32,000 nucleotides of DNA from Nostoc sp. PCC 7120 = FACHB-418 (GTDB lineage Bacteria; Cyanobacteriota; Cyanobacteriia; Cyanobacteriales; Nostocaceae). Of the stretch, positions 1 to 32,000 are shown piece after piece (the first letter of the stretch is position 1; each line of letters starts with the position of its first letter). The notes under the pieces were generated by a model. It was given only the letters and a program-made list of their open reading frames with translations. It was not told where the DNA came from and searched no databases. The stretch is from the NCBI RefSeq assembly GCF_000009705.1, contig NC_003276.1, positions 120,001 through 152,000 of the forward strand. Direction: 5' to 3'. The translations under genes and the position numbers were made by a program.

Positions 1-3000
1 GTTGTTGGAACTGCTAAGGAGAGATCAGCATCTGTAATTCTTGGGGTATTCGTAGCGCCAGGATTCCTTGTTGTCAGCCTTAAAGTATCTGTACCCCCAG
101 CATCCTCGATTTGACTTCCGCCAGCATTTTGAGTATCGAGAATATAAATATCATCGCCTAAGCCCGCTTTGAGGGTATCTGCACCACCGCCACCCATAAG
201 TGAATCATCAAGGTTGCCGCCGAATAACTCATCGCCATAGCGAGTTCCGATAATGTCGAACCTTTCAAAATTGCTGTAGCGGATGCGACTTGGCCCCCAA
301 GTGTAAATTTCACCGCTACCTGTAGCTGGGTCAAAGGAGTTATAGCGAACGCCAAGATCAACATAGCTAGATAAAGCATGACCTCGACCAATACCTATAT
401 TGGGTGAAGAAGCATCAATGAGAATTTGAGGCTCTATGCCATCTATGTCACCTACGTACAGAGAATAGTCGGAACCATTAAATTTAGTAAAAACAACTCT
501 TCTGCTGTCTCCTGCTAGAGATTGTTGGGCAAATTCTCCAACTTCTTCGGTGTTAGGAACAACCCAGAAGCGAGAACCATCTGTAGTAGCTGCATAGAGA
601 TTGGTTGAAGCGTAGCCGGCTCCTTGATAACCTGCCCAAACAACTGTAGAACCATCAGCAGATATAGAGGGGTTAATATTATACCCATAAAGATTACCTG
701 AAAGTTCTCTGATGTTAGTGCCATCTGTATTAGCAACCCATACCCCACCTGGGCCATACCCTCCATCCTGAGACCAAGTAATTTTAGAACCATCGGCAGA
801 AAGATCGAGTTCACGAACACCACCGCTACCGGTAGGTATGTTAATCTGTCTTAAATTTTTACCATCAGCGTTAGCAATGAAAATTGTGTAGGTAAATTTG
901 TTGTCGTTACGTTTACTACGTAACCACGCGATAGTGCTACCATCCTCTGAAATAGTCGCTAAGTAGTCACCATCGCCATAGCCAATGTTTATACTTAACT
1001 TGGTCAGTTGTCGAACTTGAGTTCCGTTAGTATTAGCAATCCAAATACTATCCCCTTGACTCCAAACAACTTTGCTGCCATCTTCTGAAAGCAGAGGTTG
1101 ATAAACCTGATTATTAGGAATGACTCTCACGGCCGGGTCTGAGCTATGAATCTTCTTAACCCAAAGACCTTGATTGCCACTACCATTGCTTCCCAATATT
1201 CCAGAACCTGCAACCGTTAACCCATCTGCCGAAAGAGTAGCATGATAATTGCCAGATACATTTATATCAGTCTTGATGGGTGCGCCAATCCCATAAGCAT
1301 TAGCGACATAGACAAACCAATCGCTAGTATTTGGATCTAGTTCTGACCAAGCGACAGCCTGCGTGGGTAAAGAAGAATAATCAATGACTAAGGTATCTGT
1401 ACCAGTACCCCCATCAATGACATCATCTCCCCAGCCAGGGCTGAGTCTGTCATCGCCTGCACCACCACTAATAAAATCGTTACCCTCGCCACCATCAAAT
1501 TCATTATTGTCCTCATCACCAATTAAGGTATCGTCATATCGAGAACCAACAATTTGTTCGATAGATTGAAAGACATCATCGGCTGCATCTCCCGTTGATA
1601 CCTGAGTTACTAAGTTAATAGAGATAGCACTGGTAGCACTTGTATAACTAGCAGTATCAAAGCCTGCACCACCATTAAGGATGTCTGCACCTGCACCACC
1701 ATCTAACCAATCATCACCATCATCGCCATAAACGAAATCATCCCTATCACCACCATAAAGACGATCCCAATCTGCACCTCCACGAATTGTGTCACTCCCA
1801 CTACCTCCGTAGATTAAATCTTCTCCAGCACCGCCTTTTAAGTCGGCGGAAATTTCAATATCTGGTTTGATCTCAATAGTGTCATTTTTTGTACCGCCAT
1901 CAGCAATTATCTTGCTAACACCACTATAAGTCTGTGGAATGTTAAACGCAGAAACAGTCAATTTTCCATCGGTTGTGAAAACGGTAAAAACTTCTGCACC
2001 ATCTTCTGTGTTAATGATTTCACGGGCGGCAGCATTCGGCCCCATATTCAATCGCAAGTTGCCACCACCGATATCTGTTGCAAGGTGTAGCTGAGGAGGA
2101 GTTTCACTAACTTTACCGTAAGGGCCTAATAAGGTTACTTTAGGACTTTCGATCCTTTTAACAACTTTCCCAGCAACTTTTGCGTAAGCCATAAGATAGG
2201 CTTGCACTAACCCGGAAGCATCAAACATTTCAATGGGGTTATTGAGGAGTTGCACAAACTCATTTCCTCGTACTTTTCCATCCCCAGGTGTTGGATCTTT
2301 GAGGTTAAGACCAATAGTACCAATAATACCGCCTCCAGCCCCAGCCGATGCTGCTGCTACATTTACCTCTGCTGCTGCTTCTATCGCTGCGCTAACAAGA
2401 ATTTGAGGTTTACCAGAATCATCAATAAAGAAACCATTAAAGATATCTGTTGGCTTTTGAGAATCCGAAAAATCTTTTAAACCCTTAGTATCATAGCCAA
2501 ACTTGAGATCAACGGCAGTGGTTAGTGTTCCGGCAACATTAATCCCAAACACATAAATAATAGGAAAAAACTGATCGTACTTAAGAGTAAATTCTAAATC
2601 GGGTAAATCATAGGTGAATAAGTTGACATCTGGTTTTCCTAACAGCAAACCAAAGGCTTGAGATGGTTGAGTAAGAACAGGTATTTCTAATCCTGGAAGG
2701 CTGAGAAGGTTATCAAGATAACTTTTCTCCGAACTACCATCTGCCACCTGATCATTCCAAGCAGAAGCAGAACCATTGGTATTTGGGTTAACATTTTCAA
2801 GAGAAAAATTATTAGCACGAATATCTTGATTGCCAAAGTTAAAACTGCCTAAATTTATAGCTAATTGGCTAGATGGGGTGTCAACAAGTTTTCCAATTGC
2901 TTGGATTGCCTCAATAAACTGCTTATCTGAATCATCTATATATCCTGCTGCTTTGACAATATCTAATAGATTAAATTTGGTAATTTTTAAATCAATAGGA

Positions 3001-4556
3001 GTAGTTAGAAAATTAAGAACTTTATTAACAGGTTCTATAATTTTGCCTATGCGTCCAAAAATAGGACGAGTAAGATCATTGAAAAAAGAACCTAAATCTA
3101 ACTGAACGTTATTAAAAGCGACATTAGGCAAAGTACCGAGATTTTGACTCTGACCAGGTTTAAAACTAGAATTACTAAACGACCAATCTAGGTTAAAATC
3201 AGTTTTAAGCGAAGGTAGAATGACAGAAGAGTTATTAAAGCCAGTATTTAGCTTTAAATTAATGTCTGCCTCCCCTGATAATTTAGTATCAATTAAATTT
3301 GCATAGTTAACAGATGTTAGTTCTGTTAGGCGTAATTGATTATCTGTATCTCGCAAATCAATTTTGAATACACCATCAAATTTTGTACCTGCATCTGTAG
3401 CAGAGAGTTCAAGAAAACCAAGTTTACCTCTAGCATTTAACCCTGGTAAAGAAGCTCCTAACTTAATATTAATTTCGTTCTCATCAGATGTATCAAAATA
3501 AAATCCATTTGTTTTGTTAACACCAAAATTAAACTTAAAATCATAACCTAATTGTGTGTTAGCATTACCATTAATACTTAAACCAATGCCAGGAATGCCT
3601 ATATTACTATCTAACTGAGTAATAAATCCAGAAGCTGCTTTTCCTAAGTTTAGGCTAAATTTGAGGTTATCTGCTGTTTCAGTTATCTGAATGTCATTAA
3701 TATCAATTCCGTTACCATTTATATCTTTAAGAATATTCTGTCCACCATTACCAAGGGCATTAAATAGTGCTTGCTGAATTGTTGAAGATGTAAATGTGTT
3801 TACCTGACTTAAAGAAGACTGAATAGTTGTTCTCAAATTGTTGAGAAATTGAACTTCGCTATTAGGTGCATGTTTTAGCTGTGTACCTAATAGCGGCAAA
3901 CTACTGCCAAAAACTTGAGCGCTAACTGCCGCTTGAAGCTGAGATAATAGAGTATCTAGTCCGGTAGCTACCTCGTTAAGATTATTCCCACTGTAAGAAC
4001 CGCTACGCTCAATTTCTACAGTTTGCCCATCAAGCCCGATCAATGCTTGATCATTTTCTAGTTTTAATTTTTGTAATTCTGTTTGGGTGAGTTGTTGTCC
4101 TCTTACTAAAGTAGAAAAAATTGCCCCTTCATCTCCAGGCGCATCTTTAGTATTGATTCTAGAATCAACCCAGTGACCAAATTCCTCTAACAGTACGGAG
4201 GCGATCACTCCTACATTCCCTTGATACTTACTAATAAACTCATGTGAAAGATAAATCTTATTTGTCGCTGTAGTAAAAGCGCCATTTACTCCCTTGATAT
4301 CTGCTGCATGGCGAATCTCTATCTCAGGAAAATCACCAAAATTCCCAGTTAACCATGCTGTCCTTAAAAACTCAACCTCAACTCCTTCGCCAAAAGCTAC
4401 TTCCATCTTTTGACTAAAATCAGGCTCATTGGCAAAGTTCTTTAAATCCCCTTTTGCTAGACATAACGCTTGTTCTAAGGCAGTTAACTGTGCGGGTTCA
4501 AGAATTAAAGAGGATTTGACAATGAAATTGTTGTTAGAGGTGTTTGCACTTTTCAT
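1..4556 (-). CDS. Large secreted RTX-type (hemolysin-type Ca-binding repeat) protein with PD40/TolB-like propeller repeats; partial, 3-prime end lies beyond the window
   Basis: Absent from the ORF track because there is no in-window stop. The reverse complement from ATG at 4556 reads MKSANTSNNNFIVKSSLILEPAQLTALEQ... I checked the frame by hand at 4556, around 2280 and at 1-120, and it stays open to position 1. GGxGxD nonapeptide runs: GGAGEDLIYGGSGSDTIRGGADWDRLYGG (about 1650-1860), DGGEGNDFISGGAGDDRL..DGGTGTDTL (about 1390-1550), GGGGADTLKAGLGDDIY (about 130-260). Repeated DGS(K/T)(I/V)xW motifs span about 560-1380. Confidence 0.85.
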   Translation of the reverse strand, partial: MKSANTSNNNFIVKSSLILEPAQLTALEQALCLAKGDLKNFANEPDFSQKMEVAFGEGVEVEFLRTAWLTGNFGDFPEIEIRHAADIKGVNGAFTTATNKIYLSHEFISKYQGNVGVIASVLLEEFGHWVDSRINTKDAPGDEGAIFSTLVRGQQLTQTELQKLKLENDQALIGLDGQTVEIERSGSYSGNNLNEVATGLDTLLSQLQAAVSAQVFGSSLPLLGTQLKHAPNSEVQFLNNLRTTIQSSLSQVNTFTSSTIQQALFNALGNGGQNILKDINGNGIDINDIQITETADNLKFSLNLGKAASGFITQLDSNIGIPGIGLSINGNANTQLGYDFKFNFGVNKTNGFYFDTSDENEINIKLGASLPGLNARGKLGFLELSATDAGTKFDGVFKIDLRDTDNQLRLTELTSVNYANLIDTKLSGEADINLKLNTGFNNSSVILPSLKTDFNLDWSFSNSSFKPGQSQNLGTLPNVAFNNVQLDLGSFFNDLTRPIFGRIGKIIEPVNKVLNFLTTPIDLKITKFNLLDIVKAAGYIDDSDKQFIEAIQAIGKLVDTPSSQLAINLGSFNFGNQDIRANNFSLENVNPNTNGSASAWNDQVADGSSEKSYLDNLLSLPGLEIPVLTQPSQAFGLLLGKPDVNLFTYDLPDLEFTLKYDQFFPIIYVFGINVAGTLTTAVDLKFGYDTKGLKDFSDSQKPTDIFNGFFIDDSGKPQILVSAAIEAAAEVNVAAASAGAGGGIIGTIGLNLKDPTPGDGKVRGNEFVQLLNNPIEMFDASGLVQAYLMAYAKVAGKVVKRIESPKVTLLGPYGKVSETPPQLHLATDIGGGNLRLNMGPNAAAREIINTEDGAEVFTVFTTDGKLTVSAFNIPQTYSGVSKIIADGGTKNDTIEIKPDIEISADLKGGAGEDLIYGGSGSDTIRGGADWDRLYGGDRDDFVYGDDGDDWLDGGAGADILNGGAGFDTASYTSATSAISINLVTQVSTGDAADDVFQSIEQIVGSRYDDTLIGDEDNNEFDGGEGNDFISGGAGDDRLSPGWGDDVIDGGTGTDTLVIDYSSLPTQAVAWSELDPNTSDWFVYVANAYGIGAPIKTDINVSGNYHATLSADGLTVAGSGILGSNGSGNQGLWVKKIHSSDPAVRVIPNNQVYQPLLSEDGSKVVWSQGDSIWIANTNGTQVRQLTKLSINIGYGDGDYLATISEDGSTIAWLRSKRNDNKFTYTIFIANADGKNLRQINIPTGSGGVRELDLSADGSKITWSQDGGYGPGGVWVANTDGTNIRELSGNLYGYNINPSISADGSTVVWAGYQGAGYASTNLYAATTDGSRFWVVPNTEEVGEFAQQSLAGDSRRVVFTKFNGSDYSLYVGDIDGIEPQILIDASSPNIGIGRGHALSSYVDLGVRYNSFDPATGSGEIYTWGPSRIRYSNFERFDIIGTRYGDELFGGNLDDSLMGGGGADTLKAGLGDDIYILDTQNAGGSQIEDAGGTDTLRLTTRNPGATNTPRITDADLSLAVPT

Positions 4557-4650
4557 CTTTGTAGCAGCTTTTGTAAATGGGAGGAGAATTAGCTCAGGTT
4601 CTTTGGTGGAAACTTTCCATCCGCAAATTCTACTACTGGGATTACAGTTA

Positions 4651-4680
4651 AAAGGTCAGAAAAGGTCGGAAAAAAGTCGG
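4651..4680. promoter_or_regulatory. Three helically phased 10-bp A-tract repeats in the divergent RTX / STAND intergenic region
   Basis: aaaggtcaga / aaaggtcgga / aaaaagtcgg are directly adjacent, one per 10 bp. This fits intrinsic DNA curvature or an arrayed binding site. Confidence 0.3.
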
Positions 4681-4767
4681 CTTTTATGGTAAATTTACGT
4701 AAACTTATTAAAACAATAAAAACTATAGTGCGAATATCATAGTTGACTTAGTATTTTTACGTGCTGA

Positions 4768-7700
4768 ATGACGGTTGAAGAAGCGATCGCTCTAGTCGAG
4801 CAATTATTATCAGGAACACGCTTAACAAAAGTTCAAGAGATTGTGTTTCGCCAGTGTTGGGCAGGGCAAACGTACTCAGACATTGCTTTAGAGTCAGATT
4901 ACGACCTTGGTTATATCAAAGATGTTGGCTCAGAACTGTGGAGATCGCTGTCTCAAGCTTTAGGTGAAAAAGTCACAAAAAAGAATTTATACACAGTTCT
5001 CAAGCGAGCTGCTAAACAAAATAGCATTAATCCATCCTCATCCTTACAGTTGCCCTCTTTGGCAAACTACACAGACTGGGGAGAAGCAATTGACGTTTCC
5101 CAGTTTTACGGACGTACTCATGACTTAGCAACCCTGAGTCGATGGGTTTTACAAGATAACTGTCGTGTAGTCTCGCTGCTAGGAATGGGAGGTATAGGTA
5201 AAACTGCACTCTCGGTGAAGCTAGCACAACAGTTACAAGGACAATTCGAGTATGTGATTTGGCGATCGCTACGCCACGCACCTTCTTTTAGTGACAAGCT
5301 GACCGAATGTATCAAAATTCTGTCTAATCAACAAGTTACAACATTACCTGCTTCCTCTCATGAACAAATTACTTATTTAATCGAATATCTGCGTAAATCT
5401 CGCTGCTTGCTAATTCTGGACAATTTTGACACCCTATTGCAGGACGGTAAACGGGCAGGTAGTTACCGTCAGGGCTATGAACCTTATGGTGAACTGTTGT
5501 GGCGCTTAGGAGAAACGCAACATCAAAGCTGTGTCCTGATTACCAGTCGGGAAAAACCTGCCCAAATTGCCGCCCTTGAAGGAGACGGTTTACCAGTTCG
5601 GACTTTGGCTTTATCAGGGTTAGAAGTCGCAGCCGGGCAAACAATTTTGACACTCAAAGGGCTATCAGGTTCCGAAGACCAAACTCGTCAATTAGTTGAG
5701 TGTTACGGTGGTAATCCACTGGCGTTGAAAATCGCTGCTACTTCAATTCGGGATTTGCATGAAGGTAGCATTGCTAATTTCTTAAGCGAAGGTACGACAG
5801 TTTTTCAAGGCATAGGTCATCTTCTAGAGGATCAATTCCAGCGACTGTCTACATTGGAACAACAACTAATGTATTGGTTAGCAATTAATAGAGAGAAAGT
5901 CTCTTCAACCAAATTACAAACAGCCTTTACATCTCCATTGTCTAAGCCCAAGTTAATCGAAACCCTAGAGTCATTACGCTGGCGTAGCTTGATAGAAAGC
6001 AATACTGGGCAGTTCACACAGCAACCTGTGGTGATGGAATATGTTACAGACAGTTTGGTTGAGCAAGTTTGTCAGGAAATAATCACCGAATCACCACAAT
6101 ACCTGCTCACCCATGCTTTGATGCAAGTCCAAGCAAAGGATTACATCCGCGATAGTCAAATTAATCTGATTGTCTGCCCTATTCTCAAGCAATTACAAAT
6201 AACACTTGGTTCTGTTCATCAACTAGATCTGAAACTGGGTAGATTGATTAGAAAGTTGCAAAGTAAAGTTATAGAAACAGTGGGGTATGGTGGCGGTAAT
6301 TTATTAAATTTATTAGCACAATTAGACACTGATTTAACTGGGTATGACTTTTCTGGTCTAGATATGCGCGAGTGTGATTTACGCACAGTAAACTTACACG
6401 CAGTCAACTTTACACAAACAACTTTTCGAGATTGTGTTTTTGCTGCTACCTTTGGTGGAATAACTAGCGTCGCTTTTAGTCGAGATGGATGTCAACTAGC
6501 TACCAGTGATACCAGTGGCGTAATTAATATTTGGGACGTTAACAATGGTAAACAGTTATTCAATTGTCAAGAACATAATAGTTGGATTTGGGATGTTGCT
6601 TTTAGCTCTGTAGCACCAGTTTTAGCTAGTTGCGGTCAGGATCATACAATCAAACTTTGGAACACAACTACTGGAGAATGCTTCAATACACTACATGGAC
6701 ACACTAGCATTGTCACATCAGTAGCTTTTAGCCCTGAAGGAAAACTGCTGGCTAGTAGCAGCTATGACCATAGCGTGAAGGTTTGGGATTTAGATACAGG
6801 CGAATGTCTACAAACTTTCTTAGGACATGATGCTTGCGTTTGGAGTGTAGTTTTTCATCCCGTAGGACAAATTTTAGCCACGGCTGGTGAAGATAACACA
6901 ATCAAGTTATGGGAATTACAAAGTGGATGCTGTCTAAAAACTCTCCAAGGACATCAACACTGGGTAAAAACAATTGCTTTCAATTCGGGTGGGCGAATAT
7001 TAGCCAGTGGCAGTTTTGATCAAAATGTCAAACTATGGGATATACATACTGGAAAGTGTGTGATGACATTACAGGGACACACAGGAGTTGTTACCTCAGT
7101 CGCATTCAACCCCAAAGATAATTTACTTCTCAGTGGTAGTTATGACCAAAGCGTGAAGGTTTGGGATAGAAAAACTGGCAGATGTTTAGATACGCTCAAA
7201 AAGCATACAAATCGGATTTGGTCAGTGGCTTTTCACCCCCAAGGGCATTTATTTGTCAGTGGTGGTGATGATCATGCAGCTAAGATTTGGGAGTTAGGAA
7301 CTGGACAATGTATCAAAACCTTTCAAGGGCATAGCAATGCGACTTATACAATTGCTCATAACTGGGAACATAGTTTACTTGCAAGTGGGCATGAAGACCA
7401 AACAATCAAACTTTGGGATCTTAATCTTCATTCCCCGCACAAATCGAATGTAAATACTCACCCTTTTCGCATACTACAAGGACACAGCAATCGTGTCTTT
7501 TCTGTAGTCTTCAGTTCAACAGGACAATTGCTTGCTAGTGGCAGTGCAGACCGTACTATTAAACTGTGGAGTCCGCATACAGGGCAATGTTTACACACTT
7601 TACATGGTCATGGTAGTTGGGTGTGGGCAATTGCTTTTAGCCTTGATGATAAATTACTCGCTTCTGGTAGCTATGACCATACAGTGAAGATATGGGATGT

Positions 7701-8337
7701 ATCTTCTGGGCAATGTTTGCAAACTTTACAAGGACATCCGGGTTCTGTCCTGGCAGTTGCTTTTAGCTGTGATGGCAAAACTCTCTTCAGTAGTGGTTAT
7801 GAAAAGCTAGTTAAACAGTGGGATGTGGAAACAGGTTATTGCCTTCAGACTTGGGAAGCAGATTCTAACCGAGTTTGGGCAGTTGCTGTGAGTAGGGATA
7901 ATCAATATCTTGCTACTGGTGGTGATGACTCGGTGGTGCGGTTGTGGGATATTGGCAAAGGGGTTTGTGTGCGTACATTCTCTGGTCATACTAGCCAGGT
8001 CATCTGTATTTTGTTCACCAAAGATGGCAGACGCATGATTAGCAGTAGTAGCGATCGCACCATCAAAATTTGGAATGTCTCTACAGGAGAGTGCCTTGCT
8101 ACGCTACAAGCTCATGACCATTGGGTTTGGTCACTCTACCTAACCCCGGACGAGAAAACTTTGCTTAGTAGCAGTTGGGATGAAACCATCAAATGTTGGA
8201 ATATTTCTACAGGAGAGTGCTGGCAAACATTGAGGCCAGCCCGTCCATACGAAGGCATGATTATTAATGAGGTGGTAGGACTGAGCCAAGCCCAAATCGC
8301 CACTTTAAAAGCGTTGGGGGCTTTAGAAGTGAACTGA
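4768..8337 (+). CDS. STAND NTPase: N-terminal HTH-like domain, NB-ARC/APAF-1-type P-loop, pentapeptide-like linker, 14 WD40 repeats
   Basis: 1189-aa ORF. Walker A is GMGGIGKT (nt about 5182-5205) and Walker B is CLLILDNFD. The linker reads LTGYDFSGLDMRECDLRTVNLHAVNFTQTTFRDCVF. There are 14 WD signatures (INIWDV, IKLWNT, VKVWDL, IKLWEL, VKLWDI, VKVWDR, AKIWEL, IKLWDL, IKLWSP, VKIWDV, VKQWDV, VRLWDI, IKIWNV, IKCWNI), which suggests two 7-bladed propellers. Confidence 0.9.
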   Translation: MTVEEAIALVEQLLSGTRLTKVQEIVFRQCWAGQTYSDIALESDYDLGYIKDVGSELWRSLSQALGEKVTKKNLYTVLKRAAKQNSINPSSSLQLPSLANYTDWGEAIDVSQFYGRTHDLATLSRWVLQDNCRVVSLLGMGGIGKTALSVKLAQQLQGQFEYVIWRSLRHAPSFSDKLTECIKILSNQQVTTLPASSHEQITYLIEYLRKSRCLLILDNFDTLLQDGKRAGSYRQGYEPYGELLWRLGETQHQSCVLITSREKPAQIAALEGDGLPVRTLALSGLEVAAGQTILTLKGLSGSEDQTRQLVECYGGNPLALKIAATSIRDLHEGSIANFLSEGTTVFQGIGHLLEDQFQRLSTLEQQLMYWLAINREKVSSTKLQTAFTSPLSKPKLIETLESLRWRSLIESNTGQFTQQPVVMEYVTDSLVEQVCQEIITESPQYLLTHALMQVQAKDYIRDSQINLIVCPILKQLQITLGSVHQLDLKLGRLIRKLQSKVIETVGYGGGNLLNLLAQLDTDLTGYDFSGLDMRECDLRTVNLHAVNFTQTTFRDCVFAATFGGITSVAFSRDGCQLATSDTSGVINIWDVNNGKQLFNCQEHNSWIWDVAFSSVAPVLASCGQDHTIKLWNTTTGECFNTLHGHTSIVTSVAFSPEGKLLASSSYDHSVKVWDLDTGECLQTFLGHDACVWSVVFHPVGQILATAGEDNTIKLWELQSGCCLKTLQGHQHWVKTIAFNSGGRILASGSFDQNVKLWDIHTGKCVMTLQGHTGVVTSVAFNPKDNLLLSGSYDQSVKVWDRKTGRCLDTLKKHTNRIWSVAFHPQGHLFVSGGDDHAAKIWELGTGQCIKTFQGHSNATYTIAHNWEHSLLASGHEDQTIKLWDLNLHSPHKSNVNTHPFRILQGHSNRVFSVVFSSTGQLLASGSADRTIKLWSPHTGQCLHTLHGHGSWVWAIAFSLDDKLLASGSYDHTVKIWDVSSGQCLQTLQGHPGSVLAVAFSCDGKTLFSSGYEKLVKQWDVETGYCLQTWEADSNRVWAVAVSRDNQYLATGGDDSVVRLWDIGKGVCVRTFSGHTSQVICILFTKDGRRMISSSSDRTIKIWNVSTGECLATLQAHDHWVWSLYLTPDEKTLLSSSWDETIKCWNISTGECWQTLRPARPYEGMIINEVVGLSQAQIATLKALGALEVN

Positions 8338-8474
8338 CAAACAACTACACCCGCGTCAGAAGTATTATCTCAAAAATGTTAATTTTATTTGCTAACTGTG
8401 CAAGCGAAATTATACTCAAGCTATTCAAATTCTGGTGGACAAAGTTCTGCAATCCCTAATTCCTAATTAGGAAA

Positions 8475-11400
8475 CTAGAAATTTACTCCTTTTTGATAAT
8501 CAACATCATAGCCGATATCACCAACGAAAGAAAAGCGACGGACAAAATCAAATATTTGTTTAATATCCTCTAATGTTAAGTTATCTGGAATTACTTTGTC
8601 TATATCATGTCGAAGTTTATTTAACTCTTCATAAAGATAGGAATGATGCTTATATTTATTTTCATGTTTTTGTAAAGATTCTCGGAAAAAATTTATAAGA
8701 TTATCATTGATTGGCTGATTACGATATTCTTCGTAACGAGATTCAATATCTTTCAATAGATCGCGCATTAAATCAGGATAACGTCCTGAAAAAGCTAGTA
8801 AAGCAAGAATAGCCTGTTGTTCTTTTGCAGAAGATTTATGTCCTTGGATGCGATTGAGAACTTTAAATAGTTTATAAACATTGGTAAGTCGTTTGAGACT
8901 TCTGGGAGATAAATCTACTTCTTGACAGCACTGCACTAAGATATTAAATTCTTCTGGTGAAAATTCATTAAACTTATTACCACTGATACCACTATCTTGA
9001 ATAGCTACTTGAGATTTAAGATATTGTCTTAAGGCTGAGTCAGCAATTGAAGTAACCCGATAGGGAATTTGAATAATTTTTTCCAAATAGTCAGCAGGAG
9101 AAGGACGACCTTGACTAGAAAGCACACCTTGATAATATTTTGCTAAAGCGCGATTGATATAGCGTTCGTCAATAGCAACTACGGCAATAAACAAGCGATT
9201 TTTGACCAGGAGTTGTACTGCTTCTAAAACTTGGACAACTGTATCAGGAGAACAGCGATCTAGGTCATCAATATATAATATGACTCTTGCTGGCCCGCGT
9301 GGAAAAGCTTTTTTCAAAAAGTCGATTTTAGCAGCGTAATCTTTACTATCTGCTGGTGGTGGTAATAACTTGTAACTCAAAGCAGCTAAGTCTTGTTTGA
9401 CTTGGTGCATAATTCCTAGTCGCTTTTCGTAGCTTCCATTATTGATGCGAGCGCTGATAAACTCACCTAAAGAAGCATAGATATTTTCTGGTAGTTCTTG
9501 TTGTTGTTTTTCTAATTTATTTCTAAGTTCAAGGACTTCGCCTTCTAATTGCCTAATCTTTGCATTTTCTTCAGCTTGTTTTTGTTCATTGGCAATTTTT
9601 GTTTCCACATCATTAATTTTGTCATTCCTGAGTGATGCAAGTTCTTCATTAACTTCGATGAGTCTTTCATCTTGCTGGATGGCTTTTTCTATTCCTTCCT
9701 GGATAGATTCTTCTATTTCTTCCTCACGTTTTTTAACTAACTTTTGTACTCTTTCCTCTAACGCTTGCTCATATGATGTTTTATATTCATTAAGTGCAAG
9801 CTGAGTCTCATCGTACCATTTCTTACCTGTTGTCCATAAGGCTTGTAAAGTTGCGATCGCTGGTAACATAGGTGTAAAAAAGCCCACTACCTGCGCTATA
9901 ACTTTAGAACTTCCAAGATTATTAAAAAATTGAATGCCAGCAGGTAGAAGGATAGCTAATAGTAAACAAACAAAAAATATAATAATTAATAATTTATTTT
10001 TCTTTGCCCATTCCCTAACACTATATAATGTTATGGATTGGTAATTATTACTAATCGCTACTGTGACTACTCCCTTTAGCCAAGAACTAACTTTAGTAAT
10101 ATCATCAGATTTAATATTAATTTTTAAGTTAATCTTTTTATTAACTTCTGCTTGTATTTTTTCATCAAAAATTTTATTGAAGCCTTGATCACCTAAAGTA
10201 CGCTCAAGAACAACTGCGGAATATCCTAAAATCAAATGTATTTTTTTCTCGTTATCAGAAGGTTCAAGTTTCACCTCACTACTTTGTTTTTCTCTGATGT
10301 CTGCAACTATTTCATCTAGCCTAATCTGTAATCTTTGCTCTGCATTTGCTAATCGCTCTTGCAGGTCTTTATCCCGTTCGCTTAAATTAACAAGTAGATT
10401 TTCTTTTCGTACTTGAAGTTCCTTTTCCTTATTTATTAATTCTTCTTTCGTTTCTTTATAAGAGCGAATAGAGTCTCGCTGAGATTTAGTGAATATTTGC
10501 CAGAGATTATCTGGAAAATCTTGTTTCTGTTTAGAGTCTTGAAAATTTTGCAGTTGTTCTACTGTTAATACTCGTTCTAAAAACCAGTTTCTATCTTCTT
10601 CACTAACTTGATATAAAACCTGCCAAATTTTTGCACTATTTTCGGCACAGGGTTCAATTCCTACCTTAATTAACTGTTGTTCTAAACTAATTTGTCTATC
10701 TAATTCAAAAAAGATAGTCTGCATTAAACTAGCCCAAAGGTCAGATTTAGCATATGTCCAAGCATCAAACTTGATCTGGTAAATATGACCTACATAAGGG
10801 TAAAGTTCGTCACTACTAGGATTTTCACTCCAAGCTTCTTGTTCCGTAATTCCTTCACTACGAACTTCTAGTATTCGGTTTTGCATTAAGTGCAGAATGT
10901 AAGATTTACCGCCACCCCAACCGCCAAGAATACCCACAGCCACAGGTGGTTCTAAATCTCGCATTAGCAGCATATTAGCAAGGGCATCAATTTCGTCTTT
11001 AAGATTAAGTAAATCTTCATTTAAGTCAGTATCATTGCGAAAGCTACCTCCAATTAAAGCATCTCTATAAGTTTTTCGCAGGATTCTTAAAGAGCGATAC
11101 CAAAGTTCATTAGGGATTTTACCTTTTGTCTGTTCTCGGTCTATTTCACGGATAATACGGATAGGTAAATGGGGTTTAAGAACAATTAAAATTTGACGTT
11201 GTTGCCATTGAGTAAGTGAATTTTCTAACTCTGACTGATTTTTCTCTGCTAAAAGTTCTTTTTTTGGTTTTATTTTTTCTAAATCTTTTAAAATCTCAGG
11301 TAATATCTCAGGCACTTCTATCGCTAAACGACACAAAAGTTCAAACCCCTGCACATAATTTTTTTGTGGTACAAAATCTTCTGTTTGATTTTTAAAATCT

Positions 11401-14400
11401 TGTGCTTGTCTTTTAGCTTCTGTTCGGACTTGAGGGAATTTACAAGCTAAGGCAATTAAACTTTTAACTCTGTAATACTCTTCTTGAATCTCTTGGGCTA
11501 TACTTTGCGCTTCTAAAAAATTGTCTGGCTGGAGGTAAGGAACTAAACGTTCAAGATATTTGTATTGTAAATATGATATATTCAATTCTCGAATAGCTCT
11601 CAATGCTTTATGCTGTTTTTGTGGAGAATACAGAGCCAAGTCCGTTAAAATTTCTGTTTTTTCAGAAAGAATTGGGCTAACATAGGCTATGTCTACAATG
11701 TTTGAGCTAATACTATCAAATTCTTCATCGCTTAATTCTTGTGTCCAGAAATTTGTTAAAACCTTACATTTGGCACTTTGACTTTTAAAAGAATCAGCTA
11801 AATTTATTATTTTTGTCGAGTCTTCTTTAGACAAATTATGTAATAGAGATAAAGCACTAAGAATTTGAGCTTTATAATCTTCTTCTTTCAGATTATAAAT
11901 AATTTCAAAAATACCGTTTCTGTCATGGTCAGGTAGTAAAGTTACTAACTCAGTTAAGATTTTAGTTTTATCCTGTTCATTCGTAATAATATTTTTAACT
12001 AAGCTGAATATTTTACTTATAATTGAATGAATTTCAGCCGTTTCATATAAATTATTTTTATGTCCTTTCCTTAAATTAATAGTTACATTATTAAGGATAC
12101 AGGCTTTTAAAGTTAAATCTTGAATTTTATTTTCTACTATATCTACAGTTTGTGGGATTTGACTGATGTATAAATGTGGAATTAAATTACAAAGAGCTTG
12201 TGTCCGGTGATATTGTCCAGGAATTGATTTTTCTATTAAACTCAGGGTTTCTCTACGCAGTTCTCTAGGAAGGTAGGGAGCTAGATTACTAAAGGCTTCG
12301 GCTCGATAAGCAGGATGAAAAATATTTTCTGTAATGACACGTAATGCAGTAGGTATAAGCCCTGAAGAGAGACGAGGAGCTAATGCGCTAATAAATTTAG
12401 TTTTATCTGAATCATTTCTGGATTGTTTAATTATTTCTAAGGCAGCAGAAAATTGATAGCTAGAAATACGAGAAGCAACTTCTTCAGGAAAACGAAAGGC
12501 TGATTGATTAAGAGCTTTAATAAGATTTTGTTTCTGCTTAATTTGAAATATTATATCTAAAAATTGTTGTATAACTTGGGCTTCAGAGGGTAAATATGGA
12601 GCAATTGCAGCAATAGTATTAGCTTGTTGTAACTCATTCTCAGTTGCTTTTACTATCTCAAGTATTTTATAAAGTAATGGTAATCCAGATCCAGATTTTG
12701 GTAATTGAGAAAGTATAGATGCAAAATCTTGTGCTTGCTGATACTCACTATCAATATCTTTTGCTTTTTCAAGAGCTTGCTCTAACAATTTAATACACTC
12801 ACGTTCTTTTAAGTGAGTTGCCAGAGTCACTAAATCATCAAATTGGCAAGATTGATACTGAAGATTTTCTGCAATTTCAAAAGCTTTGTCTAACGATTCT
12901 GGTGAGGATTTAGATAAATAGGGGATAACAACAGCTAAAGCCTTAGCTTTGCTGCTATCATTCTCAATCGCTTTTAATCTTTCAATAATTTCTAAAAAAA
13001 AAATTTTTACCTGATCAAATTCAGACAAGTGTGTAGCGACAAAAGCTAAGATTTCAGCACCTTTAAAAGTGTCATTTTTTATTGTCTTTGCTATCTCAAT
13101 AACCTTTTCTTTTTGTTCAGTTTTGCTCAACAGAGGCACAATAATTTTAAGTTCGTTAGCCCGTAACAAATCGCTATAGTTAGCATCTAAAAGCATTTTT
13201 AGGGCTTCTTGTAGCACTTCTGAGCGTTTGGGTTCAGGTAAACAAGGTGCAGCAGAAGCTAAAGAAGAAGCTGTTGCAGAAAAATATTTTTGCAAAAATT
13301 CTGTTTGTTGCGGTTCTCTTAAGTAAGGAATAATAGCAATTCGATGTTTATGATGTGAATGATAGTATGTATTTTGAGCTATTTTAAGATATTGTTCTAA
13401 TAATTCTGGTTCAGATTCAGAAAGTTGATAAGCAATAGCGGCTAAAGCTTCATCTTTTTGCTCATCACTATTAATTTTTTTAGCTATCTCAAGAGCTTTT
13501 TGTAGTAAACTTGGATTAAATTTACGTAATTGAGGAGCAACAGCAACTAGAGCTTGTGCTTTAGCAGAGTCATAGGTAGAAACAAGTTTTTCAATTATTT
13601 CAAGTGATTTGTCTAGTAAATGTGACTCAAAATCTGACAAGTGAGGAATAACTGCCACTAAAGCTCTAGATCGGGCATTATCATATTCAATTGTTTGTAT
13701 TATTTCAAAAGCCTTTTCTAATAATTGTGATTTCGATTGAGGTAAGTGAGGTATAACAGCAAATAAGGCAACAACTTTACTAGCACCTTCTTTTATATTT
13801 ATCGCTATTTTAAGAGCTTGTTGCAATAACTGAGGTTCTAATTTAGATAAGTGAGGAGCTAAAGCTACCAGTGCTATAGCTTGGTCATAAGAACCAAATT
13901 CAAGATTTTGAACTATATTAAAAGCTTTTTGTAACAGCTTTGACTGGGATTTAGATAAGTAAGAAGCAATAAAAACTAAAGTTTCGCTTACGCCACTTAT
14001 GAAATTTGGCCAAATATTTTCAATTCTTTCTAAAATAAGATATAAAACTTCATTGCATTGAGTTTCTTTTAGGTGAGGTGCAATAGCAGCTAAGGCTTTT
14101 ATTCTGTCATATTCTTCATTGGCAATTTTGTATGCTATTTCAAGAGCTTGCTGTAGCAATATTGGTTCAGATTTAGGTAAGTAAGGAGCAATAGCAACTA
14201 GAGCTTCACGTTGATAATCTCCACGTTCCAAATTATTTACTATCTCAAGGGTCTTTTCTAATAATTGAGGCTCAAATTCAGTTAATTGCGGAGCAATGAT
14301 AGAAAAAATATTAACTCCATTCTCTATCTTTTCTGGTAATGCTTCCAAAGCTTGTTGAAAAACTTCTGTACGCTCATCTTTATCTAAAAGAGCAGCAAGA

Positions 14401-15368
14401 TTTATTAATGAAGTGATATTTTCAACACTTATAAAGTCAGTGCTACCTCTAGTTTTTCTTACTAAATCAAGAGCTTTTTTTAAAATCTCTCTACGTCGAG
14501 GCTCATTTACATGAGGAGCAATAGTAGCTAATCCTTTGATTTGGTAAAATTCATTATTAATATTTTGTGCTATGGTCAGAAATTGTTCGATAATCTCTGA
14601 ATCAATTTCCTTTAAATTAGAGGTGATAAAAGCTATAGCTTCAACTCCAGCATAGTAATTAATATTCTGCGTTATTGACAAGAGTTCTTGTAATAATTGT
14701 GGATTGATTTCGGTTATTTGGCTAGTGATAACAGTTAGAGCTTCAGCTTGTAAATAATCAACTTTTATGTTTTGTACAAATTTAAGGGACTGTGTTAGCA
14801 CTTCTGTTTTTAGAGGTTTAGGCACATGAGAAGCAAGAGCGGCTAAAGTTTCTGCTAGTTCTGAAGGTCGTTCGTGATTCTCTATTACTAATAAAGCCTG
14901 TTTTAATATTTCTGTAGACTCTGGTATAGATAATTGAGTAACTATAAAAGCTAAGGCTTTAGCTTGGTAATAATTATTCTCAATATTCTGGGCTATTTTA
15001 TAAACCTCTTGTATCCATTGCGGTTGAGACTTAGGCAAGTGAGGTGCTATCGTAATTAAAGCTTCTGATCGCAGTTTTTCATCTTGAATCCCCTGGACGA
15101 TTTTGCAAGTTTTCTGTAGTATTTTTGGCTCAGATTCGGGTAAATAAGTAACAATAGCAGTTATAACTTTTTTAACTTGGTCAAACTCGTCCAAGCTCTT
15201 TGCAATGTCAAGAGTTTGTTGCAGTACCGTTGACTTTGATGGCAGTAACTCGGCAACAAAGCTGGTCAGTGCTTCTACTTTTTTCTCATCATCAGTAATG
15301 GTCTTAATATCTTTTAACCATTCCAATAAATCTTGACTCAATAAATACTGGCTTTGCTCTAATGTCAT
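8475..15368 (-). CDS. Giant KAP-family P-loop NTPase with about 30 N-terminal HEAT/ARM-like repeats, coiled coils and a TM hairpin inserted in the NTPase domain
   Basis: 2297-aa ORF. The N-terminal roughly 1300 aa (nt about 11400-15280) are 35-40-aa units of the form AL..IAPHLP.S.P.LLQ.AL.IA..I (for example AIAPYLPKSEPILLQQALEIAYKI and ALAPHLSKLEPQLLQQALKIAINI). Walker A is GILGGWGGGKSYIL (nt about 10907-10936). FDAWTYAKSDLW is the KAP-typical motif. The hydrophobic helices are LLIIIFFVCLLLAILLPAGIQFF and IAQVVGFFTPMLPAIATLQALW (nt about 9838-9996). Walker B is VILYIDDLDRC (nt about 9255-9290). E/K/Q-rich coiled coils flank the TM hairpin. Confidence 0.85.
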   Translation of the reverse strand: MTLEQSQYLLSQDLLEWLKDIKTITDDEKKVEALTSFVAELLPSKSTVLQQTLDIAKSLDEFDQVKKVITAIVTYLPESEPKILQKTCKIVQGIQDEKLRSEALITIAPHLPKSQPQWIQEVYKIAQNIENNYYQAKALAFIVTQLSIPESTEILKQALLVIENHERPSELAETLAALASHVPKPLKTEVLTQSLKFVQNIKVDYLQAEALTVITSQITEINPQLLQELLSITQNINYYAGVEAIAFITSNLKEIDSEIIEQFLTIAQNINNEFYQIKGLATIAPHVNEPRRREILKKALDLVRKTRGSTDFISVENITSLINLAALLDKDERTEVFQQALEALPEKIENGVNIFSIIAPQLTEFEPQLLEKTLEIVNNLERGDYQREALVAIAPYLPKSEPILLQQALEIAYKIANEEYDRIKALAAIAPHLKETQCNEVLYLILERIENIWPNFISGVSETLVFIASYLSKSQSKLLQKAFNIVQNLEFGSYDQAIALVALAPHLSKLEPQLLQQALKIAINIKEGASKVVALFAVIPHLPQSKSQLLEKAFEIIQTIEYDNARSRALVAVIPHLSDFESHLLDKSLEIIEKLVSTYDSAKAQALVAVAPQLRKFNPSLLQKALEIAKKINSDEQKDEALAAIAYQLSESEPELLEQYLKIAQNTYYHSHHKHRIAIIPYLREPQQTEFLQKYFSATASSLASAAPCLPEPKRSEVLQEALKMLLDANYSDLLRANELKIIVPLLSKTEQKEKVIEIAKTIKNDTFKGAEILAFVATHLSEFDQVKIFFLEIIERLKAIENDSSKAKALAVVIPYLSKSSPESLDKAFEIAENLQYQSCQFDDLVTLATHLKERECIKLLEQALEKAKDIDSEYQQAQDFASILSQLPKSGSGLPLLYKILEIVKATENELQQANTIAAIAPYLPSEAQVIQQFLDIIFQIKQKQNLIKALNQSAFRFPEEVASRISSYQFSAALEIIKQSRNDSDKTKFISALAPRLSSGLIPTALRVITENIFHPAYRAEAFSNLAPYLPRELRRETLSLIEKSIPGQYHRTQALCNLIPHLYISQIPQTVDIVENKIQDLTLKACILNNVTINLRKGHKNNLYETAEIHSIISKIFSLVKNIITNEQDKTKILTELVTLLPDHDRNGIFEIIYNLKEEDYKAQILSALSLLHNLSKEDSTKIINLADSFKSQSAKCKVLTNFWTQELSDEEFDSISSNIVDIAYVSPILSEKTEILTDLALYSPQKQHKALRAIRELNISYLQYKYLERLVPYLQPDNFLEAQSIAQEIQEEYYRVKSLIALACKFPQVRTEAKRQAQDFKNQTEDFVPQKNYVQGFELLCRLAIEVPEILPEILKDLEKIKPKKELLAEKNQSELENSLTQWQQRQILIVLKPHLPIRIIREIDREQTKGKIPNELWYRSLRILRKTYRDALIGGSFRNDTDLNEDLLNLKDEIDALANMLLMRDLEPPVAVGILGGWGGGKSYILHLMQNRILEVRSEGITEQEAWSENPSSDELYPYVGHIYQIKFDAWTYAKSDLWASLMQTIFFELDRQISLEQQLIKVGIEPCAENSAKIWQVLYQVSEEDRNWFLERVLTVEQLQNFQDSKQKQDFPDNLWQIFTKSQRDSIRSYKETKEELINKEKELQVRKENLLVNLSERDKDLQERLANAEQRLQIRLDEIVADIREKQSSEVKLEPSDNEKKIHLILGYSAVVLERTLGDQGFNKIFDEKIQAEVNKKINLKINIKSDDITKVSSWLKGVVTVAISNNYQSITLYSVREWAKKNKLLIIIFFVCLLLAILLPAGIQFFNNLGSSKVIAQVVGFFTPMLPAIATLQALWTTGKKWYDETQLALNEYKTSYEQALEERVQKLVKKREEEIEESIQEGIEKAIQQDERLIEVNEELASLRNDKINDVETKIANEQKQAEENAKIRQLEGEVLELRNKLEKQQQELPENIYASLGEFISARINNGSYEKRLGIMHQVKQDLAALSYKLLPPPADSKDYAAKIDFLKKAFPRGPARVILYIDDLDRCSPDTVVQVLEAVQLLVKNRLFIAVVAIDERYINRALAKYYQGVLSSQGRPSPADYLEKIIQIPYRVTSIADSALRQYLKSQVAIQDSGISGNKFNEFSPEEFNILVQCCQEVDLSPRSLKRLTNVYKLFKVLNRIQGHKSSAKEQQAILALLAFSGRYPDLMRDLLKDIESRYEEYRNQPINDNLINFFRESLQKHENKYKHHSYLYEELNKLRHDIDKVIPDNLTLEDIKQIFDFVRRFSFVGDIGYDVDYQKGVNF

Positions 15369-15611
15369 GTTTTGGATAATACTTTTAAATAGCCCTATTT
15401 ACCAAGAATACCAATTTGTTTTGAAAGGTAATCATCATATTTACCTTTAGTCACAAACTTTTAATGATTCGCCTTAATACCCAGTGCATTTAAGTGAATA
15501 AGTATGTGCGACTGTTCAAATTCTTACCAATTTGTACTGTAAAGTAAAGTAGTATTTTACTATAGCGATAGTCACTAATTTTCTCAGTATCCTGTTGCGA
15601 ACAAAGTCATA

Positions 15612-16025
15612 TTACTCCCCCACCGGATACCGCCGCATCATCTCCGCCAACGCCACAGCCTCCCCATCCGCCGTGTACACCACCTCACCCGACATCGCAA
15701 TCACAATCCGCTTCTGCCTCGCCCACTCAAACCAAGCGATCGCCCCCGACTTAGCCTGCTGCACCTCCGGTTTCCGTCCCTCCCGACAAGCAGCCACAAA
15801 CACAGCCTCCGGTGACTTAACCCCCTTCCAAGTCCGCACTGCCTCCTTCAAATATGCGATCGCCCCCGGCACATTCTCCCAGTACCGCTTGACCGTGCGC
15901 TGAATCTCCCCGTTTAACCGAAACTGAGGGGTACAAGGAATCTCCCTCAACTGCTGCAATATTTCCTGAACCTCCTGCTGACTTGGCTGTACTGATTTAT
16001 CTACAGGCTCAGGCAGCGATCGCAC
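15612..16025 (-). CDS. C-terminal-domain-only paralog (stand-alone gene or remnant) of the 19638..20753 product
   Basis: 137-aa ORF. From KSVQPSQQEVQEILQQLREIPCTP... to ...AEMMRRYPV it aligns without gaps to the C-terminus of the 371-aa protein, with 8-9 amino-acid differences. Its own N-terminus (MRSLPEPVD) is unrelated. Confidence 0.5.
   Translation of the reverse strand: MRSLPEPVDKSVQPSQQEVQEILQQLREIPCTPQFRLNGEIQRTVKRYWENVPGAIAYLKEAVRTWKGVKSPEAVFVAACREGRKPEVQQAKSGAIAWFEWARQKRIVIAMSGEVVYTADGEAVALAEMMRRYPVGE
15621..15995. repeat. Direct repeat copy A (375 bp), partner at 19680..20054
   Basis: Hand alignment gives the same length, no indels and about 43 mismatches (roughly 88-89 percent identity). 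Both copies are in the same orientation. Confidence 0.9.
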
Positions 16026-16219
16026 TTTTGGTGGGGCATCATCGCATCTGGTCTTGATTACTATCCGCTAGATCAGGACTTCTGCGTAAGAGCAATAACT
16101 TTACTGGCTTACTTATAAGCTTGTTGAGCTTGTGTAGACAGGAAGCCTTGAAGTCTGTTGCCAACTTAAGTATAAATTGCTATTCTCCAGTAAGATTTTA
16201 CTCCTACTGAAAAGCCTGT

Positions 16220-17137
16220 ATGCCCATCCCTGACTATCAAGCGATAATGCTACCGTTACTCAAATTTACCACCGACCAGAAGGAACACTCACTACAGGAA
16301 ACAATTGATGCTTTGGCAGATCACTTCCAATTAACTGAAGATGAACGAAAAGAACTCTTGCCTAGTGGCCGTCAACCAACTTTTAATAATCGTGTAGGGT
16401 GGGCGCGTACTTATTTAAAAAAAGCAGGATTAGTGGAGTCAACTAAACGAGGCTATTTCCGTATAACTGATAGAGGAATCGATACAATTAAAACTAATCC
16501 TGTTGAGATTAATGCTAAAATTTTAAGACAATTTCCAGAATTTCTAGAATTTCAAAACTATACTCAACAATCAGAGGAAAGCACATCTAATGGTAGTGGG
16601 ACTGAAATCAATACAACTCGCACACCAGAAGAAGATGTAGAGCTTGCCATTCAAAAGCTGACAAAAGAATTAGCATCAGATTTACTACAGATAATTAAAA
16701 ATTCTTCTCCTGCTTTCTTTGAAAAACTGGTAGTCGATTTATTAGTCAAAATGGGCTATGGTGGTACTCGCAAGGATGCAGGCAAAACAGTAGGGCGTAG
16801 TGGCGATGGTGGAATTGACGGTATCATCAATGAAGACCGTCTTGGCTTAGATGTGATTTATATTCAAGCTAAACGCTGGGAAAATTCTGTAGGTCGTCCT
16901 GAAATTCAAAAGTTTGCTGGTGCTTTGCAAGGGTTTCGAGCTAAAAAGGGTGTGTTTATAACAACATCAACATTTACAAATGAAGCTAAAGACTATGTTT
17001 CAAGAATTGACAGCAAGATTGTTCTGATTGATGGTGAAATGCTTACTCAGTTAATGATTGAAAATAATGTTGGTGTTACGCCATTTACTGTATATGAAGT
17101 CAAGAAAGTTGATTCAGATTATTTTACGGATAGTTAA
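16220..17137 (+). CDS. mrr: Mrr-family type IV (modification-dependent) restriction endonuclease
   Basis: 305 aa. The N-terminal Mrr_N-like winged helix reads MPIPDYQAIMLPLLKF...RVGWARTYLKKAGLVEST.RGYFRITDRG. The C-terminal catalytic core reads GRSGDGGIDGIINEDRLGLDVIYIQAKRW (D...D-x-QxK PD-(D/E)xK variant), followed by FAGAL......KGVFITTSTFT. Confidence 0.9.
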   Translation: MPIPDYQAIMLPLLKFTTDQKEHSLQETIDALADHFQLTEDERKELLPSGRQPTFNNRVGWARTYLKKAGLVESTKRGYFRITDRGIDTIKTNPVEINAKILRQFPEFLEFQNYTQQSEESTSNGSGTEINTTRTPEEDVELAIQKLTKELASDLLQIIKNSSPAFFEKLVVDLLVKMGYGGTRKDAGKTVGRSGDGGIDGIINEDRLGLDVIYIQAKRWENSVGRPEIQKFAGALQGFRAKKGVFITTSTFTNEAKDYVSRIDSKIVLIDGEMLTQLMIENNVGVTPFTVYEVKKVDSDYFTDS

Positions 17138-17173
17138 AGTAGTTTTTGAAGCAAATGGATGATTTAGCTTTTC

Positions 17174-19294
17174 TTATTCTTGCATCATTTTGTATTTTGT
17201 TATAAATTTATTTAATGATATCTTCAAATTTTCTGCTAATCTGCTTTGTTCAGTTAAATCTTGAACTCTAGCAATTACCTCATCTGCGCTTAAGTCAGAC
17301 AATAACCATTGAGGAAAAATCATATCATTTTGTGCAATAGTAAGAAAGTTTTCTAACAAACAAATTAGTTTTTGGTCTTCCTTAAGAATTTCTTTTATCC
17401 ATTGATTTACTTCTTCTACATTAGCTAAATCACGCCAAAAAGCTAGGATATGAAGCAATTTAGGTGCTTTAAGTAAACTTTCTTGTTGTGCAGCATTTCG
17501 TACTTTATCCAAAGCAAGCTTCTCGATTTCTTCTAATTGTTGTGTATTTACAACTCTTTGAGCTTCAGGCTTGTCTCTTCTATATTCATATTTTCCATGC
17601 TGCGACCCCAGAGATACAACTTGGTGTACTATTGTTGCAATTGCATGACCGTTAAATATGACTTTTTTTAATATTTGTCCTCTTTCTGATTTTTCAATTC
17701 TTTGCAAAAGTTGATTTATTAATAATTCTATTTCATATTCATTACCTATGGAAACAAAAGAATTGTTCTCATATTCAATGTCCCACAGTTGATCTCCAAC
17801 TTCAAAAAAAGCCTGTAAAATAGGTTCTACATCATTTAAAGGAATATCTTTATCTACATAATCTCTTAAACGGTCTAGAAAAACATTAATTCTACTTATA
17901 CCATCAGGACGCATCTGGGCAGATAATTCTACCAGTTTAGCTCCAAATGCCTGACAATTATTTGCTAAAGCTAATATAGCTTGCATTTCAGAAATAGATA
18001 TATTACCTTCAGGAATCGCTAAACGAAAGTAAACAGGGAAAACATCTGCACTGCATATATGAAGATATCTTCGTTTATTTTGAAAATAATTATCTCCTAA
18101 AGTTATATTTATATTACCTGATTTTGGAAAAATTTTTGTTAATATAAATTTGACTGCATTTCTATCTCTTTCATTAATTTGATTAATCCAAGTGTTATGA
18201 AATTCCTTTATTTTTTCTTCGTCTATAATCCTTGGTACAGTTAAAAATCTAACCCCAAAAGTGAATAATTCTGGATTATTACGAATAATATTATATACAG
18301 TTGGGTAAAACAGCCTAATAGTTTCAATAGCAACGAAATCAACGAAATTAACTTCTCCTTTAACTCCTGGATATGTCACCATCAAGGTATTCGCTAAACG
18401 TAATATACTACGAGGTGTAGTAATAAAATGCTCTATTCCTTGCCAATAAATTTCTAACCAATATTTTTGGTCAAATAGTTCTTCTGGAGTACCAGAAATT
18501 ATTTTGTCTAGTTGGCTATCAAATAATCTGGAAAGCTGTATTCTATCAGGAAGGGGCAGTTCAAAAGAAACCTGAACAATTTTCTCAAGATAAACTTCTC
18601 CATTTATTTTCTGTATTTCTTCAAGAGCTTTGATAACAACTTCTTTATCAAAAAGTAAAAGATAAACAACATTAGGAAAATTAGCAACTGCTTTAATTAC
18701 CCGAAACAGTTGTCTAATCTCTTCAGCAGTCAATCTATCTATATCATCAATAACAACTAAAATACGTTTTTGCTGCTTTTTTAGTGTTTCTTCTATTTCC
18801 TGTTTTAATTTATGTATATCCTTTGGACTAATGACTGTTTTTACTGTTGCAGCAAAACCTTTTGTCCATAAACCTGGAACTGTAGAAACTCTCTCTGCAA
18901 AACTTTCTATCTGGTTTTTAAATTTTCTCCCAAGGGATTGCCATTTCTCGTATAATACGCCTGATAATTGCTCAAAAAAGCTTTTAGTAAGGTCTTCCTG
19001 CCCAGAAAACCACCAAGGATTATACGGCACAATTATTGGTTGTTCCTGCTCAGGCTTTTGCTTGAGGTAGTGTATTATAAAATTTAATAAAGTTGACTTA
19101 CCTAAACCCCAAGGGGCATAAACTGCTATCACTAATCCATCTGGCGGAGACATTTTGCAGATGCTTTCTGCAAGATTCTTGGCGAATGGAGCATAACCTA
19201 ATTTGTCATCTTTTGGGTCACTTAGAGGTTTATCTGCCGATAAAATATTTAGAGTATCAGGCTCCAAACTGAAGCTATCTTGCCCTTCAAACAT
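17174..19294 (-). CDS. KAP-family P-loop NTPase, soluble form with no TM insert and an uncharacterised helical C-terminal region of about 400 aa
   Basis: 706 aa. KAP-type N-terminus DKPLSDPKDDKLGYAPFAKNLAESI, Walker A VIAVYAPWGLGKSTLLNFI, then YNPWWFSGQEDL, Walker B ILVVIDDIDRL. I see no long hydrophobic segment between the Walker motifs. Convergent with mrr, with a 36-bp gap. Confidence 0.85.
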   Translation of the reverse strand: MFEGQDSFSLEPDTLNILSADKPLSDPKDDKLGYAPFAKNLAESICKMSPPDGLVIAVYAPWGLGKSTLLNFIIHYLKQKPEQEQPIIVPYNPWWFSGQEDLTKSFFEQLSGVLYEKWQSLGRKFKNQIESFAERVSTVPGLWTKGFAATVKTVISPKDIHKLKQEIEETLKKQQKRILVVIDDIDRLTAEEIRQLFRVIKAVANFPNVVYLLLFDKEVVIKALEEIQKINGEVYLEKIVQVSFELPLPDRIQLSRLFDSQLDKIISGTPEELFDQKYWLEIYWQGIEHFITTPRSILRLANTLMVTYPGVKGEVNFVDFVAIETIRLFYPTVYNIIRNNPELFTFGVRFLTVPRIIDEEKIKEFHNTWINQINERDRNAVKFILTKIFPKSGNINITLGDNYFQNKRRYLHICSADVFPVYFRLAIPEGNISISEMQAILALANNCQAFGAKLVELSAQMRPDGISRINVFLDRLRDYVDKDIPLNDVEPILQAFFEVGDQLWDIEYENNSFVSIGNEYEIELLINQLLQRIEKSERGQILKKVIFNGHAIATIVHQVVSLGSQHGKYEYRRDKPEAQRVVNTQQLEEIEKLALDKVRNAAQQESLLKAPKLLHILAFWRDLANVEEVNQWIKEILKEDQKLICLLENFLTIAQNDMIFPQWLLSDLSADEVIARVQDLTEQSRLAENLKISLNKFITKYKMMQE

Positions 19295-19513
19295 ACAGTT
19301 ATGCTCACATGAAAATTTTCACTGGTTACAGTCTTAAATTTTTATCATGCTATACAGTAATGTTGAAACAAAATTAAGTTTTGCTAAATAATCGTGCAGA
19401 TGCAAATTGAAACGCTGAGACATCAAAGCTGATATAGAAAATAGTAACGGATCTTTACAGCATTAAAGTAGGAGCATCTGCTAAAGTACACTCTTTATTT
19501 TTGATAGCGATCG

Positions 19514-19672
19514 CTACTCCTCCCACTTTAGCACCACACCATCGACTGCCACCAACCCCCACTGCGGACACTTCACCACCAGTTTCTTGATCACAATCCG
19601 CAAAGCTGGATCATCAGCCCAATACTCGCTCAAAAACTCATCCCCAGGATTTTCGCGCAACTGTTCTGCCAT
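19514..19672 (-). CDS. Small hypothetical ORF (52 aa) overlapping the end of the 371-aa gene
   Basis: Hand translation: MAEQLRENPGDEFLSEYWADDPALRIVIKKLVVKCPQWGLVAVDGVVLKWEE. It is below the ORF-track length cutoff. Its start lies inside the tail of 19638..20753 in another frame. Its composition matches the GC-rich backbone, and it ends at a HIP1 site right at the compositional boundary. Confidence 0.3.
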   Translation of the reverse strand: MAEQLRENPGDEFLSEYWADDPALRIVIKKLVVKCPQWGLVAVDGVVLKWEE

Positions 19673-20753
19673 CTTCAATCACCGGATACCGCCGCATCAT
19701 CTCCGCCAAAGCCACTGCCTCACCATCCGCCGTATACACAACTTCCCCCGACATCGCAATCACAATCCTCTGCTGCCTTGCCCAGTCGAACCAAGCGATC
19801 GCATCAGACTTAGCCTGTTGTGCTTCTGGTTTCCTCCTTTCCCTGCAAGCAGCCACAAACACAGCCTCCGGTGACTTAATCCCCTTCCAAGTCCGCACTG
19901 CCTCCTTCAAGTAAGCGATCGCCCCCGGCACATTCGCCCAATACCGCTTAACTGTACGCTGAATCTCCCCATTAAGCCGAAACTTTGGCGTACAAGGAAT
20001 CTCCCTCAACTGCTGCAATATTTCCTGCACTTCCTGTTGACTTGGCTGTACTGACTTTTCTTGTAGATCAGTGTAATCATCACCAGAGTCTTCGTTATGA
20101 AAGCTTGACACGGCGGCGGAAGAATGGCCATCATGATGGTCTGTCTTGCTAGTCGAGTCATCTTGTTCTGGTTCATCAACGAAGTGAGTAACTTGGGATA
20201 ACTCTAACTCTGGGGTTTGACAAATCACTTCCTGCTTGCATTCCAAAATCTCCGGTTTCACTTCCTCACTTTTTTCAAACTCAACAGCACTGTGTTGTTG
20301 TGAAGTGAAGTCTTTGAGAGGGAAGTCTTTGTTATGATCTGCTGTGTGTGAACAGATCGATATGTCCAAATTGCTCACATCGATCTGCTGATTTTGACAA
20401 ATGCGATTCCACAAGGCTTGTACGTTCTCGACGTTAACCGTGAACCAGTTCGCCTGATACCATGTCTTTTCACTATGACGGCAGACATCAATCAACTTAA
20501 AATTGTCCCTCAAGTTAGCGATCGCTCGTCTGATGGCAGAAGGCTTGAGAAACGGTAGAGTTTCGCCCCAATCTTTGAGCGTCTTCCAAAACCAGCGTCT
20601 ACCATCACGTTTGATGTGTTTGGAGATTTGACAGAAGTAATGAATCTGCTGGAGTATCATTGCTTCGGTTAAACCAATCTCTACGGCTAATAGTGGCGGA
20701 ACCAAGAGAGGGGATTCTGGAGTGATTAATTTACTAGTCATATTTTTACTCAA
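19638..20753 (-). CDS. Mobile-element protein: N-terminal winged-helix replication-organiser/DnaD-like domain plus a conserved C-terminal domain of unknown function
   Basis: 371 aa. The N-terminus (LLAVEIGLTEAMILQQIHYFCQ....DGRRWFWKTLKDWGETLPFLKPSAIRRAIANLRD..LI) fits the pattern of phage/plasmid replisome-organiser wHTH domains. This is recognition by pattern only. An acidic linker follows. The C-terminal 125 aa are duplicated at 15612..16025. Confidence 0.6.
   Translation of the reverse strand: MSKNMTSKLITPESPLLVPPLLAVEIGLTEAMILQQIHYFCQISKHIKRDGRRWFWKTLKDWGETLPFLKPSAIRRAIANLRDNFKLIDVCRHSEKTWYQANWFTVNVENVQALWNRICQNQQIDVSNLDISICSHTADHNKDFPLKDFTSQQHSAVEFEKSEEVKPEILECKQEVICQTPELELSQVTHFVDEPEQDDSTSKTDHHDGHSSAAVSSFHNEDSGDDYTDLQEKSVQPSQQEVQEILQQLREIPCTPKFRLNGEIQRTVKRYWANVPGAIAYLKEAVRTWKGIKSPEAVFVAACRERRKPEAQQAKSDAIAWFDWARQQRIVIAMSGEVVYTADGEAVALAEMMRRYPVIEDGRTVARKSWG
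19680..20054. repeat. Direct repeat copy B (375 bp), partner at 15621..15995
   Basis: See copy A. The copies are 4059 bp apart and bracket the mrr + KAP cassette. Confidence 0.9.
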
Positions 20754-20772
20754 TGTCTAAATTACTCAAGTT

Positions 20773-21573
20773 CTAAAACGGCATATTTTCTTGGTCTTCC
20801 TCTGGAGCTTGTGACCAAAATTCTCGAAGTGCTTGGAGTTTCGCGGCTTGCAACCGTTGTTTTTCTTCGGGCGATACTTCACCGACTAACTGCGCTACTT
20901 CAGAGCGTTGATTCTGCTTCATCTGCTCGGTACTGATGGCGGGGAGTGCCACTGGTTCCGCTTGACCTTGCTGGGAGGGGCGGAAACGACGGCGACGGTA
21001 CAAAAAACGAAAGTGGCGTTGATCTTGTGGAGGTAGCGATCGCCATACTTCGGCATCCCAGCCGGGGGGAATGAAGTCAGATGATGGTGGCAGCAGGGTT
21101 TGAACTTGCGCTTGCAGTTGTGCGATCGCCTGACCTTGTGCTTCAATTACCTTGTTCTGCTGTTCAATTGTTTCTAACAGTTGTGACAATAACTCTTGGG
21201 ACTGTGGGGCTAACTCTGCCTCACGGGTTTTCACTGCAAAGTAATTCTGCGCTGCTGCTATCTCTGGTTTACGTGAATCCCCATTCATGGCTGTGAGGTA
21301 GCAACCATGACGAGAAAGCTTGAAATCATCTCCCGGCCTGCCTCCAGTACTTTTTGCCGGCATTGGCAAAAAGTGGTTCTCGCTCTCTTGACCGATGTTT
21401 TTACAAGCGGCGATCGCTCTATTTATGGCATCTTCAAGTCTTCGCCATTGCTGATAACCCAAAATAGGCATTAAATCACGGGCTAACCAATACTCAGTAC
21501 CGTCATCATCAATTTTTCTGATTTGGTCAAATGGGCTATCAGTATTAGATTGGGCTGATGTGATTGCATTCAT
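20773..21573 (-). CDS. BRO-N / DinD-like (DNA-damage-inducible protein D family) phage-associated DNA-binding protein
   Basis: 266 aa. FDQIRKIDDDGTEYWLARDLMPILGYQQWRRLEDAINRAIAACKN....HF ... FKLSRHGCYLTAMNGDSRKPEIAAAQNYFAVKTREAE closely follows the E. coli DinD / BRO-N pattern (..W.AR.L...LGY..........A...C........HF ... LSR.ACYL...NGD..KP.IAA.Q.YFA..TR). Confidence 0.75.
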   Translation of the reverse strand: MNAITSAQSNTDSPFDQIRKIDDDGTEYWLARDLMPILGYQQWRRLEDAINRAIAACKNIGQESENHFLPMPAKSTGGRPGDDFKLSRHGCYLTAMNGDSRKPEIAAAQNYFAVKTREAELAPQSQELLSQLLETIEQQNKVIEAQGQAIAQLQAQVQTLLPPSSDFIPPGWDAEVWRSLPPQDQRHFRFLYRRRRFRPSQQGQAEPVALPAISTEQMKQNQRSEVAQLVGEVSPEEKQRLQAAKLQALREFWSQAPEEDQENMPF

Positions 21574-21678
21574 ATTGACTCCAAATTTTGACGCATGGAA
21601 CTCTCACCCAACGCTCAGGCTGGGTTTTTGTTTTGTGGGCGTTCGGCAATCGATGTCTAAAAAATCACAATCTACGGC

Positions 21679-23313
21679 TTACAACAGGCGCAACTCATCT
21701 TTGAAATAGCGGTCATTCTTTTTCGGTTTGTCTTGCCAATGCTCCCAAGCCACCCAAACCTCATCACCCAAATCCTCAATAACTTCACCCCTGGCGTTAT
21801 ACAAAGCACAGTAAATGTCGGCATGGGCAACGATAGAACCAAGGCCAATCACTTCAGAAGAACCAGACTCGGCAGGGGTTTCTTCAAGAACCATTGGTTC
21901 CGCAATGAGTGAGGATTCGGTTTTCTCCAAAGCGGTGATTAGCTCTGTCTCTTCTGTGGTTAACTCTGCCCAGTAGTCGTTTTTGATAACCTCGTATTCT
22001 TGGGCGACTGCAAGATACTCCATCCATGTACACCCAGGTTTAGATAACACCGCCCGAATATCGCTCACTGCTTGGGGAATGAGTTGCAACTGTTCGGCAC
22101 GATATGCGATCGCAGATGGTGTCGGCTCACTTCCCAAAATCAAGGCCGCAGCTTGCAGAGCTTGGGTGTTGTTCATGGCGCTGGCAAGATTCCCCAAAGC
22201 TATACCCATGAGCCGTAAGCACTCCTGAGCGTTTTCCTTGGGTGGTTCTTGTGCCAGCAATCGCAAGTCAATAGTTTTATCTAGAGCTTGTTTAACCCCT
22301 TTGTTCAGTGCTTTAGTCGCCTGTTTGGTAAGAGTATTGCCCCATTCTTGAGCAGGACGTTGTTGTACAGCATTTTCTAGTTCCTGAATACGCTGCTTGA
22401 GTTGTTGGTTATCGTATTCCAACTGCCTCAAGGCTTCCATCTCGTCCAAGCGTTGCTGTAGCCGGATGTTTTCTTCCTTTTGTTGCTGAAACAGGTTTTG
22501 TAATGCGGTCAGTTGTTCTTGAACTTGTTCCTCGGCTTTGGTGTTGGCTTCAGACTGTATACCAATCCTCAGTTCTTGTTCCAGCCGTTCGAGTTCCTGT
22601 TGGTGCTGCTGTTTGAGTGCGCCAATCGCTTCAGCGTATTCTGGGGGAAGTGTTCTCTCTCTGGGGAAAGGAACACTCTTGGCATCCAAATCGGCGTTAT
22701 TGAGCAGTTCCTTAGTACCATCAGCAAAAGTTACAATCTGCTGCCAGTGGTTCGGGGGGTCTGCTTCGATTGTTCCTGATTCTCCATGTCTGTGGTGAGT
22801 TGGTGACGTAACCTTGACTGTGGCAAATTCAGGAACCATTGGTTCTTGAATTTTAGGAACCACTGGTTCCTGAGTTTTTTGACGTGGGAGCCGGGGAACC
22901 ACTTTTTGAGCCGCAGCAGCAAAGTCTGATTCGCTGGGTGAGGGATTCTCTTGAAGTGCGATCGTCACAGCCTGTTTTAGTTTCTCTGGTTCCTTGGCTA
23001 AACGAAGCAAGGGACGGGCTTGACGCTCATTCTTAATGTGCTGTCCCAGTTCGCCTACTGTGTCGATAACTCTCTTTGCACCCAACAGTTGGGTGATTCG
23101 TCGGTAGCCACCCCAGGCGGATAGTTCACGCTGGCAGTATTCTTTAAAATCAGCGTAGCCAGCTTCAAGGTAAAGTTCTTGATCACGCATCTGGAGAATC
23201 TCGCCTACAGCCTGCCACTCAAAACGGTCAATGGCAGTAAACGTTTCTTTGATGCCGGAGTTGAGAATACTATAGCTGGGTGCTGATGTTGTTTCACGGT
23301 CTAGTGTCAGCAT
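21679..23313 (-). CDS. Hypothetical protein with a Q/E-rich central coiled coil; the N-terminus may be a ParB/KfrA-like DNA-binding domain
   Basis: 544-aa ORF in the same operon orientation as the XRE, BRO and replication-like genes. The coiled coil reads QQHQQELERLEQELR...LQNLFQQQKEENIRLQQRLDEMEALRQLEYDNQQLKQRIQELENAVQQ. I found no catalytic motif. Confidence 0.65.
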   Translation of the reverse strand: MLTLDRETTSAPSYSILNSGIKETFTAIDRFEWQAVGEILQMRDQELYLEAGYADFKEYCQRELSAWGGYRRITQLLGAKRVIDTVGELGQHIKNERQARPLLRLAKEPEKLKQAVTIALQENPSPSESDFAAAAQKVVPRLPRQKTQEPVVPKIQEPMVPEFATVKVTSPTHHRHGESGTIEADPPNHWQQIVTFADGTKELLNNADLDAKSVPFPRERTLPPEYAEAIGALKQQHQQELERLEQELRIGIQSEANTKAEEQVQEQLTALQNLFQQQKEENIRLQQRLDEMEALRQLEYDNQQLKQRIQELENAVQQRPAQEWGNTLTKQATKALNKGVKQALDKTIDLRLLAQEPPKENAQECLRLMGIALGNLASAMNNTQALQAAALILGSEPTPSAIAYRAEQLQLIPQAVSDIRAVLSKPGCTWMEYLAVAQEYEVIKNDYWAELTTEETELITALEKTESSLIAEPMVLEETPAESGSSEVIGLGSIVAHADIYCALYNARGEVIEDLGDEVWVAWEHWQDKPKKNDRYFKDELRLL

Positions 23314-23486
23314 AATGATTGCTCACTATTTGGTAAATGCACAAAAACAGTCGCGCACGCATAACCAAAGTGAACATTGATGCTGATCTTGGGGTTACAC
23401 CAAAAATGTGTCAGCATTATAGTTAGCTCACTTTGTTGTCTAACGATTTGAGTAGGCGATCGCGTTGCTTGCCGGCGGCGATCGCT

Positions 23487-23819
23487 TTATGCTGCTATAT
23501 CCTCTGCTTGGGATTTCTCAACTTTAGATTTTAAGTATTCTTTGACAGGAATAGGTTTAGGTTTGTTTGGTTTGTCTCCTGTAATTGTGCTGTTTGTATC
23601 GTCATCGGGAATAAAGACAATTAAATCTCCTGGTTGGCATTCAAGCGCAATGCAAAGGCCATTAAGCCTTTCCGCCGTTAATCGAGGCATTTCATCCGTT
23701 CGTCTTAATCTGTGAACGGAATTTTCGTCAATTCCTAAAGCTGCTGCTAAATCTTTATTCCTGATCCTTTTCTTTGCCATTATTTCGTTTAACCTCCAAG
23801 CAATCATTCGCTTGCCCAT
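23487..23819 (-). CDS. XRE-family helix-turn-helix transcriptional regulator (candidate element repressor)
   Basis: 110 aa. LNEIMAKKRIRNKDLAAALGIDENSVHRLRR......LTAERLNGLCIALECQPGDLI is a typical Cro/C1-type HTH. GGAGG lies about 7 nt upstream of the ATG at 23819. It is divergent from the rightward operon. Confidence 0.85.
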   Translation of the reverse strand: MGKRMIAWRLNEIMAKKRIRNKDLAAALGIDENSVHRLRRTDEMPRLTAERLNGLCIALECQPGDLIVFIPDDDTNSTITGDKPNKPKPIPVKEYLKSKVEKSQAEDIAA

Positions 23820-23928
23820 ATAACACCTCCATTAGTTTAATCTCCACGTTGCATAGATAAATCGGCTTTTGAAATCTAATTACTACACAATACCACATAT
23901 AAATAAAACTACGATTAGCTTTAAATAA

Positions 23929-23945
23929 ACTACTCCAGAAGTAGT
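23929..23945. promoter_or_regulatory. Candidate operator 1 (6-5-6 palindrome ACTACT ccaga AGTAGT)
   Basis: Perfect inverted repeat with the same CTAC-N7-GTAG geometry as the site at 23974-23990. It lies in the divergent XRE / rightward-operon control region. Confidence 0.4.
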
Positions 23946-23963
23946 AAAAACTATTTTAAATGC

Positions 23964-23992
23964 TTGACTTTACCCTACGGCTGACGTAGGAT
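23964..23992 (+). promoter_or_regulatory. Sigma70-type promoter (TTGACT-17 nt-TAGGAT) with embedded candidate operator 2 (CCTACG gctga CGTAGG, 23974-23990)
   Basis: TTGACT at 23964-23969, an exact 17-nt spacer, then TAGGAT at 23987-23992. The palindrome fills the spacer and overlaps the -10 element. Confidence 0.5.
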
Positions 23993-24240
23993 AATAATTA
24001 CGACAGAGGATAACAGTGCAATGCCTCTGCGATAAACAAAAACCGCACTCATGACAGAACCTTGAAAACTAAGTGCCATTAAGGCATCAGACCAACCAGA
24101 AGCAATCCATAATAAACTTCTGCATCAATGTGTCCGTGTCTTGATAAGACTCAATTCTTACTTACTGGCTTTGACTTTATGGCTACGCCAAATTTGTGTG
24201 AGTGCGTTGTGGCTTCCCCACAACATTAGTACCTAAAAAC

Positions 24241-24283
24241 AAAGGCGATCGCTCGGTCTGGACAACTTCTGCGATCGCCTTTT
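24241..24283 (+). terminator. HIP1-based hairpin (12-bp perfect stem, 18-nt loop, T run), terminator- or attenuator-like, just upstream of the first rightward gene
   Basis: aaaggcgatcgc (24241-24252) pairs with gcgatcgccttt (24271-24282), followed by t. An A-tract lies upstream. Confidence 0.4.
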
Positions 24284-24306
24284 ACCCTTTAGTAAGGATC
24301 TTAATT

Positions 24307-25203
24307 ATGACCTACATTGCACATAGACAGCAACCTGTTAGCGAACAAACCCTAGCCCAAGCTGAACTCGACCTGCACATCGTAGACCAAGCCCAAGCCG
24401 TAGCACCAGAAGACCTAACCACAGTCGAGATTAACCGCCACCACTACGAAATTTACGCAGGCAAACGACTCATCGCATATATTACATACGACAACACCGA
24501 CTTCGTAACCCAACGCTGGGTGGTCATGGTTAACGGTGAAGAAAAGTTTCGTCATAATACCCAAGCATGGTGCTTCCGCTTCATCGACTGGCATCACAAG
24601 GACGGGACGCTCAACCCAACAGTCTCAGGCGAAATTCCAGAAGTCCCCACAATTTCCAAAATCTGTTTCTACGATCACGAAGCCCTCGTTGATGGTGAAT
24701 TAGTAGCCAGTATCAGCTTTGACTCAGAGAATCACGAAGACTTATACTGGCGAGTCCTGGTCAACAACATCGAGATTTTCCGCGACACAACACCCGCCAG
24801 ATGCCACAGTTATGTGAAACAGCAATACCAGCAAGGCACTTTACCAGTACAACAGCCATTTGTAGAACCCTGTACCACTGGCAATGAAATCATGGTGCAA
24901 ATTGCCGATGAATGCGAGAAGCACGGGCTGGAACTGTTGGACGATGGGATTTATCGCAGTGATGTGAGATTGGGAGAAGTCGGTTGCACAGATAACCAAT
25001 GGTGGGTTATCCGCACCGGAGAATCCCAGGAAAAAATACCCTGTGACTCCGCGATGGATGCTGTGTATTGGCTGTCAATGGTGGATGCTATTGAAGCTAT
25101 GGACTGCGAACAATTGCTAGACCTGCCGTTTGATATGTTAACGGCTCACGACTGGCAGAGGCTTTTGGAGTATCAGCCACATTCTGATTTAGTCGCGGCT
25201 TAA
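24307..25203 (+). CDS. Hypothetical protein with an internally duplicated module of about 58 aa
   Basis: I prefer the start at 24307 (MTYIAHRQQ), which has AAGGA 8 nt upstream, over the track start at 24202, which would run through the hairpin. Repeats: HHYEIYAGKRLIAYITYDNTDFVTQRWVVMVNGEEKFRHNTQAWCFRFIDWHHKDGTL versus DHEALVDGELVASISFDSENHEDLYWRVLVNNIEIFRDTTPARCHSYVKQQYQQGTL. Confidence 0.7.
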   Translation: MTYIAHRQQPVSEQTLAQAELDLHIVDQAQAVAPEDLTTVEINRHHYEIYAGKRLIAYITYDNTDFVTQRWVVMVNGEEKFRHNTQAWCFRFIDWHHKDGTLNPTVSGEIPEVPTISKICFYDHEALVDGELVASISFDSENHEDLYWRVLVNNIEIFRDTTPARCHSYVKQQYQQGTLPVQQPFVEPCTTGNEIMVQIADECEKHGLELLDDGIYRSDVRLGEVGCTDNQWWVIRTGESQEKIPCDSAMDAVYWLSMVDAIEAMDCEQLLDLPFDMLTAHDWQRLLEYQPHSDLVAA

Positions 25204-25215
25204 TTCTTACGTATG

Positions 25216-25245
25216 GCGATCGCTCTTTGTTCGATGAGCGATCGC
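25216..25245 (+). terminator. HIP1-based hairpin 13 nt after the stop of 24307..25203
   Basis: gcgatcgctc (25216-25225) / loop tttgttcgat / gagcgatcgc (25236-25245), a perfect 10-bp stem. There is no clean T run afterwards. Confidence 0.4.
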
Positions 25246-25280
25246 TTCCCTTCATACCTTTATCATCACTAATCACAAAT

Positions 25281-25607
25281 ATGCAACCCACCATCAGCAT
25301 ACCCCAAGGCTGGGATTACCCACGATTCACCCTTGGTCAACGGACAAAGCAAGGGCTGATCATCGGCATCCAATACTACCCAGTCAATACTTTACTGGCG
25401 CATGAATACGGTGCAGGCTGGCGTTATTTTATTTTGACTGACAAAAACTCTGAAGAAGTCCGGTCTTATTTCGATGACCAAATCCAACAGCTTTCTGTGG
25501 CAGAACTTCAGGCGCAGATACAGGCGGAAGTTGAAGAGCATCAACAGCAAATCAAAGGACTTCAACAGCAATTAGCAGTGATCAGGGGAGGGTCAAGCGA
25601 TGGCTAA
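25281..25607 (+). CDS. Hypothetical protein (108 aa)
   Basis: I prefer the start at M19 (MQPTISIPQGWDY) because the track start at 25227 lies inside the hairpin at 25216-25245. The segment GQRTKQGLIIGIQYY......GAGWRYFIL resembles segments of the 27647..28105 product. Confidence 0.6.
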   Translation: MQPTISIPQGWDYPRFTLGQRTKQGLIIGIQYYPVNTLLAHEYGAGWRYFILTDKNSEEVRSYFDDQIQQLSVAELQAQIQAEVEEHQQQIKGLQQQLAVIRGGSSDG

Positions 25608-25680
25608 AGCAAAGAAAAACGCCTCTGATTTAACTGCTACGAATTTGTTGTATTCCTTGCGTTGCCGTGGAGGTTCAAAC

Positions 25681-25713
25681 CAATTCGCAATTCGCAACTC
25701 GCAATTCGCAATT
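25681..25713. repeat. Heptamer tandem array (TTCGCAA-type, about 4.7 units), left arm of an inverted pair
   Basis: caa ttcgcaa ttcgcaa ctcgcaa ttcgcaa tt. Confidence 0.85.
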
Positions 25714-25828
25714 ATTATCAGCAAGAACTTGGCTTAATTAAGATGATCCTCAATTTATAGCCTAAATTTCATTTGCACAACGCAATTTGTTTTGACTTGT
25801 AACTTGAATAACTGATGAATTGGATTTA

Positions 25829-25860
25829 CAAATTGCGAACTGCGAATTGTGAATTGTTGA
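25829..25860. repeat. Heptamer tandem array (TTGCGAA-type), reverse complement of the array at 25681-25713
   Basis: ttgcgaa ctgcgaa ttgtgaa ttgttga. The reverse complement matches the left array at 23 of 26 positions by hand alignment. Confidence 0.8.
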
Positions 25861-25991
25861 TCTGTGGTTTTGTGTTGGAACTTATCGAGCAAACGTAAGG
25901 AGTATTCAGGAGCCAAAGCAATTAAAAATCATAAACATTTTGGTTCCTGACTCTTAATTATCAACAAGTACAAGCAATAGGAAATAGTGTC

Positions 25992-26198
25992 ATGAGCGAA
26001 GGTGAAGTTAGCCTAATCGATTTAGTTAGTGTCACTCAATATTTGTTATCCCAAATTGAGAAACATCCAGACTTTCTCAAACTGGAATACTACCCAGATT
26101 TAACAATTGGTGATGCTAAAACCGCACTGTCCTATATCAAATATGAGCTAGAGAACGAGCAACAGTTATCTGCTGCTACTACCAAGGCTTTTGATTAG
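25992..26198 (+). CDS. Hypothetical small protein (68 aa)
   Basis: ORF in operon orientation, followed by the hairpin at 26207-26237. No recognisable motif. Confidence 0.5.
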   Translation: MSEGEVSLIDLVSVTQYLLSQIEKHPDFLKLEYYPDLTIGDAKTALSYIKYELENEQQLSAATTKAFD

Positions 26199-26206
26199 AA
26201 GAAACT

Positions 26207-26237
26207 ATCGCCTGAACGAGTGCTTATTTCAGGCGAT
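26207..26237 (+). terminator. Hairpin after the 68-aa ORF (10-bp perfect stem)
   Basis: atcgcctgaa (26207-26216) / 11-nt loop / ttcaggcgat (26228-26237). No T run. Confidence 0.3.
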
Positions 26238-26307
26238 CGCAGTTAGCAATAGAATCTTCTAGCAGAACTTGTATTTTCCCATACTCAGCAAATTTTAGAG
26301 GTTAAGA

Positions 26308-27120
26308 ATGAATAACGAAATCAAACTAGGTCTATGCAATCCACCAGAACCCCTCTATCTATATGTAAAAAATGGGGAGTTAAGTGGTGAATCTTATCTC
26401 TGGTATCACTTCGACATTGAGAAAGAAAAAACCATACCTGTGCATCAGAAAGGTTTAACTGGTTACTTGTCAGAACTGCGAGTAACAGCAAAAGAGTATA
26501 GGGGGAAAGATAACGTTAAGCTTGACATTGTTATTGCCGCAGATGAAGTTTACATCATCCGCACTGGCATTGAAACCAACTTTGCGAAGACATTTTTACT
26601 CGCAGCATCTCAAGTTTACGACTTTTCCAAACCTCTAATTATTGCTGCTACAGCCGGAGACGAGAACGTTGTGTTTTGCCGATTATATGATGCAGCAACA
26701 AAAGTAAGAATACGCCGTGAATGGAATCCTCATGCTGATTGGGCATCACTTATTGCTGAAATTCAATCAAGATTAGGGGGCATATCTTCATCTGTTGGAC
26801 TAGCACCAGAACAGCCCCCGCATCCCCAGGATTTGCGGGTGAAGTATATTCGCACTTTGTTAGATTATCCGCTTGATTTAGTCAAAGAGTTTCTGCAATT
26901 TCAAGATGCGACTAGCCCAGGGCAATTACCTGTAAGTAAAGTGGATGCTCTCATCAAAAATATGTGTTTCGCCTGGGCTGCTAATTACATTGATAACCCT
27001 AATGAAGCTGAGTCTTCATATCAACAAGTGATTAATGCTGTAGCAAATGGGGATGATGAATTAACAGCAATTAATCAATGGATGCAGCAAATACAAGGGG
27101 GTACGACTGGGACGGCTTAG
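26308..27120 (+). CDS. Hypothetical protein (270 aa)
   Basis: Long ORF with GAGG about 8 nt upstream of the ATG. No motif I can name. Confidence 0.7.
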   Translation: MNNEIKLGLCNPPEPLYLYVKNGELSGESYLWYHFDIEKEKTIPVHQKGLTGYLSELRVTAKEYRGKDNVKLDIVIAADEVYIIRTGIETNFAKTFLLAASQVYDFSKPLIIAATAGDENVVFCRLYDAATKVRIRREWNPHADWASLIAEIQSRLGGISSSVGLAPEQPPHPQDLRVKYIRTLLDYPLDLVKEFLQFQDATSPGQLPVSKVDALIKNMCFAWAANYIDNPNEAESSYQQVINAVANGDDELTAINQWMQQIQGGTTGTA

Positions 27121-27194
27121 GGACATTTATAGGAGTCATAAATCAGAGTGTTTGTGGCTCTTATTCCTACTTATTAAGTACACAGTATTTAACC

Positions 27195-27389
27195 ATGAAA
27201 GTCATCGTTACTGTCGTTGAAACCATCACTAGTGAAGCTCACGTAGATATCCCAGATGAGTTAACCCAAGAAGCAATCAAGGAAGAAATTGTTAGTCGAT
27301 ATAACAGTGGTCAAATAGCAACTGATTTCAATATTGCTCAAGTCGATTTTGTATCTATCAGCGCACAGATTATTACGCAAAACGGGTAG
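27195..27389 (+). CDS. Hypothetical small acidic protein (64 aa)
   Basis: I prefer the internal start MKVIVTVVETITSE. The track start at 27078 overlaps the previous gene by 43 nt. Confidence 0.45.
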   Translation: MKVIVTVVETITSEAHVDIPDELTQEAIKEEIVSRYNSGQIATDFNIAQVDFVSISAQIITQNG

Positions 27390-27395
27390 AGGCGT

Positions 27396-27650
27396 ATGAG
27401 TAAACAAATATCCGAATCACATAACTACAAATGCCATCAAATAGCCAACATTCTGCACCTCAATTTATCTACCGTCCGTCTTTGGATTAACCGGGGCTGG
27501 CTCAAGGCAAACAAGCGTTGTCCAAAATATTACGAGATTAGCATTTCTCATCTCAAAGAGTTTCTAGAAAATCCACCACATCAAATCCAAAAACGGATTG
27601 CATCTCTTGATTCCCAAACCATTAATTATTTGTTCGGTAAAAAAGTATGA
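27396..27650 (+). CDS. Helix-turn-helix DNA-binding protein, excisionase/MerR-like (HTH_17-type)
   Basis: HQIANILHLNLSTVRLWINRGWLKANK....YEISISHLKEFL matches the excisionase-family HTH pattern (A..L.....TV..W...G.L.A........I....L..FL). Confidence 0.6.
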   Translation: MSKQISESHNYKCHQIANILHLNLSTVRLWINRGWLKANKRCPKYYEISISHLKEFLENPPHQIQKRIASLDSQTINYLFGKKV

Positions 27651-28105
27651 CAGAACAAATCACAGATTTAGAAAGATGTTGGTTTTTATCCCCACCTTGG
27701 GGTCAAGAAATTCCCCCGGTTGAAATCAATTTATCTGAAAAAGTCTACTTCAAAACTGATAGAACATTTGGCTACTGCTGTGGAGTGCAGTGGTATGGCG
27801 ATTGCTGGAATTACATTATTGAGATCAAAAATGACTTCATCTACGCCACAAAAGATCAAATTATTGCCACCGGTAATATACAACCCAGCACTGTGAAAAA
27901 ACCTTCTTTCGTGTTGGGAGAGCGGGTACTGTTGCAATTTGGCGATCGCGGTACAAAGCAAAGGCTAATTCTGGGGATTGAGTTAATCGAAAAGTCCTGG
28001 TTTTATCTGGTGGAGTTGGCATCACCTAGTTTTTCTGCATCATCCACCATGACCAATCGCTTTTCTTTGGTGCGAGAAGAAGACTTGGTGCGGGTGAGGG
28101 TCTGA
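27647..28105 (+). CDS. Hypothetical protein (152 aa) with two SH3-like-looking modules
   Basis: An ATGA start/stop overlap with the upstream gene indicates translational coupling. Modules: TDRTFGYCCGVQWYGDCWNYIIEI and GERVLLQFGDRGTKQRLILGIELIEKSWFYLVEL. Confidence 0.65.
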   Translation: MTEQITDLERCWFLSPPWGQEIPPVEINLSEKVYFKTDRTFGYCCGVQWYGDCWNYIIEIKNDFIYATKDQIIATGNIQPSTVKKPSFVLGERVLLQFGDRGTKQRLILGIELIEKSWFYLVELASPSFSASSTMTNRFSLVREEDLVRVRV

Positions 28106-28401
28106 TGTTTTCAATGTTCGATAGTCAATAATTAGACGGCTCATCATTCTCGTGCTGCACCATAATTTAACGTTGCTGATTGAGGAGCAAGACCCACAGA
28201 TTTTTGAACAGTTGATGGCTACGGCTTCCGATTGATTGCTGTGGATGGGGAAATTGCTTGGATTTGGCAAGAAAATAATCATTGAGCCACTCCACGAAAT
28301 AAAAGTGCATGAAGTTGATCTCTAGTTAACGATTAACTGTACTTAACTAAACATTGCTGGACATTTCATGCTAGTATAAATGTATTAATACAAAAGTAGT
28401 A

Positions 28402-29037
28402 ATGACTTACTATGTCCCAGCCAGAAAGCCACAATCAGTGTTTAGAGTAACACTTAAAACACTGCGGCGAGGGGAAGAATCAGGAAAGATTAAGACAATC
28501 AGAACCCCAAACGGACAGAGGAGATATGACATTGATTCCGTCCTACCAACTCAAAGAACAGACAAAGCAATCATCCTCTAGGGCAGGGTTTCTCGCCACA
28601 CTCAACAGTCTGACCTGGAAAGACAAATACAGTTTCTTGTCGCTCGTTACCCCAGTAGTGAAGTCATCCAAGAAGTCGGAAGCGGACTCAACTTCCGAAG
28701 AAAAAAGTTACTTGCCATACTGGAACGAGTTCTCGCAGGCGATGTCAGAATGGTTGTGGTCTGCCATAAAGACAGATTATGCAGATTTGGATTTAAACTC
28801 ATCCAATGGTTGTGCGAAAAATGCAATTGTGAACTCGTGGTTCTCAACCAAGCTCAGTTATCTCCAGAGCGAGAAATGGTTGAGGATATTCTGGCAATCA
28901 TCCATGTCTTCAGTTGCCGACTGTACGGACTCAGAAAATACAAACAGGAAATCCGTAAAGGTTTGCACGCAATACCGGATGATATTAACACTAGAACAAG
29001 AGCAATTGTTAATGAAGTGGGTAAGGCTGAATCGTAA
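28402..29037 (+). pseudogene. tnpA: IS607-type serine recombinase TnpA interrupted by one in-frame TAG at codon 60 (28579-28581)
   Basis: Hand translation: MTYYVPARKPQSVFRVTLKTLRRGEESGKIKTIRTPNGQRRYDIDSVLPTQRTDKAIIL*GRVSRHTQQSDLERQIQFLVARYPSSEVIQEVGSGLNFRRKKLLAILERVLAGDVRMVVVCHKDRLCRFGFKLIQWLCEKCNCELVVLNQ... This has the MerR-like HTH, the (Y)xRVS catalytic motif and a resolvase fold. The stop sits where family members have Tyr. Confidence 0.8.
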
Positions 29038-30187
29038 AACCTACAACATGGCAATAGCCTACCTCAATCAAAAGCAGGGATTTGACAGAACAGGGATTGG
29101 AGGCACAGGAAAACAAGCATTCAAGACCTTTTTTAAAGCCCACATCCGACCAGACTGGTTAAAAAATGAGCTACCCGCAGCGATTTTGGATCAAGCTGTT
29201 ATGGAGGCATACTCAGCGTGGAGTACGACACAGCGCCATCCCAAAACTATTAGTAAGGGTAAAGACAAAAAGCCACATCCACAAGCTGGGTTGAAGATTG
29301 CCAAGTTTCGCTCTATTCGTGACTCATCGCAGACATTACAGTTTAAGATTGCATCTGATTTAAACAAAGGTCGATTGCTACCGCAGTACTGGGGTGAGCT
29401 ACCAGCGTTTGAGTGTGTTGATAATGGTGTCAGGTTTTGCCCAATCTCTAATCCTTATACTCCAGAAGTCACATATAAACATAGTCGATTCTACATTTCA
29501 TTACCAGAGGATGTAGAAGTCGTTGACAATAACAAAGATGCGTTCATTGCTTTTGACCCTGGTGTGCGGACATTCCTCACAGGTTTTGATGGTCAGAAGA
29601 TGATTGAGTTTGGCAATGGTGACATTCATCGAATTGTCAGATTATGTCAATGGTTAGATAAACTCCGTTCATTCAGGGATTTATCTAAAGGTTTCAAGAA
29701 CCGTCATCTGCGCTATCGGCTATCCCAAAAGATGAAGCGGGTAACAAGACGGATTCGCAATCTTGTGGATGAAATGCACCGCCAAGTTGCATCTTGGGTG
29801 GCCAAGAACTACAGGGTGATTGCCTTACCAACTTACGAAACATCTCAAATGGTTTGTCGCGCCGTGCGTAAAATCAAAAGCAAAACGGCGCGGTCAATGT
29901 TGAGCTTTGCTCCATATCGCTTCAGTCAAGTGTTAGAGCATCAATGTACCAGAAATGGCTCGGTTTTGATCCGGCACACTGAAGAATTCACCAGTAAGAC
30001 TTGTTCTCGTTGTGGGCATATCCACTATTCATTAGGCGGACAAAAAATCTTTAAATGTTCCAATTGCGGCAATCATCTACCGCGAGATTGGAATGGAGCC
30101 TTGGGGAATTTCCTCAAGGCGTTGTGGGATACCACCTTGCTGAACTCAGCAAGCTTTGATTGCGTTCAGATGACAGTCTTTGTCTAG
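28904..30187 (+). CDS. tnpB: TnpB (IS607-associated RuvC-type RNA-guided endonuclease family)
   Basis: QYRMILTLEQEQLLMKWVRLNRKTYNMAI is a typical TnpB N-terminal strand plus helix. RuvC motifs are IAFDPGVRTF, ALPTYETSQM and LPRDWNGALGNF. The zinc ribbon is CSRCGH...CSNCGN. The start is uncertain: ATG at 28904 (MSSVADC...), 28979 (MILTLEQ) or the track start at 28526. Confidence 0.85.
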   Translation: MSSVADCTDSENTNRKSVKVCTQYRMILTLEQEQLLMKWVRLNRKTYNMAIAYLNQKQGFDRTGIGGTGKQAFKTFFKAHIRPDWLKNELPAAILDQAVMEAYSAWSTTQRHPKTISKGKDKKPHPQAGLKIAKFRSIRDSSQTLQFKIASDLNKGRLLPQYWGELPAFECVDNGVRFCPISNPYTPEVTYKHSRFYISLPEDVEVVDNNKDAFIAFDPGVRTFLTGFDGQKMIEFGNGDIHRIVRLCQWLDKLRSFRDLSKGFKNRHLRYRLSQKMKRVTRRIRNLVDEMHRQVASWVAKNYRVIALPTYETSQMVCRAVRKIKSKTARSMLSFAPYRFSQVLEHQCTRNGSVLIRHTEEFTSKTCSRCGHIHYSLGGQKIFKCSNCGNHLPRDWNGALGNFLKALWDTTLLNSASFDCVQMTVFV

Positions 30188-30405
30188 CAATGTCCAATCT
30201 TGAAGTATCAGTTCAGCAATCCGTATATATCTACGCTTGCCATGATCCAGTTGTTTTTGAAGGGCTGAAGGCGGCAGTTGAGGAGTTCTTTGCTCACCCG
30301 AACCCAACTGCTGCACTACGGCAGGCTGGCGCTTTCTCTAACAAAAAGCGAATGAAACTTGTTAAATAGTGAAAAGCAACCGCACAGTAATTGACACTCT
30401 CGCCG

Positions 30406-31617
30406 CTAACCGCAAAGCAGTGTAGCGGGAGATTCTTGCTTCTCAGAAACACGCTTTTTGGCACAAGTACCAACGAGTCTTACTGTTTCTCCGCAAGCTT
30501 GAATTTCTGCGTGTCCCGCAGTATTTGTTTCTAGTATTCTTATCCCTTCTGTCCTCAAGTTCCGTGAAGCATTTTCATCTCTGTCGTGGGTTGTTTGGCA
30601 ACTTGGACAAATCCACTCACGGATACTTAAATTCAGCAAATTATTCTTATGACCGCAGCATGAACAAAGTTTTGAACTGGGAAAGAATCTGTCAACTTGA
30701 ACAAATTTACCTCCTTCTCTTTCCAGTTTGTAGCTGATGAAATTAAGCAGCATACCAAAACCAGCATCATGTATTGACTTAGCTAATTTGGTACGTGCTA
30801 GACCTTTAACGCAAAGGTTCTCAGCTACTATGATTTGGTTATCATCAACTAACTTTCGTGAGAGTTTATGGAGAAAATCTTGTCTAGTGTTTGATATTTT
30901 TTCGTGAACTTTCGCAACTACTTTAATTGCTTTTCGTCTGTTGTTAGACCCCTTGACCTTACGAGATAAAGCTTTTTGTCTAATTCGCAGTCGTTTTGCA
31001 TATTTTCTGGTGGGTTTGATTGGGTCAACCTTGTAACAAGTTTCACCATCAAACACAGTTATTAAACTGGTTAGTCCTAAATCAATTCCTGATATTTTGC
31101 CTTGCTTGTTGTTTGTTAAATCTTTGGCTTCAAATAAGAGTGCAGCAAAATATTTACCTGTACTTGTCTTGGAAACAGTTACAGATTTGATTTTGCTATT
31201 AATTTTTTTTGAAAGACTGACTTTAACAATCCCAAGCTTAGGTAGTTTTAAACCACTATCTTTAATCGAACAACTCTCAGGGAATCGGATGGACTGTTTA
31301 GAATGCTTGCTTTTGAATTTTGGAAATCCAGCACGTTTAGAGAAAAAGTTTTTAAACGCAGATTCCAAATTCTTGAGTGACTGTTGTAGAACGGCAGCAG
31401 TTGGTTCTTGCAACCATTCATAATCAGACAGTTTCTTCAACTGGGTAAGGTCTTTAGCCATCTGGCAGTAAGTCATACCTTTACCAGTTTCTTCATATTG
31501 AGTATTGGTTTTATTGAGGTAGAAATTCCAAACAAAGCGAGAACAACCAAAGCTTTTAGCTAAGGATATTTCTTGCTCTTTGTTTGGATAAATTCTGACC
31601 TTCAGTACGTCTAACAT
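30406..31617 (-). CDS. tnpB: TnpB (IS200/IS605-family RNA-guided endonuclease)
   Basis: MLDVLKVRIYPNKEQEISLAKSFGCSRFVWNFYL. RuvC motifs are ISGIDLGLTSL, IIVAENLCVKGL and HDRDENASRNL. The zinc ribbon is CSCCGH...CPSCQ. I prefer M21 (31617) over the track start at 31677 because family members begin a few residues before the (K/R)xRIYPN strand. Confidence 0.9.
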   Translation of the reverse strand: MLDVLKVRIYPNKEQEISLAKSFGCSRFVWNFYLNKTNTQYEETGKGMTYCQMAKDLTQLKKLSDYEWLQEPTAAVLQQSLKNLESAFKNFFSKRAGFPKFKSKHSKQSIRFPESCSIKDSGLKLPKLGIVKVSLSKKINSKIKSVTVSKTSTGKYFAALLFEAKDLTNNKQGKISGIDLGLTSLITVFDGETCYKVDPIKPTRKYAKRLRIRQKALSRKVKGSNNRRKAIKVVAKVHEKISNTRQDFLHKLSRKLVDDNQIIVAENLCVKGLARTKLAKSIHDAGFGMLLNFISYKLEREGGKFVQVDRFFPSSKLCSCCGHKNNLLNLSIREWICPSCQTTHDRDENASRNLRTEGIRILETNTAGHAEIQACGETVRLVGTCAKKRVSEKQESPATLLCG

Positions 31618-31721
31618 CAATATATTTTTGAGAAACTTATGAGGCAGTGTGGTCTTGGGGGTTTCCTCCATGAACAACTGCCGGTGGTAATATACTGCTT
31701 ACCGCTAACTCTTGTCAATAT

Positions 31722-32000
31722 ATGTACCATCATGGTTTTAGGTCTGTTTACAGACTTAACGCTCATATCGTTTTAGTTGTGAAGTACCGCAGAAAAGCTA
31801 TTAATGCAGAAATCCTAAACAGGTTGAAAGAAATAATCACAGATACCCTTAAAAAATGGGATTGTGAACTGTTAGAGTTTAACGGTGAACCAGATCATGT
31901 TCACATATTAATTGACTACAAACCAGATAAACCGCTATCAACATTGATTGGAAATATCAAAACAGTGAGTAGCAGGTTAATACGTAAAGAGTTCCCCTCG
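31722..32000 (+). CDS. tnpA: IS200/IS605 Y1 (HUH) transposase TnpA, partial (runs off the window)
   Basis: Hand translation: MYHHGFRSVYRLNAHIVLVVKYRRKAINAEILNRLKEIITDTLKKWDCELLEFNGEPDHVHILIDYKPDKPLSTLIGNIKTVSSRLIRKEFP. It contains the HUH motif HVH and the family-typical KYRRK. It is not in the ORF track because there is no stop in the window. Confidence 0.85.
   Translation, partial: MYHHGFRSVYRLNAHIVLVVKYRRKAINAEILNRLKEIITDTLKKWDCELLEFNGEPDHVHILIDYKPDKPLSTLIGNIKTVSSRLIRKEFPS

Follow-up and report, generated by a model that had tools for sequence, protein, structure and literature searches.

A plasmid-encoded protein of Nostoc sp. PCC 7120 joins about 30 HEAT-like repeats to a KAP ATPase with a predicted membrane anchor

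The gene and its genomic setting

The window analysed here, a stretch of 32,000 nucleotides of contig NC_003276.1 of Nostoc sp. PCC 7120, contains a complete open reading frame for a giant protein, referred to below as the KAP-solenoid protein (Table 1). The gene is carried on a plasmid-sized contig of about 408 kb of Nostoc/Anabaena PCC 7120-group strains, and an identical protein, BAB78214.1, is recorded as a plasmid-encoded protein with a P-loop NTPase fold and a KAP NTPase domain. The long reading frame starting with ATG, as delimited in the earlier note, is supported by the conservation of the very N-terminus among homologues. The product is real, a single polypeptide encoded on a cyanobacterial plasmid, and joins about 30 HEAT-like repeats to a KAP ATPase with a predicted membrane anchor.

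The gene is AT-rich, with a GC content of 0.33 as compared to 0.42-0.49 in most of its neighbours, and comprises a single HIP1 site, while 22 such sites are scattered over the rest of the window; both traits had been noticed previously and hold. The idea that low GC content is an intrinsic trait of this gene family was rejected, since in most other genomes gene and flanks agree in GC content, and a deficit, of about 8 points, is confined to the copies from Nostocaceae. The repeats in the protein are of old origin and have diverged, the mean identity between units being 21%, and no tandem repeats of the same period were detected within the gene at the DNA level.

The neighbours of the gene in the window encode an Mrr type IV restriction enzyme, a PifA-like KAP protein and an NB-ARC/NACHT-WD40 STAND protein, and the local setting resembles a defence island. 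The PifA-like KAP is full-length (E 7e-121) and is the product of the adjacent gene at 17174-19294. Synteny with the neighbours from the window was not found around any of the 22 homologous loci, and some homologues adjoin toxin-antitoxin genes, transposases and an integrase. As had been anticipated, the homologues do not have a conserved housekeeping neighbourhood in common, although two of the contexts examined, those of P0002 and P0004, are ordinary housekeeping ones.

Identical full-length copies of the gene are present on 16 contigs. The copies in related strains are either 99.9-100% identical or disrupted, as in strains NIES-23 and FACHB-171, and the strain variants represent truncations, a split ORF, or N-terminal replacement. 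Strain-level hypervariability of the repeats, which the earlier note had proposed to look for, was not seen among these copies, and no reverse transcriptase that could indicate diversification of the DGR type was found among the ORFs of the window. A megablast search of PLSDB with the gene gave no match, and a tblastn search with the KAP part gave two weak matches to rhizobial plasmids only and none to phage genomes.

Table 1. Positions, in the window, of the gene for the KAP-solenoid protein and of the features of its product
Feature	Residues (aa)	Position in window	Strand	Basis or property
Complete ORF, 2297 aa plus stop		8475..15368	(-)	ATG start
Distal repeat array, ~27 units of 35-36 aa	29-945	12534..15284	(-)	Self-trained HMM
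Proximal helical arm, degenerate repeats	946-1400	11169..12533	(-)	
KAP P-loop domain, N-terminal half	1401-1600	10569..11168	(-)	64% mean family identity
Walker A GGWGGGKS, catalytic Lys at aa 1488	1482-1489	10902..10925	(-)	Motif
Insert inside NTPase domain	1601-1990	9399..10568	(-)	E/K/Q-rich predicted helices flank TM hairpin
Predicted hydrophobic helix 1, LIIIFFVCLLLAILLPAGI	1794-1812	9933..9989	(-)	Kyte-Doolittle 19-residue mean 3.12
Predicted hydrophobic helix 2, VIAQVVGFFTPMLPAIATL	1823-1841	9846..9902	(-)	Kyte-Doolittle 19-residue mean 1.77
Walker B ILYIDDLD	2030-2037	9258..9281	(-)	Motif
KAP C-terminal half and conserved C-terminal helical region	1991-2297	8478..9398	(-)	

Repeat array, KAP domain and their conservation

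Ahead of the KAP domain, a self-trained HMM recognised 31 repeat units with a period of 35-36 aa, of which about 27 are clear and form the distal array at aa 29-945. Degenerate units are detected by the HMM to about aa 1310, and degenerate helical repeats run on to about aa 1400, in good agreement with the previous estimate of about 30 degenerate repeats over some 1300 aa. The distal unit is a helix-turn-helix of the consensus QAEALAAIAPHLPESESQLLQKALEIAQNIK. In the AlphaFold2 model of aa 1-1150, the repeats form an all-alpha solenoid of 64 helices (pLDDT 80), the best-modelled stretch of which is the proximal arm up to aa 1150 (pLDDT about 90). The best Foldseek matches of this model are HEAT solenoids, namely Utp10/20, RanBP5, CAND1, mTOR and Kap121 (E 1e-8 to 1e-6), with global TM-scores of 0.13-0.32, which are low, as expected of solenoids because of their flexibility. 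The family profile matches the solved repeat protein TON_1535 (3ZPJ; E 2e-11), whereas PDB searches with single sequences gave no match at all; literature searches for TON_1535 returned nothing. Results of the modelling and of the profile match thus bear out the proposed alpha-solenoid and indicate that it is of the HEAT/ARM type, built of tandem helix-turn-helix units. No significant Pfam match to the curated HEAT, ARM or TPR families was obtained, and the matches of the eight cleanest units at E<=10 were noise. The repeat, with the signature RAxALxxLAPHLPE, is a distinct sequence family that has no Pfam model.

The match of the protein to the Pfam family KAP_NTPase (PF07693) scores 113.8 bits at a cutoff of 20 (E 1.2e-32). 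It is split into two separated stretches, the second of which covers aa 2012-2166, and reaches position 287 of the 293 positions of the profile. Based on this profile and on the Walker motifs, the protein can be assigned to the KAP family of P-loop NTPases. The two Walker motifs, A and B, are about 550 aa apart, and between them, inside a helical insert of about 400 aa, fall the two hydrophobic helices, which are the sole segments of the whole protein above a Kyte-Doolittle 19-residue mean of 1.6 and are kept in the fusion family and in the wider KAP clade. They were assigned as transmembrane (TM) helices by means of Kyte-Doolittle hydropathy only, plus this conservation, and as such they would represent the TM helices, two or four in number, whose insertion in the NTPase domain is typical of KAP proteins. 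The Pfam match, the order of motifs and the hydropathy together agree with the KAP architecture (Walker A, two hydrophobic helices, Walker B) recognised in the earlier note.

The loop of the hairpin comprises about 10 residues, and K/R residues are present on both outer flanks of the helices, which fits an in-in hairpin. Each of the 11 full-length homologues keeps Walker A and the hydrophobic hairpin in the same order. Walker B is kept by 10, and P0011 gave no match to this motif. As to the E/K/Q-rich coiled coils that had been proposed on both sides of the hairpin, the flanking segments are indeed long, charged predicted helices (35-43% E/K/Q/R), but their heptad a/d pattern did not differ significantly from that of shuffled sequences (p 0.23 and 0.08); a coiled coil beside the hairpin is plausible. 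The AlphaFold2 model of aa 1400-2297, obtained with an alignment of 11 sequences, has a pLDDT of 53 and is usable for secondary structure alone; a Foldseek search of the PDB with it gave nothing significant, the best match being RdrA (E 0.13).

The fusion of the repeats with KAP has a patchy distribution in about 20 species, nearly all of them cyanobacteria, and the homologues are 35-52% identical overall. Family identity is the highest in the NTPase halves (64-74%; 65-74% at aa 2001-2200), while the insert is weakly conserved (21-30% at aa 1601-1900 and 44% at aa 1901-2000), and the distal repeats are the variable part of the family, with identity of 28-33% and indels that change repeat number. 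The proximal arm is kept across the subfamily, even where distal repeats are scarce or missing. By their KAP parts, the fusion proteins form the closest group, with 42-69% identity as compared to at most 38% for most other KAPs.

Relation to STAND proteins, sister KAPs and other known systems

A search for the RAxALxxLAPHLPE repeat revealed it in 1993 protein clusters at E<=1e-3. Among 146 retrievable top representatives of these clusters, 13 are KAP fusions, and in a sample of 32 of the others, matches to NB-ARC numbered 13, to NPHP3_N 8, to AAA_16 6 and to NACHT 5. Further, 27 non-KAP matches align with the KAP-solenoid protein via the repeats only, most of them with NB-ARC, AAA_16, NACHT, TIR, Trypsin_2 or CHAT domains. 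The signature motif is identical in the KAP fusion and in the STAND proteins, and in the latter the repeats form long arrays and are accompanied by TIR, trypsin, CHAT or EAD domains. A PADLOC search with seven repeat-sharing STAND proteins gave weak, partial matches to NTPase or TIR models and to no validated defence family.

The earlier note had described the layout of the protein as NLR-like. The repeat type is indeed common to it and STAND proteins, and the analogy with NLRs is thereby stronger than the sequence alone indicated. The order of domains is reversed, however: the repeat arrays are C-terminal to the NTPase in all named STAND examples and in 47 top representatives out of the 59 that could be scored, but N-terminal to it in the KAP-solenoid protein. 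Pfam found no match to NB-ARC, NACHT or AAA_16 in this protein, and it is not a member of the STAND/NLR-like group, which is defined by a STAND NTPase followed by repeats; the repeat module alone is common to both. The KAP-solenoid protein and the NB-ARC, NACHT or AAA_16 STAND NTPases (of the Avs and bNACHT type) are alike in this helical repeat, in the way a single giant polypeptide combines a repeat array with a switch NTPase, and in their enrichment in cyanobacteria and other multicellular bacteria. The former differs in its KAP NTPase, N-terminal position of the repeats, membrane insertion, and lack of an N-terminal enzymatic effector.

Sister TM-KAPs of cyanobacteria and Chloroflexota belong to the same clade, with KAP parts that are 29-40% identical, and similarly have a long insert with TM helices and an exchangeable N-terminal slot. 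In TIR-WD40-KAP, caspase-KAP, PNP-KAP, TIR-KAP, trypsin-KAP and EAD7-KAP, this slot is filled by the respective domains, and in other relatives by a PG-binding domain or WD40 arrays, while in the KAP-solenoid protein it holds the APHLP-type alpha-solenoid and the conserved proximal arm. TIR, caspase, PNP, trypsin and EAD7 belong to the domains that Kaur et al. describe for conflict systems (PMC7159879, PMC8195603). The sister proteins represent KAP variants of these systems, in which STAND can be replaced by KAP (PMC8195603).

The earlier note knew of no characterised protein that combines repeats with a TM-KAP. Helical repeats joined to a TM-inserted KAP are not without precedent, however. 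In Kidins220/ARMS, a founding KAP member, 12 ankyrin repeats precede a KAP domain that has four TM segments (PMC4632323), and the sister KAPs include proteins with WD40 arrays. The order of domains in Kidins220/ARMS is the same as here, but its ankyrin repeats and four TM segments correspond to about 30 HEAT-like repeats and two hydrophobic helices in the KAP-solenoid protein, and its C-terminal proline-rich region, SAM domain and PDZ ligand have no counterparts in the latter. Kidins220 is a neuronal signalling scaffold and not a prokaryotic accessory gene product. We do not claim orthology: no Ank or SAM domain was found in the KAP-solenoid protein by Pfam, and its hydrophobic helices are two rather than four.

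Protection against phages, with the requirement for Walker B, has been demonstrated for KAP NTPases whose domain contains a TM helix (PMC13552941). The prokaryotic anti-phage KAPs (PifA of the F plasmid, EF_KAP and related proteins) share with the KAP-solenoid protein the KAP_NTPase domain with Walker A and B motifs, hydrophobic helices that interrupt this domain, a single-gene system with a large extra region, and a defence-island-like setting. In EF_KAP the extra region is required for function (PMC13552941). There it is C-terminal, whereas the extra region of the KAP-solenoid protein is an N-terminal, HEAT-like solenoid of about 1400 aa. The insert is also much larger here, with about 550 aa between the Walker motifs, than in the anti-phage KAPs, and PifA is without TM helices, unlike the KAP-solenoid protein with its two hydrophobic ones. 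Identity with PifA was rejected, as the PADLOC PifA model matches part of the NTPase only (E 9e-8). The QatA protein of the Qat system (QatABCD) was rejected as well: the NCBIfam QatA model scores 82 bits at a cutoff of 600 and covers only about 110 residues, the PADLOC QatA model also matches the NTPase in part only, and no QueC-like or TatD-like genes were found around the gene.

In the case of Tmn, a decameric TM P-loop NTPase, the binding of phage RIIB by solenoid arms is followed by Mg2+ export (PMC13001434). Tmn is similar to the KAP-solenoid protein in the insertion of two TM helices in a P-loop NTPase, in a single-gene system with membrane-level output, and in cytosolic arms with a solenoid-like repeat domain, which in Tmn binds the phage trigger. 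However, the NTPase of Tmn is of the YobI family, while Pfam reported KAP and no YobI-type family in the KAP-solenoid protein, and the solenoid of Tmn, placed C-terminally, is far smaller. The resemblance to Tmn as described in PMC13001434 is probably architectural, and neither a decamer nor Mg2+ export should be assumed here.

Candidate function and alternative explanations

Taken together, we propose, with a probability of about one half, that the KAP-solenoid protein is a single-polypeptide, membrane-anchored, NTP-dependent conflict receptor, probably directed against phages. We infer a defence function in which the repeats, by analogy of position, would serve as the sensor and the membrane element as the effector; the latter would be the output, since the protein has no separate enzymatic effector. 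Anchored by the hairpin in the insert, the enzyme would sit in the membrane and have the two halves of its NTPase in the cytoplasm. The solenoid would bind an invader protein or a guarded host protein, ligand binding would free the NTPase for NTP binding or hydrolysis and oligomerisation, and the stalk helices together with the TM hairpins could thereupon perturb the membrane, whether through export of ions, leakage or depolarisation, leading to the arrest of the infected cell. This mechanism is modelled on reports concerning Tmn and PifA as they appear in PMC13001434, where membrane leakage upon T7 infection is cited for PifA. More tentatively, the APHLP-type solenoid may be an immune-sensor module of a portable kind that was transferred between two unrelated classes of switch NTPase, namely cytosolic STAND/NLR-like proteins, where it follows the NTPase, and the membrane-embedded KAP, where it precedes it. 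The protein studied here would then act as a membrane "NLR analogue", in which an arm of about 1400 aa would capture the ligand and the TM-split P-loop, in the absence of a separate effector domain, would turn this capture directly into membrane damage.

The contrast between the conserved predicted NTPase core with its conserved proximal arm and the fast-diverging distal repeats is compatible with a receptor function, and the accessory-gene behaviour of the gene, with its patchy distribution, lack of synteny and disrupted copies, counts in its favour, as do the repeat held in common with STAND proteins, the conflict-system domains of the sister KAPs, the local setting and the published precedents. 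Against it count the reverse of the NLR order, the low pLDDT of the KAP model and its non-significant Foldseek matches, the heptad test, the two housekeeping contexts, the lack of repeat hypervariability, and the position of the repeat-sharing STAND proteins outside the defence families validated in PADLOC.

The layout shared with Kidins220, in which helical repeats at the N-terminus precede a KAP domain with TM segments (PMC4632323), could instead point to a non-immune membrane scaffold involved in signalling, in cell-cell communication in filaments, or in plasmid maintenance. According to the original proposal cited in PMC4632323 and PMC13552941, KAPs assemble or disassemble membrane signalling complexes. 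Scaffolding of protein-protein interactions is a generic role of HEAT solenoids (PMC3837014), and some homologues are surrounded by housekeeping genes. We regard a scaffold as unlikely, in view of the occurrence in about 20 species without a conserved partner gene, the disrupted copies in closely related strains, the location of the gene on a plasmid and its foreign composition in Nostocaceae, the presence of the same repeat in STAND proteins with death-type effectors (TIR, trypsin or CHAT), and the caspase, TIR or EAD7 domains of the sister KAPs. The N-terminal module of the sister KAPs is often an enzyme (caspase, TIR, PNP or trypsin), and therefore the repeats could be the output rather than the input. 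The KAP/TM part, whose architecture of NTPase and TM helices stays the same throughout the clade, would then act as sensor and switch, responding to membrane perturbation or an injected component, and the solenoid would sequester or scaffold targets, in keeping with the classification of HEAT, TPR and WD40 repeats by Kaur et al. as effector-position, "superstructure-forming" domains (PMC7159879). This reversal of roles seems to us still less likely than a scaffold: in TIR-WD40-KAP the repeats are placed between an effector and the NTPase, which fits repeats as the sensor, the same repeat occupies the canonical sensor position in STAND proteins, the solenoid arm of Tmn is its trigger-binding part (PMC13001434), and the fast divergence and copy-number changes of the distal repeats fit recognition surfaces.

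It is highly improbable that the ORF is functionless, whether a decaying, horizontally acquired remnant that is open by chance or an annotation artefact. Its low GC content and HIP1 depletion relative to its neighbours, the disrupted copies in NIES-23 and FACHB-171, and the failure of literature searches, for which guessed locus tags were used, to find expression data for the gene would agree with such an explanation. However, an intact frame of 6.9 kb in AT-rich DNA is very unlikely to arise by chance, the catalytic motifs and many residues are invariant among homologues that are only 35-52% identical overall, and the full-length copies on the 16 contigs are identical. The pattern of conservation suggests a dN/dS well below 1 across orthologues.

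The family of the KAP-solenoid protein joins a strongly conserved, TM-split KAP core to a sensor-type repeat array that is found in about 2000 clusters, mostly NLR-like when sampled, and thereby connects two extensive groups of immune-like proteins of bacteria, most of which are uncharacterised. It also brings to light an abundant repeat family that lacks a Pfam model. Phage protection by KAP NTPases is itself a recent finding. The gene is carried on the alpha plasmid of a model cyanobacterium that is open to genetic work, and this location makes the steps of sensing, switching and membrane output accessible to direct testing. If the protein is indeed a membrane "NLR analogue" of the kind considered above, its family would be a tractable model of how KAP NTPases, including animal Kidins220, couple their nucleotide state to inserted TM helices.

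The repeat solenoid and the divided NTPase

The giant KAP protein of the window (BAB78214.1 is identical to the ORF product) is a huge HEAT-like solenoid followed by a membrane-anchored KAP NTPase that is split by a transmembrane (TM) hairpin. Its assignment as a KAP NTPase is already contained in the source annotation, which reads 'P-loop NTPase fold / KAP NTPase domain-containing protein' and places it on a plasmid in Nostocaceae (Anabaena sp. FACHB-709 and relatives). A self-trained HMM distinguished 31 repeat units (consensus QAEALAAIAPHLPESESQLLQKALEIAQNIK), about 27 of them clear, of 35-36 aa each and located in aa 29-945, with degenerate units extending to about aa 1310. The mean pairwise identity among the units is 21%, no tandem repeat of the 35-36-aa unit period was found at the DNA level of the gene and, judging from these sequences, the units are old. 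The AlphaFold2 model of aa 1-1150 (pLDDT 80) comprises 64 helices, i.e., about 32 helical hairpins, and the best Foldseek matches in the PDB are HEAT solenoids (Utp10/Utp20, RanBP5, CAND1, mTOR, and Kap121; E 1e-8 to 1e-6), with the low global TM-scores expected of long, flexible solenoids. These results agree with the earlier note, which predicted a solenoid of about 30 HEAT/ARM-like repeats. None of the Pfam repeat models matched the repeats, even at E<=10. The family profile matched the solved repeat protein TON_1535 (3ZPJ; E 2e-11), which is the sole solved relative, by sequence, of this RAxALxxLAPHLPE (APHLP) helical repeat.

The Pfam KAP_NTPase model matched the protein with 113.8 bits (cutoff 20) in two stretches, of which aa 2012-2166 is the better, and matches to QatA and PifA are partial only and far under the family thresholds (PADLOC, NCBIfam). 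In a scan of the whole protein, TM1 and TM2, located between Walker A and Walker B (see table), are the sole segments with a Kyte-Doolittle 19-residue mean above 1.6. The Pfam match, the motif order, and the hydrophobicity profile agree on the KAP architecture recognized earlier: Walker A, two inserted hydrophobic helices, and Walker B. The loop of about 10 residues and the positive charges on both outer flanks (REWAKKNK-TM1-QFFNNLGSSK-TM2-LWTTGKKW) fit a hairpin topology in which, by the positive-inside rule, both NTPase halves would be cytoplasmic. Walker A and the hairpin follow in the same order in all 11 full-length homologues, and Walker B is present in 10 of the 11; in the wider KAP clade, the Walker motifs are 370-690 residues apart (mostly 430-570) and enclose 1-5 hydrophobic segments.

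The AlphaFold2 model of aa 1400-2297 is of low confidence (pLDDT 53) and predicts that the hairpin is surrounded by helices 74, 66, and 52 residues long, in segments with an E/K/Q/R content of 35-43%. The proposal of long E/K/Q coiled coils beside the hairpin is retained as concerns the predicted long helices; the coiled coil itself is plausible at most, as the heptad test did not beat shuffles. Among repeat+KAP fusion proteins, sequence identity is 64-74% in the NTPase halves, 21-30% in the insert that holds the hairpin, and 28-33% in the distal repeats (aa 29-945), the last with large copy-number indels.

Strain copies and the setting in the window

The giant KAP sequence is present on 16 contigs, the longest of which, at 408,621 bp, has the size of pCC7120alpha; from this size and the '(plasmid)' in the source label, we take that plasmid to be the probable carrier. 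A partial copy is on record for Nostoc sp. PCC 7120. Certain strain annotations put the start about 170 codons downstream, but the very N-terminus is conserved in homologues, and we therefore prefer the long form. Copies in related strains are either identical or disrupted, with no point-mutational variation in the repeats, which speaks against the hypervariability between strains envisaged earlier. The annotation of Trichormus variabilis NIES-23 divides the gene into two ORFs (855 and 954 aa), with aa 932-1356 absent, and in FACHB-171 an unrelated 22-aa N-terminus replaces the first ~185 residues; the sequences of both variants suggest disruption by insertion or frameshift.

Features of the giant KAP gene, its product, and its neighbors
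Feature	Position	Strand	Remarks
NB-ARC/NACHT-pentapeptide-WD40 STAND protein	4768-8337	+	1189 aa; flanks giant KAP gene on one side
Giant KAP ORF	8475..15368	-	2297 codons; ATG start
Walker A GGWGGGKS	from aa 1482		giant KAP protein
TM1	aa 1794-1812		Kyte-Doolittle 19-residue mean 3.12
TM2	aa 1823-1841		Kyte-Doolittle 19-residue mean 1.77
Walker B ILYIDDLD	from aa 2030		giant KAP protein; 548 residues past Walker A
Unannotated ORF	15595-15903	+	102 aa; overlaps ORF 15612-16025
Unannotated ORF	15612-16025	-	137 aa; upstream of giant KAP gene
Type IV Mrr restriction enzyme	16220-17137	+	PADLOC mREase_IV, E 6e-98; other side of giant KAP gene
PifA-like KAP NTPase	17174-19294	-	706 aa; PADLOC PifA full length, E 7e-121; directly beside Mrr

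The giant KAP gene is accessory, solitary, and patchy in distribution, and in the window it is set among defence genes. The convergent STAND gene, whose stop codon is 138 bp from that of the giant KAP gene, encodes about 13 WD40 repeats in addition to an NB-ARC/NACHT domain at aa 112-267 and a pentapeptide repeat at aa ~522-556. The PifA-like protein contains no TM-grade hydrophobic segment (maximum Kyte-Doolittle mean 1.44). As had been noted of the giant KAP gene, it is AT-rich with a single HIP1 site: the GC content of this gene and of the PifA-like and Mrr genes is 0.32-0.37 (0.32 and 0.37 in the latter pair), with 1, 0, and 0 HIP1 sites, respectively, as compared with 0.42-0.49 and 1-3 sites each in most remaining window genes. 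Exceptions without HIP1 sites are both TnpB genes (GC of TnpB2 0.376) and a partial RTX ORF. Low GC as an intrinsic family trait was rejected, since a deficit of about 8 points relative to the flanks is confined to the Nostocaceae copies.

The 850 bp upstream of the giant KAP gene (15369-16219) have a GC content of 0.44 and three HIP1 sites. A putative sigma-70-like site (15405-15376, minus strand) ends only 8 bases ahead of the ATG, so its use would yield a nearly leaderless mRNA. Elsewhere in the window, an open reading frame (3-4655, minus strand) that covers 1551 aa or more and contains a PD40 beta-propeller repeat besides RTX calcium-binding nonapeptide repeats continues past the left end; a DUF1392 gene (27647-28105, plus strand) is close to two TnpB/IS605 OrfB-type genes (28526-30187, plus strand, and 30406-31677, minus strand), both with a Cas12f1-like TNB domain. 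Four minus-strand genes (19638-23819) encode a 371-aa unknown protein, a Bro-N protein (PADLOC candidate family PDC-S13, E 6e-44), a 544-aa unknown protein, and a Cro/C1-type HTH protein, and may constitute an additional defence or prophage-remnant module.

Relatives of the KAP part

A scan of 185,579 species, one genome per species, revealed 80 KAP-clade loci in cyanobacteria, Chloroflexota, Gemmatimonadota, Planctomycetota, Myxococcota, and a Desulfosarcina. The repeat+KAP architecture occurs at about 20 loci, nearly all cyanobacterial except for those in two MAGs, one of Aureispira and one labelled Rhizobium. Contig NZ_JACJRS010000051.1 of Phormidium sp. FACHB-1136 has two such paralogous genes about 13 kb apart, one apparently shorter (ORF of 1114 aa vs. 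2246 aa). At the locus of a metagenomic relative (L088, 7813-14008), a 731-aa ORF without a Pfam match overlaps the start of a 1335-aa KAP gene by 8 bases; judging from sequence, separate genes may encode the arm and the KAP part there, or a frameshift may be present.

None of the window neighbors recurs around 22 homologous loci, and the neighborhoods of seven relatives are wholly different from one another. Two of these are housekeeping; the earlier note had held conserved housekeeping neighborhoods without variability between strains to count against its reading, and no neighborhood is conserved. The other five contain toxin-antitoxin genes (PIN, HEPN-MNT, HigB, or ParE), transposases, XisI, or an integrase.

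When only the KAP part was used as a query, 224 proteins were returned. The closest relatives (42-56% identity) have the proximal arm (aa ~911-1400) in common and few or no distal repeats; in more remote ones, other modules are present at the N-terminus, with domain order verified on examples: TIR-WD40-KAP, caspase-KAP, PNP_UDP-KAP, TIR-KAP, Trypsin_2-KAP, EAD7-KAP, and PG_binding-KAP. In multicellular bacteria, such modules are effector or adaptor domains of NTP-dependent conflict systems (PMC7159879), in which STAND is displaceable by KAP (PMC8195603).

A repeat in common with STAND proteins and its possible role

In NLR-like STAND proteins, where it is otherwise encountered, the repeat type of the solenoid takes the sensor position, which accords with the NLR-like layout proposed earlier. 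In the first database search, 27 of 38 matches were through the repeats alone, and most of these bear NB-ARC, AAA_16, NPHP3_N, or NACHT, some with TIR, Trypsin_2, or CHAT in addition; in the STAND matches the NTPase precedes the repeats, and the RAxALxxLAPHLPE motif is unmistakable. Since seven repeat-sharing STAND proteins all fell outside the validated defence families of PADLOC, the sensor role suggested for the repeat is a positional analogy, not a demonstration.

We propose that the solenoid would be the ligand-binding input, the KAP NTPase the switch, and the TM hairpin with its long flanking helices (stalk) the output. Precedents are KAP proteins with an in-domain TM helix that shield enterococci from phage in a Walker-B-dependent manner (PMC13552941), Tmn, a TM-split YobI NTPase whose decamer binds phage RIIB by its solenoid arms, with subsequent Mg2+ export, and PifA, which brings about membrane leakage in T7 infection (PMC13001434 and citation therein). 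KAP-repeat fusions are known in general, as in Kidins220/ARMS, whose KAP domain, with four TM segments, is preceded by 12 ankyrin repeats (PMC4632323), and a similar scaffold role of the giant KAP protein is conceivable but improbable. Slightly less probable still is a reversed logic in which the repeats would act as a 'superstructure-forming' effector; that the gene is a functionless remnant is very unlikely because of conservation. The earlier note was not aware of a characterized protein with this domain combination; in searchable papers, the repeat+KAP subfamily itself, the sharing of one and the same APHLP repeat between it and STAND proteins, its conserved proximal arm, and its lack of any enzymatic effector appear to be undescribed.

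An exhaustive phmmer search of 1.84 billion representatives (clusters at 50% identity) with eight repeats as a query yielded 1993 proteins at a threshold of E<=1e-3, of which 1011 reached E<=1e-10 and 184 reached E<=1e-30. The best 146 retrievable matches include 13 repeat+KAP fusions, the rest being non-KAP; in 32 sampled non-KAP matches we found NB-ARC (13), NPHP3_N (8), AAA_16 (6), NACHT (5), APAF1_C (4), trypsin (3), and EAD4 (1). The APHLP repeat is without a Pfam model, yet it is present in about 2000 clusters, most of the sampled ones being NLR-like STAND proteins. This helical repeat would be a candidate for curation as a new repeat family.

Follow-up and report, generated by a model that had tools for sequence, protein, structure and literature searches.

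Neighbouring mrr and PifA-like KAP NTPase genes as variable, probably independent defence cargo of a Nostoc megaplasmid

The AT-rich block at positions 16024-19506 of the window (the whole 32,000-nucleotide stretch of Nostoc sp. PCC 7120 DNA that was analysed) is probably variable cargo of a Nostoc/Anabaena PCC 7120-type megaplasmid, in which two known single-gene defences that work independently of one another happen to lie side by side. One of these is mrr, whose product belongs to the type IV restriction endonucleases, and the other codes for a soluble KAP P-loop NTPase related to PifA, the phage exclusion protein of the F plasmid. An initial annotation of this DNA had interpreted the pair as a two-gene defence module. 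Comparative evidence says instead that mrr and the KAP gene are neighbours and not a conserved two-gene system, their adjacency being confined to one narrow lineage of Nostocaceae and to a single backbone context.

Gene content and base composition

ORF calls confirmed that mrr and the KAP gene occupy the positions and strands given in the initial annotation (Table 1) and that they converge, stop to stop, across 36 bp. As convergent genes, the two are not co-transcribed. The gap between them was searched for a terminator-like hairpin and none was detected, and a terminator shared by the two genes was accordingly rejected.

Table 1. Features in and around the mrr-KAP block (positions counted from the first nucleotide of the window)
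Feature	Position	Strand	Length	Remarks
HEAT-repeat KAP protein	8475..15368	-	2297 aa	HEAT-like 35-aa repeats and C-terminal KAP NTPase; QatA-like; AT-rich cargo
Truncated paralog of the 371-aa gene	15612..16025	-	137 aa	C-terminal domain only; left repeat copy; GC 0.58
mrr	16220..17137	+	305 aa	Type IV (modification-dependent) restriction endonuclease, by Pfam and PADLOC profiles
Gap between convergent stop codons	17138..17173	none	36 bp	
PifA-like KAP NTPase gene	17174..19294	-	706 aa	Soluble KAP P-loop NTPase, by Pfam, PADLOC and BLASTP
Region upstream of KAP gene	19295..19513	none		Right end at HIP1 site 19507-19514
Conserved backbone ORF	19514..19672	-	52 aa	Downstream of Rep-like gene; stop codon abuts HIP1 site
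Rep-like backbone gene	19638..20753	-	371 aa	DnaD-like/replication-initiator N-terminal domain; PHROG 6493

Base composition sets the block apart from the plasmid backbone: its GC content is 0.338, whereas the backbone at 19515-28200 has 0.445, and GC3 is 0.25 in mrr and 0.20 in the KAP gene as against 0.42-0.52 in backbone genes. The low GC claimed for a compositional island therefore holds, but its limits do not: the neighbouring gene for the 2297-aa protein is equally AT-rich and poor in HIP1 sites (GC 0.33, one site), so that the low-GC zone extends over some 11 kb and is broken only by the GC-rich left repeat. Much the same applies to HIP1. None of the 23 sites in the window falls between 16023 and 19507, as had been noticed, but the 3.5 sites expected in the block at flank density (P(0)=0.03) shrink to 1.6 after scaling to the block's own base composition (P(0)=0.19). 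The absence of HIP1 was therefore rejected as an independent sign of foreign origin. The HIP1 site at 19507-19514 nonetheless marks the boundary of the KAP cargo in both compositional and comparative terms, because the related plasmid of Nostoc UIC 10890 (L088) joins the equivalent of window position 17213 straight to 19515.

Flanking repeats and the plasmid backbone

The direct repeats said to bracket the block, and put at 375 bp, do exist as two copies in the same orientation (~15621-16012 and ~19680-20070, 4059 bp start to start), each roughly 390 bp long and ~88% identical to the other; they are paralogous gene segments, however, and not the boundaries of a cassette. The right copy encodes the C-terminal domain of the 371-aa Rep-like protein, residues 7-132 of which match PHROG 6493 (DnaD-like helicase loader, 2.4e-21), and the left copy corresponds to the truncated paralog. 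Additional copies of the segment were found both in related plasmids that carry the cassette and in others that do not, among the latter NIES-3756, where they form tandem paralogs. The repeats are thus diverged coding sequence of a multi-copy Rep-like backbone gene. They are not insertion scars, because they encode a C-terminal domain and are present in cassette-free plasmids, and the same features, together with an identity of only ~88%, led to their rejection as attachment sites or target duplications. From 15612 to 20753, neither an integrase nor a transposase turned up in ORF calls or in a profile search. What the copies probably do is serve as joints for homologous recombination between cargo segments, a role that we infer. 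The HIP1 sites at the edges of the block had been placed just inside the repeats, which is not where they are found: the left one (16016-16023) falls 4 nt past the left copy's inner end, and the right one lies ~170 nt outside the right copy.

The KAP gene stands at the end of a same-strand row of backbone genes comprising an XRE HTH gene, a 544-aa gene, a BRO/KilA-N gene, the Rep-like gene and the 52-aa ORF, the last of which is conserved in Nostoc UIC 10890 and in N. indistinguendum (L010). Cargo also lies on the other side of the left repeat. The Walker A and Walker B motifs of the 2297-aa KAP protein have two TM-like segments between them, and the gene for this protein is missing at the equivalent position in T. 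variabilis plasmid A. Taken as a whole, the stretch of the window from ~4.8 to 19.5 kb is a defence-cargo hotspot that holds NACHT-WD40, giant HEAT-repeat KAP, Mrr and PifA-like genes. The proposal that the block was acquired as cargo agrees with these findings, its genes being both variable and compositionally foreign.

Assignment of the two proteins

By homology, Mrr is an ordinary restriction enzyme of type IV. A single polypeptide carries the Mrr_N winged-helix domain (Pfam, 1.6e-35) and the Mrr_cat PD-(D/E)xK domain (3.4e-38, covering 2-115 of 115), the latter with catalytic-region motifs GIDG at residues 198-201 and IQAKR at 215-219, and the PADLOC profile mREase_IV matches the protein over its full length (5.7e-98). 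A methyltransferase domain was absent from all eight ORFs scanned between 8475 and 23819, so that Mrr has no cognate methyltransferase there, and close orthologs of Mrr stand alone amid housekeeping genes as solitary enzymes.

The 706-aa KAP NTPase is, on the evidence of profile and pairwise alignments, a full-length homolog of F-plasmid PifA. The Pfam KAP_NTPase domain (PF07693) matches at 1.3e-85 and is covered from position 1 to 291 of 293; Walker A is GLGKST at residues 63-68 and Walker B is VIDDIDR at 181-187, and G65, K66, D183 and D184 within them are invariant in 60 homologs. The PADLOC PifA profile matches at 7e-121 (403 bits), aligning residues 18-691 with 5-709 of its 720 positions, and on the same profile F PifA scores 963 bits and archaeal and TA06 members 414-438. 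The PifA-like family is large, with more than 1,100 hits at E of 1e-10 or lower among the candidates that were scored. BLASTP aligns the protein with F PifA in a single HSP (21-647 against 14-680; 24% identity, E 3e-36). No TM segment was detected in the 706-aa protein, the highest 19-residue Kyte-Doolittle window being 1.44 against a threshold of 1.6, and the AF2 model (pLDDT 82) likewise predicts a protein that lacks a TM hairpin. The C-terminal half (~310-706) is all-alpha, and neither the AF2 model nor a Foldseek search of the PDB led to the recognition of an effector domain in it. Foldseek returned generic AAA+, STAND and ORC matches, and a sequence search of the PDB with the protein returned zero matches. 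A tblastn search of the window with F PifC gave nothing better than E=7.6, and hence no candidate for a pifC repressor gene. Pfam and PADLOC profiles thus uphold both family assignments made in the initial annotation, and they support by homology its view that both genes are of defence type.

Conservation of the mrr-KAP neighbourhood

The pair was found in four close Nostocaceae replicons, namely the one in the window, T. variabilis plasmid A (L001), N. parmelioides (L004) and Nostoc FACHB-87 (L089), all of which share the same backbone. The N. parmelioides replicon is 85% identical at the nucleotide level across window positions 15613-23303, and the gap between the two genes measures 7-41 bp in the pair-bearing replicons. 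That so tight a gap has been kept through ~15% nucleotide divergence is compatible with selection on the pair, and it counts against the reading of the two genes as independent cargo.

The initial annotation had itself named a lack of conserved adjacency across genomes as the finding that would overturn its two-gene module, and adjacency is indeed not conserved. From the side of the NTPase, tblastn, phmmer and an Mrr profile placed no adjacent Mrr at 78 (37-62% identity) of the 79 other loci with KAP homologs, the 79th being the N. indistinguendum locus (KAP 76% identical), where the contig stops inside the KAP gene; the sole extra Mrr match among these loci is weak and 6.4 kb away (L079). From the side of the endonuclease, the KAP gene is missing beside Mrr in 7 of 11 ortholog lineages with at least 84% identity (84-96% in the seven). 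A transposase adjoins mrr in N. carneum (Mrr 96% identical), where KAP is absent, and in a plasmid of T. variabilis NIES-23 (96%), which has the same backbone, positions 17139-19682 are replaced by 0.84 kb with a 252-aa ORF. An HNH-like gene takes the place of KAP in Aulosira (93%) and a Schlafen/AlbA_2-like gene does so in LEGE 11386 (93%); Nostoc UIC 10890 (88%) has lost KAP and retains a ~40-nt remnant of its 3' end; and on the chromosomes of UHCC 0399 and UHCC 0870 (84%), mrr stands by itself, surrounded by housekeeping genes. In short, what occupies the slot convergent to mrr changes freely from one relative to another.

PifA-like KAP genes within restriction-type loci

A separate observation concerns the more distant homologs of the NTPase. 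In 16 of 80 loci, a plain count, a PifA-like KAP gene is embedded in or lies beside a DISARM-I, type I R-M or Hma-like locus. Eight are DISARM class 1 loci, in which the KAP protein is 37-47% identical and the gene order is DrmD-DrmMI-KAP-(GHKL ATPase)-DrmA, and in one of the loci (L044) there is a 4-nt overlap between the stop of DrmMI and the start of KAP. A DISARM-I locus of Acidovorax facilis DSM 649 (L041) is among those with an embedded KAP gene. Type I R-M operons hold or adjoin the KAP gene in another seven, with at least four gene orders, and in a single locus an Hma-like helicase-methylase pair is followed by the KAP gene. One KAP clade, with members more than 55% identical, occurs in both DISARM and HsdR-KAP contexts, and restriction-type partners are present in 5 of the 16 KAP clusters defined by average-linkage clustering on identity. 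Nothing relevant came from literature searches that paired KAP with DISARM, or KAP NTPases with restriction-modification and defense.

This embedding hints that the PifA-like family may cooperate with restriction systems, and as such it is a point against two independent defences. It raises the unlikely possibility that PifA-like soluble KAPs are widespread accessory guards coupled to restriction-type immunity, with the Nostoc pair as one labile instance. By analogy with PrrC, the restriction machinery might keep the KAP protein latent, or phage anti-restriction functions might trigger it, and the abortive response would then fire upon restriction bypass or inhibition. The DISARM, type I R-M and Hma-like contexts, and the clade that spans two of them, speak for such coupling. 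The type of partner varies, however, and co-location in defence islands is expected because R-M genes are the commonest defence genes. Most cyanobacterial homologs, moreover, adjoin MFS, oxidase or DUF72 genes and no restriction genes, and relatives of the Nostoc plasmid readily lose the KAP gene but keep mrr. F PifA, for its part, acts without a restriction partner, and T7 gp1.2 and gp10 are its triggers, according to work cited in PMC13552941 and PMC13001434.

Functional interpretation

The preferred reading, that of independent cargo, assigns each gene a role of its own. For Mrr, the N-terminal winged helix would recognise modified DNA and the PD-(D/E)xK domain would cut it, and mrr is a unit of its own, which has an upstream region to itself and runs opposite to the backbone row and the KAP gene. 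The KAP gene would be independent cargo at the 3' end of that row, its product most likely acting, by homology to F PifA, as an NTP-dependent sensor with phage proteins as its trigger. Once triggered, it would abort infection via membrane leakage or depolarisation. PifA is among the oldest known abortive-infection proteins, and the earlier suggestion of an abortive-infection role for the NTPase fits, given that the 706-aa KAP is a PifA homolog; a likeness of only 24% identity weighs against pressing the parallel too far. Both activities, and the independence of the two genes in vivo, are what we infer from homology, architecture, distribution and the replaceability of the slot. According to PMC13001434, PifA belongs to the KAP proteins but lacks TM helices, and it depolarises the membrane and makes nucleotides leak out; stand-alone defence by KAP proteins was reported in a 2026 paper (PMC13552941).

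It is also conceivable, though quite improbable, that the KAP protein serves mainly a plasmid function (exclusion, maintenance or signalling) and excludes phages incidentally. According to a view relayed in PMC13552941, PifA may primarily serve some purpose other than phage restriction; in addition, the KAP gene closes a row of replication-like backbone genes, and many Nostoc paralogs sit in conserved non-defence chromosomal contexts. Against this, presence of the KAP gene varies among otherwise syntenic plasmids, the gene is compositionally foreign, relatives fill its slot with defence-like genes (Schlafen-like and HNH-like), and DISARM and R-M operons contain embedded homologs. Least credible is a dedicated Mrr-KAP system in which the NTPase gates or senses for Mrr or forms an Mrr-specific abortive-infection backup: the persistent adjacency in four replicons and the defence-type PADLOC matches of both proteins favour it, but the convergent arrangement, the 78 distant KAP homologs without Mrr, the seven Mrr orthologs without KAP and the known ability of the Mrr and PifA families each to act alone have already largely refuted it.

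The locus is, then, an ordinary hotspot of defence cargo with two known systems that are probably independent, and the finding matters mainly for annotation, in that the plasmid gene labelled 'KAP family NTPase' is better treated as a candidate defence gene of the PifA family. It also carries a caution, namely that genes lying close together in a compositional island between repeats can pass for a 'system' where neighbours are freely exchanged. The embedding of PifA-like genes in DISARM and type I R-M loci, a side observation here, could matter more than the block itself, since it provides constructs with which to ask whether PifA-like proteins monitor restriction systems.

Comparison with known systems

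E. coli K-12 Mrr shares the full-length Mrr_N plus Mrr_cat architecture with the Mrr of the window, which differs from it in being encoded in a plasmid cargo hotspot beside a variable partner slot. The PrrC anticodon nuclease, an abortive-infection NTPase, sits within the EcoprrI type Ic R-M operon, and this pattern of embedding is matched by the distant PifA-like homologs in type I R-M and DISARM loci. PrrC is an ABC-type ATPase with a nuclease domain, however, and so belongs to a different family from KAP, and the KAP gene of the window lies convergent to a type IV enzyme and outside any shared operon.

Two KAP-type NTPases, QatA and Tmn, had been named in the initial annotation as parts of anti-phage systems. 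QatA, of the Qat system, does have a KAP-type P-loop like that of the window KAP, the NTPase-domain match (5.5e-12) covering parts of the domain only, whereas Tmn is placed in the YobI family in a 2026 preprint (PMC13001434). RdrA of RADAR shares the KAP-type P-loop and is the best PDB fold match to the window protein, with a TM-score of only ~0.32. EF_KAP, which combines a KAP domain with an uncharacterised C-terminal region, defends alone and in a Walker-B-dependent manner (PMC13552941); it has TM helices, and the 706-aa KAP has none.

The closest counterpart is F-plasmid PifA ('PifA' in PADLOC, 'Pif' in DefenseFinder), which underlies the Pif exclusion of phage T7. The window protein is set apart from it by its low sequence identity, its cyanobacterial host and the lack of a PifC repressor and of a pifC-pifA operon. 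Both are nevertheless plasmid-borne, TM-free soluble KAP proteins in a size range of ~700-740 aa; both have the Walker A and B motifs, and their sequences remain collinear through the C-terminal helical region.

Architecture and composition of the locus

The initial annotation had described mrr and the gene for a 706-aa KAP NTPase as a convergent pair separated by 36 bp, and the ORF listing bears this out (see table). As judged from its sequence, Mrr would be a textbook type IV enzyme, with matches to Pfam Mrr_N (1.6e-35), to Mrr_cat across the whole profile (3.4e-38) and, over its full length, to the PADLOC mREase_IV model (5.7e-98). The two-gene block is foreign by GC and GC3: its GC content is 0.338 (16024-19506) versus 0.445 for the backbone to the right, and the GC3 values of mrr (0.25) and the KAP gene (0.20) lie below the 0.42-0.52 of backbone genes. 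The AT-rich island is thus real but wider than had been claimed, as the low-GC zone extends past the block to take in the adjacent 2297-aa gene (GC 0.33, GC3 0.20, one HIP1 site). HIP1 occurs 23 times in the window versus 0.06 expected by chance, and a scan of the window confirmed that none lies between 16023 and 19507. The block should contain 3.5 sites at the density of the flanks (P(0)=0.03), but only 1.6 once the over-representation in the backbone is scaled to the base composition of the block itself; because P(0) is then 0.19, the absence of HIP1 adds little to the case for foreign origin.

Features of the window and of comparison loci (coordinates are those of the locus named)
Feature	Locus	Coordinates	Strand	Remarks
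NACHT-WD40-type gene	Window	4768-8337	+	1189 aa; STAND/NACHT-like, read from translation
Giant HEAT-repeat KAP gene	Window	8475-15368	-	2297 aa; AT-rich
Truncated Rep-like paralog	Window	15612-16025	-	137-aa ORF, C-terminal domain only; is the left repeat copy
Left repeat copy	Window	~15621-16012
mrr	Window	16220-17137	+	305 aa
PifA-like KAP gene	Window	17174-19294	-	706 aa
Conserved ORF (MAEQLRENPGDEF...KWEE)	Window	19514-19672	-	52 aa; directly downstream of Rep-like gene
Rep-like gene	Window	19638-20753	-	371 aa; C-terminal domain coded by right repeat copy
Right repeat copy	Window	~19680-20070
HIP1 inverted repeats	Window	23456-23485, 24245-24278, 25216-25245		Perfect, intergenic
First TnpB-like ORF	Window	28526-30187	+
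ORF in another frame	Window	28750-29037	+	95 aa; overlaps first TnpB-like ORF
Second TnpB-like ORF	Window	30406-31677	-
DDE transposase adjoining mrr	N. carneum chromosome (L084)	7100-8587		Mrr 96% identical
Unknown ORF	T. variabilis NIES-23 plasmid (L086), same backbone	6972-7730		252 aa; Mrr 96%; 0.84 kb in place of window 17139-19682
HNH-like gene	Aulosira FACHB-615 (L087)	4725-5651		308 aa; Mrr 93%; mrr between two repeat copies
Schlafen/AlbA_2-like gene	LEGE 11386 (L090)	1764-3161		465 aa, convergent to mrr; Mrr 93%
mrr	Nostoc UIC 10890			Mrr 88%; window 17214-19514 missing, ~40 nt of KAP 3' end kept
mrr	UHCC 0399 chromosome			Mrr 84%; solitary among housekeeping genes
mrr	UHCC 0870 chromosome			Mrr 84%; solitary among housekeeping genes
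KAP genes in DISARM class 1	L041, L044, L045, L046, L049, L058, L069, L081	~8001-10100 in each
KAP genes at type I R-M	L032, L035-L038, L056, L060

The same-orientation repeats said to bracket the block also exist (4059 bp start to start), but they are diverged (~88% identical) paralogous gene segments. The right copy belongs to a Rep-like protein whose N-terminus matches phage DnaD-like/replication-initiator families (PHROG 6493, 2.4e-21). Insertion scars are ruled out because the repeats are coding sequence of a multi-copy segment, which related Nostocaceae plasmids carry in two or three copies, in some cases without the mrr-KAP cassette; in Nostoc NIES-3756, two Rep-like paralogs stand in tandem, followed by a Fur-family gene. 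Since different cargo follows each copy in different plasmids, the repeats may instead serve as recombination joints between cargo segments. The HIP1 sites at the compositional edges do not lie within the repeats: the site at 16016 is 4 nt past the left copy on its inner side, and that at 19507-19514 is ~170 nt outside the right copy, abutting the stop codon of the 52-aa ORF, which falls under the 60-aa cut-off of the ORF listing. Comparison places the right boundary of the KAP cargo at this second site.

The KAP protein belongs to the PifA family

The 706-aa protein is a KAP P-loop NTPase (Pfam PF07693, 1.3e-85) with Walker A (GLGKST) at residues 63-68 and Walker B (VIDDIDR) at 181-187; G65, K66, D183 and D184 are invariant in 60 homologs, and a scan of the protein found no TM-like segment. 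It also matches the PADLOC profile for PifA, the phage-exclusion protein of the F plasmid, from end to end (E 7e-121, 5-709 of 720 positions). The family assignments first given to the two proteins hold in the Pfam searches, and PADLOC recognizes both. For reference, F PifA was taken from an IncF plasmid whose annotation calls it 'phage T7 exclusion protein'. BLASTP returned one collinear alignment (KAP protein 21-647 with PifA 14-680, 24% identity, E 3e-36), and on the PADLOC profile F PifA scores 963 bits versus 414-438 bits for archaeal and TA06 members of the KAP protein's family. In the F operon pifC precedes pifA, whereas no PifC homolog was found in the window. PifA has been described as a KAP-family protein that lacks TM helices and excludes T7 by depolarising the membrane and letting nucleotides leak out (PMC13001434), and a 2026 study described stand-alone, Walker-B-dependent defence by KAP proteins with uncharacterised C-terminal regions (PMC13552941). 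In the AF2 model (pLDDT 82, pTM 0.76) the NTPase domain leads into a C-terminal half that is all-alpha; among PDB folds the model comes closest to RADAR RdrA (TM-score only ~0.32) and to generic AAA+/STAND/ORC folds, and neither model nor structure comparison revealed a recognisable enzymatic effector domain.

A Nostoc group of KAP loci (L051-L083) carries many paralogs ~45% identical that diverge in the C-terminal 110 aa, the match spanning query residues 7-594 only. Their neighbours (MFS transporter, FAD amine-oxidase-like, DUF72 and YflT-like genes) form a conserved, apparently chromosomal context that is not defence-island-like.

Distribution of mrr and KAP genes

One genome per species was scanned for KAP homologs, and 80 loci (37-84% identical, 8-kb flanks) were kept. 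By tblastn, the window Mrr occurs among them only in N. parmelioides (L004), where 85% nucleotide identity across window 15613-23303 takes in the shared backbone and both repeats. Searching the 3,545 ORFs of these loci by phmmer and with a profile from 120 Mrr homologs added only one weak match (E ~1e-4), in locus L079 at a distance of 6.4 kb from the KAP gene. Besides the window, T. variabilis plasmid A and N. parmelioides, the pair is carried in this arrangement by Nostoc FACHB-87, with a gap of 7 bp (KAP 81%, Mrr 94% identical). Mrr orthologs 84-96% identical occur without the KAP gene in seven lineages (see table). Among mrr orthologs at least 84% identical (L084, L086-L092), different genes or none at all occupy the convergent slot, and its fillers are often defence-like. 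Both genes thus also occur apart, and what stands beside mrr varies. This is the outcome that the initial annotation had named as refuting its proposal, and the two-gene Mrr-KAP module put forward there is not supported.

The pair probably represents two independent single-gene defences that are neighbours within a cargo hotspot. Mrr would restrict modified DNA, and the PifA-like NTPase would most likely sense phage proteins and abort infection; we infer that the two act independently in vivo.

Genomic setting

Of the plasmids in the collection, Trichormus variabilis ATCC 29413 plasmid A matches best (95.5% identity), and an Anabaena sp. FACHB-709 plasmid and Nostoc sp. PCC 7120 are named as sources of identical proteins. 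To the right of the cassette runs a conserved minus-strand row of XRE HTH, 544-aa, BRO/KilA-N and Rep-like genes and the 52-aa ORF, after which the KAP gene comes last on this strand. The backbone module (19638-28105) is common to several Nostocaceae megaplasmids (counterparts in L001, L002, L004 and L086) and looks like a phage- or plasmid-type replication/regulation module. One of its strands encodes an XRE HTH protein, an unknown 544-aa product, an Ant-like BRO/KilA-N protein and the DnaD-like Rep-like protein, and the opposite strand bears a divergent series of small unknown genes, one of them a DUF1392 gene. HIP1 pairs 22-26 nt apart form inverted repeats, e.g. AAAGGCGATCGC-N14-GCGATCGCCTTT at 24242-24281, and look like putative HIP1-based hairpins. 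Near the right window end, two ORFs judged from their translations to be TnpB-like (IS200/IS605-family, Cas12f-like zinc-ribbon) occur, the second corresponding to an annotated TnpB beside tnpA on T. variabilis plasmid A.

Left of the cassette lie the truncated Rep paralog, the giant HEAT-repeat KAP gene and the NACHT-WD40-type gene; T. variabilis has other genes here, and the 2297-aa gene is missing at the corresponding position of its plasmid A. The 2297-aa protein has at least nine HEAT-like repeats of ~35 aa (105-nt period, 13357-15064), QatA-like matches in PADLOC and a C-terminal KAP NTPase (Walker A at residue 1485, Walker B at 2033) with two TM-like segments at 1787-1841 between the Walker motifs, the classical membrane-inserted KAP layout. 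The 1189-aa protein combines a P-loop in its centre (GMGGIGKT) with a long array of WD40 repeats at the C-terminus and has HEAT-ARM_XIII as its best PADLOC match (4e-36, residues 565-718); it is a further candidate immune-type product, encoded at the left of the AT-rich cargo.

PifA-like genes within restriction loci

At 16/80 loci, as a raw count, a restriction-type system contains an embedded KAP homolog (37-47% identity to the protein of the window). Eight lie in DISARM class 1 (DrmD-DrmMI-KAP-(GHKL ATPase)-DrmA), between DrmMI and DrmA and often followed by a GHKL/HATPase_c_3 protein; at L044, the KAP start overlaps the DrmMI stop by 4 nt. A further seven are found within or next to type I R-M operons, in orders including HsdS-KAP-HsdM, HsdR-KAP-HsdM-HsdS and HsdS-HsdR-KAP, with the KAP gene divergent from hsdM in three Acidobacteriota loci, and one (L068) follows an Hma-like pair encoding an SNF2-helicase and a DUF1156-methylase. 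A single KAP clade, with members >55% identical, is represented in DISARM as well as in HsdR-KAP contexts. No description of such embedding was found in the searchable part of the literature.

This embedding would favour a functional coupling of PifA-like KAP proteins to restriction systems, yet such coupling is unlikely: no other defence genes are as common as those for R-M, the type of partner varies, and most cyanobacterial KAP homologs have non-defence neighbours. The restriction-embedded pattern recalls PrrC, which sits in EcoprrI, and a weaker, general form of the 'backup to restriction' idea stays alive. The locus itself holds a further PifA-family KAP NTPase and an Mrr, both of already-known kinds, in a defence hotspot; the only lead worth following is the embedding of PifA-like genes in DISARM and type I R-M systems.
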